A stretch of DNA of 62,855 bases from Klebsiella pneumoniae. GTDB lineage: Bacteria; Pseudomonadota; Gammaproteobacteria; Pseudomonadales; CAMAPQ01. The stretch is taken from assembly GCA_945860125.1 (NCBI GenBank), contig CAMAPQ010000002.1, positions 1 through 62,855 of the forward strand, in the 5' to 3' direction. The number at the start of each line of letters is the position of its first letter. The first letter of the stretch is position 1. A program made the translations under genes and the position numbers. Below are positions 1 to 62,855 of the stretch, in pieces. The notes below the pieces were generated by a model, which was given only the letters and a program-made list of their open reading frames with translations, had not been told where the DNA came from and did not search any database.

Positions 1-5
1 TCTAA

Positions 6-270
6 CCTTTTAATATCCAAGCCTTCCATGCGCCTCTCCCGTTTTCAGCAGCAATCATAAATGCCAAGCATAAAACCGTGAAGATACCACTAACGTTACA
101 TATTTAAAATAAAAGATGGCAATTTAAGGGGCGCTCAATGTGGGTTTAATGCTCTTTCTGAAAAATCCGAACAACAAATTAAACTACTCCAAGAACGCCG
201 CACCGCCCTTATCTCTGCCGCCGTCACCGGTAAAATTGATGTGCATGATTGGCAGGAAGCGAGAGCGTGA
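6..270 (+). pseudogene. hsdS: 3' end of type I restriction-modification specificity subunit (HsdS), apparently disrupted
   Basis: Frame 1 (94-270) translates to ...[37 protein letters not shown], the conserved HsdS C-terminal helix/tail. The same frame has stops at 58-60, 79-81 and 91-93. Frame 3 is open over 6-104, so a frameshift or truncation lies near 94-104. The gene body would lie upstream of the window. Confidence 0.55.
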
Positions 271-284
271 AAAACAGCAAGTAT

Positions 285-489
285 CCGTCATTCCCGCGAA
301 GGCGGGAATCCAGTTTTTTAAGTGATAAATATGAAGGCTGTTTAATATCTTCTTTGGGCTTTGTATCGAATGATTGACGTAAGTACAAGAGATTTTCTGG
401 ATTCCCGCCTTCGCGGGAATGACGGATGCCGGCTCATTTGCATCGAATGTATTTTATATTAGCGCTTATGCGCCTTCGCGGGAATGACG
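285..489. repeat. Cluster of three REP-like palindromic units (core CATTCCCGCGAAGGCGGGAATC)
   Basis: Units are ccgtcattcccgcgaaggcgggaatccag (285-313), its inverted copy ctggattcccgccttcgcgggaatgacgg (397-425), and a partial third gcgccttcgcgggaatgacg (470-489). Each unit is self-complementary. They produce the spurious VIPAKAGIQ peptide in ORF 140-325. Confidence 0.8.
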
Positions 490-551
490 AAAAAGTGCTG
501 TTTTTTAACTGAAAAATGCATTTTATTTTGCTAAAGAAGGAATAAACACCA

Positions 552-917
552 ATGCCTAACTACCACCCCCCCTTCACGCTCACCCCAGAGCTCTTGGGTT
601 TAGTAGCCGATATTGCCGAACAAATTGGCCGCTTAACAGAGCGGCAAACGCTCAATAAAAGCCTAGCGCTGAGGCGCATTAATCGTATTCGCACCATTCA
701 AGGTTCGGAGAAAAGTTCGGGGATCAGTTCGGAGAAAATATTAGCTTTAATTGCCAAAGACACCCGCATCAGCGCCAAAGCCTTAGCTGAAAAATTAGGG
801 GTATCGTCACGCACGATAGAAAAGCAGCTTGCCAAACTGAAAGCCGCAGGTAAGCTCAGCCGCATTGGTGCAGCCAAGGGTGGGTATTGGCAAGTCAATA
901 ATAAATTGAAAAATTGA
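552..917 (+). CDS. Fic-family remnant: Fic N-terminal region fused directly to the C-terminal winged-HTH, with the catalytic core missing
   Basis: The N-terminus PPFTLTPELLGLVADIAEQIGRL...LRRINRIRTIQGS matches the Fic_N region. The C-terminus KILALIAKDTRISAKALAEKLGVSSRTIEKQLAKLKAAGKLSRIGAAKGGYWQV is the usual wHTH tail. No HxFxxGNGR motif is present, and 121 aa compares with about 350-400 aa expected. Confidence 0.6.
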   Translation: MPNYHPPFTLTPELLGLVADIAEQIGRLTERQTLNKSLALRRINRIRTIQGSEKSSGISSEKILALIAKDTRISAKALAEKLGVSSRTIEKQLAKLKAAGKLSRIGAAKGGYWQVNNKLKN

Positions 918-966
918 ATATTTCGTTCATAATATGAATATATTTTGTTATTTCATGGGTGGATTT

Positions 967-2238
967 ATGTTAATCGAGTTTCGGGTGAAAAATTTTCGTA
1001 GCCTCCGCGATGAACAAACCCTGAGCCTTGTGGCGTCAAGCGATAAGACGCTACTCGACACCCATACCATTAGTACTCAGCTCAAGGCCGCCCCACACTT
1101 GTTAAAAAGTGCAGCCGTTTATGGCGCAAATGCCAGCGGAAAATCAAATCTTATTAAGGCATTGCAGTACATGCGTGGCGTCGTGCTAGAGTCTGCCAGC
1201 TTACAACCAGGCCAAACTTTTGATCGGCTCCGGCCCTTTAAACTAGATGCAACTTCTGCTCAGCAACCAACAGAATTTGAAGTCACTTTTCTCTTAGAGG
1301 GTATTCGCTACCAGTATGGGTTTAGCATGACAGAGCAACGTATCATCAGTGAGCATTTGCTAGTATATAAGGCTTTTAAGCCTCAGCGCTGGTTTGATCG
1401 TTATTTTGATGCACAGAGTGCTAAAGACATCTATGAATTTGGCCCCAATTTGAAAGGTGCTAAAAATGTATGGGAAGGCGCCACGCGACCCAATGCTTTA
1501 TTTCTATCGATGGCCGTACAGCTAAATAGCGAAGCGCTGCTACCTGTTTTCAACTGGTTTGCTCACCAACTCATCATCTTTAACGAGCAATCTCCACTCT
1601 CACCCTATTTTTCTGTGGAAATGCTTAAACAAGAAACCACTCGCAAAAATATATGTCATTTCATGCAAGCTGCTGACATCAGCATTACAGATATTGAAGT
1701 GAAAGCACATAAAACAACAGGAAAAGCAGTGCACTTTGATTTAGCCGCCAGCAAAGCAGAAGTGCGACCAGAAGAGAGAGAAGAATATAAGCTTTACTTT
1801 CACCATGTGACAAAACAGGGTAAAGCTATTTTCGATATGGCAGATGAATCAAGCGGCACCCGTAACTTGCTCTTTTTTGCAGGACCCATCTTAGATATTC
1901 TGAGTAAAGGGCTGACCCTTGTAGTCGATGAATTAGATACCAGCCTACATCCTTTACTGGTACAAGCATTGGTTCGACTCTTTCACCAGCCAGAAATTAA
2001 TGGGAGTGGCGCACAGCTGATATTAACTACCCACGATACATCATTGCTAGATGCCTATGGCCTTTTTCGGCGTGATCAAATCTGGTTTGTCGAAAAAAAT
2101 TCAGATCAAAGCTCTGTACTGTATCCACTACTCGACTTCAGCCCACGAAAAAAAGAAGCACTAGAACGCAGTTACTTACAAGGCCGCTATGGTGCGTTGC
2201 CTTTTCTACTAGATCAGTCGTTAGGAGTTCGGCACTAG
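967..2238 (+). CDS. AAA-family (AAA_15/AAA_21, ABC-like) ATPase, RloA/AbiLi-like
   Basis: MLIEFRVKNFRSLRDEQTLSL is the SMC/OLD-like N-terminus. Walker A is GANASGKSNLIKAL and Walker B is LVVDELDTSLHP, followed by LILTTHDTSLL. The ORF track starts at 934; the Met at 967 fits the family N-terminus better. Confidence 0.75.
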   Translation: MLIEFRVKNFRSLRDEQTLSLVASSDKTLLDTHTISTQLKAAPHLLKSAAVYGANASGKSNLIKALQYMRGVVLESASLQPGQTFDRLRPFKLDATSAQQPTEFEVTFLLEGIRYQYGFSMTEQRIISEHLLVYKAFKPQRWFDRYFDAQSAKDIYEFGPNLKGAKNVWEGATRPNALFLSMAVQLNSEALLPVFNWFAHQLIIFNEQSPLSPYFSVEMLKQETTRKNICHFMQAADISITDIEVKAHKTTGKAVHFDLAASKAEVRPEEREEYKLYFHHVTKQGKAIFDMADESSGTRNLLFFAGPILDILSKGLTLVVDELDTSLHPLLVQALVRLFHQPEINGSGAQLILTTHDTSLLDAYGLFRRDQIWFVEKNSDQSSVLYPLLDFSPRKKEALERSYLQGRYGALPFLLDQSLGVRH

Positions 2239-2921
2239 TGGGGCGAGATCATCAGCCAAAAGCAAGACAACTTGCTCGGCAGGAGAAAAAAGAAAATCTC
2301 CACGAAAGTTACCCTCGTATTCTGATCGTTTCAGAAGGTAGCAAAACTGAACCTTTGTACTTTAGAAACCTTTGCGCGGAATTCCGATTGCCTGCAACAA
2401 AAATTATCGTAAAACCTTGCGAATCTGGCACGGCTCCCATTCAGGTCGTGAAATACGCCATAGAGCTTTTTAAAAAAGGCGATGCTAAAAAAGGCATTCG
2501 CCCCAAAAGCTTTGATCAAATATATGCGGTATTTGATCGAGATGACCATGAGAGTTATCATGACGCACTACAAATAGCAGCTTCAAACAATGGCAAGCTT
2601 AGTAACGATGAGAAGCAGCAAATCCCCTTTAAAGCGATTGCTTCAGTGCCTAGTTTTGAACTGTGGTTGTTACTGCACTACCAAGATGTTCAGGCTCCAG
2701 TACGTCGCGATGAAGTAATGCGCCGCCTTAAAAAGCATATCCCAGATTACACGAAGGGCTATAGCGGTGCCTTTGCAATGACTTGGCAGCACTCGAACAT
2801 TGCTAAAGAACGCGCTGAACGTTTAGCCGCTCGATTTACGGCAAAAGACGAACCAGAACCATTCACTGCTATTTTTGAACTGGTCAAAGTATTAACCACT
2901 ATTCGTAGATCCGATCCGTAA
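2238..2921 (+). CDS. RloB-like protein (Toprim-like, AbiLii-like partner of the upstream ATPase)
   Basis: Has RILIVSEGSKTEPLYF (conserved Glu) and VFDRDDHES (DxD-type acidic motif). The GTG start overlaps the upstream TAG stop (TAGTG), consistent with translational coupling. Confidence 0.75.
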   Translation: MGRDHQPKARQLARQEKKENLHESYPRILIVSEGSKTEPLYFRNLCAEFRLPATKIIVKPCESGTAPIQVVKYAIELFKKGDAKKGIRPKSFDQIYAVFDRDDHESYHDALQIAASNNGKLSNDEKQQIPFKAIASVPSFELWLLLHYQDVQAPVRRDEVMRRLKKHIPDYTKGYSGAFAMTWQHSNIAKERAERLAARFTAKDEPEPFTAIFELVKVLTTIRRSDP

Positions 2922-2940
2922 TACGCACAGGAAACCCAGA

Positions 2941-5900
2941 ATGGCAGACCAATCAGCAGAAACCATCTTTCAAAACGATATGATTGAGCAACTGCTAGCC
3001 AATGGTTGGTTGCTAGGAAAGTCAGCGCATTATGATCGAAAGCTCGCATTATATAGCGAAGATGTCATCGGTTTTATTCAAGAAACACAAGAGGCACAAT
3101 GGCAAAAATATTGTGCGCTTTACCCTCATGATACGACAGAAAAATTATTAGCCTTAGTTGCCAATCAATTAAACAAAGCGGATATCAATGCAACGCACAA
3201 GGATACACGTACTTTTGGCACGCTGGGCGTATTACGGCATGAATTGCGTGATCGAAACGTGCGTTTTCGCCTGTGTGAATTCAAACCAGAACACACTTTA
3301 AACCCAGACACTTTAACGCGTTACCACAAAAACAGGCTGCGCCTTGTGCCTGAGTTAGTCTATAGCCCATGGGCGACAGAGGCGCATTTGGCAGAAACCG
3401 GAAGCAAAGCCAAAAATTGGCGCATTGATTTAGTATTGTTTGTAAATGGCTTACCAATTGTCACCTTAGAATTAAAATCAGAATTTAAACAATCAGCCTA
3501 TAACGCAATTAAGCAATACAAAACCACACGCCTACCAATTGACCCTGCCACTAAAAAACCAGAACCACTTTTGAGCTTTAAACGCGGGGCCCTTGTGCAC
3601 TTTGCCGCAAGCCAATATGAAGTGTTTATGACAACAAAACTGGCCGGTGAAAACACTTACTTTTTACCCTTTAATAAAGGCACTAAAGAGGGAGCTGCCG
3701 GTAACGATGTACCGGATGAGATAACACGTTACGCCACTGACTATTTATGGAATGAAGTTTTACTGCCTGAAAATATATTAAATATATTAGGCCGTTTTGT
3801 GCATTTACACATTGAAGAAAAAGAAGATGATGCGGGGCGAAAAAGTAAAAAAGAAAGCATGATTTTCCCTCGATTTCATCAGTGGGATGTGGTCAACAAA
3901 TTAATGTTTGCGGCAAAAACTGAAGGCGCAGGTCACAAATATTTAATTCAACACAGTGCCGGTTCAGGCAAATCAAATTCGATTGCGTGGGTAGCGCATC
4001 AACTCTCTTCACTTTACGATGAAAAAGGCAATAAAAAATTCCACTCGGTGATTGTGGTGACAGATAGAATCGTGCTCGATGCACAATTACAAGATACTAT
4101 TTATCAATTTGAACATACTGATGGCGTGGTGGGCCGCATTAATCGCGATGAAGGCGAAGGCTCAAAATCAGAAAAACTAGCCACCGCACTGCAAAACGCC
4201 CAACCGATTATTATCGTCACCATTCAAACTTTTCCCTTTGTACTCAAAGCCATTGAAAATAGCGTAACGCTTAAAACACGCTGCTATGCCGTGATTGCCG
4301 ATGAAGCGCACTCATCGCAAACAGGCTCCACCGCACGCAAGCTAAAAGAAGTATTAATGATTGAGGCGAAAGAAGAAGACGAAGAGTTAAGTGCAGAAGA
4401 TATTATTGCAGCCACGGTTGCTTCGCGCCGTGCCTCAAATAATTTAAGCTATTTTGCTTTTACCGCGACCCCCAAAGCAAAAACACTAGAACTCTTTGGC
4501 CGCCTAGCCAATCCACAAGAGGCGCCTTCCGTTACAAATAAACCACAGGCTTATCACGTTTACAGTATGCGCCAAGCGATTGAAGAAGGCTTTATTTTGG
4601 ATGTGTTGAAAAATTATACCAACTACAAAGTGGCTTATAATTTGGCACAAAAAATTCAAGATCGTGAACAAGAGGTGGATAGCAAAAAAGCCCGCGTAAA
4701 ATTAAACCAGTGGGTTCGTTTGCATGATCACAATATTGCCCAAAAAGTGATGATCATTATTGAACACTTTAAAATGCATGTGATGCATTTACTCAATGGC
4801 CAAGCTAAGGCTATGGTCGTGACGGGATCACGCAAAGAAGCGGTGCGTTACAAGCTCGCCTTTGATCGCTATATTTTAGATAAAGGGTATCAAAAAATGT
4901 ATGCAATGGTTGCTTTCTCAGGCGAAGTAATCTTTTCAGAGAAAGACCCAAATAGCATGGACCTTCTCGGTGAGAAATTTACCGAAAACAATATGAATCT
5001 TCAGCTTAAAGGGCGCGATATGCGTAAGGCTTTTGATTCACAAGATTATCAAGTGATGATTGTGGCCAATAAATTTCAAACCGGTTTTGATCAGCCCAAA
5101 CTATGCGCAATGTACGTTGATAAAAAATTAGGCGGCGTTGATTGCGTACAAACGCTCTCGCGTTTAAATCGCACTTACCCAGGCAAAGAAACCACCGGCA
5201 CTTTTATTTTAGATTTTTTTAATAATCCAGAAGAGATTCTCTTAGCGTTTCAGCCCTACTATCAAACCGCAGAACTAGAGGATGTTTCTGATCCTAATTT
5301 AATTTTTCAACTGTATGATAAATTGCGTGCAGAAGGTATTTTTACCTGGCATGAAGTTGATCAATTTTGCACTTATTTTTACGAGGCGAATAAATCAAAT
5401 GCCGCGATTGCCAACCTCTGTAAACCTGCCCTACAGCGCTGGAAAATGCGTTATCAATCGGCAGTAGATACCTGTAAACAAGCTAAGGAAATGCTTGAGC
5501 AAATCAAAAAAACACACGATGCGGTTTTAATAGCCAATGCAGAAAATAGCCTAAAAGAGTGCCAAAAAGAAAAAAATGCACTTGAGATTTTCAAAAAAGA
5601 CTTGGGTAGTTTTGTGCGTTTTTATGAGTTTATGTCGCAAATTGTCGATTATGACGATACCAATTTAGAAAAGCTGTGTATCTATGCGCGCGCACTGCGC
5701 CCCATGCTGCGAGAAGCACTGATTGAAGAGGATGATATTGATTTGAGCAATGTTGTATTGAGTCACTATCGGGTATCAAAAATGCGAGCCCAACAGTTAA
5801 AGCTCACAGATAATAACGGCGAAAACCAACTCAAACCCAATGAAGATTTAGGCTCAGCAAAGCCAAAGGATAAAAATGAAATGTTTTTATCTGAGATCAT

Positions 5901-6195
5901 CGCCCGCCTTAATGAGCTCTTTATTACCGATCAGTTAACGACTGCCGATATGGTGAACTACGCCTACACCATTCGCGATAAAGTCAGTGAAAATAAATTA
6001 GTGATGACGCAAATTGCAAATAACTCACCAGAACAGGCGATGTTAGGTGATTTCTCAAAAGCCATTGATGATGCAATTTTAGATAGCAGCACAGCGCATC
6101 AAAATCAAATGATGCAACTATTGTCAGACCCCATAAAATCAGCGGCTTTTACCAAAGTTGTTTTTGATTTATTAGCATTTGCACAGCCAAAATAA
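2941..6195 (+). CDS. hsdR: Type I restriction endonuclease subunit R
   Basis: 1084 aa. Contains an HsdR N-terminal nuclease region, helicase motif I QHSAGSGKSNSIAW, motif II VIADEAHSSQTG (DEAH), and a long helical C-terminus. An AGGA Shine-Dalgarno lies at about 2930. Confidence 0.9.
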   Translation: MADQSAETIFQNDMIEQLLANGWLLGKSAHYDRKLALYSEDVIGFIQETQEAQWQKYCALYPHDTTEKLLALVANQLNKADINATHKDTRTFGTLGVLRHELRDRNVRFRLCEFKPEHTLNPDTLTRYHKNRLRLVPELVYSPWATEAHLAETGSKAKNWRIDLVLFVNGLPIVTLELKSEFKQSAYNAIKQYKTTRLPIDPATKKPEPLLSFKRGALVHFAASQYEVFMTTKLAGENTYFLPFNKGTKEGAAGNDVPDEITRYATDYLWNEVLLPENILNILGRFVHLHIEEKEDDAGRKSKKESMIFPRFHQWDVVNKLMFAAKTEGAGHKYLIQHSAGSGKSNSIAWVAHQLSSLYDEKGNKKFHSVIVVTDRIVLDAQLQDTIYQFEHTDGVVGRINRDEGEGSKSEKLATALQNAQPIIIVTIQTFPFVLKAIENSVTLKTRCYAVIADEAHSSQTGSTARKLKEVLMIEAKEEDEELSAEDIIAATVASRRASNNLSYFAFTATPKAKTLELFGRLANPQEAPSVTNKPQAYHVYSMRQAIEEGFILDVLKNYTNYKVAYNLAQKIQDREQEVDSKKARVKLNQWVRLHDHNIAQKVMIIIEHFKMHVMHLLNGQAKAMVVTGSRKEAVRYKLAFDRYILDKGYQKMYAMVAFSGEVIFSEKDPNSMDLLGEKFTENNMNLQLKGRDMRKAFDSQDYQVMIVANKFQTGFDQPKLCAMYVDKKLGGVDCVQTLSRLNRTYPGKETTGTFILDFFNNPEEILLAFQPYYQTAELEDVSDPNLIFQLYDKLRAEGIFTWHEVDQFCTYFYEANKSNAAIANLCKPALQRWKMRYQSAVDTCKQAKEMLEQIKKTHDAVLIANAENSLKECQKEKNALEIFKKDLGSFVRFYEFMSQIVDYDDTNLEKLCIYARALRPMLREALIEEDDIDLSNVVLSHYRVSKMRAQQLKLTDNNGENQLKPNEDLGSAKPKDKNEMFLSEIIARLNELFITDQLTTADMVNYAYTIRDKVSENKLVMTQIANNSPEQAMLGDFSKAIDDAILDSSTAHQNQMMQLLSDPIKSAAFTKVVFDLLAFAQPK

Positions 6196-6281
6196 ATAAA
6201 ATAACCTGAGCTAAGCTCAAGGGCTTCACCCTTCAACATAATCCAAAAATCCTTTTTTTTCTTCCCTTTGCGACATATCTC

Positions 6282-7508
6282 CTAGCTTTTTTTTCTGTTG
6301 CGATTACTTGTTAAATCATTGTAAGTTTGTATGCCATATCTATTTATAATATGGTTTTTGAAACGCACACAGTGAAATTGATTTTTAATATCATTTTCTG
6401 CTCTTTTTGATCCGAAAATTTCCTGTGATATTTGGGTCCAACGCTTACCATATTTTTCTATACCTGTTTTTATTTGATCATATTCATTATCGCTAAAGGG
6501 CGTTTTATTTAATATAGGATTTAAATGATTTACCCACCTCTCTCTAATTGCTTTAGGCGCATGCTGAGGAATCAATTCAGATAAATGAGACCACTGCCGA
6601 GATTCTTCTGCGCTGGCTTGATCTAATTTTGACTTTTCAGCAATTAATAATCTGTCGTCTTCTATAGTCCAAGATTTTGAGTGATGTGCTAGCTGCGAAG
6701 TTTGATGCTCGATAGGTGCTGCGGCTGGCTTCTGGTCGTTATCGTCCTCAGCAACATTATCCAACAATAGATTCAAAGATGGGTTATTACGAAGCGTTGG
6801 CATGTTATGGTCTTCGCTAAAACAATCTAAAAATATATTCAAATAGGGATAGTTAAGAAGCTCGCGCATGTGATCATCTTCGTTACTAGTCGCTAAAGAT
6901 ACAGGAATGGTTTCAATATCTTGGTGATTGTCGAGCAAAGCATATTGAGAAATGTGGGCGCTTTTATTTTCTGTGCTAGTAGTTTCATTTTTTGGCCGCT
7001 TGCTTCTTAAGTCTCGAATGGTTTGTGCTATTTTGAGTATTGCACGCTCATCATGTACTTCATAATAAAGGCTATCTTGTTTATTTTGCTGTAAAAATCG
7101 TCTACGTGGTATGGTGCTATGCACCTCTTGTAAAAGATCCAACCAAATTTGCTTTTTTTCAGATTTTTTCAATTGTGCATGAGTTTGAAAATCAATAGGT
7201 GCAACAGTTGGCGAGCCGTGCGTGATTAAATCTCTCAAATGAGTATTGCCGAAATGCGCACTAATGCTACCTCCACGACCAAGTAATATATCGCCACTTT
7301 GAACTGATTGAATACCTGTAGCATAGGGTTGTGATGTACAGAGTCGCGCTCCCCTAAGAGTGGCGGCATTTACAGTGCTGAGCTGAGTTTTTGTTTTTTT
7401 ATTGCTATCTAAAGGTTGAATTCCATTAAGAACAGACTGACTATCTAGAGCACGTTTTTTTTCATGTCCGCCATTCTCATGGGATGATTGAGAAACTTTG
7501 TTTAACAT
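6282..7508 (-). CDS. Eukaryotic-like protein with two C-terminal Myb/SANT repeats (R2R3-like); candidate secreted nucleomodulin
   Basis: WTIEDDRLL...RQWSHLSELIPQHAPKAIRERWVNHLNPILNKTPFSDNEYDQIKTGIEKYGKRWTQISQEIFGSKRAENDIKNQFH parallels c-Myb R2R3 (...CRERWHNHLNPEVKKTSWTEEEDRII...[24 protein letters not shown]). The N-terminal 270 aa are unassigned. Confidence 0.7.
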   Translation of the reverse strand: MLNKVSQSSHENGGHEKKRALDSQSVLNGIQPLDSNKKTKTQLSTVNAATLRGARLCTSQPYATGIQSVQSGDILLGRGGSISAHFGNTHLRDLITHGSPTVAPIDFQTHAQLKKSEKKQIWLDLLQEVHSTIPRRRFLQQNKQDSLYYEVHDERAILKIAQTIRDLRSKRPKNETTSTENKSAHISQYALLDNHQDIETIPVSLATSNEDDHMRELLNYPYLNIFLDCFSEDHNMPTLRNNPSLNLLLDNVAEDDNDQKPAAAPIEHQTSQLAHHSKSWTIEDDRLLIAEKSKLDQASAEESRQWSHLSELIPQHAPKAIRERWVNHLNPILNKTPFSDNEYDQIKTGIEKYGKRWTQISQEIFGSKRAENDIKNQFHCVRFKNHIINRYGIQTYNDLTSNRNRKKS

Positions 7509-7628
7509 AACTATAATAAACCTATATTGTTTTAATCTGAGATCAACGTATTTTTCTTTTAAAAACAGGTGCTTCCAAGTAAATTAGGCAGGTCTTGCCA
7601 AGAGAACTAGCAAGCAAGAAAGTGCCAC

Positions 7629-7790
7629 ATGAGACTAACAGAACTTTTCTGCAATATAGATGATTTTTGCAAAAAATTTGAGCCAACTTTAAAACAAAAC
7701 CTCGTAACTTTCAACCTTAAAAAATAGCCTAAAACTAAATTATCTATGAGTGAAATCATGATAATCGTCATCCATTTCAATAGAAAAAAC
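7629..7790 (+). pseudogene. IS982-family transposase N-terminal remnant
   Basis: MRLTELFCNIDDFCKKFEPTLKQNL...(TAG at 7725-7727)...KLSMSEIMIIVIHFN matches the conserved IS982 N-terminus (LTELFC.vDDFC ... LS.SEIMTI.I.FH). It has an in-frame stop and no downstream transposase body. Confidence 0.55.
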
Positions 7791-7959
7791 CTTCTCTTAA
7801 TATTCAGCGTTCAGAGCTTATTCCTATATATTTTTAAGCGTCGAGCTCAGCTTAATTAAAACTTCATGCGTAGCCCACTACAGCATAAGCAGCTGCCTAG
7901 TTGCGCAACTGCTCTGCCAAGTTGATACGGAGCCCTATTCTGACTTTGATGGGCTTGCC

Positions 7960-9309
7960 CTAATGCTTTTTACCCTTACCGCCAGTAACGGGGGAGGCCA
8001 TAAGCATGATGGTGCGATCCACGCCGCTGTCGGGGTGCTGTACGTTGATATAAGCGAGGTGGGGGTTAAATGGATCGAAATAAAGCCCTGTCGCCTCAGC
8101 ACCCACAGTATTCAGGCTTGCCCACTTGCCAATGGCTTCTGCCACGCCGTCATTGTCTTTATCAACGGCATACCATGTATCCTCGATACCACCTGGTTGG
8201 TCCTCAACAATATAGATATTATTTTCAGCATCAATTGCCAAGTTATCGGGGTTGGTAAATTCACTGCCTGCGGGGAAATCTGTCGCCATATCCTTAGTAT
8301 CACGGCTGGCAAATAATTTGACCTCCATTCGTTTGAGATCTATAGAAAAGACCTTGTGATTGGTCGTGGTAGCGACAAACAATATCTGGCTTTTATTGTT
8401 CAGCGTTTTTATTTCCATATCTTCAGGGCGATCAAATCCGGTCGCGAGAAATGCGGGAAGTTTTGGAGTGGCACGTCCGTCAATTTCAGTACCGTACACC
8501 AATACAGCGCCCGGTAAAGGCTTGCCGTCTTTATCTGTCAGCGCTATCCACTGTGCTTTTCCTGTCGCTTCTTTCACTGAGCCGTCACCCACCCGTAATA
8601 CTGAGGTTTCTCCTGCTGCAAAGTATTCATCCCCGTTTATGGCCTTAGGTGCTCTCGATTTAAACCTGAAGATATGGCTTGCGTTACGTTCATCGATAAA
8701 ATACAGGTTATTGTCCTTATCGAATGCAAGGCCTTCGTGTGATACGCGGGGGAGGATATTACGATGCTTAATCACAATAGCGGCGGGATCAGCCAAAGGA
8801 TTAATGACTTCGTAGAGACGGCCATAAAGGCTGACTGCCTGGCCTGGGTCACTCCAGGATTCTTCGCCTGTGAGATATGAACCCCAAGGTGTCCAGCGAG
8901 AGGCATCAAAAGCAACTTGGCTGCCAGGATTTTTGGCTTGCCAGATTGTCGTGGTTTGCATTGTGCGTAAATCTGTCCTCTGAATGCCAGCTTGACCCGT
9001 TTCAAATGGGGTGTACAAGTACCTGCCAGCATCAGGGCCATTTTCATTGACCGTTTGCATATCGTAACTGCCTGAGTCGAATCGCTCTATTTGTTGCGTG
9101 TCGCGGGTGACGATACTAACTTGTCGAAAGTCATCCGAGGATAGCCGAAACGGTGCAGACTCTGGCAGGGTGCCATTGTTTGTGTTGCCGACCAGTGGTG
9201 TAAAATCATCGAAATTTGTTGCAGCTGAAGCATTGTGCCCAGGGTCAGCTAGGGCGTGAGAAGCAACAATTGCAAGACCGACAGCAATGGATATTTTTTT
9301 TAGTGACAT
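7960..9309 (-). CDS. Secreted beta-propeller protein, PhoX/DUF839-like
   Basis: Sec signal peptide MSLKKISIAVGLAIVASHALA. Propeller-like repeats include NNLYFIDERN, FDRPEDMEI and TNPDNLAIDAENNIYIVEDQPGG, and the C-terminal YINVQHPDSG resembles the PhoX ...FVNIQHPG tail. At 449 aa it is shorter than typical PhoX. Confidence 0.5.
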   Translation of the reverse strand: MSLKKISIAVGLAIVASHALADPGHNASAATNFDDFTPLVGNTNNGTLPESAPFRLSSDDFRQVSIVTRDTQQIERFDSGSYDMQTVNENGPDAGRYLYTPFETGQAGIQRTDLRTMQTTTIWQAKNPGSQVAFDASRWTPWGSYLTGEESWSDPGQAVSLYGRLYEVINPLADPAAIVIKHRNILPRVSHEGLAFDKDNNLYFIDERNASHIFRFKSRAPKAINGDEYFAAGETSVLRVGDGSVKEATGKAQWIALTDKDGKPLPGAVLVYGTEIDGRATPKLPAFLATGFDRPEDMEIKTLNNKSQILFVATTTNHKVFSIDLKRMEVKLFASRDTKDMATDFPAGSEFTNPDNLAIDAENNIYIVEDQPGGIEDTWYAVDKDNDGVAEAIGKWASLNTVGAEATGLYFDPFNPHLAYINVQHPDSGVDRTIMLMASPVTGGKGKKH

Positions 9310-9599
9310 AGGAAAATACTCCGCGTGTGGTTAAACTGCTTGAGAATGGTTGCGTTACTTCGAGCAACATAAGAACGGCTCAGCTAGTTTTTTAAAACTA
9401 GCATTCCTGCAAAAATAACCGTGATCTGATTATCTTTGAGGTTAAGCGCAGGTAAACGATAGATTGCTGATATGACATTTTTAAGGCAGTGGCGTGAAAA
9501 TTTAGAGGCGCAATCATTTTTTGGTTTTTTGACGGCTCATTTATTCTTTTGCGTCATTTTTTGCGCTTATCTTTTTTGCCTTTTGTCCATTATGCTTAA

Positions 9600-9834
9600 T
9601 ATACCCAAAGTAATAGGGCTTACGCAAAATTGCCCAGCTTTATTGTCCTGCCTCGCCGTACAGCGTGTACTGTCTTCGTCAGGACGCCTTGCTGGAACAA
9701 TTCTGCGTAAGTCCTAAGTAATTGGAATCACGGTGAGGCGGCAAGAGCGTGAACCCCATGAGCATAGATAAACTATGTGATTGGGGTGAATGAACGCAGC
9801 CAACAATGCCGTGGTTTCAAGTACGAAGGGTGTA
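9600..9834 (-). repeat. B-type palindromic element copy B1 (about 127 bp family), interrupted by A-type element
   Basis: tatacccaaagtaat[A1]aagtaattggaatcacggtgaggcggcaagagcgtgaaccccatgagcatagataaactatgtgattggggtgaatgaacgcagccaacaatgccgtggtttcaagtacgaagggtgta. With A1 and one aagtaat removed it is nearly identical to the reverse complement of B2 (11984-12110). Confidence 0.85.
9615..9715 (+). mobile_element. A-type MITE-like palindromic element copy A1 (about 101 bp), nested in B1
   Basis: Runs agggcttacgcaaaattgcccagc...gctggaacaattctgcgtaagtcct with terminal inverted repeats. It is flanked by the direct repeat aagtaat (9608-9614 and 9716-9722), which is single-copy in uninterrupted B elements. 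Confidence 0.8.
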
Positions 9835-9860
9835 GAGGTTTTTGCATGAAGTAGCGTGCG

Positions 9861-11969
9861 ATGTCCAAGCACGGTAGCCGTAAAAAAGCCAAAAAATATA
9901 TCACGCTAAAATACAGAAGCCCTATGCTAAATAATGAAATAAAAAGTGCCGCATCTGCCATGCAAACTTTATTGGTTGTAGATGATATAGAAGCAAATTT
10001 TTTTGCGATTCAGCAAGTATTGGCTTCTTTACCTGTAACACTTCTTTTTGCAAAAAATGGGCAGGAAGCCTTGGATCAAATGATTGCAATAAAACCAGAT
10101 CTTGTTTTATTGGATGATGATATGCCAGGTATGGATGGTTATCAGGTTATTAATCAGCAGCAGTTTCATAAAGAAATTCGTCATATTCCTGTTCTTTTAA
10201 TGACCAGTAATTTGTTTAACGAAAAACAGATGCTGCATCAATATTTGTTAGATGTCGTTGATACTATTTCAAAGCCTTTGAATCAAGAAGCTTTGCTTGG
10301 CAAGCTAAAAGTAATTTTAGAAATTAATCGTTATAGAGACATTATTAAAACAATTGATTCAGATGAAGACAATGTGCTTCATTCAGCCAATGAGGGCATA
10401 TTGGGTATAGATGAAACAGGTTTAATTCGCTACGCTAATTCAGCCTCTGGTTATTTGCTCAAAATTCCGCCTTCTAAACTAGTGGGGATTTATGTCGAAG
10501 CTTTATTTGAAGAGGCACATCATACTGTTGGCAGTAAATGGCAAAATCATCCTATTCGTACGGTTTGTGAGCGGAAGACTATTTTACAAATTGATAAAAC
10601 CAAATTTTGGCGAGGTGATGGTACACCTCTTTTAGTACGTTTTGCTGCAGTGCCTGTTAATAATCTGGGTAATATTAAAGTCGTTATTGCTTTTAGAAGG
10701 CTAGAGCAGGAGAGTGAAGAAAAAATAAAGGGTTTATCGGGTACAGATGCACTTACAGGTTTGTGTACGCGTAAAAAATTTGAGGAAGAGCTTGACGTTA
10801 TTTTTACTGATAAAGCTCGAATACAGTCTGTTGCATTGAGTATTTTATATCTTGATTTAAATCACTTTAAGCATATTAATGAGTGTTTAGGCCACAATAC
10901 AGGCGATGAAGTGATGAAGTTGGTTGCTGATCGTTTACGTCAGTTATTGCGTTCTGGTGATGCTTTAGCGCGATCAAACGGCGATGAATTTATTATTTTA
11001 TTAAGTGATTTAACAGGAAAAGAAGATATTTTCGTTGTGGCTGAAAAAATTTGCAAGGCCATGCAAGAAGCTTTTTTATCCGGCGGGCATGAGATTTACT
11101 TGGGTTGTAATATTGGTGTTGCAACTTATCCACGTTGTGGTGATAGTGCAGCAATGCTGATTAAAAATGCTGCTTTTGCAGCAGAGCAGGCAAAAAAAAC
11201 AGGTCGCAATACCTATTGTTATTTTGATCCTAAGCTTAATGAAAAATTATCAGAACGTATTAAGCTCACCGCTCAGTTGCGTCATGCAATTGAAAAAGAG
11301 TCACTTTTGCTTGATAAGCAACCCATCAAGCTACTTGAATCTTCAAGTGAAGAAGAAGCTTTAGTGGGCTTTTATATCACCCCTTATTGGGCGCAATCTA
11401 ATATAGACTCTATGCCTTTTTCTAAGCTGTTTGAATTGGCTTTTAAGAATGATTTGTTATCTGTTGTGTGGGAGTGGACGCTCAAAAAAGTATTTGTGGA
11501 AATTAAAAGTCATAATAAAAATAATGATCGAAAACTCAAATGGATTATGCCTGTTACGCGAGATTTAATTCACTGTGGTTGTTTAATAACGCATGTTGCA
11601 TTGCTTGAGCAAATCATCTTGCAGGCAGATTGCCTGCTGGCTTTTGAGGAAAGTGCTTTTTTTGCAAGACCTAAGCCTTTGCAGGCGTTAAAGCAGCTTG
11701 CGCAAAATAAGGGTTTTTCATTTGCTTTATGGCAATTTGGGGGTGAATTTGGTTCTTTGGCCGTATTAGAAAACATGCCTATTAGTGTGGTTTATTTGGC
11801 TGATCATTTTATGACATTAACGTCATTATCAGATGAGAAATCGATGATCAGTTTTTATGTTGAAGCAGCAAAGCACTTCGGCATTGAATTATGGGGCAAA
11901 AAAAGCGATCATGCCGCTCAGGTTCGCCCCTTGCTTCAACACCTTGGTATAAAGGCTATTATGGGCTAA
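9861..11969 (+). CDS. Response regulator with REC-PAS-GGDEF(degenerate)-EAL-like(degenerate) architecture
   Basis: REC: LLVVDDIEAN...PDLVLLDDDMPGMDGYQV. PAS: ANEGILGIDETGLIRYANSASGYLL. GGDEF domain: DALTGLCTRKKFEEEL...LDLNHFKHINECLGHNTGDEV...SNGDEFIILL, where the signature is NGDEF. The C-terminal approximately 230 aa are EAL-sized but no EAL/ELxxR signature was found. Alternative starts are at 9924 and 9960. Confidence 0.75.
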   Translation: MSKHGSRKKAKKYITLKYRSPMLNNEIKSAASAMQTLLVVDDIEANFFAIQQVLASLPVTLLFAKNGQEALDQMIAIKPDLVLLDDDMPGMDGYQVINQQQFHKEIRHIPVLLMTSNLFNEKQMLHQYLLDVVDTISKPLNQEALLGKLKVILEINRYRDIIKTIDSDEDNVLHSANEGILGIDETGLIRYANSASGYLLKIPPSKLVGIYVEALFEEAHHTVGSKWQNHPIRTVCERKTILQIDKTKFWRGDGTPLLVRFAAVPVNNLGNIKVVIAFRRLEQESEEKIKGLSGTDALTGLCTRKKFEEELDVIFTDKARIQSVALSILYLDLNHFKHINECLGHNTGDEVMKLVADRLRQLLRSGDALARSNGDEFIILLSDLTGKEDIFVVAEKICKAMQEAFLSGGHEIYLGCNIGVATYPRCGDSAAMLIKNAAFAAEQAKKTGRNTYCYFDPKLNEKLSERIKLTAQLRHAIEKESLLLDKQPIKLLESSSEEEALVGFYITPYWAQSNIDSMPFSKLFELAFKNDLLSVVWEWTLKKVFVEIKSHNKNNDRKLKWIMPVTRDLIHCGCLITHVALLEQIILQADCLLAFEESAFFARPKPLQALKQLAQNKGFSFALWQFGGEFGSLAVLENMPISVVYLADHFMTLTSLSDEKSMISFYVEAAKHFGIELWGKKSDHAAQVRPLLQHLGIKAIMG

Positions 11970-11983
11970 TTCATAACAATGAA

Positions 11984-12110
11984 TATACCCTTCGTACTTG
12001 AAACCACGGCATTGTTGGCAGCGCTCATTCACCCCAATCACATAGTTTATCTATGCTCATGGGGTTCACGCTCTTGCCGCCTCACCGTGATTCCAATTAC
12101 TTTGGGTATA
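11984..12110 (+). repeat. B-type palindromic element copy B2
   Basis: tatacccttcgtacttgaaaccacggcattgttggcagcgctcattcaccccaatcacatagtttatctatgctcatggggttcacgctcttgccgcctcaccgtgattccaattactttgggtata. It starts 15 bp after the stop of the GGDEF gene and has TATACCC/GGGTATA termini. Confidence 0.85.
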
Positions 12111-12260
12111 GTTGTACGCTTGAGGTTACAAATCCTTTGTTGTTTTTCCTATAAAAAACTTGTTTATATTTTGCATAGCAATCTAGTTTATTCCTGCGCA
12201 TTCAGCATTGTTGTTTGCATTTATAATTAATTGGTATTAATCATTAGGCCGTTCTCTAGA

Positions 12261-14132
12261 ATGAAAGCAGTTCCACAATTCGCTTTGCAGGCTAAAAATT
12301 ATTTTTTTTTAAGGCCTTTTTTTTCGGCATTTTTATTATCTATTTTTCTTTTTTTACCCAGTTTTTCTTTTGGCTTATATGCGGATGATTACTATCTTTG
12401 GAATATTGTTCGTGGCGTGATATTTGAAGAAGAAAAATCTTCCTTTTGGCGTATGTTTTTTCATGGGTTTACTTTTTTTTCAGGTAATACGTTTGATACG
12501 CTGGGGTTAAAAGAGCAGGGTTTGGTTCCATGGTGGGCGAATGATGCTTTAAAAATAAATTTTTTTCGTCCTATTTCTTCTATAACGCATTGGTTCGATT
12601 TTTATTTCTTTTCATCTTATCCTTTGTTAATGCATGTACACTCATTTTTGTGGTTTACGGCACTTTTATGGGTAATTAATAAGTGGTATCAAGTTTTATT
12701 CCCCTTGGTTTCTGTTCAAAATAAAAAAATTGTTTTTATTGCGATTCTTATTTTCGTGCTTGATTTTAGTCATTCTTTTCCTTATTACTGGTTATCAAAT
12801 AGAAATATTATTATTGCCAGTTTTTTCTTATTTTCATCGCTGCTTTTTTTAGAGAAGGCAAAAAAACATTTCGGTTCTCATTATTTTTTTGCGATGCGCT
12901 ATTATTGTATTAGTCTATTGTTTTGGGATTTTGCTTTGTTAAGCGCAGAAAGCAGTTATTTCTCATTTTTTTATTTTATTCCTTACGTTTTTTTCTTTTT
13001 TAACTGTGCTTTCCAAAAAAAAGTAGCTTTATTAATACCTTATTTATTTATTCTGTTAGTGAATCTCTTTGTTTATCATTCGTTGGGTTATGGTGTTCTT
13101 TTTTCTGAGTTATATCTTGATCCTGTTAAACAAACTTTACTTTTTTCATCCTCTGTTTTTGAAAAGTTACCGTTGTATTTTTTTTCCAGCTTATCTGGGG
13201 TCGATGGTTTTTATGCGCAATTTTCAAATGGCATAAAGTTTTGTATTTGGCTTTTTTCTTTTTTAATAAGTGTCTTTTTCTTGGTGTTGGCAAGAAGGTC
13301 TATTGTGAATTGTAAGGTTACGACTTTTATCGCTATATTATGGGGTATCTCTTTATTTCCTTTAGCTGGTTTTACACTTTATAGTGCAAGAACACTTTTT
13401 TTAGCCAGTATTTTTGCCTCGCTTTTTTTAAGCGTGGTAATTGTTAAATCTTCACAAGGGTTATTTTTTTCAAGTTTAGTCATCAACCGTTTTGCTGTTA
13501 GGTTATTGTCTGGGTTACATATTTGGTTATCTTTATTCGCCTGGATAATTCTGGGGCTGTTATCTTTTTCCGGTAATTTAGAGATGAAACCTGCTTCATT
13601 AAATTATGGTTTTTTAACAAGCGCTCATAAAAAAGAAGTGGTGATTTTAAATCATCCTGATGTAATGGCGCATTTGTATTCATCTTTTATTTTTTCTAAT
13701 GCTTCAGAGGTTATGCCTTTAGTCATCGGCACTGCTTTCCAGAAAATGATTGTTAAGAATAAAAGTATGGGAAGTGGTGCGTGTCACTTACTGATTGAGT
13801 TTGAGCCTTATTTAATTACCGGCCAATCTTCCGGTTGGTGGAAAACAGATATTGTCTCAACTCAGTCATATTTTAATCCGCTATATTTTGGATTGAGTGC
13901 TGCCTCTATTTTTACGCCTGCTAACTGGTATATTGGCGATCAGTTTAGGGTGAGGGATGTGATGATTACCGTTGAAACACTTTCTGCTAAAGGGAATGTT
14001 AAAAGTATTGATATTAACTTTGTGAATGTGGAAAGTTGTAATGATATTCTTTTTTTGCAGTGGCGCAATCAGCAGCAGCAGTATGAAGAAATAAATCTAT
14101 CTAAATTGGGGGCTGATTTTGGTGTGATATGA
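12261..14132 (+). CDS. Polytopic inner-membrane protein with C-terminal soluble domain (possible GT-C-type glycosyltransferase); paralog 1
   Basis: More than 10 hydrophobic segments, very Phe/Leu-rich. The first loop has an ADDYYLWNI acidic motif. The conserved block VPWWANDALKINFFRPISSITHWFDFYFFSSYPLLMHVHSFLWF is shared with the next gene. Start taken at the ATG at 12261. Confidence 0.55.
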   Translation: MKAVPQFALQAKNYFFLRPFFSAFLLSIFLFLPSFSFGLYADDYYLWNIVRGVIFEEEKSSFWRMFFHGFTFFSGNTFDTLGLKEQGLVPWWANDALKINFFRPISSITHWFDFYFFSSYPLLMHVHSFLWFTALLWVINKWYQVLFPLVSVQNKKIVFIAILIFVLDFSHSFPYYWLSNRNIIIASFFLFSSLLFLEKAKKHFGSHYFFAMRYYCISLLFWDFALLSAESSYFSFFYFIPYVFFFFNCAFQKKVALLIPYLFILLVNLFVYHSLGYGVLFSELYLDPVKQTLLFSSSVFEKLPLYFFSSLSGVDGFYAQFSNGIKFCIWLFSFLISVFFLVLARRSIVNCKVTTFIAILWGISLFPLAGFTLYSARTLFLASIFASLFLSVVIVKSSQGLFFSSLVINRFAVRLLSGLHIWLSLFAWIILGLLSFSGNLEMKPASLNYGFLTSAHKKEVVILNHPDVMAHLYSSFIFSNASEVMPLVIGTAFQKMIVKNKSMGSGACHLLIEFEPYLITGQSSGWWKTDIVSTQSYFNPLYFGLSAASIFTPANWYIGDQFRVRDVMITVETLSAKGNVKSIDINFVNVESCNDILFLQWRNQQQQYEEINLSKLGADFGVI

Positions 14133-16081
14133 AAATAATAGCCTGCTTTTATCGTTTCTGGATTTTCTTTTTTAATAAGCTGCAACATGTAGCTTCGCCT
14201 GGTACTTGGTTAAGTATCTTGGCGGTATGTGTTGTGTTGCCGAGTATAACGCTTGGTTTTGTGGCCGATGATTTTGTGCATAGAAATATCATTTTTTGTG
14301 ATTTAAAACCTTTTGAGTCAGGTATTTGTAAGAATCAATTAGCTGATTTATGGTATGCAATTAACCATGCTTTTAATTTTCATGATGCTGAAAATCAGAC
14401 AATTAGAGCAGGCGTGCAAACCGGCTTTATGCCTTGGTGGAGTAACCCTGAGCTTCACTGGTCTATGGCAAGACCGCTCGCTGCTTTTTTTCATTGGTTA
14501 GATTTTGCGCTTTGGCCTAATTCCCCTAGTTTAATGCATGTTCACAATGCGTTATGGTTTGGTCTTTTGCTTTTTGTCATGTTTAAAACCGCCTTTCGTA
14601 TTGCCAAAGATTCTGGTTATCAGCATACGGATAAAATGCTGCTTATTGGTTCATTGATTTTTATTTTTGATTTTAGTCATTTTGAAGGTTTGTATTGGTT
14701 GGCTGCGCGTAACATGGAAATTTCTATGGTATTTCTATGGAGTGCTTTATATTTTTATCATCGATGGAGTATTGAGAAAAAAAGCTTGCTTTTTTTAATC
14801 AGTCTTTTTTCTTTTTTTGGCTCATTGTTATCTGCTGAGATGGGCGTGATGACCGTAATGGTGCTTGCTGTTTATATTTTTGTTTTTGCAGCAAGGCCTT
14901 ATAAAAGACATGCTCTTGCGCTGCTTATTTATTTTGTGGTGTTTTTATTTTGGAAGAATCTTTATGTTTATTTAGGTTTTGGTAATTCAGGTGGCCAGCT
15001 TTATATTGATCCAACAATGGCGCCTTTTGATTTTTTTCGTCAAATGTGGCAGTTATTACCGATTTATATTTTTGCCCATTTTTCGGCTGTCGATGGTTTT
15101 AGCTTATTGCTGAATAAAGTGGGTATGTTTTTTTACTGGTTATTTTGTTTAGTTATGGTGTTTTATCTCTTGGCAAGGGCCCGTAAATTTATTCAAAGTA
15201 ATCTTTGGGTTTTATTTTGTTTTTTGGGTTTCCTTGCTTGTCTTATTCCTATTTGTGCGTTGCCAACGGAGCGTGGCCGGTTACTTTTTTCGGCTAGTAC
15301 GTTTGGTTGTTTCTTTTTGGCGGCAGTGATCATCGAGCTAATGAAAAAATTTGAGCAATCTGGGCGGGTTTTTTATCAGCTTATGACGGTTGTTATGTTT
15401 AATATACATATTGGTTTATCTGTGCTTATTGCCTTGTTTCTTTTTGTTTTTACACTTTTTGGCAGTTTTGCGCATGAGACTACCTCTCATTTTCGATTTG
15501 AAAAGCATCTTGATGTTGAAAATCGTTCTTTAGTCATTATTAATGAGCCTTTTTATTTTGAAAAAATATATTGGAAAATGCATGCTAATTGGTATCATGG
15601 TGCGTCACCACGTAACATGCTTGCTTTATTTGATGGCTTAAGTCCTGTTCGTATTCATCGTAAAACAGAAAACTTGTTTTTGGTGGAAAGCATTTATGGC
15701 TTGCAAGCAGGCCACTCAACTTATCTTTTAAATGCCTTTCCCCTTGGCATGGCACATTATTTTGAAAAAATGGATCGGCATTTTATAGGTTCGGATCAAA
15801 TCTTTTTTGTGGGCATGTCTTTCAATGTGAGAGATATTGCAATTACCGTTGAGGCGGTTAATGATTTTAATCGCCCAACCCGTGTGAGCTTTGAATTTAC
15901 GCAAGGCCTACCTTCTGATCAGTTGTGGATTTATTGGGATTGGCTTAGCGGTGAATACAAAACATTTCAATTGCCTGCTATAGGCGAAGCCGCCGTAATC
16001 GGTGGTCCTTTTATGGATGGAGTCATGCCAACTAAAGTGGAGAATCATAAAGCAGATGAATCAAACAGTAATGTCAAATAA
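14129..16081 (+). CDS. Polytopic inner-membrane protein with C-terminal soluble domain (possible GT-C-type glycosyltransferase); paralog 2
   Basis: Paralogous to 12261-14132, with FVADDFVHRNI, MPWWSNPELHWSMARPLAAFFHWLDFALWPNSPSLMHVHNALWF, and C-terminal VRDIAITVEAV versus VRDVMITVETL. There is an ATGA start/stop overlap with the upstream gene. Confidence 0.55.
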   Translation: MKIIACFYRFWIFFFNKLQHVASPGTWLSILAVCVVLPSITLGFVADDFVHRNIIFCDLKPFESGICKNQLADLWYAINHAFNFHDAENQTIRAGVQTGFMPWWSNPELHWSMARPLAAFFHWLDFALWPNSPSLMHVHNALWFGLLLFVMFKTAFRIAKDSGYQHTDKMLLIGSLIFIFDFSHFEGLYWLAARNMEISMVFLWSALYFYHRWSIEKKSLLFLISLFSFFGSLLSAEMGVMTVMVLAVYIFVFAARPYKRHALALLIYFVVFLFWKNLYVYLGFGNSGGQLYIDPTMAPFDFFRQMWQLLPIYIFAHFSAVDGFSLLLNKVGMFFYWLFCLVMVFYLLARARKFIQSNLWVLFCFLGFLACLIPICALPTERGRLLFSASTFGCFFLAAVIIELMKKFEQSGRVFYQLMTVVMFNIHIGLSVLIALFLFVFTLFGSFAHETTSHFRFEKHLDVENRSLVIINEPFYFEKIYWKMHANWYHGASPRNMLALFDGLSPVRIHRKTENLFLVESIYGLQAGHSTYLLNAFPLGMAHYFEKMDRHFIGSDQIFFVGMSFNVRDIAITVEAVNDFNRPTRVSFEFTQGLPSDQLWIYWDWLSGEYKTFQLPAIGEAAVIGGPFMDGVMPTKVENHKADESNSNVK

Positions 16082-17429
16082 AGTGTTATATCGCAGTAAG
16101 CCAGTTAAAGAATTAAAAGGCGAGTGTCGCTGTCCGGGTGATAAATCAGTTTCTCATCGTTCTATCATGATGGGCTCAGTTGCTAAAGGAATAACCCGTG
16201 TACGCGGGTTTCTTGAGGGTGAGGATAACTTAGCAACGCTAAAAGCATTTCAGCGTATGGGTATTGAAATTGTTATTGAAAAAACAGGCGATATTATCGT
16301 TCATGGGAAAGGGCTTTATGGCTTAGAGAAACCTGGCGCACCTTTATATCTTGGTAATTCTGGTACCTCTATTCGTCTTTTAACGGGCTTATTTGCTGCG
16401 CAACGGTTTGATTTGTGTTTAGAGGGGGATGAATCTTTATCTCGTCGGCCGATGAAAAGGGTGACGGAGCCACTCAAATTAATGGGCGCTAAAATTGAGA
16501 CCTCCCCAACTGGTACGCCACCAGTCAAAATTTGGGGTGGTCAAACTTTAACTGGAATTGATTTTGTTTTACCGGTTGCGAGTGCTCAGGTTAAGTCCTC
16601 AATTTTACTAGCAGGTTTATATGCTCATGGCACAACATGTGTTACTGAAAATGAGCCGACAAGAGATCATACAGAAAGAATGTTTCAGGCTTTCCAGTTA
16701 GAGGTAATGACTGAAGTTTTGGATGAAAATAAAGAAGCCGTTTGTTTAACAGGTAGGCGTCGTATTACCTTGCAAGGTGGTCAAACTTTATTAGCGGCAG
16801 ATATTCAAGTGCCTGCTGATATTTCTTCTTCTGCTTTTTTTATTGTGGCGGCTTTAATTGCGCATAAGGCTGAAATTATTATTAAAGGTATCGGCGTAAA
16901 TCCCACGAGAACAGGTATCTTGCCGATTCTCAAAGCAATGGGCGCTAAAATTTCGCTTGAAAATGAGCGGATAGAGGGCGGTGAGCCGGTTGCTGATCTT
17001 ATTGTATTGTCCAGTGAATTAGTGGGTATTGATATTCCAAGAGAAACGATTCCCTTAGCAATTGATGAGTTTCCTATTGTTTTTGTGGCGGCTGCTTGTG
17101 CAAAAGGTATTACACGGTTACGTCATGCTGAAGAGCTGCGCGTAAAGGAAAGTGATCGTATTGCTGCAATGGCGGAGGGGTTAACTAAGTTAGGGATTGA
17201 AACAACGGTATACCCAGATGGTATTGATATTGTGGGGGGCACCTTAAAAAGTGGAAGGGTTAATAGTTTAGGTGATCATCGTATTGCAATGGCTTTTACA
17301 GTTGCCGCTTTGCGGGCTGAGGGTGTTGTTGAAATAGAGGATTGCGCTAATGTCGCAACATCTTTTCCTAATTTTATTAGTATGGCCCGCAGTTTAGGTT
17401 TTGATATAACCGTAGAGGTGGGTAAGTGA
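16071..17429 (+). CDS. aroA: 3-phosphoshikimate 1-carboxyvinyltransferase (EPSP synthase)
   Basis: CPGDKSVSHRSIMMGSVA, LYLGNSGTSIRLL, ESLSRRPMKRV and RVKESDRIAAMA are classic AroA motifs. The start is 16071 or 16056; the ORF track start at 16002 overlaps the upstream gene. Confidence 0.92.
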   Translation: MSNKVLYRSKPVKELKGECRCPGDKSVSHRSIMMGSVAKGITRVRGFLEGEDNLATLKAFQRMGIEIVIEKTGDIIVHGKGLYGLEKPGAPLYLGNSGTSIRLLTGLFAAQRFDLCLEGDESLSRRPMKRVTEPLKLMGAKIETSPTGTPPVKIWGGQTLTGIDFVLPVASAQVKSSILLAGLYAHGTTCVTENEPTRDHTERMFQAFQLEVMTEVLDENKEAVCLTGRRRITLQGGQTLLAADIQVPADISSSAFFIVAALIAHKAEIIIKGIGVNPTRTGILPILKAMGAKISLENERIEGGEPVADLIVLSSELVGIDIPRETIPLAIDEFPIVFVAAACAKGITRLRHAEELRVKESDRIAAMAEGLTKLGIETTVYPDGIDIVGGTLKSGRVNSLGDHRIAMAFTVAALRAEGVVEIEDCANVATSFPNFISMARSLGFDITVEVGK

Positions 17430-18145
17430 GCATATCTCAAGAGCAAAAAATTCAAGTGCCTGTTATTACGGTAGATGGCCCCAGTGGTTCAGGTAAAGGT
17501 ACGTTAGCTAAAAGAGTCGCAAGTGGCTTGGGGTGGCATTTTCTAGATAGTGGCGCCTTGTATCGAATTTTGGCCTATTTAATTAATCAGAAGAATGTTG
17601 ATCTTTCTAATATTGTAGAAATTTGTCATATAGCTGAAAAAATGGAAATAACATTTAGCCAGGATGCATCTGGACGCGATGTTATTTTTATGGAAGGAGA
17701 TAACATTGCTTCACTGATACGTTCTGAGAAAATAGGCGGGTTGGCTTCTCAAGTTGCGGTATTGCCTGATGTGCGTCAAGCGTTACTTGTGAGGCAGCAT
17801 TGTTTTCAAAAACCGCCTGGTTTAGTCGCGGATGGGCGTGATATGGGAACGGTGGTTTTCCCTTTTGCGCAATTAAAAATATTTTTAATTGCCTCAGCTG
17901 AAGTGCGTGCACAAAGGCGTGTGCGTCAGCTTGAAAGTATGGGGCTTGTTGCTGATTTTAATGCCGTTCTTGAAGAGATTAAGTTGCGAGATTTGCGAGA
18001 TCGTGAGCGTGCTGCTGCGCCTTTAAAGGCAGCTATCGATGCAGTTGTCATTGATAGTTCATTTCTAACCGCAGATAAAGTGCTCGATCATGTTTTAATG
18101 TTGGCGCATGAGCGCAATTTGCCTTCTTTTATGCGGCGAAAGTGA
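17426..18145 (+). CDS. cmk: Cytidylate kinase
   Basis: ITVDGPSGSGKGTLAKRVASGLGWHFLDSGALYR is the P-loop plus Cmk signature. It has a 4-nt overlap with aroA. Confidence 0.92.
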   Translation: MSISQEQKIQVPVITVDGPSGSGKGTLAKRVASGLGWHFLDSGALYRILAYLINQKNVDLSNIVEICHIAEKMEITFSQDASGRDVIFMEGDNIASLIRSEKIGGLASQVAVLPDVRQALLVRQHCFQKPPGLVADGRDMGTVVFPFAQLKIFLIASAEVRAQRRVRQLESMGLVADFNAVLEEIKLRDLRDRERAAAPLKAAIDAVVIDSSFLTADKVLDHVLMLAHERNLPSFMRRK

Positions 18146-18415
18146 TTTTTTTTAAATAATCTACACTTGATTGAATCGTGACAAAATAATGTGTTTGGCG
18201 TAATATTGCGCCTCGGGCGAGCGTTGTCTCGCAAAAGTGCTCTGTTTTTATGCTAATGCCAGCTGCATGGAACAAAGTGTTTTTTTTCAGACTCCGTATG
18301 ATGCTGGTTTAAATACGTGAATTAATGCATGCAATGAAAAATCGTTACAGCTCTTTCGTTCAGACGGATGGTGTCGTGATATAGGTTTTTCAAAAGCTCG
18401 GTAAGGGTGATGATA

Positions 18416-20104
18416 ATGGTTGAGAGTTTTGCAGAATTATTTGAAGAAAGCCTTAAAGAGTCGGATTTAAATCCTGGCTCAATTGTTCGCGGAACCGTTA
18501 TTGCTATTAATGACAATTTTGTCACGGTTTATGCTGGTCTGAAGTCAGAAGGTTTAATTCCTGTTTCTCAGTTTAAAAATGAGTTCGGCCAATTAGATGT
18601 CAATGTTGGCGATGAAGTCGATGTGGCTGTAGAAGTTCTCGAAGATGGTTATGGTGAGACACGTTTATCTCGTGAAAAAGCACGTAGATATGAAGCGTGG
18701 GGCCGTTTGCAAAAAGCGTTTGATGAGCAAGCTTTGGTTACTGGTATTATTAATGGCAAAGTGAAGGGTGGCTTTACTGTAGAACTTGAAAATGTTCGCG
18801 CTTTCTTACCTGGCTCTTTAGTTGATGTGCGTCCTGTTCGTGATAGCAGCCATCTTGAAGGCAAGCCTCTAGAGTTCAAAGTCATTAAAATTGATGCAAA
18901 ACGTAACAACGTTGTTGTTTCTCGTCGTGCAGTGCTTGAGCAAGAATCAGTGGGCGATAAAGAAGCGCTTCTTCAAACCTTATCTGAAGGAATGGAAGTA
19001 AAAGGCTTGGTGAAAAACCTTACTGATTACGGCGCATTCATTGACTTGGGCGGCGTTGATGGATTGTTACATATCACTGATATGGCTTGGAAACGTATTA
19101 AGCATCCTAGTGAGTTACTCAATATCGGCGATGAAATCAGTGTCAAAGTACTGAAGTTTGATCGTGATAAAAATCGTGTTTCTCTTGGCTTTAAACAGTT
19201 AACTGAAGATCCTTGGTTGGCGGTAACGAAGAAATACCCAGAAGGTGCTAGAGTTTCTGCAAAAATTACCAATCTTACAGACTATGGTTGTTTTGCTGAG
19301 ATTGAAAATGGCGTTGAAGGTTTGGTTCACGTTTCAGAAATGGACTGGACAAACAAAAATATTCATCCTTCTAAAGTTGTGAATTTAGGTGATGAAGTTG
19401 AAGTATTAGTTTTAGATATTGATGAAGAGCGTCGTCGTATTTCGCTTGGTATGAAACAATGCAAACCGAATCCTTGGGAAGAGTTTGCAACCCATCATAA
19501 TAAGGGTGAAAAAGTATCTGGAAAGATTAAATCTATTACAGACTTTGGTATCTTTATTGGCTTGGATGGTAATATTGATGGTCTCATTCATCTTTCTGAC
19601 CTTTCTTGGGAAGAAGCGGGCGAAGAAGTGGTTCGTCGCTATAAGAAAGGTGAAGATCTTGAAGCCGTTATTCTTTCTATTGATTCAGAAAGAGAGCGTA
19701 TTTCACTTGGCGTTAAGCAATTGAAAGATGATCCTTTTAGTATGTATCTTGCTAATAATGAGAAGGGCGTTATCGTTCCAGCCATTGTTAGGAAAGTAGA
19801 GCCAAAAGCGGCAATTGTTGAGCTAGTTGAAGGCGTTGAAGCAATACTAAGAGCTTCTGAAATTAGCAAAGACAGAGTCGAAGATGCGCGTACTAAACTG
19901 AACGAAGGTGAGACTATTGAAGTGAAAATTATCGCGGTTGACCGTAAAAAACGCGAAATTTTAGTTTCGATCAAGGCTAAAGATCAGGATAAATATGAAA
20001 AAGATGAGAAGCCAGCGCGTACTGAGAAAACAGCAGATTCTGCTGCGCCGAAGACGATTGGTGATCTTATTAAGCAGCAGATGGATAATTTGTCAGGTAA
20101 CTGA
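18416..20104 (+). CDS. rpsA: 30S ribosomal protein S1
   Basis: [15 protein letters not shown]...[11 protein letters not shown] matches the E. coli S1 N-terminus, and six S1 repeats are present. The ORF track starts at 18407 (GTG); the ATG at 18416 fits the homologue alignment. Confidence 0.95.
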
Positions 20105-20126
20105 TCATTGTTGTTCTGTGTGTTGA

Positions 20127-20164
20127 AAAAAAGCCCCTCCAGTTTTTGGTGGGGCTTTTTTATT
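20127..20164 (+). terminator. Rho-independent terminator after rpsA
   Basis: aaaaaagcccc-tccagtttttggt-ggggctttttttattt: a GC-rich stem (agcccc/ggggct) followed by a T-run, 23 bp after the rpsA stop. Confidence 0.8.
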
Positions 20165-20248
20165 TAGTGCTGGGTATTGTGGAAGGGGTTATTTTGCAAT
20201 TAATTCTGCTCATTTGATCGATAATTGTTCGATTAATATGGAAATTGA

Positions 20249-21625
20249 ATGAATACAGTACAGCCTCATAAGCTTCATTATATTGGTAAGTACCAAATTA
20301 TTGGTGAGCTAGGTCGGGGCGCTATGGGCGTAGTTTATCGGGGTTTTGATCCTGATATTGGTCGATATGTTGCAATTAAGACGCTTCATGCGCATATATT
20401 AAATACCCCAGAAGGAAAAGAGTGCCTGCTTCGTTTTCATAATGAAGTCAAAATTACAGGTTGTTTTAATCATTCAGGTATTGTTTCGATCTATGAATTT
20501 TTAGTTGACCAAGATATTCCTTATTTTGTAATGGAATATGTTGAAGGCAAAGAGCTTAAAAAAGTACTACTTTCAGGAAAGAAATTTAAATGGCAAGAAG
20601 CACTTGTTGTGATAACAAATCTGCTAGATATTTTGATTTATGTGCATAAAAAAGGCGTTATTCACCGAGATATAAAGCCTGCAAACATTTTTTTGATGGA
20701 AGAGGGTGGTGTAAAGCTAACAGATTTTGGTATTGCGCATACCGAGTATTCTGATTTAACACAACTGGGTAGTATTTTAGGTACACCTAATTATATGTCG
20801 CCAGAACAGTGTCTTGGTTCCTTGGTAGGTTATGGTTCTGATTTATTTTCAGTTGCAGTTGTCCTTTATGAAATGATGACGGGTATGAAACCTTTTACAG
20901 CAAATGAAACTGAGCTAATCATGCAAAGAGTGGTCATGCTGTCACCAAAATCTTTCGATTATTATTTGGTTCATCTGCCCAGAGGATTAGAAAAAGTACT
21001 ATTTAAGGCGCTTGATAAAAACTTTGAAAAACGGTTTTCTTCAGCTGCTGACTTTAAGGCGCATTTAGATCATTTTCTCGTGAAAAAGCCGCTTTTTAAA
21101 AAGCCTTTTTTAAGCCTTTTTCTTGTTACATCTAGCTTTATTCTTTTTTTTCTCATATTCATTTTGTTTCTTTCTCTCTTTGAGGGCAGGCATTCATTAA
21201 GTCTTTTTTCAAGATTAGATGAGCCTGTTGAAAATTATATAAAGCAGCAAGTGGGTAGTACGTTTACTAATACTCAGGCGATCTCTTCGCCTAGTCATTA
21301 TTCTCAAGCTCAACACTCCTATCGTGAAAAAGTAAAGCGTCTTTTGAAGGTTGCAGAAGCACATTTTCAGATGGAGCGTTTACTCTCACCGCCAGGGAGT
21401 AATGCTTATGATGCTTATCAGCTTGTATTAGAAATTGAGCCTAATAATAAAGCAGCAAGTGAAGGTTTAGTAAAAGTTCAGCAATTTTATATTAATAAAG
21501 TTGAGTTTTTAATTGATCAAGGCGAAATAGAAGAAGCCAAAGCGCACATTGAAATAGCGCTTAAATTTTTCCCCAGGAACGAAAAAATTCAGGCGCTATC
21601 TAAACAATTAAGCCAATCCCACTAA
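20249..21625 (+). CDS. Hanks-type (eukaryotic-like) Ser/Thr protein kinase with TM segment and C-terminal TPR-like region
   Basis: Glycine-rich loop GELGRGAMGVVYRG and AIK Lys. Catalytic loop HRDIKPANIFL, then DFGIA and GTPNYMSPEQ. TM segment FLSLFLVTSSFILFFLIFILFLSLF. The C-terminus SNAYDAYQLVLEIEPNNKAA...ALKFFPRNEK is TPR-like. Confidence 0.85.
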   Translation: MNTVQPHKLHYIGKYQIIGELGRGAMGVVYRGFDPDIGRYVAIKTLHAHILNTPEGKECLLRFHNEVKITGCFNHSGIVSIYEFLVDQDIPYFVMEYVEGKELKKVLLSGKKFKWQEALVVITNLLDILIYVHKKGVIHRDIKPANIFLMEEGGVKLTDFGIAHTEYSDLTQLGSILGTPNYMSPEQCLGSLVGYGSDLFSVAVVLYEMMTGMKPFTANETELIMQRVVMLSPKSFDYYLVHLPRGLEKVLFKALDKNFEKRFSSAADFKAHLDHFLVKKPLFKKPFLSLFLVTSSFILFFLIFILFLSLFEGRHSLSLFSRLDEPVENYIKQQVGSTFTNTQAISSPSHYSQAQHSYREKVKRLLKVAEAHFQMERLLSPPGSNAYDAYQLVLEIEPNNKAASEGLVKVQQFYINKVEFLIDQGEIEEAKAHIEIALKFFPRNEKIQALSKQLSQSH

Positions 21626-22323
21626 TAAAACTCAAACTCTACTTTTGCGCGAAGGGTTAGCTTGGGTGAAGCATCTGTTACACCCGCCAGAGCGGCTAAT
21701 GAATAACCCCATTTTTGTTTGTTTTGATTGATCGGTGTATAGCCTTCTATGGCTGGCCCTATTAGGGTTTCATATTCATTGCTGAATAATTGAATGCTAG
21801 GATTATAGGCAGGTTTTAACCTCAATTTAGCTTGCATAGATAGGCCTGCTTCAATTTTACCTTCTGCATTATTACCAACTTCTTTCTCAACGAGTAAATT
21901 TGTAATCCATGTCCAGTTTGAGAAGTCTTTTTGGAGCAGAAGCCCTGCCTCTATTTCGTTAGGGGAATCATCTTGTTGCGATTTTATTAGCTCAATAAGC
22001 GCACCAAAATCTAAAAAATATTCGCCAGGTTCTGAGAGCATCACAATATTTTCAATGCCTACTTCTGTTAAGCGATTAATATTCTCATTATCAGTTTCGC
22101 TTACAGTGATTAATTCTGCTTTCCAGTTTGAAGTCACCGCTTTTGCAAATTCTAAATAGTAAGCTTCGTTGTGATTATCACCATCTCTTATAAAATCTGT
22201 AGTTAACTCAATTTCATTTTCACCTTCTTCAACATGTGGTGAATAAATTGTGTGTCCAGCAAAACAAGATAGGGGGAGATAAAAAAAAGGCAAAAGAAGG
22301 GTGCGGGCATGTTTTTTAAGCAT
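21622..22323 (-). CDS. Putative outer-membrane beta-barrel protein, last gene of the FTR1 operon
   Basis: Has a signal peptide, alternating amphipathic strands, and a C-terminal ...RAKVEFEFY aromatic terminus typical of OMPs. Function unknown. Confidence 0.45.
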   Translation of the reverse strand: MLKKHARTLLLPFFYLPLSCFAGHTIYSPHVEEGENEIELTTDFIRDGDNHNEAYYLEFAKAVTSNWKAELITVSETDNENINRLTEVGIENIVMLSEPGEYFLDFGALIELIKSQQDDSPNEIEAGLLLQKDFSNWTWITNLLVEKEVGNNAEGKIEAGLSMQAKLRLKPAYNPSIQLFSNEYETLIGPAIEGYTPINQNKQKWGYSLAALAGVTDASPKLTLRAKVEFEFY

Positions 22324-22368
22324 ATTTTTCTCTAAAAAATTCAGTTAAATTAAAAAATAAAGATCTGT

Positions 22369-23226
22369 CTAAAAGTGTTGTTGGTTGATAGGCAGTGCAG
22401 CTGAAATTGATATTTTGCTGCTTTTTTTCGAGGGGGCGAGCCAATTCTTAATAGTAAGAATAACACTAATGGTTAGTATGAAAGCAGCGAGCTGAATGCC
22501 GCTAGGTCTTTCTTGATAGCCTATTAGAACATGTAATATTTGACCTAATAAACTTTGCTCAGGCAAGATGGTAGCGCTATCCCATACGGCTGGTATTAAC
22601 GAAGGAGCCCAGCCTGCTTGTTCTAGAAAGCCTGCAGCGTTGGACATCATGCCGCCGGCCAACAAAATAATCATCCAGTTGGTTACACTAAAAAAGTGTT
22701 TCACAGGAATACGCAGCAAGCCACGATATAGAAGAAAACCTGCGAGAGAGCCTGCTGAAAGGCCAAGCGCAAGCCCGTATATAACAGTGGAAGGGCTTGT
22801 TGAATCTGTTAGATAGCCTTCCAAGAAAAGAACGATTTCAGCACCTTCTCGAAGCACGGCAAGAATAATTGCGATAGCAAGTGTCACAAAAGTTTTTTGG
22901 CCAGAGGTCACTTGAACGCTCAGGCTTTTAAAGCGCATCGCAAGCTCTTTACCATGTTTTTCCATCCATACGACGTGCCAAGAGAGCATCATTACTGCGG
23001 TAAAAAGCACGCCAGCATTAAATAATTCTTGGCCTGTACCTGACATACTGTCAGAAATATTGCCGGCAAAAAAAGCAACAATAAAAGATAGCAGTGCACC
23101 AATGCCAATGCTGCCTAAAATCCATTTGATTCGATGAGGAATATTTTGTGTGGCAGCAGCAACAATACCAATAATGAGCGCAGCTTCTAATACTTCTCTA
23201 AAGACAATGATGCTGATGCCAAACAT
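22369..23226 (-). CDS. FTR1-family high-affinity iron permease
   Basis: Two REXXE motifs (FREVLEAALI and LREGAEIVLF) and seven hydrophobic helices. Confidence 0.8.
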   Translation of the reverse strand: MFGISIIVFREVLEAALIIGIVAAATQNIPHRIKWILGSIGIGALLSFIVAFFAGNISDSMSGTGQELFNAGVLFTAVMMLSWHVVWMEKHGKELAMRFKSLSVQVTSGQKTFVTLAIAIILAVLREGAEIVLFLEGYLTDSTSPSTVIYGLALGLSAGSLAGFLLYRGLLRIPVKHFFSVTNWMIILLAGGMMSNAAGFLEQAGWAPSLIPAVWDSATILPEQSLLGQILHVLIGYQERPSGIQLAAFILTISVILTIKNWLAPSKKSSKISISAALPINQQHF

Positions 23227-23257
23227 GATGACTCCCCTTAAATCTTCTTCAGAGTTT

Positions 23258-23662
23258 TTATTTTGCGATTATTTTTCCCTTGGCTGTTTCTTGATGAAAT
23301 TCGCCGAAATAATCATATGTGCCGGCTTTAAGTGGCCCAATAAAAATGATTGCTTGAGAGTTACCTTTAATCACTTTTTCACGGTTCATTGAGTGGCTCT
23401 CAAATTCTTCAGCAGTAGCATCTTTGTTGATAATTGTGAGTTTTACTTTTTTATCAGCAGGAATGGAGAGTTCGCTGGGGCTAAATTGATGATTCTCAAT
23501 GTTAATAATAAAGCCGCTTTCTTCTTCTGTATGAGCGATTACTGAGGTGGCAACGATTGAGGAAAGCAGAGCGAAAGAGGATAAAAGGCAAGTGGTTAAA
23601 TTTGCGCGTTTAAAGACAAATTTTGTTTGTAATTCAGACATATTGAGCCTCTTAATGTGCAT
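23258..23662 (-). CDS. Periplasmic cupredoxin-like protein
   Basis: Signal/anchor segment followed by IENHQFSPSELSIPADKKVKLTIINKDATAEEFESHSMN...GPLKAGTYDYFGEFH, a cupredoxin fold pattern. An alternative start is at 23641. Confidence 0.6.
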   Translation of the reverse strand: MHIKRLNMSELQTKFVFKRANLTTCLLSSFALLSSIVATSVIAHTEEESGFIINIENHQFSPSELSIPADKKVKLTIINKDATAEEFESHSMNREKVIKGNSQAIIFIGPLKAGTYDYFGEFHQETAKGKIIAK

Positions 23663-23726
23663 TGATATGTCTGAATTCTAGCAAGGGAAGTATACAAATG
23701 CAAATGTTTTGCATTTGTATTTGTAT

Positions 23727-24587
23727 TTATGATGCTTTGCTAAACAAACCCTTGATAGCTGTTTGTAAGTCTGCTGGCAGAAAGACCACTTTGCTGTTTT
23801 GAGATTGAGCCGTTTGTTTGATCGCCTCGATATATTTTTCACCAAGTAGAAAATAAAGTGGTAGTGCTGACGTTGTTTTTTGTGTTGTTTCAGTGATTTT
23901 TTCAATGGCTTGTCGGTTTGCGTCAGCGAGCAAAATTGTGGCTTCTGCTTCTCTGCGCGAGGCCTCAAGTTTTCCTTCTGCATTTAAAATAGCCGCTGAT
24001 TTTTCTCCTTCTGCACGTGTTACGGCAGCGCGTCTTGCTCGTTCGGCTGCACTTTGTTCTTCCATCGCCGCTTGCATCGTGGGAGAGGGTTTGATGTCTT
24101 GAATATCAACTGTTTTAAGGGTGACGCCCCAATCAGCAATATCATTTGAAATAGCTGTTTTCAGTTTGAGTTTAATTTGATTTCTTGAAGAAAGCGCCTC
24201 ATCTAAATCCATATCGCCGACAATCGATCGCAATGAAGTTTGCACGAGAAAGCGAATGGCTGTTTGGTAGTTCTCAACACCATACACTGCTTTTTCTGGG
24301 GAGATAATCGTAATATAGGCAATCGCATTAACTGTGATGACAACATTGTCTTTTGTGATCACTTCTTGTGCAGGAACATCTAGAACAATATCTTTGGTTG
24401 TAATGTTGTACGCTACACGATCAATCAAGGGAACAATAAAATCAAGTCCTGGCCCTGATATTTTATGAAACTTACCAAAACGTTCAACAATCACTTTTGA
24501 GCCTTGATCAACTTTAATTGCACATTTCCAGATAAAGATAAAAATAAAAGCACTAAACGTGGTAACAACAAAAAGTGAGGCATCCAT
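23727..24587 (-). CDS. SPFH/band-7 (stomatin-like) protein
   Basis: N-terminal TM followed by KVDQGSKVIVERFGKFH...TKDNVVITVNAIAYI...LRSIVGDMDLDEALSSR and an Ala/Glu-rich coiled coil. Confidence 0.85.
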   Translation of the reverse strand: MDASLFVVTTFSAFIFIFIWKCAIKVDQGSKVIVERFGKFHKISGPGLDFIVPLIDRVAYNITTKDIVLDVPAQEVITKDNVVITVNAIAYITIISPEKAVYGVENYQTAIRFLVQTSLRSIVGDMDLDEALSSRNQIKLKLKTAISNDIADWGVTLKTVDIQDIKPSPTMQAAMEEQSAAERARRAAVTRAEGEKSAAILNAEGKLEASRREAEATILLADANRQAIEKITETTQKTTSALPLYFLLGEKYIEAIKQTAQSQNSKVVFLPADLQTAIKGLFSKAS

Positions 24588-24599
24588 CAGCTATTTTCC

Positions 24600-25055
24600 T
24601 TAAAGTAGTGTTTTTTTAACAATTAGCGTATTACCGCTAACTTCAGTGATTTTGACATTATCCCCAAGTTCAACCTGCTTTTCACAGACAAATAGCCATT
24701 CGTCATTGCCTAGCAGGGGAATCGTAAAACGCATCATGCCAGGTTGTGCTTCAGTAGGTAACCTGATAACGCGCCCCGTTTCACCGATAACCGCTTCGCG
24801 TGCAACGCCTGCTAGCGTACGATTTTTCATCCTGGGTTTAAAGAGTTTAAAAAAGGCAGTGACAAATGCAATAGAACAAATTGTCCACAAAAAGATTTGA
24901 ATAGGAAAAGAAGCGGCAGGGAGGGCAAGTTTTACTAAGCTTACCAATAAAGCGCTTAATCCCAAGCATAAAGCAACAAAGCTTGGTACAAATAATTCAA
25001 CGGCAAGAAGAATAAAAGCAAATACAATCCAATGCCAAAATTGAAACTCAACCAT
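24600..25055 (-). CDS. NfeD-family membrane protein (partner of SPFH protein)
   Basis: Three N-terminal TM helices and a C-terminal OB-like soluble domain (GETGRVIRL...VKITEVSGNTLIV). It lies upstream of and adjacent to the SPFH gene, as in ybbJ-qmcA pairs. Confidence 0.75.
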   Translation of the reverse strand: MVEFQFWHWIVFAFILLAVELFVPSFVALCLGLSALLVSLVKLALPAASFPIQIFLWTICSIAFVTAFFKLFKPRMKNRTLAGVAREAVIGETGRVIRLPTEAQPGMMRFTIPLLGNDEWLFVCEKQVELGDNVKITEVSGNTLIVKKTLL

Positions 25056-25129
25056 CGTTATGCCTCGCTATCATTAAGAATTAGGTATTAAGAATAATAC
25101 ATTAGGCACGTTATTTTTTCTGTTATTTT

Positions 25130-25190
25130 AGACCTTATGCAAAACTGCCCCGCTTTGTTGTCGCGCTTCGTCGTATGATTTAGTTGTGCC
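25130..25190 (+). repeat. A-type element, left-half fragment (A2)
   Basis: agaccttatgcaaaactgccccgctttgttgtcgcgcttcgtcgtatgatttag matches the left arm and centre of the A consensus. The right arm is absent. Confidence 0.7.
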
Positions 25191-25273
25191 ATACCAAAAC
25201 TTTTCTAAAAAATAATTTACAACAAAAAAGAAGATCAGTTATTGTTACGTTTTAAGTGGTAAGCAACTTTAGT

Positions 25274-25374
25274 AGGATTTACGCAAAATTGCCCAGCTTT
25301 GTTATCGCGCTTCGTCGTACGATTTGTACTGCCTTCATCGCGACGTCTTGCTGGAACAATTTTGTGTAAGTCTT
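25274..25374 (+). mobile_element. A-type MITE-like element copy A3
   Basis: aggatttacgcaaaattgcccagctttgttatcgcgcttcgtcgtacgatttgtactgccttcatcgcgacgtcttgctggaacaattttgtgtaagtctt; full length. Confidence 0.8.
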
Positions 25375-25542
25375 ACTTAGAATTTAAATAGTTTCAGGAT
25401 GATTAATATATAAAAGAATGGTTTTATACAAGGAGTGTTGTAGGTGAAAAAAGACTTTTTAGCTATAAATAGCCCTTTATTCTCACATAAATCAGTTCAT
25501 GCGCTTGCAAAATCTAAAACAGTTAGAGAAAGGGAGTTATCT

Positions 25543-26502
25543 ATGGCAAATAATCCGACAAATATAGGTGTTGACTTTCATTCGGTACAAGTTCAGTGGC
25601 CCGCTATTAAAGCCGTCTCTAATTATTTTGATATCTTTCTCAATGATTATCCTATTTCAGCTGAAGTGAAGTGGTGTATCGCTCAGTTACAGTTACCTGC
25701 GCTTGTTCTGTATGCGCAAGATGCAAGTATTTTAGAAAAATCGCAAGGCCCCTTTCGGTGCTTACTGAAAGGTGTTTTGGCGATAGAAAAGTATATGGAA
25801 GGTTATGCAAAGTTAGGTCAAAATAATATCGGGCAAAACCCTATTATAACTTATGTTAAAGATATTATTGCAGAGGCGAAAAATGTGCCTTCTATTGAAA
25901 GATGGACCTCTCTTGCGGCTGATTTAACTGGTTTTATTCAAAAAACAGATCTCTCTTATGTTGCTTCAGTTGATAATAAAGACAATGCCTTTTATGGTAA
26001 AGATGCATCAAATCACAACTATGCCTATAAATCTCTGCCAGATGAAGTTTCTACCGGCAGTGCATTAACGAATCTTCCTGTGACAGAAATTAGTGCAGTC
26101 AGTAGCCAGGCTCAAATAAAAAGCCACCGTGATCTTGAGGTTTTTGCTTATACAAAGAAATTGCTTGCCTCTGAAGAGAATAGTCGTAAGAGTAAAAGGC
26201 TAGATAATCTGATAGCAGAAAAATCGACTGTAGCAGTGAGCGCAGTTGAAAAGCAGCTCATTAAAGAGAATAAACAACTACAATCCTATATTGCAGAAGC
26301 GCAATTAATGAAAGTGGGCGTAAAAGTAATATATGGCGCAGCTCATAAAGCAACCAAGCTGCGGATGATTAAAAAAGTGGAAGAGAAGATTACTTTTGCA
26401 GAAGAAAAAACGCATCTTGTGATCGAGAAAACGATGGAAGAGGTCGCAAAAGATTTAAAGAAGGGGATGATGCGTATCGTTAGAATGCCATTTTTTATCT
26501 AG
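25543..26502 (+). CDS. Hypothetical protein (coiled-coil C-terminal half)
   Basis: Long ORF. An AGGGAG Shine-Dalgarno sits 6 nt before the ATG at 25543; the ORF track GTG at 25444 is less likely. No recognisable motif. Confidence 0.5.
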   Translation: MANNPTNIGVDFHSVQVQWPAIKAVSNYFDIFLNDYPISAEVKWCIAQLQLPALVLYAQDASILEKSQGPFRCLLKGVLAIEKYMEGYAKLGQNNIGQNPIITYVKDIIAEAKNVPSIERWTSLAADLTGFIQKTDLSYVASVDNKDNAFYGKDASNHNYAYKSLPDEVSTGSALTNLPVTEISAVSSQAQIKSHRDLEVFAYTKKLLASEENSRKSKRLDNLIAEKSTVAVSAVEKQLIKENKQLQSYIAEAQLMKVGVKVIYGAAHKATKLRMIKKVEEKITFAEEKTHLVIEKTMEEVAKDLKKGMMRIVRMPFFI

Positions 26503-26576
26503 ATTTTGATAGAGGTATCTTGATTAATTTAAGTTTAAGAGGTGGAGTTTATTTTTATTTTTAGAAAAGGCTGCTT

Positions 26577-27494
26577 ATGTTAAGAAAAAAAAGTATTTTT
26601 ATGGCGATCATTTCCAGCCTTTTATCAACCAGTTCTTTTGGCTCAACTGTGGCGCCTTATTCTTTAGAAACACATCTGTCTGTTACAACGTTTGATAATG
26701 ATTCTTCTACTGCGCTTGATACCTCACTCTCTGGTACTTTTTTTGTTTCTCCGGTTGAAAAAGAAGAATATGTACCGTTGGGTGAGGCGAGTTTTATTTC
26801 AAAAACGACTAAGTTATTTGGAACATTAAATCAAACCACAGTTGAGGCAAAAGCGGGTGATATTGTAACGGTTGCCGGTGATGATCAAACAAGTTCATCA
26901 TCAAATCTTATGCATCTTGGTTTTGAGCATGTTTTTTCTGCAACAGATGTTATCGTCGGTGCCAGCGGCTTTCAAAGCTCAACGAATGATGCAGACTACG
27001 ATTCCTCTGGTTTGCAGTGGGTTTTTGGTATTTATTTGAATGATGCGACGAGAGTTACTTATACACATCACGAATCTAAGACAGAATTTGGATCAGGCTC
27101 AGTTGATTTTACGACCAATCAGTTTAGTTTGAGAGATTTTTATGCAAGGGAAAATGGTACAGGGTTAGGGTGGGAGTTTAGTTATCAGGATATTGACCCC
27201 ACTTATTCCCCGCCATTTCTAGTCGCCTCACATGAAAAATTAACCCTAGGTGTTGATAAGTATTTTAATGCTGAGCAGAGTATTGGTTTTAAGTTCCATT
27301 TAGATTCTTTTGAAATTGATTTAGTGCTGGATCAGGCGCCACCTAATAAAGAACAAAAAAGAAGTTACTTTTTCTATTACCAACATTTTTTCACCACGCG
27401 AGCGGCTTATCGACTGAGTTTTCGTTTTTCTGAAAAAGTGTTTGATGAGGTTGATAGTAAGGGCTTAGGTGCAAGTCTTTTGGTGAGATTTTAA
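26577..27494 (+). CDS. Putative outer-membrane beta-barrel protein
   Basis: Signal peptide MLRKKSIFMAIISSLLSTSSFG, alternating beta-strand pattern, and C-terminal ...GASLLVRF (terminal Phe). Confidence 0.5.
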   Translation: MLRKKSIFMAIISSLLSTSSFGSTVAPYSLETHLSVTTFDNDSSTALDTSLSGTFFVSPVEKEEYVPLGEASFISKTTKLFGTLNQTTVEAKAGDIVTVAGDDQTSSSSNLMHLGFEHVFSATDVIVGASGFQSSTNDADYDSSGLQWVFGIYLNDATRVTYTHHESKTEFGSGSVDFTTNQFSLRDFYARENGTGLGWEFSYQDIDPTYSPPFLVASHEKLTLGVDKYFNAEQSIGFKFHLDSFEIDLVLDQAPPNKEQKRSYFFYYQHFFTTRAAYRLSFRFSEKVFDEVDSKGLGASLLVRF

Positions 27495-27527
27495 GAGGTT
27501 AATATTTGGGATGACTACTTACGACAA

Positions 27528-30128
27528 CTAAAAAGAGCCCTTAACGCCTGCCATCCCACCAGAACGAAACCAGCGCGATTTTATCCACTCTAACAGTAGC
27601 AAGCTTAAAAAACCTGCAATTGCTGACACCGCCAGATCATCACCATGCAACGCTCCGAAATGAAATAATCGCTGAGCAGGTTGCCAAAATACGGCCATGC
27701 CCATCACTAAAGAGACACTCCCTAGCAAAATCCATAATGAGCGGTTAGGGCGTAAAAAAGCACGAACAAGAGAAGCATTAAATGAGCGATTCACTAAAAT
27801 AAGACCCATATTAATCAGTACCAGTGAGGTAAAAATGAGTGCGCGTAAATCAGGCTCGCTCATTCCCATACGAGAAGCGCTGATTAAAATGCTTGATAAA
27901 ATTGCGAGCGTCACAAAACCTTGCGTGACCGCCCAGATAATACGTTTAGGTAAAAGTAGGGGGCTTTTAGGATCTCGGGGTGGGCGCTGCATCGCATCTT
28001 TTTCTTCTTCCTCGGCTTCGAGCACAATAGAGCAAGCAGGATCAATAATCATCTCCAGAAAAGCAATAAGAATGGGCGTAAATATAAGCGGTAAGCCAAG
28101 AAAAAAAGGAATAAGTGCAAGCCCAGCTATGGGAATATGAACGGCGACAATAAACTCAATGGCTTTGCGTAAATTGTCATAAATTCGCCTGCCTAAACGA
28201 ATTGTTTTTACAATTGAACCGAAATCATCATCGAGAAGAACAATAGCAGAAGCTTCGCGTGCGACATCTGTGCCTCGTCCACCCATGGCAATACCAATAT
28301 GAGCCGCTTTAATGGCCGGCGCATCATTCACACCATCGCCCGTCATAGCAACCACTTCACCATTGGCTTTGAGGCTTTGAACAATACGTAGTTTTTGGTT
28401 GGGACGAATGCGTGCAAATATGGAGGTTGATTTAACTATGGCAGCAAGCTCATCATCAGACATTTTTTCAATATCATCGCCTGTTACGGCTTTTGTCGCT
28501 TCCAATCCTGCTTGTTTGCCAATGGCGCAGGCCGTAGCAGGATAATCTCCTGTAATCATCACAACACGAATACCTGCAGAGCGGCATTCTGCAATAGCAG
28601 GAGGGACGTTATCTCGTAATGGATCAGCAAAGCCGATTAAACCAACATACTCAAAGGTAAAAGCACGAAGTGTCTCAGGCAAGTTTTGTTTTTGTGATTG
28701 ATTTAAAATGCTTGATTTCGCTACCCCAAGGACACGAATACCATTGTTAGCAAGCTCATTTGCTTGTTGCTGAATTTTAATCGTCTGATCTGCTGATAGC
28801 TTACACAGCCCCATAATTGCCTCAAGCGCCCCTTTGGCATAAGCAATATCGTCATTATTATCGCCGCGCAGAATATTTGCCACAGCAAATAAATCAGGTT
28901 TAAGGCCGTAGCTGTGGATGAGTGTTTGAGACATAAATTGACTGATTATATTGGGCGCAATTTCATTTTTTGCGAGCGTATGAACTGCAATATCCATGGG
29001 ATCCATAGGCTCTCGTGCGCAGGCGCATAACGCATTTTCTAAAATGGTTTTTATTTTATCATCAGCAAGCTTTCCACCATTTTTATCCCAGCTACCTGTT
29101 TCATTTTCCATCGCAACAACGGACATTTGATTTTTAGTCAGTGTGCCTGTTTTATCCGTACATAAAACGGTTGTAGCACCTAATGTCTCTATAGCAGAGG
29201 CGCGGCGCGTGAGCACTTTAACCTTTGAAATGCGCCATGCGCCCATTGCCATAAAAACTGCGAGAACAAGTGGAAATTCTTCAGGCAGTAAAGACATGCC
29301 AATAGCAATACCGCTTAACATTGCTTCTAGCCAAGAACCACGCAGTAACCCAAATAGAAGCACCATTAAGCCGCCAGTAATGACGCCAATAATCGCAAAA
29401 ATTCGTATAAAGCCACTTATTTGTTTTTGTAGGTGGGGCTGTTCCGTTTCAATTGTTTTAAGCGCACTGCCAATTTTGCCTATTTCACTGTGGATGCCTG
29501 TGGCTTGCACGGTAGCAATACCATTCCCACGCACAACCAGTGTACCTGCAAAAATGGAAGGAAGATCTTCTCCGCCTGGCTTTAGTGCAGCCTGTTTAGT
29601 TTCGCTTTTTTCATCTGAATTTTGTGCTTGTTTTCGAACAGGAACAGATTCTCCTGTGAGGAGTGATTCATCAATCAATAGATCTTGCGATGAGCGCAAT
29701 ATTGCATCTGCGGGGATACGATCACCTTCCGCAATGACGATGATATCCTCGCGCACAACCTCTTTACTATTGATGTGAATTCTCTTTCCATCGCGAATAA
29801 CAAGCGCGCGGGGCGTGGCAAGGTTACGCAGTGTTTCTAATACATGCTCGCTACGTGATTCTTGAACAAGTGTGATCATGACTGAAAATGAAGCAAAGCC
29901 CAGTAAGAGTAGGGCTTCTAAGTGATCACCTAGTAGGAAGTAAACAATGCCGCCCCCTATGAGCAGAGCAAACATTGGTTGGCGTATGACGTTAAGTAGA
30001 ATTCTCAAAAATCCGCGTTTGTCAGTAGAAGGTAGTTCGTTATAGCCCTCTTTTTTCAGACGATTTTCTGCCTCTTGACTTGTTAAACCAAGAACAGTTT
30101 CTTGTTTAGAGGGTATATTATTCTGCAT
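27528..30128 (-). CDS. Cation-transporting P-type ATPase (P2-type, Ca2+/Mg2+-like)
   Basis: Has LTGES, the phosphorylation site CTDKTGTLT, the hinge MTGDGVNDAPAIKAAHIGIAMG, and 10 predicted TM helices. Confidence 0.88.
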   Translation of the reverse strand: MQNNIPSKQETVLGLTSQEAENRLKKEGYNELPSTDKRGFLRILLNVIRQPMFALLIGGGIVYFLLGDHLEALLLLGFASFSVMITLVQESRSEHVLETLRNLATPRALVIRDGKRIHINSKEVVREDIIVIAEGDRIPADAILRSSQDLLIDESLLTGESVPVRKQAQNSDEKSETKQAALKPGGEDLPSIFAGTLVVRGNGIATVQATGIHSEIGKIGSALKTIETEQPHLQKQISGFIRIFAIIGVITGGLMVLLFGLLRGSWLEAMLSGIAIGMSLLPEEFPLVLAVFMAMGAWRISKVKVLTRRASAIETLGATTVLCTDKTGTLTKNQMSVVAMENETGSWDKNGGKLADDKIKTILENALCACAREPMDPMDIAVHTLAKNEIAPNIISQFMSQTLIHSYGLKPDLFAVANILRGDNNDDIAYAKGALEAIMGLCKLSADQTIKIQQQANELANNGIRVLGVAKSSILNQSQKQNLPETLRAFTFEYVGLIGFADPLRDNVPPAIAECRSAGIRVVMITGDYPATACAIGKQAGLEATKAVTGDDIEKMSDDELAAIVKSTSIFARIRPNQKLRIVQSLKANGEVVAMTGDGVNDAPAIKAAHIGIAMGGRGTDVAREASAIVLLDDDFGSIVKTIRLGRRIYDNLRKAIEFIVAVHIPIAGLALIPFFLGLPLIFTPILIAFLEMIIDPACSIVLEAEEEEKDAMQRPPRDPKSPLLLPKRIIWAVTQGFVTLAILSSILISASRMGMSEPDLRALIFTSLVLINMGLILVNRSFNASLVRAFLRPNRSLWILLGSVSLVMGMAVFWQPAQRLFHFGALHGDDLAVSAIAGFLSLLLLEWIKSRWFRSGGMAGVKGSF

Positions 30129-30295
30129 ATTATTCCTTCAATACGTTGAACAGAACGACTCCTGATATATGCATATACACGTATTTTAGATATGTTGTTG
30201 ATGCAATTATCGCTTAACATCTCTTTTAGTCTCTTTAAAAAAGATTAGCAACTTACATTTTATTTAGTGAAAGTGTGATGAAAATATGAGCGCAA

Positions 30296-31363
30296 TTAAT
30301 TACTCGTAATTGCGTTTTGAAAAAAATGAATTGTGCCTGTTTCATCTTTTTCTAATTCACAGAGATTGATACCTAAACAATGAGCCCCGTTTTCATTTGT
30401 TTTCAAAATGTCTCTAAAAATAGTTTCAGCTTTATCTAGGCTGGGTTTTTCAATTAATTCTGCAAGATTGCTGTGCAATTTTGGGAAAACGCTGTTTTGC
30501 CACTTTCGCACATTATCATTCTTTGCTTGAGACAGATCTAGTGCGAGAGAATCAATGATTGATTGAATTCGTTCTGTGAGGTCTTTTTTAACGATATCCA
30601 GAGATAAATGACTTTCATCAAAACTAGTCATTGATAAGATCATATCTTGTATTTCTATTCTAATGTTTTTGTAGTTATCATCTTTATATTCTTTTTTGAT
30701 TAAAATACCTTTATTCTGCCAGTTGCTTATGTGTCTTTTAAGCTCCTTCATCGTTTTTGATTCTTTTATGCTGGTTAATAGTGAATCTTCTGTGTTCTTG
30801 ATGCAAGATAAGGTATCATTTATTCCACCATTCCAGTGCCTGTTCCCGATGAATATATTAAACTTCAAATTATGCAAAGTATAAAACATTAAATTTTCTA
30901 AATATTGCATATCTTTCTCATTAAAATTATCACCATAGTATTGATTTAACAGTTGAGCATAGAGCTGATGAATATCTTTTTTTAAGTTGTTTTTTTGACA
31001 ATAATCTTTTAGGGCGACAATTGCTTTTTTAAAGTTACTGACCATTAGTATATGTCTTCTTGCTTGGCTGCCGTCTATCTGAATGGCTTGTGACCAAAAA
31101 ACATCCCACTGTCTTTTCATTGGTTGTAGCGATCTAATGGTTGATTCTTTTGGTGTTATGGGTTTATATAATTCTTTATATTCTCTGCATGCTTTGACAT
31201 CTCTTAATTTGTTGTCTGAAAAATCAGTGAAGGCTTCATATTCTGGTATTTTATGCGGGGATAAGTTTATTTTGCTAGAAATCATTCTGGGTGATAAGTG
31301 ATTGTGTGTCTTTGATAAAAAGCTAGAACTTCCCGTTGATAATAAAAAACAGCATGGAATCAT
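30296..31363 (-). CDS. Hypothetical protein (no recognisable domain; candidate effector)
   Basis: 355-aa ORF, Lys/Asn/Ile-rich and helical, with no motif recognised. Lies in an accessory patch. Confidence 0.4.
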   Translation of the reverse strand: MIPCCFLLSTGSSSFLSKTHNHLSPRMISSKINLSPHKIPEYEAFTDFSDNKLRDVKACREYKELYKPITPKESTIRSLQPMKRQWDVFWSQAIQIDGSQARRHILMVSNFKKAIVALKDYCQKNNLKKDIHQLYAQLLNQYYGDNFNEKDMQYLENLMFYTLHNLKFNIFIGNRHWNGGINDTLSCIKNTEDSLLTSIKESKTMKELKRHISNWQNKGILIKKEYKDDNYKNIRIEIQDMILSMTSFDESHLSLDIVKKDLTERIQSIIDSLALDLSQAKNDNVRKWQNSVFPKLHSNLAELIEKPSLDKAETIFRDILKTNENGAHCLGINLCELEKDETGTIHFFQNAITSN

Positions 31364-31512
31364 AAAAGATTAAACCTTTGGGTATATATCTAAGAAGTAA
31401 ATAAAAATTATATGTTGTATGTTATCTACGCAATCTTTTTTTTAAAGAAATATTAAATTTTTAATTTTATTTCGGTCTTTGGAAAATATCAGTAGATAAT
31501 TTAATATTCTTG

Positions 31513-31667
31513 TTTTATATCCGCTCGATTCATTTTATGAAGAAGCGTTTTCAAGTATCACTTTTTTACAATATCCACCTTCAGGAAAAATTATTTATAA
31601 ATATGCTTCATATCTTGATATACATGGTGATGATGAGTCATGTGCTTTACTTGAAGTGTCAATAATA
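31513..31667 (+). repeat. Direct repeat R1 copy 1: 5'-portion fragment of the small gene at 32781-33205
   Basis: About 155 bp, roughly 80% identical by eye to 32842-32992. It translates as [48 protein letters not shown] versus YPRDSFYEKEFSNITSLQYPSSGKIIYKYASYPDIHGDYVSCALIEVS. It is cut off by the A4 element. Confidence 0.75.
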
Positions 31668-31716
31668 GGACTTACGCAAAATCGCTCAGCTTTGTTGTCC
31701 TGCCTCGCCGTACAGC
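31667..31716 (+). repeat. A-type element, left-half fragment (A4)
   Basis: aggacttacgcaaaatcgctcagctttgttgtcctgcctcgccgtacagc matches the left half of A1. The right arm is missing. Confidence 0.7.
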
Positions 31717-31762
31717 ATTGCATGCTAGCAACATTGTTATTAAACACAAGAGGGTGTTCAAA

Positions 31763-32638
31763 ATGGAAATTCAAATAAAGACTTTTAGAGTCAAAAAAAA
31801 CGATAAGGTTAATTTAGATAGATGGCCCACTTTAATAAAGCCATTTTATGCATCCAAGACCAAATATCATGCCTTTCTTGCTGAGCAAATTAAAGAATTA
31901 AGTGCGTTGCAACAATTGCACTACGCATTTGATCGCTATTCATTATTGCTTATTTTTCAGGCAATGGATGCGGCTGGTAAAGATAGTGTTATTAAGCATG
32001 TTATGTCAGGCATTAATCCACAAGGTTGCCAAGTTTTTAGTTTCAAACATCCTAGCGCAACGGATTTAGATCATGATTTTTTGTGGCGCACCAATCAATG
32101 TTTACCAGAGCGCGGTCGTATAGGTATTTTTAATCGTTCCTATTATGAAGAAGTTTTAATTGTTCGTGTTCACCCCGAAATTTTACAGGCGCAACGTTTG
32201 CCTAATGATGCACTTAGTAGTGAAACAATTTGGAAGCAGCGTTTCAATTCAATTATTGATATGGAGAAACATCTAAACCACAACGGCACTCGTATTATTA
32301 AGTTTTTTTTGCACTTATCTAAAGAAGAACAAAAAAAACGTTTTATTGAACGTATTGATGACGTTGAAAAAAATTGGAAATTTAGTGCTGCTGATATACA
32401 CGAGCGTAAATATTGGAAGGAATATAAGCATGCTTATGAAGAATGCTTGAGTGAAACCAGTACAGAACATTCACCTTGGTATGTTGTACCGGCTGATGAT
32501 AAACACAATGCTCGTTTAATTGTGTCCGAAATTATTGTGGATACATTGAAATCACTTAATATGCATTATCCACAACTAGATGCCGTAAGGCAGCAGGAAT
32601 TATTATCCATTCGCGCAGAGTTAATGGCAGAAGACTAA
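31763..32638 (+). CDS. ppk2: Polyphosphate kinase 2 family protein
   Basis: [49 protein letters not shown]...[26 protein letters not shown] is the PPK2 Walker A/lid pattern. Start taken at the ATG at 31763 ([10 protein letters not shown]). Confidence 0.85.
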
Positions 32639-32780
32639 TGCGCTTGTTGAGTAAAAGATCGTCAAAATAAGAGACTACTTTAAAAAGCTATGTTCATCGT
32701 TTTTTTGATCATCTAGATGAGACTAATCAGCATAAAAACAGTGAAGAAATAATGATGGTTTAAAAGAGAAATAGAGACGT

Positions 32781-33205
32781 AATGGATATCGAATTATTAA
32801 TAATTTTTTTATGCTTTTGCGTGGTGCTGTATTTATTTTGCTTTTTATCCACGCGATTCATTTTATGAAAAAGAGTTTTCAAATATTACCTCTTTACAAT
32901 ATCCCTCTTCAGGAAAAATCATTTATAAATATGCGTCATATCCCGATATTCATGGTGATTATGTGTCATGCGCTTTAATTGAAGTTTCAATGCAAGATTA
33001 CGAAATGTTAACCAAAGCGATCAGTATTGATGGGAATTCTCATGAAAAAAACACGCCTTTTCTTTGTGGTACTCAAGAAAAAAAAGCTTTAACCATACCA
33101 CCTTATAAACGCTCAAAAAGAGTAGAAATAAAGTCTGGCACCGAAACAGAGTGGGGCATTTTAGAAGGTGGAAAGCTAATCTATTTTTTGTATAGTAATA
33201 CTTAG
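32781..33205 (+). pseudogene. Small hypothetical gene, possibly frameshifted (N-terminal TM ORF 32781-32867 plus body 32845-33205)
   Basis: MDIELLIIFLCFCVVLYLFCFL... stops at 32865-32867. A different frame continues YPRDSFYEKEF...GILEGGKLIYFLYSNT* to 33205. The ORF track lists only 32963-33205. Confidence 0.3.
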
Positions 33206-33359
33206 TAGAATTTGATTGGGGGGATGCTTAGAAATAATTTCTTACTGATGAAAATTAACCACACCAAAATGTGGCGATAACAAAGCTTACCACTATAATT
33301 TGGCTAATTGTCTCCTTCGTATGCATATTAAAAAGATAGAGTAAACTCATGGACAAAAA

Positions 33360-36300
33360 ATGCAATTTTTAGAAAATGGCCCAGATATCCCAAATGAATT
33401 ATTAAATGCTCATGAAGAAGGAAAAGTTATATTTTTTTGTGGTGCAGGCATTTCCATACCTGCTGGCTTACCAGAATTCAAGGATCTAGTAAAAAAAATT
33501 TATGAGGCTTTGGGCGTAGATCCATCTGTTATTGAGCAAAATTTTCAAAATGATAAGAAGTACGATGTAACATTGAATTTGTTAGAGCAGCGAGTGCCCG
33601 GGGGGCTAGTTACTGTGCGGAAGGAGTTGTTAAATGTCCTTAAGCCTAACTTGCGTCGAAAAGGGGCTATTGATACTCACGCATCTTTGTTAAAACTCGC
33701 GCATAGTCGACAAGGACTCTTGAAACTTGTTACTACCAATTTTGACCGTATTTTTGAGCACGTGATTAAACAAAGGAAACTGCCGTACCGTTCATATTCT
33801 GCGCCAATGCTTCCTATCCCCAATAATAGCTGGGATGGTTTGGTATATCTGCACGGGTTACTACCTGATAAGCATGATGACAGAGTATTAAACCAGCTTG
33901 TGGTCACTAGCGGGGATTTTGGCCGTGCTTATTTGACTGAGCGCTGGGCTGCACGATTCATCAGCGAATTATTTCGCAATTATATAGTGTGTTTCGTCGG
34001 CTACAGTATCAATGACCCGATCATGCACTATATGATGGATGCGCTGGCTGCCTCCAGAAAAACAGGCGATATACAAACAGAAGCTTATATATTGACTGAT
34101 TGCACCATTAATAATGAACATAATAAGAAAATTGAATGGGAAGCTAAGGGTGTTACACCTATTTTTTATAAAACACCATCTGAACATGATCATTCAGCCT
34201 TGCACAAAACATTAAAAACTTGGGCTGCAACTTACAGTGATGGTGTAACTGGCAAAGAGTACATAGTTACTGAATATGCGGTGACCAAACCTTCAGCAAG
34301 TACAAAACAAGATGACTTTGTTGGGAGAATGATTTGGGCGCTATCGGATGCAACGGGACTGCCTGCGAAATTTTTTGCGAATTATAATCCGGTGCCGTCT
34401 CTTGAATGGCTAGAAGATCTCTCCAAAAAGTTTTTTCAAAATATGTCAGTCGTTTCTCATGTCTCAGAAGAAAAAAAATGGGATGCAGTGATGCCACACT
34501 TAGCGCACTGGCTGACTCGGCATCTGAATGATCCTGACTTAATCGTATGGCTAAATAATCGGGGAGGCCGGTTGCATGCGGAATTTGCACGACAAATTAA
34601 TGTACAGATAAATCGCTTAACAGAGTTAATGCTCAATGAACAAACAGATGAGTTAAAAGAAATTCAAAAGAATGCCCCAAATGCTATCCCGAATAGCCCT
34701 ATGCTAAAAACATGGCACCTCTTGTTAGCGGGACAGATCACATCAGCATCAAATAAAGTTGACCTATATTTTTTAGAACACTGGATTAAAAGAGGCGTCA
34801 GTATTAGTTTCCGTTTGCAATTGAGAAGCTTGCTTGCGCCAAAGGTCAAACTAAAAAGCGGAGTAATTTTTTCAGAGGAAAATAATTCAGAGCCAACAGA
34901 AATACCAGAACATATACATCAAATTTTCAACGTTGAATTAATTCTTGCACATAATCATGCACGCTCGGTACTTAATAATTTAAATAAATATGATCATAAA
35001 TCATGGTGTCATGTTTTACCTGAACTCTTTGAAGAGTTTCAACAATTACTGCGAGATGCCCTCGATTTATTTTGTGAATTGGGTAGGGCTAATGATAAAA
35101 ACGATCCTTCTTATCGGGCACAACCATCGATTAGCAAGCATTACCAAAATCAAAATTTTGACGAGTGGACGGCATTAATTGAATGGGTGCGTGATGCTTG
35201 GTTAGCGATTTTACCGATAAACCCAGAGCGTGTGGTTCAAATTGCACAGGCATGGTATGAACTACCATATCCTACATTCAAACGCCTTGCTTTATTTGCT
35301 GCGAGTCAAGACAACCGCATATCTCCAGATCAATGGGTTGATTGGCTTCTAGTAGATCATGCATGGTGTCTTTGGTCTTACCAAACAAAACGAGAAACAA
35401 TGCGATTACTCGTGTTACGAGGTTGCCATCTGATGCCTCAAATACTGCAAAAACTAGAAGATATAATTTTATTAGGCCCACCACATGATATGTTTTTGGA
35501 AGGCTCTTCTCAAGATAAAGTGACAGCTATGATGGATTATGAAGTATGGCTGCGACTTGCTAAGCTAAATCAGGGGCAATGTATTCTAAGCGAATCTGCT
35601 TTACAAAAAATGGATAGCTTATCGGCAAAAAATCCAGGTTGGAAATTAAGTAGGCACGAGAAAGAAGAATTTTCTGGCTGGCACACTGGTTCAGGAGCCC
35701 CAGATTTTGATGATTATCGCCAAATTGATCACGTTCCAAGAAAAAGAAAGGAGATTGTTTCATGGTTAAAAGAACAATCAATAATTAAGAGACGAGATCC
35801 ATTTTATGAAAATACTTGGATTAAAACCTGTCGTACGAGATTTTTTCACTGTGCTTATGCCTTATGTGATCTCGCTAAAGAAGAAATTTTCTTACCTAAA
35901 TATTGGGAAGAAGCTGTGGGCACTTGGCGAGAAGATGGGAAAAAATTACGCTCTTGGCGATTTTGTGCCCCGTTGATACAACAATTACCTAATTTGAGAT
36001 TGAAAGAAATTGAATATGATATTGCTCTATGGTTATCAGATGTTTCTAATTCTATTTTAATTAATAAGCATGAAAGTATTTTTTTTGATTTATGTCAGCG
36101 CATACTCAATTTTCAAAGTGAAAAAAATGATAAAGCTTATTCATCACTGACTATAGCTATCAATCATTCAGTGGGTCACATTACTGAAGCTCTTTTAAAT
36201 ATTTGGTTAAAAAGAGAACCCAATGATAACGATCAATTACCCGATGAGATAAAGCGTTTTTTCAATATGCTGTGTGATACTCATGAAGTAGAGTCATTTC

Positions 36301-37097
36301 GGTATGGTAGAGAAATACTTGCATCACGCGTCATTGCGCTATTTCGAGTTGATAAGGATTGGACGCGCCAACACTTGCTACCGCTATTCAATTGGGAAAA
36401 TAGTGCTGAAGCAAAATCTGCATGGGAAGGGTTTTTATGGTCACCTCGCTTTCATTTTCCGCTACTCATTGAACTCAAAACTCACTTTCTTCATACAGCA
36501 GAAAAATATACAAAATTAGATAATAGGCATGGAGATTTTGGCCGTCAATATGCGGTATTTTTAACAAATTTTGCAATTCATTGGCCTAATATTTACTCTG
36601 ATCATGATTTTAAAACTGCGATAAGTCATTTACCTCTCAAAGGATCAGAAGAATCATTAGAAACTCTTGCACAATCATTAGAGAGTGCGCCAGTGGGAAC
36701 AAAAGAAGCCTTTTGGGAGAATCGTATCAAACCTTTCTATATAAAATTTTGGCCCAATAAATCAACAGAGTTTTTATCAGGAAAAAACTCACAATCTTTT
36801 GCTCGATTAATGATTGCATCAGGAAAAAAATTTCCAGATACTTTTTCTATGTTGAATAATTGGTTAATTCCAGTAGAAAATCCAAACTACGTTATTGATG
36901 AACTTGATCGTTCTGGATTGGCAAATCATTTTCCTCAGCAATCACTGGCATTGCTATGCAAAATCATTGACATTAAGTTCCGTTGGCCTTCGAAAGAGCT
37001 GCGCACCTGTTTAGATAGTATTCAGGAAAAAGGTTTTGGTACAGATGTTCAATATCAACATCTAAATACTTATTGGCGTAGCCTTGATAATCATTAG
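33360..37097 (+). CDS. Large SIR2-domain protein (N-terminal SIR2_2-type NADase-like domain plus about 950-aa unassigned helical region); candidate single-gene defence protein
   Basis: VIFFCGAGISIPAGLPEF is the Rossmann GAGxS motif. LVTTNFDRIFE, GLVYLHGLL (catalytic-His position), SGDFGRAY and VCFVGYSINDP follow. The C-terminal approximately 950 aa are Trp/Leu-rich with no motif I recognise. Confidence 0.75.
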   Translation: MQFLENGPDIPNELLNAHEEGKVIFFCGAGISIPAGLPEFKDLVKKIYEALGVDPSVIEQNFQNDKKYDVTLNLLEQRVPGGLVTVRKELLNVLKPNLRRKGAIDTHASLLKLAHSRQGLLKLVTTNFDRIFEHVIKQRKLPYRSYSAPMLPIPNNSWDGLVYLHGLLPDKHDDRVLNQLVVTSGDFGRAYLTERWAARFISELFRNYIVCFVGYSINDPIMHYMMDALAASRKTGDIQTEAYILTDCTINNEHNKKIEWEAKGVTPIFYKTPSEHDHSALHKTLKTWAATYSDGVTGKEYIVTEYAVTKPSASTKQDDFVGRMIWALSDATGLPAKFFANYNPVPSLEWLEDLSKKFFQNMSVVSHVSEEKKWDAVMPHLAHWLTRHLNDPDLIVWLNNRGGRLHAEFARQINVQINRLTELMLNEQTDELKEIQKNAPNAIPNSPMLKTWHLLLAGQITSASNKVDLYFLEHWIKRGVSISFRLQLRSLLAPKVKLKSGVIFSEENNSEPTEIPEHIHQIFNVELILAHNHARSVLNNLNKYDHKSWCHVLPELFEEFQQLLRDALDLFCELGRANDKNDPSYRAQPSISKHYQNQNFDEWTALIEWVRDAWLAILPINPERVVQIAQAWYELPYPTFKRLALFAASQDNRISPDQWVDWLLVDHAWCLWSYQTKRETMRLLVLRGCHLMPQILQKLEDIILLGPPHDMFLEGSSQDKVTAMMDYEVWLRLAKLNQGQCILSESALQKMDSLSAKNPGWKLSRHEKEEFSGWHTGSGAPDFDDYRQIDHVPRKRKEIVSWLKEQSIIKRRDPFYENTWIKTCRTRFFHCAYALCDLAKEEIFLPKYWEEAVGTWREDGKKLRSWRFCAPLIQQLPNLRLKEIEYDIALWLSDVSNSILINKHESIFFDLCQRILNFQSEKNDKAYSSLTIAINHSVGHITEALLNIWLKREPNDNDQLPDEIKRFFNMLCDTHEVESFRYGREILASRVIALFRVDKDWTRQHLLPLFNWENSAEAKSAWEGFLWSPRFHFPLLIELKTHFLHTAEKYTKLDNRHGDFGRQYAVFLTNFAIHWPNIYSDHDFKTAISHLPLKGSEESLETLAQSLESAPVGTKEAFWENRIKPFYIKFWPNKSTEFLSGKNSQSFARLMIASGKKFPDTFSMLNNWLIPVENPNYVIDELDRSGLANHFPQQSLALLCKIIDIKFRWPSKELRTCLDSIQEKGFGTDVQYQHLNTYWRSLDNH

Positions 37098-37208
37098 TTT
37101 TGAGAGTTATTTGTACACGCGGGAAGGAATATAGAAACAAGTTAGATTTCTCACTGCTAGGCAGCAAGCAAAGCCTGATTAGCGTTATCTTAATATGCGT
37201 TCAACTCA

Positions 37209-37233
37209 ATTGTCTCCGCATTGCGGAGACAAT
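37209..37233. repeat. Perfect 25-bp palindrome at the truncation point of the hsdR fragment
   Basis: attgtctccgca-t-tgcggagacaat: 12-bp arms around a single central base. Confidence 0.85.
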
Positions 37234-37413
37234 GTTGATATCAGCAGACTTCACCGTTTTGCGAGCACCCATATTGCCACGCACAATGACCTTGCCGTCA
37301 CGTAGTTTCACTTCTTGACGTAATTGGGTCATAGAATCCCAGCCTGCGGCTTCTATCGCAGGAAGAATAAACTTGGTGATGATGTCCGTTTCGGTTAACC
37401 GCTTTTTATCCAT
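37228..37413 (-). pseudogene. hsdR: N-terminal fragment (about 62 codons) of a second, different type I restriction R subunit
   Basis: [62 protein letters not shown] matches the HsdR N-terminal nuclease-domain start (..L.E.D...KFI.PAL..AGWD...I.EE..FT.GRI.VRG). No helicase body follows. Confidence 0.6.
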
Positions 37414-37492
37414 TTATAACTAACCTATTTAATACATAATGGGCACACCAACTTCAATCATATGCCTGTTCTTTAAATTGCAGGGGGTAACC

Positions 37493-37602
37493 TACAGCGT
37501 TGCATACTAGCAACATCATTATTAAACACAAGAGGGTGTTCAAAGTAGAAATTAAAATAAAGACTTTTAGCGTGAAGAAAAATGATACGGTTGATTTAGA
37601 TA
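37493..37602 (+). pseudogene. Degenerate duplicate of the ppk2 upstream region plus first about 20 codons (direct repeat R2 copy B)
   Basis: tacagcgttgcatactagcaacatcattattaaacacaagagggtgttcaaagtagaaattaaaataaagacttttagcgtgaagaaaaatgatacggttgatttagatag aligns with 31711-31821 at roughly 85% identity by eye. The ATG is mutated (aaaATGgaa to aaaGTAgaa). Confidence 0.75.
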
Positions 37603-37727
37603 GTTTAGTGAATTAAGTTAAGCTGCTCATTATTTGAATTAATTAGTTTTTCTGAGCTATGTGAATTATGTGAATGATGCTTTTTGCATTCAAAATTGTA
37701 GAACTGAATCTGATCCTCAATTTCTGT

Positions 37728-38084
37728 TCATGCTTTTGTCGTGCTCACCCATACTTCATGACCTTCTTGTTTCACTTGAAAGCATTGAATTATCACTTCT
37801 GGCTTCTCAAGGCAGGCACCCGTTTCAAGACAAAAATGTTGTTTATAAATAGGGGAGGCAACGACCGTTTTCCCTTTTAAATCGCCCGTTATACCGCGAT
37901 ATAATACATTTGCTTGGCTGAAAGGATCGAAATTATCAATAGCGTATAACGCATCATTTTCTAACCGAAAAATTGCCACTTGTTTATTATTCACTAAGGC
38001 ACAGGCGCCTGTTGAGGGAACAATATCCTGCAAATTACAAGCATAAACCCAATCTAACGATTTTTCTTTTTGCATGACATTCAA
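37728..38084 (-). CDS. nirD: Nitrite reductase [NAD(P)H] small subunit
   Basis: DIVPSTGACALVNNKQVAIFRLEN..LYAIDNFDPFSQANVLYRGITGDLKGKTVVASPIYKQHFCLETGAC parallels E. coli NirD. Confidence 0.88.
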   Translation of the reverse strand: MNVMQKEKSLDWVYACNLQDIVPSTGACALVNNKQVAIFRLENDALYAIDNFDPFSQANVLYRGITGDLKGKTVVASPIYKQHFCLETGACLEKPEVIIQCFQVKQEGHEVWVSTTKA

Positions 38085-38108
38085 TTTCCTATCTTATTTA
38101 TTTCAAGA

Positions 38109-40670
38109 TCAAATAACGCTTAATACATTCATTCTTTCGTGTGATTTTGCAGGACGAATTTGGCCGCGCTCTTTAACAAATACAATGTTGCTATCGGTCT
38201 GATTACTATTCACAAAATGTTTAAAGCGTTTTAATTTTTCAGGATTTTCAATAGCTGCTTTCCATTCACACTCATAGGTTGCAACAATATGCGCCATTTG
38301 TGCTTCTAGTGCTTCGCCTAGGTGAAGTGAGTCGTTACAGATCACTTCTTTAAGATAGTTTAAACCACCTTCGAGATTATCCAGCCATACTGAGGTGCGT
38401 TGTAAGCGATCAGCTGTTTTAATGTAAAACATAAAAAAGCGATCGATATAACGAATGAGTGTTTGTTTATCCAAATCAGAAGCCAGAAGATCAGCATGGC
38501 GTGGCTTCATTCCACCGTTGCCACACACGTATAAATTCCAGCCTTTTTCTGTGGCAATAATACCGACATCTTTACTTTGTGCTTCAGCGCATTCACGGGT
38601 ACAGCCAGATACCGCCATTTTTAGTTTATGAGGCGATCTTAACCCGCGATAACGATTCTCAACTTCGATAGCGAGCCCTACACTATCTTGCACGCCGTAG
38701 CGACACCAGCTATCACCTACACACGATTTAACCGTTCTGAGTGCTTTGCCGTAAGCATGACCGCTTTCAAAGCCTGCTTGGATAAGCTCTTTCCATATTG
38801 GTGGTAATTGTTCAACACGTGCGCCAAATAGATCAATTCTTTGGCCGCCGGTTATTTTGGTATATAGATTATATTTTTGCGCAACCACACCAATGGCGAT
38901 GAGTTTTTCAGGTGTAATTTCACCGCCTGGAATTCTCGGTACAACAGAATAACTACCATCTTTTTGTAGGTTGGCGAGAAAATAATCGTTTGTATCCTGT
39001 ATACCTGCGTGAGCTTTGCTTAAGACATGTTCATTCCATAGTGAGGCAAGAATTGAAGCAGTAGCGGGTTTGCAAATATCGCAGCCTTTTCCTTTGCCAT
39101 GTTTAGAAATAAGATCTTCAAAGGTTTTAATTTGCTCTAACTGAGCGAGGTGATAAAGCTGCTGTCTTGAGTAAGCAAAATGCTCGCAAATATCTTTTTT
39201 AACTTCGAGCCCCTGTTTTTCAAGCTCACGATCAAGAATTTGTTTAACAAGAGCGGCGCAACCACCACAGCTGGTGGCTGCTTTTGTGCAAGACTTTAAC
39301 TCGCTTAATTCTGTAACACCTGCGCTTATTTTTGAGCATAGTTCTGCTTTGCTTACGTTGTTACACGAGCAAATTTGTGCGCTATCTGGCAGATTATCAA
39401 CGCCCAATTTATTGCCTGAACCACCTTCTAAATCATCTGGCAAAATAAGTTGTAAAGGTTGTTTAGGAATCAACATTTTATTCAAAGCTAGTTGTAGCAA
39501 TGAACCATAATTTTCTGCATCGCCAATGAGGATGGCACCTAAGAGATTTTCGCCATTTTTATCAACGATAACTTTTTTATAAATGCCTTTTGCTTCATCT
39601 ATCACAGTATAACTTTTAGATTCGGGTGTTACGCCGTGCGCATCACCGATACTTGCAACATCCACCCCAAGTAGTTTGAGTTTCGTGCTCATGTCTGCAC
39701 CGAGAAATTCATTTTTTCCCTCGTGTAAGTGCTCAACAGCTACTTCTGCCATGCTAAAACCAGGTGCAACTAAGCCAAATATTTTCTCATTCCATAATGC
39801 GCATTCACCAATGGCATAGATGGAAGGATCGCTTGTTTGGCAATAGTTATTAATAACAATACCGCCTCTTTTGCCTATTTCAAGCCCACAGTTTTTAGCG
39901 ATATCATCGCGTGGACGAATACCGGCAGAGAAAAGAATAATATCCGCACTTAAAGAGGAGCCATCAGCAAAGACCATTTTATGGCGATGATTTTCATCAT
40001 CTTCTATTTTTAATGTATTTTTTTGTGTGTGAATTTTAACGCCTAAGGACTCTATTTTTTTGCGTAAAACATTGCCGCCTAAGTCATCAACCTGTACCGC
40101 CATAAGCCTAGGCGCAAACTCGACAACATGTGTTTCAAGCCCTAAATCTTTAAGCGCTTTAGCGGCTTCTAAACCAAGTAAGCCACCGCCGACGACGACA
40201 CCAATGCGGCTACCCTCACAAAGGGCAGATTCTTTAATCTGAATAAGATCTTCAATCGTGCGATAAACAAAAACATGAGGCCTATTATTGCCTTCAATGG
40301 GTGGCATGAAAGGGTAAGAGCCCGTAGCAAGAATCAGTGCGTCATAGGTTACACGTACGCCTGCTTCAGATAACACTTCTTTCTTTTCTCGATCAATATG
40401 CGCTACTTTATCGTTTAAATGAAAACCAATGCCCCATTCTTGATAAGTTTCAAGACTCGCTAGCTGTAATTCGGTTGCCGTTTTATCGCTAAAAAAAGCA
40501 GATAACTTAACGCGATCATAAGCGGTACGTGGTTCTTCACAAAAGCAGCGAATATCAAATTGCGTCTGTGTATCTTTCTGAATAATCTTCTCAAGAAATT
40601 TATGTCCAACCATACCATTGCCAACAACAACAATTTTTTTCTTTTGAGGGAAAAAGGAGGCGTGATTCAT
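38109..40670 (-). CDS. nirB: Nitrite reductase [NAD(P)H] large subunit
   Basis: KKIVVVGNGMVGHKF is the FAD-binding start, and a second Rossmann fold is VVGGGLLGLEAA. The BFD-like [2Fe-2S] region has CSCNNVS..., and the sirohaem/4Fe-4S cysteine cluster is SCVGDSWCRYG...VSGCTRECAEA. Confidence 0.92.
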   Translation of the reverse strand: MNHASFFPQKKKIVVVGNGMVGHKFLEKIIQKDTQTQFDIRCFCEEPRTAYDRVKLSAFFSDKTATELQLASLETYQEWGIGFHLNDKVAHIDREKKEVLSEAGVRVTYDALILATGSYPFMPPIEGNNRPHVFVYRTIEDLIQIKESALCEGSRIGVVVGGGLLGLEAAKALKDLGLETHVVEFAPRLMAVQVDDLGGNVLRKKIESLGVKIHTQKNTLKIEDDENHRHKMVFADGSSLSADIILFSAGIRPRDDIAKNCGLEIGKRGGIVINNYCQTSDPSIYAIGECALWNEKIFGLVAPGFSMAEVAVEHLHEGKNEFLGADMSTKLKLLGVDVASIGDAHGVTPESKSYTVIDEAKGIYKKVIVDKNGENLLGAILIGDAENYGSLLQLALNKMLIPKQPLQLILPDDLEGGSGNKLGVDNLPDSAQICSCNNVSKAELCSKISAGVTELSELKSCTKAATSCGGCAALVKQILDRELEKQGLEVKKDICEHFAYSRQQLYHLAQLEQIKTFEDLISKHGKGKGCDICKPATASILASLWNEHVLSKAHAGIQDTNDYFLANLQKDGSYSVVPRIPGGEITPEKLIAIGVVAQKYNLYTKITGGQRIDLFGARVEQLPPIWKELIQAGFESGHAYGKALRTVKSCVGDSWCRYGVQDSVGLAIEVENRYRGLRSPHKLKMAVSGCTRECAEAQSKDVGIIATEKGWNLYVCGNGGMKPRHADLLASDLDKQTLIRYIDRFFMFYIKTADRLQRTSVWLDNLEGGLNYLKEVICNDSLHLGEALEAQMAHIVATYECEWKAAIENPEKLKRFKHFVNSNQTDSNIVFVKERGQIRPAKSHERMNVLSVI

Positions 40671-40997
40671 AGTGATACCTATCGATAAAGCATAAAAAAA
40701 TATTGAATAAGTGCAGCGAATATTAAGTGTGTATAGGTTGTATTAGATAGAGCAGACGAGTGCTTTAAACTGCGCTCGTAGCTTTAAATCGCGCTTGTAA
40801 TAGTCGTGTTCGCAATTTTTGTGCCGTTGCATTTGTTTTTTTAAAACACGTGTTAAAAATACGTGCTTAATAAGCTTTTCCAGGTGCAACAATCTCTTGC
40901 GATAGGCAAAATTGATACCTATTAATTTTGTTGTAAGATCCAATACAGTGCAAGAAGATAAAGTTATGATCTTGTTCGGTGCAAGGTGCGGATGAAA

Positions 40998-42446
40998 TTA
41001 GGCCTGATAAATATAAAGTCCTTTAATATAGCTATCTAATGAATGATCAAGAATTGTTCGCGCTTCAAAACCAAATGCTTCTTGTTCTTTTAAGCTAAAG
41101 CGCTTAAGTTGATCGGCTTGTACTTTATAGCTGGGTGGTTTAATCCAGATCTCATTATTTTTTGAGAGATAGTGTTGGTTACCAATTGATTGATAAAAGA
41201 GTTTTGGTACGGGCGGCAAAAAAGGCACGAGATCAGAAAAGTGTTCAAAGCGAGCTGTTTTATCTTCTAATCCTGCTGATTGATAAAAATCAGCAGCACC
41301 TTGATCAAATACTTTAGGTGCGCCAAAACTAACCACTTTTTTAATGTCATAGCCTGTTTCATCGGCAAGTTCACAGGCGGCAAAATAGGCAAAAGCACCG
41401 CCCATTGAGTGACCTGTCAATGCAATATGTAAAGGCTCATTGCTTTCGCTTTCAATATCATCCAGTAAACTCATTAAATTACTTCGTACTTTATCAAAAG
41501 CTAATTTCATGCCTTTATGCACATTACCGCCGTAACTAGATATGTGGCATGCATCTAGATCAAGCAAAAAATCTTGAAACTTTGATGAGCCTCGAAAAGA
41601 AATAATGACGTCTTTTCCACGGTAAAAAATTAAACCACGACTACAGTCATCCTTAAAACCAAAACTTTTTATTTTAAAGCCACTCTCTAGTAACGTATCA
41701 CACCACAGTGGGAAGCAGCTTTCCATAGAATGTGTTGTATCAATGCACGCGTAAGCTATTTTAGAGAGCAAGGCTAAACCTAATGCTTTTTTATGATGAG
41801 GATCATCTTCAATATTATTCAGCACAAATTCATTCCAGTTAAACTCTCTTGCGATTTGCTTGGTAACTGTATTCCATGCTCTATCGTTTTTATGAAATTC
41901 ACTGAGTTGTTCCACTGAAAATGTTTTTAATAAAAGTTTTCTTTTAGCACTGGAAAGCTGCTGGATTTCTTTTAGCCATTCAGCGAGGTGATGTTCTTTT
42001 TCGGTATGAGGTAAGCTATCTGTATCCTGTAAGCAATAGGGTAGGTCGTCGTTTGTGTTATCACTATTTTTATTTTCTGTTTGCAGCTTTGAGATGAAAT
42101 ATTCGTTATCTTGCGTATTGTCTTGATTGTTTTTGCGTATGCTGTCTAGAGTATCTTCTTGGATAACAAACGGCCGAATAAAAGCAAGTCTTTTAAAGGC
42201 CTGTGGCGGTTGTCTGAATGTATCAAAATCATGATCGCTCATCTGAAAAGAGGAAGAAAAAGGCATACAAGGCCCTTCAAAAGAGAGGGCGGCAATTCTC
42301 CCTATGTGATGATTTTCTTGTGATGAACGCAGCCAATTTCCTGGAAAAGAAGACTGGAATCCACTGCAACCCCTACTATTAAATAGTACGGGGGGAGGAA
42401 TAAAAGCAGGTTGGTTTAAAGCAAGGCATGTATACGGTGTAATCAT
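40998..42446 (-). CDS. Class-3 (eukaryotic-type) lipase family protein
   Basis: IISFRGSSKFQDFLLDLD... and the nucleophile elbow LTGHSMGGAFAYFAA (GxSxG), followed by VSFGAPKV. The N-terminal approximately 230 aa are unassigned. Confidence 0.7.
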   Translation of the reverse strand: MITPYTCLALNQPAFIPPPVLFNSRGCSGFQSSFPGNWLRSSQENHHIGRIAALSFEGPCMPFSSSFQMSDHDFDTFRQPPQAFKRLAFIRPFVIQEDTLDSIRKNNQDNTQDNEYFISKLQTENKNSDNTNDDLPYCLQDTDSLPHTEKEHHLAEWLKEIQQLSSAKRKLLLKTFSVEQLSEFHKNDRAWNTVTKQIAREFNWNEFVLNNIEDDPHHKKALGLALLSKIAYACIDTTHSMESCFPLWCDTLLESGFKIKSFGFKDDCSRGLIFYRGKDVIISFRGSSKFQDFLLDLDACHISSYGGNVHKGMKLAFDKVRSNLMSLLDDIESESNEPLHIALTGHSMGGAFAYFAACELADETGYDIKKVVSFGAPKVFDQGAADFYQSAGLEDKTARFEHFSDLVPFLPPVPKLFYQSIGNQHYLSKNNEIWIKPPSYKVQADQLKRFSLKEQEAFGFEARTILDHSLDSYIKGLYIYQA

Positions 42447-42512
42447 TATTCATCCTGAAAAAAATGGTCACTTATTGCGCATGAAAGCATAGCTTTTATG
42501 TCGTTATTAGGG

Positions 42513-44768
42513 TTATCGCTGTATTTTGTTGAGTCGTACCGTATATTCTGGAAAGCGCACTGCGCTGCCCTCATTTTTAGCTGATAATGTTAGCCTGAGC
42601 AAGTTATTTGTATCAATTGAAAAATTAAATTGAGAGGGGGTGAGTAGCTGAGTATCACTATTTGGTTTGTCTGTGAGATACGCTGTTTTTTTTGTATTAA
42701 TTTCACCGTCAAGTGATTCAAGCTGAAATAGCTCTTTAAATTTAAGATAAAGCATACCCTCTACTTCTGGGTGGTTTAACGTGTAACGTGAGGGTCGGTT
42801 TAGGTTAAATAATTCGTTCAAGTTTAGTGACTGTGATTTTAAGGGCAGTATAAAATGATCTGATTGATTATTCATCGCAATCATATTTTCGGTATTGGCT
42901 TGCCCACCCATCACTTCAAGTTGTGCATTTGTTTTTATTGTCCATTCTTTGGGAATGGTTGAGTAACTAAATTCGCCTTTCAAATTGGCCTTAGTTAAAG
43001 GATCAAATAAGTGAGACTGCTTCAGTTCAACTGAAAACTCACCTGTGTTGTGATTTAATTTTTCTGTTTTTCCTATCAGGCTTAATGAAAGCCCATCCCA
43101 GTTGAGCCAAGGTAAGTTACTTTGCATGCTTTTTATTTCTAGCTGATGCTCAAAATTTAGCGTGTTATTTTGGGGCGGTAATTGGCCTTGTATTTTTCCT
43201 GAGTAGGTTAATTTGCCCTTTTGAAGCTGTTCGATCAGCTGATCAATAGGGTGGAATAAATAAGCAGAATGAATATCTGTAGGCGTAAAGATTTTTTGCA
43301 GTAATGACTTCGTGTTTTCAATATTCGTCTCAAGAGCAAGTTGTGAACTAAAGCTTTTTTTCTGTATATGATATTCGCCTGATAAATTTGCTTTGCTGTC
43401 ATCTTTTGTGCTTTCAAATTTACTATTTAGTAACCAGTAAGGTTCCTCTTTGTTAATAGTTGTTTCTAAGCGATAAGCCGGAATAAGCGTGGCGGTTTGA
43501 GTATCGAGCAGATTTTGCCAATTGCTTTGTGTATCGCTTAATAAAGTAAATTGTATGTGTGTATTTTCACCGGTATACACAACAACATTATTAGCAATCC
43601 CTTGTAGCTTCTCACTTTCTTGTGCTGCCCCTTGCGCTGCTTGTTTTTCAATCTGCCGGCTAACAAATTGCCAGGTAATAGGGTGATTAAAATTAAAGTG
43701 CCAATTTTGGCTGCCATTCCATGAGATTAAATGCTTTTCTGTTGAGCGTAACGTAAGCTTTTTATCTTTATCGTTCAGTTTTATTGTGAAATGATTGACT
43801 TCAATATTTAAATTATCAGCCGAAAAAAATATGTTGAAATCTGAGTTTGCAGCGGCTTCAGAGAAAGGTAAGTTTTCGGTATGTGTTGAGACGTCAAAGT
43901 TAAATTCTGATTTGATTTGGAAGAGTGGATTTTTTAAAAGTGTGCTATCTAACTGTAGTGGGGAAGATACACTAAAATGATTAATATTTATTGATCCTTG
44001 GGTATTTTTTAGCCATGAAAGAAAAGGAAAGTGCTTTTTTACAGCCTCAATATCTTCTGCTGCAATTTTCCCTTTTGACTCAATATTAAAGTTACCAGGA
44101 TGATTACGCATTGTTTCTGTAAAAGAAAAATGAGAATTAATCTCACTGTTTTTTGTTTTAGCTGTTAGGTTCGTATGATCTGTTAAAAAATCAAGATTGC
44201 CAGAAACATCCAGTTCAAGCATATCCGATTTAGTGAGTTGATAAGTGCTGTAAAGTTTTCCCTGATCAATATGCGCATCACCTTGTAAAGCAAAGCGTTG
44301 GCTTTGGTAGGGATAAAATAATAGTGACCAATGTTTTATTTTTGTGCTGGTTTCAAGCATCTCAATTTTACTTAAGCTTTGTATGCTCGTTAATAGGTTG
44401 AGTAATGTTTGGGCGCTTGGTATTTCCTCAGGTAACGTGTTTTCAGCTTTTACTTCCATATTTTCAAGTATGGCTGTGTGGCAAGAAACCGTATGATCTG
44501 CGCTAAAAATCAATCTACAATTAGCTTGAGTAATCTCTGCTGTGATTAAAAAGGGCCCTTTGTCGCCTTTGATTAAAGCGCGTTTAATTTCAATGTTAGG
44601 AAAGTTGATTTTGCCAACCTCAACCTCAACCGAATAAACACCGTACATCTGTAGGCGTTTATATAAAAATAAGCTAAAGAGTGTTGATCTTTGCCAGAAA
44701 ATAAAAAGACTACTTAATATTATTAAAAATAAAAAAAGAATGGTTAGTTTAAATAATATTTTGGTCAT
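42513..44768 (-). CDS. Large N-terminally anchored periplasmic protein, YdbH/AsmA-like (putative intermembrane lipid-transport family)
   Basis: Single N-terminal TM (ILFKLTILFLFLIILSSLFIF) and a long beta-rich body. The C-terminal segment VMGGQANTENMIAMNNQSDHFILPLKSQSLNLNELFNL resembles the E. coli YdbH segment VLGGNVLMKQLRMPQHDPALLRLNNLSSSELVSAV. Similarity is judged by eye only. Confidence 0.4.
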   Translation of the reverse strand: MTKILFKLTILFLFLIILSSLFIFWQRSTLFSLFLYKRLQMYGVYSVEVEVGKINFPNIEIKRALIKGDKGPFLITAEITQANCRLIFSADHTVSCHTAILENMEVKAENTLPEEIPSAQTLLNLLTSIQSLSKIEMLETSTKIKHWSLLFYPYQSQRFALQGDAHIDQGKLYSTYQLTKSDMLELDVSGNLDFLTDHTNLTAKTKNSEINSHFSFTETMRNHPGNFNIESKGKIAAEDIEAVKKHFPFLSWLKNTQGSININHFSVSSPLQLDSTLLKNPLFQIKSEFNFDVSTHTENLPFSEAAANSDFNIFFSADNLNIEVNHFTIKLNDKDKKLTLRSTEKHLISWNGSQNWHFNFNHPITWQFVSRQIEKQAAQGAAQESEKLQGIANNVVVYTGENTHIQFTLLSDTQSNWQNLLDTQTATLIPAYRLETTINKEEPYWLLNSKFESTKDDSKANLSGEYHIQKKSFSSQLALETNIENTKSLLQKIFTPTDIHSAYLFHPIDQLIEQLQKGKLTYSGKIQGQLPPQNNTLNFEHQLEIKSMQSNLPWLNWDGLSLSLIGKTEKLNHNTGEFSVELKQSHLFDPLTKANLKGEFSYSTIPKEWTIKTNAQLEVMGGQANTENMIAMNNQSDHFILPLKSQSLNLNELFNLNRPSRYTLNHPEVEGMLYLKFKELFQLESLDGEINTKKTAYLTDKPNSDTQLLTPSQFNFSIDTNNLLRLTLSAKNEGSAVRFPEYTVRLNKIQR

Positions 44769-44898
44769 CTATTCTCCAGCTAAAAATTACGGTAGGGATA
44801 ATGAAAAACCCTATTAACACAGTTTTGGAATGAGATAAAACTCATTTATGAATGATATATACTCTTAAGCAGGCGTGCATGGATGTTTTTAATGTGTT

Positions 44899-45000
44899 AG
44901 GACTTTACGTAAAACTGCCCAGCTTTGTTGTCGCGCTTCGTCGTACGATTTGTACTGTCTTCATCGCGACGCCTTGCTGGAACAATTTTGCGTAAGTCCT
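44899..45000 (+). mobile_element. A-type MITE-like element copy A5
   Basis: aggactttacgtaaaactgcccagctttgttgtcgcgcttcgtcgtacgatttgtactgtcttcatcgcgacgccttgctggaacaattttgcgtaagtcct. It ends 22 bp before the alkB-like start codon. Confidence 0.85.
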
Positions 45001-45022
45001 GTGTTTTTAGGAGATTAGCCCG

Positions 45023-46144
45023 ATGGAAAAATATTTTGGTTATCGTAAAGCCCCTTCTTTTTTAGTTAAGATGAAAAAATGGGGTTACTTAACTTCATTA
45101 ATTCCTGCTTTAGTCATTTATGCTTTAAGTTATATGTCTTCTATTTTTAATAGCAACATAGCGGCTATTTTATTCGGCTTTTTAATTCTATTTGGGCTAA
45201 TTCCTCTTCTTGATTATGTGATTGGTCGTGATACTTCTAATCCTACCGATTCTGAGCAACCTATTCTTGATCAGGATCATTATTACCGTTATTTAACTTA
45301 TCTTATTGTCCCTATTCAATTGAGTGTTATTTTTTTTGGTGGTGAATTTTTAGTTTCTAACGACTTATCTTTTTTTCTTCAAATTGCATTAGCTGTTTTA
45401 GTGGGGGTGGTAACAGCCACCTTAGGCATTACAACGGGTCATGAATTAGTGCATAAAACATCTCGGTTTGAGCAGAATTTAGGCGGTATTTTATATTCAA
45501 CGGTTTGTTATGGCGGCTTTAAAGTAGAGCATGTGAGAGGGCATCACGTTAATGTTGGTACGCCAAACGATCATTCTTCTGCTCAATACAATCAAACTTT
45601 ATTTCAATTTATTCCAAAAGCCATGCTCCATAATGTAACAGCTGCTTTTAAGTTGGAAGCTAATAGACTTAAAGTAAAAGGATTAAGTTTTTGGCATTAT
45701 CGTAATGAGTTACTTTATTGGTATGGCTTAAGTTTACTATGGTTGGGGCTTGGTTTTTACTTGTGGGGCATGGTAGGGGCGGTGTATTTTTTAATGCAGT
45801 CTTTTGCTGCGGCCATCGTGTTAGAAGCGATTAATTATGTTGAGCATTATGGTTTAAGGCGTAAGCAAAAAGAGAATGGTCAGTATGAAAAAGTGATGCC
45901 TTATCACTCATGGAATAATGATCATTTTTTTAGTAATCTCATTTTGTTTCAATTGCAACGTCATTCTGATCATCATTATCGTGCAGCTAAAAGATATCAA
46001 GTATTAGTCAATCATAGTGAGCTTCCTCAACTACCTCTGGGGTATCCGATTATGTTACTCATGGCATTTTTTCCGCCGTTATGGTTCCGTGTCATGAACC
46101 CTCGGGTTAAAATGATGGAGCAATATGTGCGTACACTGAGTTAG
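45023..46144 (+). CDS. alkB: AlkB-type integral-membrane alkane-1-monooxygenase / fatty-acid desaturase family protein
   Basis: All four signature motifs are present: HELVHK, EHVRGHH, NYVEHYGL and LQRHSDHH. Confidence 0.85.
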   Translation: MEKYFGYRKAPSFLVKMKKWGYLTSLIPALVIYALSYMSSIFNSNIAAILFGFLILFGLIPLLDYVIGRDTSNPTDSEQPILDQDHYYRYLTYLIVPIQLSVIFFGGEFLVSNDLSFFLQIALAVLVGVVTATLGITTGHELVHKTSRFEQNLGGILYSTVCYGGFKVEHVRGHHVNVGTPNDHSSAQYNQTLFQFIPKAMLHNVTAAFKLEANRLKVKGLSFWHYRNELLYWYGLSLLWLGLGFYLWGMVGAVYFLMQSFAAAIVLEAINYVEHYGLRRKQKENGQYEKVMPYHSWNNDHFFSNLILFQLQRHSDHHYRAAKRYQVLVNHSELPQLPLGYPIMLLMAFFPPLWFRVMNPRVKMMEQYVRTLS

Positions 46145-46172
46145 TTTTGAATTTGAATTTTTCGTTCATCCT

Positions 46173-46219
46173 GAGCCTGTCGAAGGATAAGTTTTAAGTT
46201 AAAACCATTCGACAAGCTC
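46173..46219. repeat. REP-like hairpin between convergent genes (possible bidirectional terminator)
   Basis: gagcctgtcgaagg ... ccattcgacaagctc form imperfect inverted arms. The unit belongs to the widespread PELVEG/FDKLR-type REP sequence class. Confidence 0.6.
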
Positions 46220-46222
46220 ACA

Positions 46223-47110
46223 TTAAGAGTCAATCATCATTCTGGTAAGTAAGCTTGATGTATCCCATCTTTTTCCGCCCATTGTTTCAATTTCAGCATA
46301 AAATTTATCTACTATGGCAGTAATAGGTAACGTTGCCTTAATTTTTTGTGCGGCGGCTAAACAAATGCCTAAATCTTTTCTCATCCATTCAACGGCAAAA
46401 CCATGATCATATTCATTATTAATCATTGTCGCGCTGCGATTTTCCATCTGCCAAGATTGCGCTGCGCCTTTAGAAATTACTTCAATGACTTTTTTAGGAT
46501 CTAACCCTGCTTTTGTCGCAAATTGAATACCTTCTGCTAATGATTGAATCAAGCCTGCAACACAAATTTGGTTAACCATTTTCGTCAGCTGGCCGCACCC
46601 AACTGTTCCCATGAGTGTTACAGCGCGCGCATAACAAAATAGCAGCGGCTTTACAGTTTCAAATGCTTCATTTTCACCGCCACACATAATTGTAAGACAC
46701 CCTTTTTGGGCGCCTTGTTGCCCACCAGAAACGGGGGCGTCAATGAAGAATGCACCCTTTAATTGGCATTGCATGGCGAGTTTTTGCGCAATATCAGCAG
46801 AAGTCGTGGTGTGATCAACAAGAATCGCATTAGGTTGAATTGACTCGCTAATGCCTTCCTTGTTTGAAAAAACATCCCATAAGTCATGGTCGTTACCAAC
46901 GCAGGTGAAAATAATTTGAGCGTTTTGTGTTGCTTCTTTGGGGGTGTATGCAATCGTGCCTGCATGTTTTTTAAGCCAGGCATGGCACTTTTCAGGCGTG
47001 CGATTATAAATAATGACATCGAAGCCGTTGTCGGCAAGATGCCCCGCCATTGGGAAGCCCATCGTACCCAAACCAATAAAGGCTAAACGTAACGACTTAC
47101 TTCCCTTCAT
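46223..47110 (-). CDS. NAD(P)-dependent beta-hydroxyacid dehydrogenase (3-hydroxyisobutyrate dehydrogenase family)
   Basis: LAFIGLGTMGFPMAGHLADNGFDVIIYNRT is the Rossmann fold. DAPVSGG and the catalytic-Lys region ...QLTKMVNQI are also present. Confidence 0.8.
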   Translation of the reverse strand: MKGSKSLRLAFIGLGTMGFPMAGHLADNGFDVIIYNRTPEKCHAWLKKHAGTIAYTPKEATQNAQIIFTCVGNDHDLWDVFSNKEGISESIQPNAILVDHTTTSADIAQKLAMQCQLKGAFFIDAPVSGGQQGAQKGCLTIMCGGENEAFETVKPLLFCYARAVTLMGTVGCGQLTKMVNQICVAGLIQSLAEGIQFATKAGLDPKKVIEVISKGAAQSWQMENRSATMINNEYDHGFAVEWMRKDLGICLAAAQKIKATLPITAIVDKFYAEIETMGGKRWDTSSLLTRMMIDS

Positions 47111-47146
47111 GCTAATTCCTTTTATAAAGTCGGAATGGCTTTTTTC

Positions 47147-48439
47147 TTACTTTCTTTGATCAAGTGCAATAAAGTCACGCATTGGTGAACCGGTATATAG
47201 CTGGCGTGGACGACCTATTTTATAAGGGCCGCTAATCATTTCATGCCAGTGTGCAATCCAGCCGACGGTGCGTGCTAGGGCGAAAATAACAGTGAACATA
47301 CTTGTCGGTATGCCGATAGCCCTTAGAATAATGCCTGAGTAAAAATCAACATTAGGATAAAGTTTCTTTTCAATAAAATAGCTATCTTCTCGTGCGATTC
47401 TCTCAAGCTCTAGTGCAAGCTTAAATAAAGGATCGTTACCACAGCCTAACTCTTGCAATACTTCATGGCAGGTATCACGCATTACGGTTGCTCTTGGGTC
47501 AAAGTTCTTATAAACCCTATGACCAAAACCCATTAATCTGAAAGCATCATTTTTATCTTTTGCTTTTTTGATGTACTCATCAACGCGAGAAACATCGCCA
47601 ATTTCCATTAGCATATTAAGCACCGCCTCATTCGCACCACCATGAGCGGGCCCCCATAATGCGGCAATACCTGCCGCAATGCATGCGAAAGGATTGGCGC
47701 CTGAGGAGCCTGCTAAGCGCACAGTTGAAGTTGATGCATTTTGTTCATGGTCAGCGTGCAGAATAAATATCTTGTCCATTGCGCGCGCAAGTGTTGGGCT
47801 AATTTTGCTTTCACGTGTGGGGACACCAAACATCATATGTAAGAAGTTTTCAGCGTAACCAAATTCGTTCTTGGGGTACATGAACGGTTGGCCTACCGAA
47901 TACTTGTAAGACATTGCCGCTAATGTCGGCATTTTAGCAACAAGACGGAAAGCAGCCACTTGGCGATGCTCTTCATTATTAATATCAAGTGAATCGTGGT
48001 AAAAAGCAGAGAGTGCGCCGACAACACCGCACATAATTGCCATGGGATGAGCGTCTCTTCTAAATCCGTTATAAAAATTACGGATTTGCTCATGGACCAT
48101 TGTGTGATTTTTGATGGTGCGTTCAAACTTTTCTTTTTGTTCGCCGTTAGGTAGCTCACCGTATAAAAGAAGAAAGCATGTTTCTAAATAGTCAGACTTT
48201 TTAGCAAGCTGATCAATAGGGTAGCCACGATGCAGGAGAATGCCTTGATCTCCATCAATATAAGTAATTTTTGATTCACAGGCTGCCGTTGACATAAAAC
48301 CTGAATCAAAAGTGAAATAGCCATATTTTGTCAGACTTTGAATATCAATTACATCAGGCCCCACTGTTCCGCTTTTGATCGGTAGTGAAATAGGTAACTC
48401 TTGAGTATCAAGGCGTAGCTCAGCGTGTCTTTCGGTCAT
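47147..48439 (-). CDS. gltA: Citrate synthase (type II)
   Basis: [30 protein letters not shown] and PNVDFYSG are canonical citrate synthase motifs. Confidence 0.95.
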
Positions 48440-49041
48440 GGGGCTCTCCTTGGTGTTTCTAATTGGTGTTTCTAATTAAAGAAGCTTGGTTGCGAATATA
48501 CACTCGCTTAATTTATATGCAAGTTACTTAACGTGGGGCGCTCATTCTAAATGAAAAAAAAATAATATTTAATACCTAGAGCAGTATAGATTAAAAAATC
48601 TTGCCGCAATAAATCAGATAAGCTCGTTTTTTCTGACGATCTTTCATGATATTGTTTTGGTTTTTTTGTGTTGTCGTGATGTATCGTTGTGATACTTTGC
48701 GAGGCAAGTGATTTTTTAGGCTCTTTTTTGGGGGCTAATTGCTCGCATAGAGGTTTGTTTTTTGGTGGGTATGCTTTATACTTGACCGGTATTTTAATGG
48801 CTCTTTTTTTCTTCTTATTTTTTGTTCGTATCGCGCCTTATGTGTAGCATGTAACGCGATATGTGACGCGCTCACGCTTAAGATTGTTCAGGTAATTCTT
48901 AATTGCCTGCATTTTTTGAGCAGGCGGACTCATTTTGTTTAATTTTCATTTGGTAAGTTAAGTTAACTAAGAGGTGTTTATTCGATGCAAAGCTTTGCGT
49001 CTTTCTTGGTGAGAATATTAGAAAATAAATGGATAAATCCA

Positions 49042-49467
49042 ATGAATGCCGAGATTTCTTCTGGCGCCCCTTCCAAAAAAAAAGTACCTCATAAACGCCC
49101 CAGAAATATTGATGTGCGCTCTTTGGTTTCTTACCAGTTGCCGTTGCCTGGCATTGCGTCAATTATTCATCGTATCACTGGCGGCATCACTTTTTTAATG
49201 ATTCCTTTTTTGGTGTGGTTGTTATCTTCTTCGTTAGCCTCGCCGGAGAGTTTTGCGCGGATTCAAGACTGTCTTGATTCCTTTTTTATGAAATTGATTC
49301 TGTGGGGTGTGTTAAGTAGTTTGGCTTATCACTTAGTTGCAGGCGTAAAACATCTTGTGATGGATTTTGGTCATGCTGAGACGTTAGAAGGTGCAGATTT
49401 GGCTGCTAAAGTAACGTTTGCTGTTTCTGGCTTTTTATTTTTGATGTTGGGAGTGTGGATATGGTAA
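49042..49467 (+). CDS. sdhC: Succinate dehydrogenase cytochrome b556 subunit
   Basis: RPRNIDVRSLVSYQLPLPGIASIIHRITG with haem-ligand His and three TM helices, positioned before sdhD. The ATG at 49042 is preferred to the ORF track start at 48985. Confidence 0.85.
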   Translation: MNAEISSGAPSKKKVPHKRPRNIDVRSLVSYQLPLPGIASIIHRITGGITFLMIPFLVWLLSSSLASPESFARIQDCLDSFFMKLILWGVLSSLAYHLVAGVKHLVMDFGHAETLEGADLAAKVTFAVSGFLFLMLGVWIW

Positions 49468-49808
49468 CCCGCGTAACAAGCTGGTCTAAAAATGGGTTGC
49501 AGGATTGGATTCTTCAGCGTTTAACAGCCGTGCTGCTGGGCGTTTATTTGATTGTTGTCGTGGGTTTTATGATGCTTTCTTCGCCTCTAAGTTATGAGGT
49601 GTGGTCTGGCTTTATGCGCTCAACACCTATGAAGATTTTTAATGTGTTAGCGTTTGCTTCTGTTGGTGTTCATGCATGGATTGGTATGTGGACAGTTATC
49701 ACAGATTACATCAAGCCTTTTTCTTTTCGCGCGCTAGCCCAAGTGTTTGTTGCGCTTGTCTTGTTAGTAAGTTTTGTTTGGGCCGTGATGGTTTTATTGG
49801 GAGTGTGA
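49455..49808 (+). CDS. sdhD: Succinate dehydrogenase hydrophobic membrane anchor subunit
   Basis: GLQDWILQRLTAVLL... with three TM helices. It overlaps the sdhC stop; the start is the GTG at 49455 or the ATG at 49461. Confidence 0.85.
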   Translation: MDMVTRVTSWSKNGLQDWILQRLTAVLLGVYLIVVVGFMMLSSPLSYEVWSGFMRSTPMKIFNVLAFASVGVHAWIGMWTVITDYIKPFSFRALAQVFVALVLLVSFVWAVMVLLGV

Positions 49809-49811
49809 TCC

Positions 49812-51584
49812 ATGTCGATACGTACGCTTACTTTTGATGCAGTGATTGTTGGTGGTGGTGGTGCAGGTATGCGCGCTAGTTTGCAGCTGGCTCAGTCTGG
49901 TTTTAAAACGGCGTTGCTCTCTAAGGTTTTTCCAACGCGTTCTCATACGGTGTCTGCGCAAGGCGGCATTACCTGCGCAATACAAAGTGATGATCCAAAT
50001 GATGATTGGCGCTGGCATATGTACGATACGGTAAAAGGGTCTGATTATATTGGCGATCAAGACGCAATTGAGTATATGTGTAGCGAAGGCCCAAAAGCAG
50101 TTTTTGAGCTAGAGCATATGGGGTTGCCTTTTTCGAGAACGGAATCTGGTCGTATCTATCAGCGTCCTTTTGGTGGCCAATCTAAGGATTTTGGTAAAGG
50201 TGGGCAGGCATCGCGAACTTGCGCAGCGGCAGATCGAACAGGCCATGCACTCTTGCATACTTTATATCAGCAGAATGTGAAGCATGAAACGGTCTTTTTT
50301 AATGAGTGGTATGCATTAGATCTTGTCACTAATCAGCGAGGCGCTGTAACGGGCGTCGTTGCAATGTGTATTGAAACGGGTGAGGTGGTTTACTTTCAGT
50401 CAAAAGCAACTGTTTTGGCAACGGGTGGTGCGGGTAGAATCTATTCTTCTACGACGAATGCGCTGATTAATTCAGGCGATGGTATTGGTATGTCTCTTCG
50501 TGCTGGTTTTCCCGTGCAGGATATTGAGATGTGGCAGTTTCATCCTACTGGTATCGCAGGTGCTGGTACCTTGGTAACAGAAGGTTGTCGGGGCGAGGGC
50601 GGCTATCTCGTCAATAAAAATGGTGAGCGTTTTATGGAGCGTTATGCGCCTAATGCAAAAGATTTAGCGGGTCGTGATGTTGTTGCTCGTTCGATGATGA
50701 TGGAGATTATTGAAGGCCGCGGTTGTGGAAAAGACGGTGATCACGTGCTTTTGAAGCTTGATCATTTAGGTGAAGAGAAGCTGCATAAAATGTTGCCAGG
50801 TATTTGTGAGTTGGCTAAAACCTTTGCAGGTGTTGACCCTGTGAGAGAACCCATTCCTGTTGTGCCTACTTGTCATTATATGATGGGTGGCGTGCCCACT
50901 AATGTGAATGGTCAGGTAATGACGCGCGGGCTTGATGGTAAAGATAAAACTGTTGATGGTCTTTATGCTGCTGGAGAGGTGGCGTGCGTTTCTGTTCATG
51001 GTGCTAATCGTTTGGGCGGTAACTCGTTACTTGATCTTGTGGTATTTGGTCGTGCTGCTGGTTTATATATTGAGCAGGCGCTAACCCAGGGTATTGAGCT
51101 GCAAACGTCTAGTGCAAGTGATCTTGAAAAAAGTATGCAACGTTATAATCGCTGGCAGTCTTCAGCCAATCAAGGTGAGAGTGTTTCTGATGTTCGTAAA
51201 ACTTTGCAGCAAATTATGCAAAATGCATTTGGTGTATTCCGCAAGGGAGACTTAATGCAGGAGGGTATTGCTAAGCTTGTCGAAGTACGTGCACGTTTGG
51301 ATAAAGCTTATTTAAGTGATAAGTCACAGATATTCAATACAGCACGTATAGAGGCCTTAGAGCTGGATAACTTAATGGAAGTCGCTGAGGCAACCGCAAT
51401 TGCCGCTGAGCATCGCAAAGAAAGTCGTGGTGCGCATTCTCGTTATGACTTCCCTGAAAGGGATGATCAAAATTGGCTGGCGCATTCTTTGTATAGTCCT
51501 GTTGATAAGAGCGTATCAAAGCGTGCAGTCAATTTTACGCCGAAGACAATGGAGCCATTTGAGCCAAAAGCAAGGACCTACTAA
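49812..51584 (+). CDS. sdhA: Succinate dehydrogenase flavoprotein subunit
   Basis: [24 protein letters not shown] (FAD-linked His), HPTG and RGEGG motifs. Confidence 0.96.
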
Positions 51585-51640
51585 TGTTTTTGGATATAGT
51601 GTAAAGGGGCGGAATTAGAGAGATAAAAGAGAGATGATCT

Positions 51641-52348
51641 ATGAGAATTAAAGTATATCGATATAATCCAGAAGAAAATGAGAAACCCTATTTTCAAGAG
51701 TATCAGATCGAGACTGGTGGAAAGGATCTTATGGTGCTGGATGTGCTGTCCTTAATTAAGGAAAAAGATGCCTCCTTGTCTTTTCGACGCTCATGTCGCG
51801 AGGGCGTATGTGGCTCTGATGGTATGAACATGAACGGGAAAAATGGTCTTGCGTGCATTACGCCGCTTTCTTTAGCGCTGAAGCCCGGTGAAGATCTGCT
51901 TATCTTAAGACCTTTACCTGGTCTACCTGTTATTCGTGATTTAGTTGTCGATATGAGTTTATTCTTTAAACAGTATGAGAAAGTAAAACCGTATCTTATT
52001 AATGAGTCTCCTCCGCCTGCTATTGAGCGTCTTCAGTCGCCTGAAGATAGAGATAAGCTTGATGGTTTGTATGAGTGTATTTTGTGCGCTTGTTGTTCAA
52101 CGGCCTGTCCTTCTTTTTGGTGGAATCCTGATAAGTTTGTCGGTCCTGCTGGTTTATTGCAGGCTTACCGTTTCTTAGCGGATAGTCGTGATACTGCTCA
52201 AGAAGAAAGATTGAGCGATCTTGAAGATCCCTTTAGTGTTTTTCGTTGTCGTGGCGTGATGAATTGCGTGAGCGTTTGTCCTAAGGGTTTAAATCCTACC
52301 AAGGCAATTGGCAATATTCGTAATATGTTATTAGATAAAGCAACCTAA
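51641..52348 (+). CDS. sdhB: Succinate dehydrogenase iron-sulfur subunit
   Basis: The three Fe-S cluster motifs are CREGVCGSDGMNMNG, CILCACCSTACP and CRGVMNCVSVCP. Confidence 0.96.
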   Translation: MRIKVYRYNPEENEKPYFQEYQIETGGKDLMVLDVLSLIKEKDASLSFRRSCREGVCGSDGMNMNGKNGLACITPLSLALKPGEDLLILRPLPGLPVIRDLVVDMSLFFKQYEKVKPYLINESPPPAIERLQSPEDRDKLDGLYECILCACCSTACPSFWWNPDKFVGPAGLLQAYRFLADSRDTAQEERLSDLEDPFSVFRCRGVMNCVSVCPKGLNPTKAIGNIRNMLLDKAT

Positions 52349-52378
52349 GCTGTTTTTGTGATCTCATTCTTTTAGAAG

Positions 52379-52505
52379 TATACCCTTCTTTATTGGAATC
52401 ACGGTGAGGCGGCAAGCAAGTCAACCCCATGAGCATAGATAAACGATGTGATTGGGGTGAATGAGAGCTGCCAACAATGCCGTTTTTTCAAGTACGAAGG
52501 GTATA
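52379..52505 (-). repeat. B-type palindromic element copy B3
   Basis: tatacccttctttattggaatcacggtgaggcggcaagcaagtcaaccccatgagcatagataaacgatgtgattggggtgaatgagagctgccaacaatgccgttttttcaagtacgaagggtata. It lies in the sdhB-sucA spacer. Confidence 0.85.
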
Positions 52506-52666
52506 GAAGTAGATGGAAAGGATTGTGCATAGTATTTATTTGAAGCGTTATATTGGCTATATAGGTTGATGCTATATCTGTCTTAGTTTCAGGTTATAGT
52601 TCTTTCATATATATGATTTTCGTATCTAAAAAATAAATTGATATCAGGATGTATTGGTGAATTTGC

Positions 52667-55507
52667 ATGGATAAAAGTACGATGTACCACCAATGGCGGA
52701 CCTCCTACCTTTCTGGCGGGAATGTGTCTTACGTTGAGTCTTTATATGAATCCTATCTTAAAGATCCCAATTCAGTGCCAGAAGATTGGCGAAAGAATTT
52801 TGAAATGTTGCCAAGAGTTGATACTAATCTTGAGAAAGATCTCCCCCATTCTGATGTTCGTGATCACTTCCTCTATCTTGCCAAAAATCGCAATCGCGTT
52901 AAACCTCTTGAAGTCAGTAAAGTTTCCACAGAGCATGAAAGAAAGCAAGTCAAAGTCTTGCAGCTTATTTCTGCATATCGTGTGAGGGGCCATCAAAAAG
53001 CAAATCTAGATCCTTTGAAGCTAATGTCACGCCAGGCGGTACCTGATCTCGAGCTGGGTTACCATGGCTTATCTGCTGCTGATTTTGAAACGACATTTAA
53101 TACGGGTAATTTATTCATTGGCAAAGAAGAAGCTAGGCTGCGTGAAATAATTCAAACGCTTGAAAAAACGTATTGCGCCAGTATTGGCGTGGAATACATG
53201 CATATTGTCAATACAGAAGAAAAGCGTTGGATTCAGCAGCGCATGGAAAGTGTTGAGTCTCATCCTGATTATTCGCCTGATATTAAAAAACAGATTTTAG
53301 AGCGTTTGATTGCGGCCGAAGGTTTAGAGAAATCGCTTGCCTCAAAGTATCCTGGCTATAAACGTTTTGGGTTGGAAGGTGGTGAGAGTTTAATTGTATC
53401 GGTCAATGAATTAATTCAACGTGCAGGCCAGCATGGCGTGAAAGAAATTGTCATGGGTATGGCGCACCGTGGCAGGCTTAATGTTTTGGTCAATATTTTA
53501 GGCAAAAATCCTGCTGATTTATTCCATGAATTTGAAGGGAAACGTATCACGCAAGTGGGTTCGGGTGATGTGAAATATCATCAAGGCTTTTCATCTAATG
53601 TGATGACTTCTGGTGGAGAGGTTCATCTTGCTTTAGCTTTTAATCCTTCGCACCTTGAAATTGTATCTCCTGTCGTTGAGGGCTCTGTGAGAGCAAGGCA
53701 AGATCGCCGTAGTGATCTTTTGGGTCAGAAAGTATTGCCTGTTTTGATACATGGCGATGCTGCTTTTGCAGGCCAGGGTGTTGTGATGGAAACCTTCCAA
53801 ATGTCACAAACAAGAGGTTATTTTACGGGGGGAACGGTTCATTTTATTGTGAATAATCAGGTGGGTTTTACAACGAGTAATCCTGCGGATGCGCGTTCAA
53901 CTGAGTATTGCACTGATATTGCTAAGATGGTTCAGGCGCCTATTTTTCATGTGAATGGTGATGATCCTGAAGCTGTATTTTTTGCAACGCAATTGATTGT
54001 TGATTTCCGCAAAGAGTTTAGAAAAGATGTTGTGCTTGATTTAATCTGTTATAGACGTCATGGGCATAATGAAACAGATGAACCCTCTGGTACACAACCG
54101 TTGATGTATCAAGTCATTTGGAAGCAATTAAGTCCGCGACAAATTTATTCTGATAAATTAATTGATGAGAAAGTGGTTAGCACAGCTGATCTTGATAAAA
54201 TGATGGATGATTATCGTCAGTTACTTGAAGACGGTCAGCACGTTGTGAAGAGTTTGGTTCGGGAGCCTAATCGCGAACTTTTTGTTGACTGGTCTCCCTA
54301 TCTTGGCCATGGCTGGATTCCCTATGTTAATACGACTTTCCCTTTAGAGGGCCTACAAAAACTTAGTCAAACGATGGATCAATTCCCTGAAGGCTTTGTA
54401 ATACAGAAGCAGGTTGAGAAGATATATGAAGATCGCCGTAAAATGATGGCGGGTGCTTTGCCAATTAATTGGGGCTGTGCAGAAGTGATGGCGTACGCTA
54501 CTTTGCTGCATGATGGTTTTTATGTGCGCATGACCGGGCAAGATTGTGGTCGAGGTACTTTCTCTCATCGTCATGCTGTTGTGCATAATCAAAAAACAGG
54601 CGAAGCTTTTTGCCCTCTGAAAATGCTATCAACCCCGAATGCCTCTTTTGAATTATATGATTCTTTGCTATCAGAAGAAGCTGTTTTAGGTTTTGAGTAT
54701 GGTTACGCAACAACAGCGCCTAAGGGTGTGGTGATTTGGGAGGCTCAATTTGGCGATTTTGCTAATGGTGCACAGGTTGTTATTGATCAATTTATTTCGT
54801 CAGGCGAGCATAAGTGGGCAAGAGTTTGCGGGCTTGTTATGTTATTGCCTCACGGTTATGAAGGGCAGGGGCCTGAGCATTCTTCAGCGCGTTTAGAGCG
54901 CTTTTTGCAGTTGTGTGCTGAATATAATATTCAGGTTTGCGTGCCTTCAACACCGGCACAAATTTATCATCTTTTACGCCGGCAGGGTATTCGTCCAATT
55001 AGAAAACCTTTAGTTGTGATGACCCCTAAAAGTTTGCTGCGTCATAAACTGTGTATCTCGTCTCTTGAGGATTTAAGTGAAGGTAGTTTTAGTCTATTGA
55101 TTGATGAAGTTGAACCACAGATTAATCCTGAAAATGTAACGCGTGTGGTGCTATGTAGCGGCAAAATTTACTATGATCTTGCAGAAAAAAGACGTACCCA
55201 GTCTATTATGAATATCGCTATTGTGCGGATTGAACAGTTATATCCTTTTCCTGAGAAAGAGTTGGAAGAGGCGTTAGCTCGTTATCCTCAGTTAAAAACA
55301 ATTGTGTGGTGTCAAGAAGAACCAATGAATCAAGGTGCTTGGTACTGTAGTCAGCATCATATTCGCCATGCTGTGACGCGTGTTAATAGTAGTTTGTATT
55401 TGAAATATGCGGGTCGCACGTCTTCTGCTGCACCTGCTTGTGGGTATTTAAGCGTTCATGTTGAAGAGCAAGAACGGCTGATCAATGATGCTTTTTTTGC
55501 TGAGTAA
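52667..55507 (+). CDS. sucA: 2-oxoglutarate dehydrogenase E1 component
   Basis: 946 aa. The N-terminus ...SYLSGGNVSYVESLYESYL matches E. coli SucA (SYLSGANQSWIEQLYEDFL), and the ThDP-binding region is GDAAFAGQGVV. Confidence 0.96.
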   Translation: MDKSTMYHQWRTSYLSGGNVSYVESLYESYLKDPNSVPEDWRKNFEMLPRVDTNLEKDLPHSDVRDHFLYLAKNRNRVKPLEVSKVSTEHERKQVKVLQLISAYRVRGHQKANLDPLKLMSRQAVPDLELGYHGLSAADFETTFNTGNLFIGKEEARLREIIQTLEKTYCASIGVEYMHIVNTEEKRWIQQRMESVESHPDYSPDIKKQILERLIAAEGLEKSLASKYPGYKRFGLEGGESLIVSVNELIQRAGQHGVKEIVMGMAHRGRLNVLVNILGKNPADLFHEFEGKRITQVGSGDVKYHQGFSSNVMTSGGEVHLALAFNPSHLEIVSPVVEGSVRARQDRRSDLLGQKVLPVLIHGDAAFAGQGVVMETFQMSQTRGYFTGGTVHFIVNNQVGFTTSNPADARSTEYCTDIAKMVQAPIFHVNGDDPEAVFFATQLIVDFRKEFRKDVVLDLICYRRHGHNETDEPSGTQPLMYQVIWKQLSPRQIYSDKLIDEKVVSTADLDKMMDDYRQLLEDGQHVVKSLVREPNRELFVDWSPYLGHGWIPYVNTTFPLEGLQKLSQTMDQFPEGFVIQKQVEKIYEDRRKMMAGALPINWGCAEVMAYATLLHDGFYVRMTGQDCGRGTFSHRHAVVHNQKTGEAFCPLKMLSTPNASFELYDSLLSEEAVLGFEYGYATTAPKGVVIWEAQFGDFANGAQVVIDQFISSGEHKWARVCGLVMLLPHGYEGQGPEHSSARLERFLQLCAEYNIQVCVPSTPAQIYHLLRRQGIRPIRKPLVVMTPKSLLRHKLCISSLEDLSEGSFSLLIDEVEPQINPENVTRVVLCSGKIYYDLAEKRRTQSIMNIAIVRIEQLYPFPEKELEEALARYPQLKTIVWCQEEPMNQGAWYCSQHHIRHAVTRVNSSLYLKYAGRTSSAAPACGYLSVHVEEQERLINDAFFAE

Positions 55508-55551
55508 GTTAGAAATAATCAATTCAATTTTTGATGGTAAGGGATGGCACA

Positions 55552-56805
55552 ATGTACGAAATAAAGGCCCCTCAGTTTCCTGAGTCGATAGCAGACGGCA
55601 CTATTGCTTCTTGGCATAAAAAAGTAGGCGATAGCGTTAAAAGGGATGAGCTAATTGTTGATATTGAAACAGATAAAGTTGTTTTAGAAGTGGTTGCCTC
55701 AGCAGATGGCACCCTGACAAAAATACTCAAAAAACCTGGCGATGTAATTTCAAGCCTTGAGCTATTAGGTGTAGTTGAAGAAGGTGTTGTTAAAGAAGGC
55801 GTAGTAAGTGCTACTGCACCGCAGCAAGTTGCGGCTTCTAATTCAACAGCTGCGCCTGCATCTAAAGAGGTTTTAAAGGATAAGCCCTCCTCTGTCGAGA
55901 AACCTTCTTCACCCGCAGCACGCCGTTTACTGGATGAAAAACAGCTTAGCATTAGCCAAGTTGAGGGTTCTGGGAAGGGCGGCAGAGTCACAAAAGAAGA
56001 TGTGGTTGGGCATATTAGTGCTGAGCAAAATACAAAGCCTGTAGCGTCTGTAGGTCAGCCTTATTCACAAACAGTTGATAAGTCTCGCGATCAAATATAT
56101 GCAGATCGTGAAGAGCGTCGTGTGCCGATGACACGCTTACGTGCGCGTATTGCAGAGCGTTTAATGCAAGCGAAACAAAATACCGCGATGCTCACGACGT
56201 TTAATGAAGTGAACATGAAACCAGTCATGGAAATGCGTAAAAATTATAAAGATGCTTTTGAAAAAGCACATGGTACTAAACTAGGTTTTATGTCTTTTTT
56301 TGTGAGAGCAAGCGTTGAGGCATTAAAGCGTTTTCCTGAAGTCAATGCTTCTATTGATGGAAATGATGTTGTGTATCATAGCTTTTACGATATTGGTGTT
56401 GCTGTTTCAAGTGATCGTGGTTTAGTGGTGCCTGTTGTTCGAGATGCAGATCGTAAAAGTTTTGCTGAGGTTGAGCAGCAAATTATTGCTTTTGGGGAAA
56501 AGGCGCGTGCAGGAAAATTAGCTGTGGATGATATGACTGGCGGTACATTTACCATTTCTAATGGTGGTGTCTTTGGTTCTTTATTATCTACGCCCATTTT
56601 AAATCCACCTCAAAGTGCGATTCTTGGTTTACATAAAATTCAAGATAAGCCAATGGCAGTGAATGGACAGGTTGTGATTTTGCCAATGATGTATTTGGCG
56701 GTATCTTATGATCATCGTCTCCTTGATGGGCGAGATGCTGTACAGTTCTTAGTAACGATTAAAGAGTTAATTGAAGATCCTGCGCGCTTATTATTAGATA
56801 TTTAA
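55552..56805 (+). CDS. sucB: Dihydrolipoyllysine-residue succinyltransferase (E2 of 2-oxoglutarate dehydrogenase)
   Basis: Lipoyl domain [21 protein letters not shown]...[13 protein letters not shown], and catalytic DHRLLDG. Start taken at the ATG at 55552 ([12 protein letters not shown]). Confidence 0.95.
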
Positions 56806-56822
56806 TTTTGGGGACAGTTTAA

Positions 56823-58301
<1,479 letters not shown>

Positions 58302-58367
58302 CAAATAAAGAATAAGAGCGTGTGCTGATCCGTTACTTTTTATTGATATAACCAAAAGGCGATTAAG

Positions 58368-59537
58368 ATGAATTTACATGAGTATCAGTCTAAAAAAATC
58401 TTTGCTTCTTATGGATTACCTGTTTCCACTGGTTTTGCTGTTAAAAGTGCAGATGAAGCTGTCGAGGCAGCCAAAAAAATTGGTGGCCATAAATGGGTTG
58501 TAAAAGCACAAGTGCATGCAGGTGGTCGTGGTAAAGCGGGCGGTGTAAAACTCGTCAGTAATGAGCAGGAAATTCGTCAATTTGTCGATAAAATGTTGGG
58601 TTCTAGACTCGTCACTATTCAAACGACCGAGAAAGGTCAGCCAGTCGATGCCGTATTGGTTGAATCTTGTACAGATATTGAAAAAGAGCTGTATTTAAGC
58701 GCGGTGGTTGATCGTGCTTCACGTCGTGTTGTATTTATGTCTTCCACAGAAGGCGGCGTTGATATAGAAAAAGTAGCGCATGAAACACCTGAAAAAATTA
58801 TTCGTACTGTGATTGATCCTTTGGTGGGTGCGCAGCCTTTTCAAGCGCGACAAATCGCCTATAAGCTTGGGTTAAATGCCAGTCAAGTTAAGCAATTTAC
58901 TGACATGTTTTTAAAGCTTGCCAAGCTGTTTGTTGAGAAGGATGTATCGTTGCTTGAAGTTAACCCTTTAGTGATTACTACTGAGGGGAAACTGCATTGT
59001 TTAGATGCCAAAATCGTGATTGATGGAAGTGCTTTATTTAGGCACCCTGATCTTAAAGCGATGGAAGATCTTTCCCAAGAAGATGAGCGTGAGAGAATCG
59101 CAGCAGAGTGGGAATTAAACTATGTATCCTTAGAGGGCAATATTGGTTGCATGGTAAATGGTGCAGGCCTTGCTATGGCAACGATGGATTTGGTGCAATT
59201 AAAAGGGGGTAGTCCTGCAAACTTTTTAGATGTGGGCGGTGGTGCAACACGTGAACGTGTTCGCGAAGCGTTCAAGCTTATTCTTTCGGATGAAAAAGTG
59301 AAGTGCGTATTTGTGAATATTTTTGGCGGCATTGTGCGTTGTGATCTCATTGCTGAAGGCATTATTAGTGCTGTTCAGGATGTATCTGTGAGCGTGCCTG
59401 TGGTTGTTCGTTTGGAGGGTAATAATGCTGAGTTAGGCGCTAAAAAGTTGAGTGAATCTGGCATGAATATTTTGGCAGCTAAAACGTTTGATCAAGGTGC
59501 TGAAATGGCAGTTAAAGCAGCAGGGGGTAAAGTATGA
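58368..59537 (+). CDS. sucC: Succinyl-CoA synthetase beta subunit
   Basis: [19 protein letters not shown] and [18 protein letters not shown] (ATP-grasp), plus [18 protein letters not shown]. Confidence 0.96.
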
Positions 59538-60409
59538 GCGTATTAGTTAATAAGAACAGCCGTGTGATTTGTCAGGGTTTCACCGGTGCGCAAGGCACGT
59601 TACATTCTGAGCAGTCTATTGCCTATGGTACCAATATGGTTGGCGGTGTTACGCCTGGAAAAGGCGGTTCCCAGCACTTGAATTTACCTGTTTTTAATAC
59701 AGTAGAAGATGCTGTTAAAGAAACAGGCGCGAATGTCAGTATGATTTATGTTCCTGCTGCTTTTTGTAAGGATTCTATTCTTGAAGCAATTGATGCCGGC
59801 ATTGAGTTGGTTGTGTGCATTACAGAAGGTATTCCTGCGTTAGATATGCTTTATGTTAAAGAATATCTTTCACATCAAAAAGGGATTCGCTTAATTGGGC
59901 CAAACTGTCCTGGTGTAATTACGCCGGGCGAATGTAAAGTTGGTATCATGCCAGGTCACATTCATAAGCCGGGGCGTGTAGGAATTGTTTCACGTTCAGG
60001 CACGTTAACGTATGAAGCTGTTCATCAAACAACTCAGTTAGGTTTTGGTCAGTCTACATGCGTGGGCATTGGTGGCGATCCTATTCCTGGTATGACATTT
60101 ATCGATGTACTAGCCTTGTTTCAAAACGATCCACAAACAGAAGCAATTATCATGGTGGGTGAAATCGGTGGAACGGCTGAAGATGAAGCCGCTGAGTTTA
60201 TTCGTGCGCATGTGACAAAACCCGTTGTGTCTTATATCGCAGGTGTTACGGCGCCTGCCGGTAAACGCATGGGGCATGCTGGGGCAATTATTGCCGGTGG
60301 TAAGGGTACAGCTGCTGAGAAATTTGCAGCACTTGAAGCTGCTGGTGTTAAGACGGTGAGAAATCCTGCCCAAATGGGTCTTGCTGTTAAAGCTATAACA
60401 GGTTGGTAG
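59534..60409 (+). CDS. sucD: Succinyl-CoA synthetase alpha subunit
   Basis: [29 protein letters not shown], and the phospho-His region MGHAGAII. It has a 4-nt overlap with sucC. Confidence 0.96.
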
Positions 60410-60449
60410 TTTTTTATTCATGCCTTTTTTAATCGTTTAGGGCAGGTGT

Positions 60450-60995
60450 TTGGTGTTTAAAAAGAGCCTTTTTCTCAGCTTTTTTTTGGTTTTTCTTTTA
60501 GAGCATCAGGCGCTTGCAGCCGAGACACATTTTCAAAAAGTTGATCGGTTAATTCAGGCTCAGGGTTTGGAAGCAATGTTTGAAGTGCAAGCTCAAGCTA
60601 TGCGTCAAAAAACAAGAGAAGGGGCAGCTGAATTTACAGGGCATATTTTAAAAAGTTATACCTTAAGTAAGCCTTATCAGAAAAAAGTTGAAGTACAGTA
60701 TCAGCATTATATTGATCAGGTTGATCATATGTGGTCATCTAAACGCATGGCTGAACTTTGGGGTAGCTACTACGGCCCAAGATTTACTGGAGAAGAAATT
60801 GATGGCCTGATTGCGTTTTATACTTCTGCTCTTGGTAAAAAAGAAGTGGTTGTTTCTCGGGAAATATCAGGCAATTTCACTCATATTATTCTTGCAGAGC
60901 AAAGTGAGAAAATTGAAAAAGCCTATGCTGTGTATATGAAAGAAATAAAAAAAATAATTAAGGATTGTAATTGTGCAGTCAATAGCGATCCTTAA
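60450..60995 (+). CDS. Secreted DUF2059-like protein
   Basis: Signal peptide ...LLEHQALAA. EEIDGLIAFYTSALGKKEVVV resembles the DUF2059 core (..L..L..FY.SP.G.K). Start is TTG/GTG. Confidence 0.45.
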   Translation: MVFKKSLFLSFFLVFLLEHQALAAETHFQKVDRLIQAQGLEAMFEVQAQAMRQKTREGAAEFTGHILKSYTLSKPYQKKVEVQYQHYIDQVDHMWSSKRMAELWGSYYGPRFTGEEIDGLIAFYTSALGKKEVVVSREISGNFTHIILAEQSEKIEKAYAVYMKEIKKIIKDCNCAVNSDP

Positions 60996-61007
60996 AACTT
61001 ATGTATC

Positions 61008-61134
61008 TATACCCTTCGTACTTGAAACCACGGCATTGTTGGCTGCGCTTACTCACCCCAATCTCATAGTTTATCTATGCTCATGGGGTTCCCTCCCTTG
61101 CCTCCTCCCCGTGATTCCAATTACTTTGGGTATA
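61008..61134 (+). repeat. B-type palindromic element copy B4
   Basis: tatacccttcgtacttgaaaccacggcattgttggctgcgcttactcaccccaatctcatagtttatctatgctcatggggttccctcccttgcctcctccccgtgattccaattactttgggtata. It fills the gap between convergent genes and ends 1 bp from the ankyrin gene stop codon. Confidence 0.85.
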
Positions 61135-61135
61135 A

Positions 61136-62692
61136 TTAAATAGGCATCATAAATGCCCCGGCACCGCCAAAGACGGCGATATGGTTCAAAAATGCTTGAC
61201 CAATATCAGCTGTTTCCCCTACATAGGGTGCTGCGTAAGGCTCTATCGCAACACCATGCAAAATTAACTGCCGAATAAAATCAGCGTGGCCATGTTTGCG
61301 GGCAATACTGCCAGGCGTTGCTCGATAATAGTCTGGTTGATTTAGCCTATTAGAAGTAAGACTGAATCTTCTGAGTATCCTGAGTATTTCAATATTATTA
61401 TTGCGTGCAGCATAGTGAAGAATATTTTTTTTCCCTTTGGGGCTTGTCGTCATAATTGAGTCTAAACTCACGCCCAATTCAAGCATGGTTTGAATAATTG
61501 AATGATGATTATTTCTGGCTGCAAGAATAGCAGGTGTATAACCTGATTTGTCAGCTGTGTTTAAGTAATCAGCATCATCTGTAATATCAAAAAGTTGTTT
61601 TAGTATATTAATATGACCATTAATCGCAGCATAATGGCTTAAGGTCTGGTTTGTCTTGCTAGGGGCAAAGAGCTGTTCTTTTTCAAGGCCTATTTCCAGT
61701 AATTTTTCTATTACGGTTGTGCGTCCTTCCGCCGCAGCGAGATGAGCAATCGTAACGCCTTTTTTATCTGCACTCATAATTTGTGTATGGGTGAGTTGAG
61801 CATGCTCAAAAGCATATTGAATAAAGCGCGTGCTGCCAAATTTTGCTGCAATTTGAATGGGTGTGAAGTTGCTGGATCCTGCTTGTTCCAACTGTAAATT
61901 TGGTTTATTAAATAAAGTTATGATTTGCGGATGATCATATTTTGCGGCTAAATCTAGAGCAGAAAAACCAGCTTTATTTTTTTGGTGCAGCATTTTGGGC
62001 GGAATGCCTTTTTGTAGAAAGGCGGTTATAATTTCATGATGCCCTTGTTCTGCTGCAATATGAATCACTGAGTTACCTTCATTATCACGCATCAGTGCGT
62101 TATTAAAAGACATCCCTATATCACTAAAAAAAGTAATAAAACGCAGAGCGTTATGTTGGGCGATTGTATGAAAAACATGTTGGTTATTTATTGGATTTTT
62201 TTCACATAGTTTTTCAACTGTTATACCCATGCTTATAAGTAGTGTAATAACGCTAGGCTGTTCATATTCAATTGCAATATCGGCAAGCGTTTTTTCGGGT
62301 ATACCTGATATATTACGCAAAATGTCTTGTGTCGTATTATGCGAGAGCGATTGAATTTTTACCAAGATAGTTTTAAGTAAATCAACTTCACCAATAGAGG
62401 CAAGTAATCCCGTTATGCTAAGAGGATAATTAGCTAAACGTGCCGTTAAAATTTCAATAGCAGCATTACCAATAAGTGAGTTTTCTGTAATAAAAGGTTC
62501 AATTAATTGAAGTTGTTTTGACTGGGCAAGTAGACTAAATAAGTTCAGTAAATTTTCGGCTGAAACTTTTTTTGAATCTAAAGAAAAAATGTCAGTGACA
62601 AAATCAATGTCGTGCTGAATTATTCCCTGATTGATTAAATCATGAAGTGATGAGTTTGACATATCGTGAATATAGCGTTGAATAATCTGCAT
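61136..62692 (-). CDS. Ankyrin-repeat protein (eukaryotic-like, candidate secreted effector)
   Basis: About 10 ANK repeats, for example GNSVIHIAAEQGHHEIITAFLQKGI, GFSALDLAAKYDHPQIITLF, GVTIAHLAAAEGRTTVIEKLLEIGL, GYTPAILAARNNHHSIIQTMLELGV and KNILHYAARNNNIEILRIL. Confidence 0.85.
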   Translation of the reverse strand: MQIIQRYIHDMSNSSLHDLINQGIIQHDIDFVTDIFSLDSKKVSAENLLNLFSLLAQSKQLQLIEPFITENSLIGNAAIEILTARLANYPLSITGLLASIGEVDLLKTILVKIQSLSHNTTQDILRNISGIPEKTLADIAIEYEQPSVITLLISMGITVEKLCEKNPINNQHVFHTIAQHNALRFITFFSDIGMSFNNALMRDNEGNSVIHIAAEQGHHEIITAFLQKGIPPKMLHQKNKAGFSALDLAAKYDHPQIITLFNKPNLQLEQAGSSNFTPIQIAAKFGSTRFIQYAFEHAQLTHTQIMSADKKGVTIAHLAAAEGRTTVIEKLLEIGLEKEQLFAPSKTNQTLSHYAAINGHINILKQLFDITDDADYLNTADKSGYTPAILAARNNHHSIIQTMLELGVSLDSIMTTSPKGKKNILHYAARNNNIEILRILRRFSLTSNRLNQPDYYRATPGSIARKHGHADFIRQLILHGVAIEPYAAPYVGETADIGQAFLNHIAVFGGAGAFMMPI

Positions 62693-62802
62693 TTTTTCTG
62701 GGTGAAAGTAGGGCCTGTTGAACTTTCAAGATAAGTAATTGATTTAAAAAGACAAGCTCGTATCATTGGTTTCGCCAAAAACCACAAAGACACGAGCCTG
62801 CC

Positions 62803-62855
62803 ATGCCCCGAACAATACTCACGGATGAATTTTGGTCGAAGTTATTGCCAATTCT
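62803..62855 (+). mobile_element. Start of an IS5-family (DUF4096-type N-terminus) transposase ORF, truncated by the window end
   Basis: MPRTILTDEFWSKLLPIL resembles the common M.R..L.DE.W.K....L N-terminus of IS5/IS4-superfamily OrfA proteins. Only 17 codons are visible. Confidence 0.4.

Follow-up and report, generated by a model that had tools for sequence, protein, structure and literature searches.

A whole DUF6824-linker-Myb R2R3 gene of diatom/stramenopile type has moved into the lineage of an uncultured aquatic gammaproteobacterium, where it has adopted bacterial codon usage, come under purifying selection and been duplicated locally. The gene lies on the minus strand at positions 6282 to 7508 of the window (the whole 62.9-kb stretch of DNA that was analyzed) and is a complete open reading frame encoding 408 amino acids; the frame, and the strings that a first-pass annotation had quoted from it, were verified in the translation. 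From the N to the C terminus, the protein consists of a disordered N-terminal tail, a DUF6824 domain, an acidic disordered linker, and a Myb R2R3 domain with a C-terminal extension. The gene is of interest since an entire eukaryotic transcription-factor architecture, comprising R2R3, a lineage-specific DUF6824, an acidic linker, and a motif resembling a nuclear localization signal (NLS), is held in a bacterium. Bacterial 'eukaryote-like proteins' are a known class; to the best of the authors' knowledge, no Myb-domain effector has been characterized so far.

Domain architecture of the protein

The Myb domain is encoded at positions 6309 to 6677 (minus strand; residues 278-400) and includes an R2-like repeat (residues ~278-331), an R3-like repeat (~332-380), and a two-helix C-terminal extension (381-400). 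Two Pfam profiles matched this region above their curated gathering thresholds, namely Myb_DNA-bind_6 (PF13921; E-value of 3.1e-15, 56.5 bits versus a cut-off of 22.9) and Myb_DNA-binding (PF00249; E-value of 1.1e-11, 45 bits versus a cut-off of 24.4). A phmmer search of the PDB recovered the R2R3 domain of c-Myb (1h88; E-value of 1.2e-11) along with Trichomonas Myb1, Myb2, and Myb3, B-Myb, and plant WER; the best single matched stretch to c-Myb scored ~32-34 bits. The AlphaFold model of the Myb region had pLDDT values >90, with helices at residues 282-297, 302-312, and 318-329 in the first repeat and at residues 340-353, 357-363, and 371-378 in the second, and the extension helices (residues 381-391 and 393-400) were likewise predicted at high confidence. 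Superposition of this model on Myb-DNA complexes (Foldseek) yielded TM-scores of 0.69-0.79 and rmsd values of 2.4-3.1 Å. Pfam, the phmmer match to c-Myb, and the superposition agree on a Myb R2R3-like domain at residues ~278-380, as the first-pass annotation had proposed. Two finer features that it had pointed out were also evident in the alignment: Trp positions replaced by Phe (PFS at the start of R3 and NQF in the R3 recognition helix) and an insertion in repeat 1.

Compared to c-Myb (PDB 1H88, 1H89, and 1MSE), the bacterial protein has the same fold (TM-scores of 0.73-0.79) and the same AAC-contacting residues in its recognition helices (K/E/N in R2 and N/K/N in R3) at 28-30% identity, but it lacks R1, has six extra residues in R2 and Phe in place of Trp at two positions, continues into an additional C-terminal extension, and is found in a bacterial context. 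In the alignment, the retained positions are K-E-N in KAIRERWVNHL and N-K-N in ENDIKNQ. Their counterparts in c-Myb are K128/E132/N136 and N179/K182/N183, which we take, from published c-Myb-DNA structures, to be the recognition-helix residues that contact the bases of the AAC core. The position of c-Myb N186 is occupied by His in the bacterial protein.

The N-terminal 270 residues, initially described as having no recognizable domain, do contain one: a globular DUF6824 domain (PF20710) encoded at positions 6993 to 7331 (minus strand; residues 60-172) with the motifs D.L.GRG..H.GN..R and PRRRFL. The Pfam match covers residues 73-166 (E-value of 6.1e-15, 55.9 bits versus a cut-off of 27), the region was modeled with pLDDT values >94, and a model of the domain alone had a pLDDT of 90.7 and a pTM of 0.82. 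Its motifs GRG..H.GN and P.(G/R)RFL are kept in a 29-sequence alignment. The named relatives of DUF6824 are diatom proteins; its fold had no structural match in the PDB or BFVD (no solved or viral relative), and a literature search on the domain found nothing.

The two disordered segments (pLDDT <50) each carry motifs that resemble those of eukaryotic regulators. A bipartite basic motif, KKRALDSQSVLNGIQPLDSNKKTK, is encoded at positions 7389 to 7460 (minus strand; residues 17-40) in the N-terminal tail. Its pattern, (K/R)(K/R)(K/R) followed by a conserved spacer ending in VQP(L/V) and then KK.K, is present in 7 of the 7 N-termini of the family and is NLS-like, suggesting a possible role in nuclear import. 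The acidic linker (positions 6684 to 6992, minus strand; residues 173-275; net charge of -13) carries two hydrophobic-acidic motifs, NYPYLNIFLDCFSEDHN and NPSLNLLLDNVAEDDNDQKPAA, that are duplicated in the L007, L088, and L095 homologs and that may act as activation domains. Both the NLS and the activation-domain readings are drawn from motif resemblance. A DDxxKPAA motif directly upstream of the Myb domain is common to a eukaryotic protein, P0098, that is described below.

Relationship to diatom-type proteins

An exhaustive HMMER search (1.84 billion representatives) returned 7994 hits, and the best matches outside of the bacterial family were from diatoms (Thalassiosira KAL7529778.1, Cyclostephanos KAL3822106.1, and MMETSP Thalassiosira). 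Single-domain scores reached 80-93 bits over R2R3 and the extension, compared with ~32-34 bits for the best single stretch matched in c-Myb; identity to any eukaryotic protein was only ~30-40%. In the alignment, a 2-residue insertion before the R3 recognition helix and the C-terminal extension, F(K/R)xxI...(F/Y)G...Y, were shared only with a diatom-type subfamily, the signature of which was present in 87 of the 151 top hits. The labeled members of this eukaryotic subfamily are diatoms of the Thalassiosirales, an assignment that may reflect database sampling since most of the eukaryotic hits carry no taxon label. A neighbor-joining analysis with 100 bootstrap replicates grouped the five close bacterial sequences as monophyletic in 100 of 100 replicates but the diatom subfamily plus the bacterial sequences in only 13 of 100, with long-branch SNAPc4-like sequences intruding.

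The diatom Mybs (KAL7529778.1, Cyclostephanos tholiformis KAL3822106.1, and MMETSP sequences of T. punctigera and Thalassiosira sp. NH16) carry the signature FxSxRSEN-IKNRW-x4-FKKFI-x3-FG-x2-AY and resemble the bacterial protein in having R2R3 repeats with PFS (Phe in place of Trp) where R3 starts, the same two inserted residues before the R3 recognition helix, and the same two-helix extension. However, they are long and rich in low-complexity sequence, often contain multiple copies of the Myb unit, and keep the Trp in KNRW, whereas the bacterial protein is compact, has KNQF at this position, and carries its own N-terminal basic motif. Fusions of DUF6824 and Myb also occur in eukaryotes, with both Pfam domains present in P0098 (the contig of which also carries a split BING4CT gene) and P0091, both from metagenomes, and in Stephanodiscus triporus ACHAW5_008278 (P0295); overall identity between these fusions and the bacterial protein is ~25%. 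P0098 and P0091 have the domain order of the bacterial protein and a similar acidic 'DD..KPAA' directly before Myb, but their Myb domain is canonical, lacking both the insertion and the extension, and in place of the N-terminal bipartite motif they have an SV40-like KKRKV/RKRKV near the C-terminus. The two domains of P0295 are in reverse order relative to the bacterial protein, and in a fragment, P0028, DUF6824 is joined directly to a diatom-type Myb. The earlier view that a eukaryotic-type Myb R2R3 protein is encoded in a bacterial genome is supported, and the case for a eukaryotic origin is strengthened by both domains and their fusion having diatom-labeled relatives. Eukaryote-to-bacterium transfer of the gene is well supported; the donor was most likely an algal-type eukaryote, and the donor or host is likely to be a diatom-like stramenopile, not an amoeba.

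Residence in the bacterium and selection on the gene

The gene is encoded by the bacterium and is not a eukaryotic contaminant. An identical Myb protein, together with the same neighbors (hsdR/AbiL, PhoX, GGDEF-EAL, and aroA-cmk-rpsA) and the same junctions on both sides, was found in at least six independent assemblies (ENA and Logan). The gene is intron-less, its GC3 (0.284) equals that of flanking core genes, and its codon usage is within the range of the host; such codon amelioration implies long residence. The gene is also under purifying selection, with dN/dS values of 0.31 and 0.43 in comparisons to the homologs from L007 and L088, respectively, and values well below 1 in every region compared (dS of 0.4-2).

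The bacterial family is small. Relatives carry two to three tandem copies, one split copy, and one partly degenerate copy, and one paralog (L088a) has lost several of the DNA-contact residues; orthologs at 59-62% identity retain every module. Genomic contexts of the family vary among relatives, and the homologs in L007, L088, L095, and L093 have no restriction-modification (R-M) or Abi neighbors. The L095 homolog was found in JGI metagenomes by a hand-built DNA pattern; a first set of patterns identified no further family members in these metagenomes. The patterns used recovered no relative from 185,579 GTDB species genomes, and the family is missing at the syntenic site in a related genome, indicating that it is accessory. 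The same DUF6824-Myb architecture is also present in a second, divergent bacterial lineage.

Genomic surroundings

The gene is convergent with hsdR of a type I R-M system with embedded AbiLi/AbiLii, and the end of hsdR is 87 bp away. A PhoX-like gene (positions 7960-9309) occupies the opposite flank. The gene had previously been placed between an R-M island and an IS982 remnant, in horizontally acquired territory. The R-M side of this description holds (hsdR), while the other side is formed by the PhoX-like gene rather than by IS982; similarly, the R-M/AbiL genes and PhoX stand out in composition, in keeping with horizontal acquisition, whereas the Myb gene is host-like in GC3 and codon usage. 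The spacer in which a remnant of IS982 would have to lie (positions 7509-7959; 450 bp) showed no similarity to PLSDB plasmids by blastn and contains two short ORFs without a Pfam match. The sole repeat-like element near the gene (positions 9712-9830, within the region 9310-9860) is a V_AS5-type intergenic repeat and not an IS.

Alignment of six upstream regions revealed an element, TAAAACAATATAGG, at positions 7521 to 7534 (minus strand), 13-26 nt upstream of the ATG, that is present upstream of 6 of the 6 family copies and is probably a translation-initiation or promoter-proximal element. No canonical Shine-Dalgarno sequence was found upstream of the gene, and a promoter scan around it detected nothing above chance. 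A terminator-like G+C hairpin followed by a T-run (positions 6205 to 6221, minus strand) lies ~60 nt beyond the stop codon, in the stretch separating the convergent Myb and hsdR genes; one such site was seen in the 1.9-kb region versus 1.2 expected by chance, making it weak when considered alone. The window contains no tRNAs and no match to Rfam at gathering thresholds.

Putative delivery to a eukaryotic host

A putative effector function of the Myb protein is plausible, and this reading gains indirect support from the NLS-like motif, the acidic linker, the paralog expansion, and the DNA-contact residues; the motif, the linker, and the contact residues would also be compatible with a role in a eukaryotic nucleus. 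The best explanation for the observations as a whole, in which we place about as much belief as doubt, is that the protein is a delivered, eukaryote-derived Myb factor that mimics or antagonizes the Myb regulators of a host. According to this model, the bacterium would deliver the protein, independently of Sec, into the cells of a eukaryotic host (most plausibly a diatom-like alga), where the N-terminal bipartite basic motif would direct its nuclear import. The R2R3 domain, with the base-contacting residues of c-Myb kept, would then bind Myb-type sites (AAC-core), with the acidic linker motifs and DUF6824 recruiting host factors or competing for them. Overall, the protein would thereby mimic or antagonize the host's own Myb regulators. 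A broader scenario, which is possible if doubtful, is that the gammaproteobacterial lineage lives, so far unnoticed, inside diatoms or related stramenopiles or in contact with them, as a parasite or symbiont. It would have captured a complete Myb transcription factor of the host, added a nuclear-import motif of its own, and would now inject the protein to reprogram host transcription, with a second marine lineage having arrived at the same solution independently.

No genes of type III, IV, or VI secretion systems (T3SS, T4SS, T6SS) were detected in the 62.9-kb window and no chaperone was found, and none of the window's proteins reached any cut-off for Dot/Icm effector families (NCBIfam). The hydrophobicity maximum of the Myb protein is 0.38 (Kyte-Doolittle, over 19 residues) and, since it has no hydrophobic segment, it is neither a membrane protein nor one exported by Sec. 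Its N-terminal 25 residues include 9-11 S/T/N/Q, a composition that is compatible with, but not diagnostic of, a T3SS signal. At the opposite end, residue 400 of 408 is still helical, 1 acidic and 7 basic residues occur among the final 30, and the homologs end 5-12 residues past a conserved YG.Q.Y. An unstructured C-terminal signal of 20-35 residues (E-block) was looked for and is absent from the protein, and a Dot/Icm-type C-terminal signal is unlikely because the C-terminus is folded and homologs end so soon after it.

A Legionella/Coxiella-type identity of the host bacterium was not borne out, given that the best named relatives of AroA belong to other groups and that no cut-off for a Dot/Icm family was reached. 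AroA is only ~60% identical to proteins from diverse gammaproteobacterial orders. Its best named relatives at this level come from Oceanospirillales, Methylothermaceae, Thioploca, and Endozoicomonas, and none of the named proteins among the 120 AroA matches listed belongs to Legionella. SucA is 69% identical to proteins of Alcanivorax/Pseudomonas, with none higher among the matches listed. The genes of the window, among them nirB, aroA, and a complete set for the TCA cycle, give no sign of an intracellular or host-associated life. An ankyrin-repeat protein is also encoded, and its matches to Dot/Icm families are far below cut-offs. Several other candidates for eukaryotic-like functions were rejected: a nearby Ser/Thr kinase is of the ordinary PknB type, a SIR2 protein is the defense protein Dsr1, two large orphans at positions 12231-16081 are paralogous polytopic membrane proteins, and an F-box reading of the N-terminus of an LRV-repeat neighbor had no Pfam support at E-values up to 1. 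The orphans in the window had no matches in the PDB or NCBIfam.

Alternative explanations

The protein might instead stay in the cytoplasm and bind the bacterium's own DNA as a domesticated transcription factor or nucleoid-associated protein. This is unlikely, if deserving of serious weight: no secretion signal was recognized and no secretion system is nearby, the gene is fully ameliorated and under purifying selection, its Myb domain, being of the helix-turn-helix type, might in principle also recognize DNA in a bacterium, and the bacterium shows no clear sign of host dependence. However, a basic motif in a disordered tail and an acidic disordered linker of ~100 residues with duplicated motifs are typical of eukaryotic and not of bacterial regulators, the duplication, splitting, and DNA-contact decay of paralogs would be unusual for a housekeeping regulator, and the family is accessory, as seen from its syntenic absence and the lack of a GTDB relative with the patterns used. 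That decay, along with the split and truncated copies in relatives and the narrow distribution of the family, could also be expected of an evolutionary passenger, acquired from algal DNA after ingestion or lysis and drifting to loss without an adaptive role. Yet a full-length ORF is identical in at least six assemblies, dN/dS is well below 1 across regions, codon amelioration points to long residence, orthologs at 59-62% identity keep every module, and a second lineage independently keeps the architecture, all of which render a passenger quite improbable.

Proximity to hsdR (87 bp, convergent) and to AbiLi/AbiLii raises the question of whether the protein belongs to the adjacent anti-phage island, for example as a DNA-binding regulator or sensor. 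This is very improbable, as the protein has no match in PADLOC, PHROG, or NCBIfam, the gene is oriented convergently and has its own terminator-like hairpin, its composition is unlike that of the R-M genes, and the four homologs noted above lack R-M or Abi neighbors. Finally, that the closest relatives are eukaryotic would fit an assembly chimera or contamination, in which a piece of diatom DNA was wrongly joined to a bacterial contig, but this is scarcely credible considering that both junctions recur in at least six independent ENA/Logan assemblies, that the gene is intron-less with a GC3 matching flanking core genes, that orthologs occur in other bacterial contexts, and that identity to any eukaryotic protein is ~30-40%.

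Significance and comparison to known systems

Diatoms are major primary producers, and little is understood, in molecular terms, of the bacteria that infect them or live with them as symbionts; diatom Mybs have been reported to govern life-cycle transitions (bioRxiv 10.64898/2026.03.25.714157). If the protein described here is delivered to a host, it would reveal a novel mode of effector action as well as an association of bacterium and diatom that is probably unknown so far, its binding motif and target genes would offer a tractable entry into host reprogramming, and DUF6824 would gain its first functional context. In that case, a eukaryotic transcription factor with sequence specificity would for the first time be seen to serve a bacterium as an effector, and warfare between bacteria and diatoms would gain a molecular handle.

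Takahashi et al. (2023; PMC10579323) list Myb-like transcription factors, in passing, among the eukaryote-like genes that clostridial endosymbionts of parabasalids in the termite gut carry. These, too, are bacterial genes for eukaryote-type Mybs and were read as acquired from protist hosts, but they involve a different phylum and donor group, and the likeness to the present protein is by description and not by sequence. About half of the eukaryote-like endosymbiont proteins have Sec signal peptides according to that report (PMC10579323), unlike the Myb protein. The eukaryote-like chromatin effectors RomA and LphD of Legionella (PMC10104843), examples of the kind of effector that the first-pass annotation had in mind, similarly use eukaryote-derived domains against host chromatin, but they are Dot/Icm-secreted enzymes, whereas no enzymatic domain, Dot/Icm evidence, or affiliation to the Legionellales was found for the Myb protein. 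Closest in proposed principle are the DNA-binding nucleomodulins that act as transcription factors, namely the TAL effectors of Xanthomonas/Ralstonia and HsvG/HsvB of Pantoea, described in a review that includes no Myb-domain nucleomodulin (PMC7819608). Like these, the Myb protein would enter the host nucleus, bind specific promoter DNA, and employ an activation region. The DNA-binding modules of TAL effectors and HsvG/HsvB are, however, unrelated to Myb and these proteins are proven T3SS substrates, whereas the protein described here, with translocation only proposed, is a captured eukaryotic transcription-factor module.

A two-domain protein with a Myb R2R3 module

The minus-strand ORF at 6282-7508 begins with an ATG, encodes 408 aa, and contains in its product the sequence strings quoted in the first-pass annotation. 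The Myb R2R3 domain proposed there was borne out in a search of Pfam, where two profiles scored above their cut-offs and far above chance: Myb_DNA-bind_6 at residues 280-345 (E 3.1e-15, 56.5 bits against a cut-off of 22.9) and Myb_DNA-binding at residues 335-379 (E 1.1e-11, 45 bits against 24.4). A phmmer search of all PDB chains matched c-Myb R2R3 (1h88) at E 1.2e-11, together with v-Myb, Trichomonas Myb1/2/3, B-Myb, and plant WER. In an AlphaFold2 model based on a 45-row alignment, residues 278-400 (Myb R2R3 plus an extension) had pLDDT >90, and Foldseek superposed the Myb part on the Myb-DNA complexes 3zqc, 3osg, 1h89, 1h8a, and 6kks (target-normalised TM 0.69-0.79, rmsd 2.4-3.1 Å). In alignments, the c-Myb base-contact positions are kept (K/E/N in KAIRERWVNHL and N/K/N in ENDIKNQ), the roles of these residues being taken from published c-Myb-DNA structures.

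The N-terminal ~270 aa, previously described as free of recognisable domains, in fact contain DUF6824 at residues 73-166 (Pfam; E 6.1e-15, 55.9 bits against 27), predicted to be a confidently folded alpha/beta module spanning residues 60-172 in the AlphaFold2 model. No structural relatives of this module were found by Foldseek among solved or viral structures (best E 0.85 and 0.39, respectively). By profile criteria, the protein is a member of both the Myb R2R3 and the DUF6824 families. The remainder of the model comprises a disordered tail (residues 1-55) and a disordered linker (residues 173-275). The tail includes KKR-x17-KKTK, a bipartite basic motif of a kind present in seven of seven family N-termini that may be read as resembling a nuclear localisation signal (NLS). 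The linker has a net charge of -13 and carries two hydrophobic-acidic motifs, NP.L..FLD.F.E(D/N), that are duplicated in orthologs; its features resemble those of an acidic activation region. No hydrophobic segment was detected across the 408 aa, indicating that the protein is not exported through Sec and is not embedded in a membrane.

Eukaryotic relatives and origin

Relatives are few. A word-indexed search of 5.8 billion proteins returned only three besides the query, and no relatives were found in 185,579 GTDB species genomes with peptide patterns applied. When 1.84 billion representatives were searched exhaustively with HMMER, 7994 matches had E <=1e-3, only 11 of which reached <=1e-30; these 11 comprise a small bacterial family and diatom-named proteins (Thalassiosira sp. 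KAL7529778.1, Thalassiosira punctigera, Cyclostephanos tholiformis KAL3822106.1, and Thalassiosira sp. NH16). Single-domain scores against the diatom-type proteins were 80-93 bits and spanned the full R2R3 plus ~25 more residues, while the best single stretches against c-Myb scored ~32-34 bits (phmmer). The matching proteins are obviously eukaryotic, as seen from a RING finger and from long low-complexity stretches rich in P, G, and Q. A subfamily signature, RDRWVNHLNP.INH.PFS...GKRWVEIS..FNS.RSENHIKNRWYSA.FKKFI.NEFG.DAY, was present in 87 of the 151 best matches. Three traits in the alignment are common to the bacterial protein and this subfamily and set the latter apart from canonical Mybs: a Phe where R3 would have its first Trp, two residues inserted ahead of the recognition helix of that repeat, and an extension at the C-terminus, modelled with high confidence as two helices. 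The Trp-to-Phe changes and first-repeat insertion reported earlier were likewise confirmed in the alignment and, since such features are shared with the subfamily, the apparently degenerate aspects of the domain are best read as subfamily traits rather than decay. By shared indels, the protein appears to belong to this diatom-labelled subfamily, although taxon labels are missing on most of the eukaryotic matches.

The named matches to DUF6824 are all from diatoms (Thalassiosira, Asterionellopsis, and Stephanodiscus), often with 2-5 tandem copies of the domain. One unlabelled DUF6824 protein is encoded on an 81-kb contig next to a topoisomerase with HMG boxes and is therefore considered eukaryotic. 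The fusion of DUF6824 to Myb also occurs in eukaryotes. Two database proteins, P0098 and P0091, carry DUF6824, linker, and Myb in the bacterial order, with a similar 'DD..KPAA' directly ahead of Myb, and the contig encoding P0098 includes a split BING4CT gene. A fragment (P0028) has DUF6824 joined straight to a diatom-type Myb, and in Stephanodiscus triporus ACHAW5_008278 the order of the two domains is reversed. The eukaryotic origin suggested in the first-pass annotation is thus upheld for both domains and for their fusion, while the amoebal source considered there is not. The simplest history is that bacteria acquired the DUF6824-Myb gene as a whole from a diatom-like stramenopile. In neighbor-joining analyses, five close bacterial sequences were monophyletic in 100 of 100 bootstrap replicates; the grouping of subfamily and bacteria was recovered in only 13 of 100, too few to identify a sister group, in a tree disturbed by long-branch SNAPc4-like Mybs.

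Genomic setting and the bacterial family

At least 6 ENA/Logan assemblies together contribute 8 contigs that encode the identical protein, and the longer contigs always have the gene between hsdR and PhoX, near GGDEF-EAL, aroA, cmk, and rpsA. The GC (0.373), GC3 (0.284), and codon-usage log-likelihood (-1.03) of the gene are within the range of core genes in the window, and downstream of its stop codon there is a terminator-like hairpin. This recurring context, core-like composition, and hairpin make chimerism or contamination very unlikely and indicate that the gene did not arrive recently. The compositional outliers of the window lie elsewhere, in the AbiL and restriction-modification (R-M) genes and PhoX. 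The former make up a defence island at 934-6195 (+; GC3 0.37-0.40 versus ~0.30 in core genes), where an AAA_21/RloB pair corresponding to AbiLi (934-2238, +) and AbiLii (2238-2921, +) is directly followed by hsdR, a type I restriction subunit (2941-6195, +). The PhoX-like phosphatase gene (7960-9309, -; GC 0.483, GC3 0.458) is the strongest outlier and was probably acquired more recently than the adjoining Myb gene. An IS982 remnant previously placed beside the gene was not found; the neighbour is PhoX-like, and the 450-bp spacer before it has no similarity to PLSDB plasmids and no Pfam match for its short ORFs. In a related bacterium (L091; AroA 72% identical), the backbone of GGDEF-EAL, two membrane-protein genes, aroA, and cmk is kept and different genes occupy the position of PhoX, Myb, and R-M, a variable segment.

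On sequence grounds, the host is an unplaced, uncultured gammaproteobacterium. Among the matches listed, its AroA has best named relatives at ~60% (Oceanospirillales, Methylothermaceae, Thioploca, Endozoicomonas, and Pseudomonas) and its SucA is 69% identical to those of Alcanivorax and Pseudomonas. Other features of the window include two overlapping large ORFs of 630-650 aa at 12231-14132 and 14129-16081 (+), without Pfam, NCBIfam, or PDB matches, which are tandem paralogs (26% identity over ~600 aa, E 3e-50), look like polytopic membrane proteins, are the pair kept in L091, and lie in a low-GC region whose AT skew is strongly negative. A 1245-aa SIR2-domain protein (33360-37097, +) matches Dsr1, an anti-phage sirtuin, at equivalog level (1604 bits against a cut-off of 1400). 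Just upstream of the GGDEF-EAL gene, a ~120-nt match to V_AS5 (Rfam RF02818; 9712-9830, +) scored 53 bits (E 6.7e-11) against a gathering score of 96. Short intergenic sequences that recur in several copies on replicons of Vibrio, Salmonella, E. coli, Klebsiella, and Yersinia share 71-84% identity with this element, which looks like an ERIC-type repeat and as such would be unexpected in so distant a lineage.

The close relatives of the protein are encoded on short metagenome contigs of ~37% GC, which show local expansion and decay of the family. Locus L007 has a 444-aa copy and a second one (2692-3921) in which DUF6824 and Myb fall on separate ORFs; L088 (952-4833) has three copies, one reduced to DUF6824 plus linker and one running off the contig end, with a DDE transposase fragment adjoining; L089 has a partial copy; and L095 encodes a copy of 447 aa with 59% identity. 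A paralog within L088 has lost several DNA-contact residues. Pairwise dN/dS was 0.31 against L007 and 0.43 against L088, with every region <1. R-M genes do not adjoin the family members in L007, L088, or L095. A conserved 240-aa LRV/HEAT-repeat gene, missing from the window, does so in all three (L007 114-836, L088 2290-3018, and L095 872-1591, all -); its N-terminus (LPSSLMFNIFEYAG) appeared F-box-like by eye and had no Pfam F-box match at E up to 1. All six close copies have AAAA(C/T)AATA.AG 10-25 nt 5' of the ATG (7521-7534, -, in the window) in otherwise diverged upstream DNA, and a canonical Shine-Dalgarno sequence is absent. A very divergent 524-aa DUF6824-Myb protein (P0033; L093 182-1756, +) is encoded on a 35-kb contig in a bacterial context of response-regulator, NERD, HTH_3, and DUF3670/SNF2 genes. 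It clusters apart from the first family and may therefore represent a separate acquisition.

Possible function and comparison with known systems

The bacterium carries an intact, selected transcription factor architecture that is derived from eukaryotes and looks competent to bind DNA. An effector function is plausible from these sequence features: the protein would be delivered into a eukaryotic cell, imported into the nucleus, and bound at Myb sites, where it would interfere with host Myb regulation, a chain of events that we consider evenly balanced between true and false. The more specific picture of a diatom-targeting bacterium that injects a captured host Myb factor is tentative and rather doubtful. 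The main rival, that the protein acts as a regulator inside the bacterium, we regard as less likely; it fits poorly with disordered regions of eukaryotic style and with a family that is accessory, duplicating, and decaying.

The effector of Legionella type envisaged in the first-pass annotation was not supported by the tests applied. A Dot/Icm signal is unlikely because the C-terminus is folded (in the model) and basic rather than acidic, and all homologs end 5-12 residues past the conserved motif; no window protein reached a Dot/Icm effector family cut-off, and no Legionella protein was among the named AroA matches listed. The only other protein with a eukaryote-associated domain seen in the window, a 518-aa protein rich in ankyrin repeats (61136-62692, -), resembles Legionella Ank effectors only in the generic manner of repeat proteins, with scores far under the cut-offs. 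A kinase initially considered 'eukaryotic-like' is of the bacterial PknB type.

The eukaryotic fusion proteins P0098 and P0091 have KKRKV or RKRKV close to their C-termini, whereas the bacterial protein has its bipartite motif at the N-terminus. DUF6824 is not mentioned in the literature searched. A review of nucleomodulins includes no Myb-domain effector, Myb figuring there solely as a target, MYB30 (PMC7819608). Takahashi et al. (2023; PMC10579323) mention 'Myb-like transcription factors' when describing the eukaryote-like genes of host origin in clostridia that live as endosymbionts in termite-gut protists. Eukaryote-like proteins that probably came from a host are therefore a known kind. 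The present variant, in which gammaproteobacteria have a complete two-domain transcription factor of diatom type that carries its own NLS-like motif, is so far undescribed in this literature.

Follow-up and report, generated by a model that had tools for sequence, protein, structure and literature searches.

A probable divergent Dsr1 orthologue at a strain-variable defence spot of an uncultured gammaproteobacterium

Genes and repeats at the locus

The analysed DNA, a stretch of 62,855 nucleotides called the window below, contains an uninterrupted ORF of 1245 codons plus stop (33360..37097, plus strand), which starts with ATG, has a G+C content of 38% and is referred to as dsr1 here. The ATG start is confirmed, because the N-terminus of the encoded protein (MQFLENGPDIP) aligns with the family consensus MQFVANGPDIP. 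On the left side lie a P-type ATPase gene (27528-30128, minus strand) and an intact ppk2 gene for polyphosphate kinase 2 (31718..32638, plus strand), which is the immediate left neighbour, and on the right side lie nirD (37728-38084) and nirB (38109-40670), both on the minus strand. The placement of the gene between a P-type ATPase and nirBD, which an earlier note made from the sequence had given, is therefore correct.

The 5' region of ppk2 is the source of a duplication, and its second copy is found in two halves around dsr1. The left half (32838..32991, plus strand) is 86% identical to 31510-31663, and the right half (37493..37603, plus strand) is 88% identical to 31711-31821 and retains about the first 20 codons of ppk2 as a dead vestige. 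These halves bracket an island of 4.5 kb (32992-37492), in agreement with the duplicated borders described earlier. At the left edge of the island there is a small ORF of 71 aa (32990..33205, plus strand) that has no family match and is kept on both alleles of the site, and the variable cargo starts just past it, at about 33222/33223.

Next to dsr1 lies the 5' remnant of an hsdR gene for a type I restriction enzyme, with 70 codons left (37201..37413, minus strand). Its aa 2-62 match profile positions 5-65 of 807 of PADLOC REase_I with E = 1.9e-23, so the dead hsdR fragment that had been noticed beside the gene is real; the matches to Pfam HSDR_N (E = 0.007) and to the N-terminus of PDB 3h1t (E = 0.83) are weaker. 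We also considered that the remnant might have been copied from the intact hsdR gene at 2941-6195 and rejected this, since there is no similarity between them.

Scans for promoters and terminators around dsr1 gave nothing better than shuffled sequence, and the Rfam and tRNA scans found nothing in the window. A contig scan with the lineage-specific 355-aa neighbour (30296-31363), made to find relatives with the same gene order or an empty version of the site, yielded no relative. As for the host, contig and protein searches with ribosomal protein S1 returned matches of 65-72% identity scattered over many gammaproteobacterial orders, and Legionella was absent from the best 120 or 80 of them. These matches do not bear out the Legionellales-like placement suggested in the earlier note, nor do they speak against it. 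Several eukaryote-like genes (ankyrin, Myb and Ser/Thr kinase) are present in the window, and they are compatible with a host-associated lifestyle.

The SIR2 domain and the C-terminal sensor region

The SIR2 NADase effector domain is encoded at 33360..34163 (plus strand; aa 1-268), where Pfam SIR2_2 (PF13289) matches aa 123-268 with E = 7e-22 and 78 bits, above the cut-off of 24.5. All the SIR2 motifs quoted in the earlier note were found again in the translation of the 1245-aa ORF, namely VIFFCGAGISIPAGLP at aa 23-38, TTNFD at aa 125-129, YLHG at aa 163-166 and FVGYSINDP at aa 212-220, and the assignment of the N-terminus to the SIR2_2 type was upheld by the Pfam search. GAGIS occupies aa 28-32, the catalytic-type Asn127 lies within TTNFD and His165 lies within YLHG. 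Throughout an alignment of 28 Dsr1 sequences, G28, A29, G30, S32, Asn127 and His165 are unchanged, and Asn127 and His165 pair with Asn107 and His146 of KomC, a SIR2 NADase of solved structure (8zsf).

The sensor region covers about aa 370-1245 (34467..37094, plus strand), as delimited with the Dsr1 profiles and an AlphaFold2 model. It contains 11.6% Leu and 3.9% Trp, with helices predicted over nearly its whole length, which fits the first description of a Trp/Leu-rich, helical-looking C-terminus. In the model of aa 255-1245 (mean pLDDT 80, pTM 0.54), the sensor would form an alpha-helical repeat or solenoid plus one beta hairpin at about aa 494-529. In models of EcDsr1, the corresponding sensor is described as a helical repeat of TPR-like, bilobed form. 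No further Pfam domain was detected in aa 270-1245, and this includes the nuclease, ATPase and TIR domains whose motifs the earlier note had likewise not seen there. Sequence searches of PDB, both single-sequence and profile, matched SIR2 domains alone and gave no match for the sensor. A Foldseek comparison of the modelled sensor with PDB found generic HEAT/ARM solenoids only (SF3B1, karyopherins and CAND1, with TM <=0.31), and the structures of Dsr1, Avs7 and DSR2 were absent among its 50 best matches.

Assignment to the Dsr1 family

To the whole protein, the NCBIfam equivalog model for Dsr1 (NF041818) assigns 1604.3 bits with a cut-off of 1400, and the PADLOC search that had been proposed as a check gave Dsr1 PDLC02183 with E = 0 and 1559 bits. 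The three PADLOC Dsr1 models rank alike for E. coli dsr1 and the window protein. Both profiles span the sensor: aa 360-1240 are aligned with positions 394-1263 of the 1263 positions of NF041818, and PDLC02183 is covered there from position 397 to 1271 of 1275.

The homologue search found 4481 proteins, many of which carry the NCBI name Dsr1; the best ones are 1261-1304 aa long and 48-52% identical with 100% query coverage. By tblastn, PGAP-annotated dsr1 genes were located on plasmids of Nitrosococcus, Ralstonia, Shewanella, Pantoea and E. coli (41-50% identity). A chromosomal E. coli dsr1 (WP_048943335.1), a stand-alone gene with an integrase next to it within a prophage-like island, is 47% identical to the window protein and collinear with it end to end. 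The single-polypeptide layout of Dsr1, with an N-terminal SIR2 domain followed by a sensor of roughly 900-1000 aa, is also present. On these similarities, the ORF very probably encodes a divergent orthologue of defence-associated sirtuin 1 (Dsr1), which is known as an anti-phage system made of a single protein. Routine annotation by PGAP/NCBIfam or PADLOC would give the gene this name, and the mechanism of NAD+ depletion as well as a trigger have already been described for such proteins.

Linker deletion and altered invariant sites

The nearest relative of the window protein is only 52% identical to it. Between aa 361 and 362 (34440..34445, plus strand) there is a lineage-specific, in-frame deletion of 34 residues, and the corresponding 34-column linker block is filled in all 27 aligned homologues. 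In the family consensus, the missing segment starts with a DL..F motif and ends with ...LRFSLIRRPAPY..APW. It is because of these missing residues that the Dsr1 HMM matches are split into two stretches. Besides, the protein keeps 279 (84%) of the 333 columns that are constant in the 27 other Dsr1 proteins, and in a leave-one-out count each of those 27 retains 95-99.7% of the invariant columns. In alignment, the window protein is thus an outlier within the Dsr1 family.

The absence of the linker segment means that regulation or activity could be altered or lost, and the deletion may change the control of the SIR2 domain by the sensor. We see a small chance, worth keeping in mind, that a sub-lineage of Dsr1 which behaves unlike the characterised members is represented here. 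A natural deletion variant of this kind could reveal a dispensable part of the linker between SIR2 domain and sensor.

A more drastic reading is that the gene is a relic of dsr1, an open frame whose protein does not work any more, at a locus heading for loss as in sister strains. This would account for a deletion that is unique against the 27 aligned homologues, for a protein that is the shortest among the 120 best matches, and for the alteration of 54 of the 333 family-invariant columns, with radical changes such as W670C, P845L, R848Y, V985E and G42D. However, many other changes at invariant sites are conservative (R to K, V to I, D to E, L to I), the motifs for catalysis and nucleotide binding are preserved, and 1245 codons have stayed open in a gene of 38% G+C although its product differs from every relative at roughly 50% of the amino acids. 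The variation within the species bears on the same point.

Allele variation within the species

Contigs of at least four samples carry the sequence of the window protein either unchanged or with 1 residue different, which is not what a decaying gene would lead us to expect. Compared with the allele on other conspecific contigs, a mosaic patch of 630 bp in the sensor (34911..35540, plus strand; codons 518-727) differs by 74 nt and a 4-codon indel, and the flanks (codons 169-517 and codons 728-1245) differ by 1 nt each. The dN/dS of the divergent patch is 0.47, and not about 1 as for a relic. As judged from these sequence differences, codons 518-727 are a recombinant patch that has been exchanged between alleles of one species, an example of patch-wise recombination inside a Dsr1 sensor. 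If this is true, intragenic recombination could retarget a single-protein capsid sensor.

Other contigs reveal what else may occupy the site. On contig L007, from the same species with a flank that is 99.3% identical, the C-terminus of HsdS and an FRG/PDC-S15 gene are located there instead. On three contigs (L009, L012 and L013), foreign sequence cuts Dsr1 at codon 167, and the resulting 5'-truncated copies are without Asn127 and His165. The same foreign end adjoins nirD on contig L017, with no Dsr1 copy beside nirD. In the coordinates of the window, the foreign element is joined at 33862 and 37651. The foreign junction sequence, which may be an IS end or belong to another cassette, has no copy within the window and none in the JGI metagenome contigs. 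Strains of this species that have a truncated copy without the catalytic-type residues, or none beside nirD, speak for the relic reading; weighing this against the conserved motifs, the open frame and the near-identity among samples, we consider it improbable that the gene in the window is such a relic.

With Dsr1 taken as the probable identity of the protein, dsr1 is an accessory gene at a strain-variable defence spot, and Dsr1 and the type I R-M/PDC-S15 cassette alternate as alleles at an integrase-free site between ppk2 and nirD. The hsdR remnant alongside, and the other allele with type I R-M and PDC-S15, bear out the defence-island setting that had been suggested for the gene. In the probable history of the site, an older type I R-M and FRG/PDC-S15 cassette lay in a small island, which had been inserted into the second copy of the ppk2 5' region, and dsr1 on its arrival replaced most of this cassette. 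The locus offers a well-resolved case of defence-gene turnover in one uncultured population, whose members carry intact Dsr1, truncated Dsr1, or type I R-M plus PDC-S15.

Two further readings have far less in their favour than a relic. A new DSR-like defence system, with a sensor unrelated to those of DSR1 and DSR2, had been proposed in the earlier note, and the lack of a Pfam domain in aa 270-1245, of a sequence match between the sensor and any solved structure and of anything but generic solenoids by fold would agree with it. Nevertheless, it is extremely improbable, since the sensor itself is covered by NF041818, whose cut-off the whole protein exceeds, and by PADLOC Dsr1, and the protein can be aligned with that of E. 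coli dsr1 as far as the C-terminus. The C-terminus therefore matches DSR1, an outcome that the earlier note itself had named as refuting its proposal. What holds of the proposal is that a SIR2 defence protein of the single-gene type is encoded, and its novelty does not hold; by the profile matches, the defence system is one already known and not a new one. Hardly any credence can be given to a housekeeping role outside phage defence, that of a sirtuin-type protein deacylase or regulator, which the metabolic neighbours (ppk2, nirBD, P-type ATPase) might suggest. The deacylase models reach only 13 bits where their cut-offs are 221-243, conspecific contigs lack the gene or have it replaced or truncated, restriction-gene debris adjoins it, and homologues are found on plasmids and prophage-like islands.

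Proposed mechanism

The protein is likely to be a SIR2 NADase under the control of an all-helical sensor, as far as its analysis by profile and model indicates. From other Dsr1 proteins, we infer that the SIR2 domain would be kept inactive in the resting state, and that during infection the C-terminal helical-repeat sensor would bind a phage structural protein. Binding would turn on the SIR2 domain, which would hydrolyse NAD+ to ADP-ribose and nicotinamide, and the depletion of NAD+ would halt phage replication.

This scheme has precedents in the literature. DSR1 cloned in Bacillus, which may belong to another Dsr1 subfamily, depletes NAD+ and protects against phi29 (bioRxiv 10.1101/2021.12.14.472415). 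A 2026 preprint (PMC12803255) reports the major capsid protein of phage ZL19 as the trigger of E. coli Dsr1, and a capsid-protein trigger may be supposed for the window protein on the basis of this one preprint, which deals with a protein 47% identical to it. In the same preprint (PMC12803255), the Dsr1 sensor is described as homologous to the TPR sensor of Avs7.

Comparison with known systems

Among other SIR2 proteins, ThsA of type I Thoeris has a related SIR2 domain (profile E = 3e-11, aa 13-256), and so does KomC 8zsf (E = 1e-7, aa 13-246). The likeness to both is confined to the SIR2 domain, with the ThsA profiles covering aa 12-256 only; SLOG and TIR domains are absent from the window protein and its neighbours, and no ThsB/TIR or Kom partners are encoded nearby. 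DSR2 of Bacillus subtilis (PDB 8k98, 8wyb and others) resembles the window protein in its N-terminal SIR2 NADase and large helical C-terminal sensor, and PMC10981675 and PMC11850899 describe it as a single-gene, NAD+-depleting defence that is activated by phage tail tube protein. In contrast to this shared architecture, there is no sequence relationship with DSR2 beyond GAGxS (profile E about 1, over aa 13-50 only), and the PADLOC search of the window protein gave no Dsr2 match.

Avs7 and Dsr1 are both reported to be triggered by phage major capsid protein (preprint, PMC12803255). Unlike Avs7, Dsr1 proteins including that of the window are without a STAND NTPase module by Pfam, PADLOC and NCBIfam, and the effector here is SIR2.

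The closest of the known systems is E. coli Dsr1, for which EcDsr1 is WP_029488749.1 (Gao et al. 2020; PMC12803255). Architecture, length class, best PADLOC model, NCBIfam equivalog and SIR2 motifs are all alike, and in both cases a single gene is located in a mobile or variable island. The window protein differs in that it is without 34 residues after aa 361 and has substitutions at many family-invariant sites, and its gene differs in having no adjacent integrase and in belonging to an uncultured low-G+C gammaproteobacterium.

Assignment of the SIR2 protein to the Dsr1 family

The ORF at 33360-37097 (+) has 1245 codons and an ATG start, and its product is assigned by sequence to the Dsr1 family (defence-associated sirtuin 1), as a divergent member of a known system in a strain-variable defence site. 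The PADLOC search gave Dsr1 (PDLC02183) with E = 0 and 1559 bits, and the NCBIfam equivalog NF041818 (“anti-phage defense-associated sirtuin Dsr1”) reached 1604 bits, above its curated cut-off of 1400. Both Dsr1 profiles extend over the C-terminal aa 360-1240, aligned to profile positions 394-1263 of 1263. The earlier note had proposed a new system with a C-terminal sensor possibly unrelated to those of DSR1 and DSR2; given this coverage the proposal fails, and a C-terminus matching DSR1 makes the system a known one. Among 5.8 billion proteins, 4481 homologues were found; the best non-self matches have 48-52% identity, 100% query coverage and 1261-1304 aa, belong to many phyla and are repeatedly named Dsr1 by NCBI. 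Besides, tblastn against plasmids recovered dsr1 genes annotated by PGAP, with 41-50% identity to the window protein.

Translation bears out the ORF and every SIR2 motif quoted in the earlier note, namely FFCGAGISIPAGLP (aa 25-38), TTNFD (aa 125-129), YLHG (aa 163-166) and FVGYSINDP (aa 212-220), and the SIR2_2 profile search suggested there gave a significant Pfam match at aa 123-268 (E = 7e-22). In an alignment of 28 sequences, the SIR2 signature residues G28, A29, G30, S32, N127 and H165 do not vary. The counterparts of N127 and H165 in the solved SIR2 NADase KomC are N107 and H146, and one KomC entry was deposited as the H146N mutant. The rest of the protein contains 11.6% Leu and 3.9% Trp and is predicted to be nearly all helical, and the Pfam scan of the whole protein found no domain besides SIR2_2; composition, structure prediction and Pfam thus agree with its first description as Leu/Trp-rich and helical-looking, with no nuclease, ATPase or TIR motif in sight.

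Structure of the sensor region

For aa 255-1245, an AlphaFold2 model based on 62 sequences (mean pLDDT 80, pTM 0.54) predicts an alpha-helical repeat fold that includes a single beta hairpin. Foldseek against PDB matched this model to generic solenoids only (SF3B1, karyopherins and CAND1, TM <= 0.31), and neither DSR2 nor Avs proteins were among the best 50 matches. PDB sequence and profile searches with the window protein found SIR2 domains only, and the profile search reached DSR2 only at E ~1, through the GAGxS motif. On these results, the sensor is not of the DSR2 type. The same PDB searches brought up no solved structure of Dsr1 or Avs7.

Divergence, linker deletion and a mosaic patch

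The window protein is placed by its alignment on a long branch of the Dsr1 family. Of 333 alignment columns without variation in 27 other Dsr1 proteins, it keeps only 279, whereas leave-one-out retention among those 27 is 95-99.7%. A segment of 34 residues after aa 361, present in every aligned homologue, is missing, and this deletion splits the Dsr1 profile matches into two stretches. All conspecific contigs holding the whole dsr1 also encode the 1245-aa product. The main rival reading is that dsr1 is a relic; against it, the reading frame is still open, the composition is like that of the surrounding genome, and copies found on contigs of at least four samples differ by no more than one residue. 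For these reasons, a predicted functional gene is favoured here.

When the window dsr1 was compared with the truncated alleles on the GROS21 contigs, codons 169-517 and 728-1245 were each one synonymous nucleotide apart. Codons 518-727 (window 34911-35540) differ by 74 nt (12% nucleotide divergence) and a 4-codon indel, so that 42 amino acids are substituted and 4 inserted (dS 0.22, dN 0.105, dN/dS 0.47; the corresponding values for nirB on these contigs are dS 0.064 and dN/dS 0.06). Both versions have common lineage-specific departures from the Dsr1 family consensus. This stretch of the sensor is a patch introduced by recombination from a related Dsr1 allele.

Genomic context of the dsr1 site

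The left neighbour of dsr1 is ppk2 (31718-32638), with a P-type ATPase gene further left, and nirD/nirB (37728-40670) lie on the right. The upstream region and first codons of ppk2 (31510-31663 and 31711-31821) are duplicated, and the duplicate is split into 32838-32991 and 37493-37603, bracketing a 4.5-kb island with dsr1. Inside the island and convergent with dsr1, there is a 70-codon hsdR 5' remnant (37201-37413, (-); PADLOC REase_I, E = 1.9e-23), with no similarity to the intact hsdR (2941-6195). Annotation, repeat comparison and the REase_I match therefore uphold the earlier picture of a gene between a P-type ATPase and nirBD, with duplicated bounds and a dead hsdR fragment.

Where the intact ppk2-upstream copy corresponds to the split, between its two halves, lies half (~31669-31715) of a dispersed 95-nt palindromic (REP/MITE-like) repeat, whose full copies are at 9619-9713, 25134-25228, 25278-25372 and 44904-44998. 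This half falls exactly within the interval replaced by the Dsr1 island in the duplicated copy, so the repeat may mark a recombination-prone spot.

The window and the ENA contig L001 also differ by 9 nt in length between 37413 and 37728, as calculated from gene offsets (23359 vs 23368). The difference may sit at an intergenic tandem tgtgaatta/tgtgaatga repeat (37650-37680) upstream of the nirD stop, which may then be a small variable-number repeat.

Alternative alleles in the population

The window shares 99.8% identity with ENA contig ERZ27280233 k141_2415851, and three further states of the site exist on conspecific contigs. L007 (ENA ERZ27280234 k141_1831969) follows the window to 33222 at 99.3% identity; beyond this point (L007 4942-6200, the equivalent of window 33223 onward) it carries, on the opposite strand, an FRG-domain gene and an HsdS C-terminus (E = 7e-21) where the window has dsr1. 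The FRG-domain protein has 352 aa, with matches to Pfam FRG and the PADLOC candidate system PDC-S15 (E = 1.5e-31). The source sample of L007 also contains the Dsr1 allele (L014). Since the FRG gene lies directly downstream of hsdS, and the HsdR at 2941-6195 likewise has an FRG-like tail, these data suggest that PDC-S15 travels in type I restriction-modification (R-M) operons of this species.

Four contigs (L009, L010, L012 and L013) match the window from the nirB side down to 33862, codon 167 of dsr1. L010 ends right at this junction; the other three continue with 28-53 nt of foreign sequence containing an in-frame stop, then end, and their truncated dsr1 ORF is without N127 and H165. On L017 this foreign end is attached at 37651, adjoining nirD. 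The end TACTCAACTAGCTCATAGAATCCGACTTTTCAAATGTCTG... is common to two island junctions in different strains, 33862 (L009, L012 and L013) and 37651 (L017), preceded by an ORF ending in ...FEKSDSMS and a stop. No copy was found in the window or in the JGI metagenome contigs. It looks like the end of an IS or transposon, or the product of IS-mediated adjacent deletions.

In the simplest history, a type I R-M/PDC-S15 island between ppk2 and nirD would be the older state; dsr1 would have replaced all except the first 70 codons of hsdR in the window's lineage, and would later have been truncated or removed in others. Conserved housekeeping synteny, which the earlier note had set against a defence role, was not seen, as dsr1 is replaced, truncated or removed among conspecific contigs.

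Organism and other features of the window

Ribosomal protein S1 has at most 72% identity to anything named among the matches listed (Hahella, Pseudomonadales and unclassified gammaproteobacterial MAGs), which include no Legionella, and a lineage-specific neighbour gene had no relative in 185,579 species genomes. Several genes are eukaryote-like: a Myb DNA-binding domain protein with DUF6824 (6282-7508, (-)), a Pkinase-type Ser/Thr kinase (20249-21625, (+)), a class-3 lipase (40998-42446, (-)) and an ankyrin-repeat protein (61136-62692, (-)). Such genes would fit a bacterium living with amoebae or another host.

A second defence cluster occupies 1-6195, 27 kb upstream of dsr1. Its members are, in order, an HsdS-like ORF that runs in from the window edge and is represented by its C-terminal end, a small ORF (552-917) whose WYL/CasR-like matches are weak, AbiLi (934-2238; PADLOC E = 1.5e-104), AbiLii/RloB (2238-2921) and the intact type I HsdR (2941-6195). 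The last 80 residues of this HsdR are similar to PDC-S15. The cluster is in effect a type I R-M operon with an AbiL pair inside it. Another repeat family, with copies of 122-133 nt, is found at 9713-9836, 11984-12116, 52373-52510 and 61006-61137, and two inverted copies (97% complementary) flank a GGDEF/EAL response-regulator gene (9861-11969).

Proposed mechanism and comparison with known systems

In B. subtilis, a cloned DSR1 gives protection from phi29; NAD+ falls transiently and the culture does not collapse (Garb et al., 10.1101/2021.12.14.472415). Phages encoding NARP1 overcome DSR1, in keeping with hydrolysis of NAD+ to ADP-ribose and nicotinamide (10.1101/2024.02.11.579819). According to a January 2026 preprint (PMC12803255), the sensor of Dsr1 shares homology with the Avs7 TPR sensor, and the toxicity of E. 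coli Dsr1, for which the effector domain is required, is triggered uniquely by the major capsid protein of phage ZL19. By analogy with this work on other family members, the helical sensor would bind newly made phage capsid protein, binding would release the N-terminal SIR2 NADase, and NAD+ depletion would block phage replication.

In E. coli, dsr1 is present in 76 of 5426 complete genomes; in the one examined (FDAARGOS_1286) it adjoins a tyrosine integrase in a prophage-like island. Aligned end to end, starting at residue 1 and reaching the C-terminus, the E. coli product and the window protein are 47% identical, and the three PADLOC Dsr1 models rank alike for both. As for the linker deletion, the mosaic patch and the swapped alleles, they are typical arms-race features and do not make this a new kind of system.
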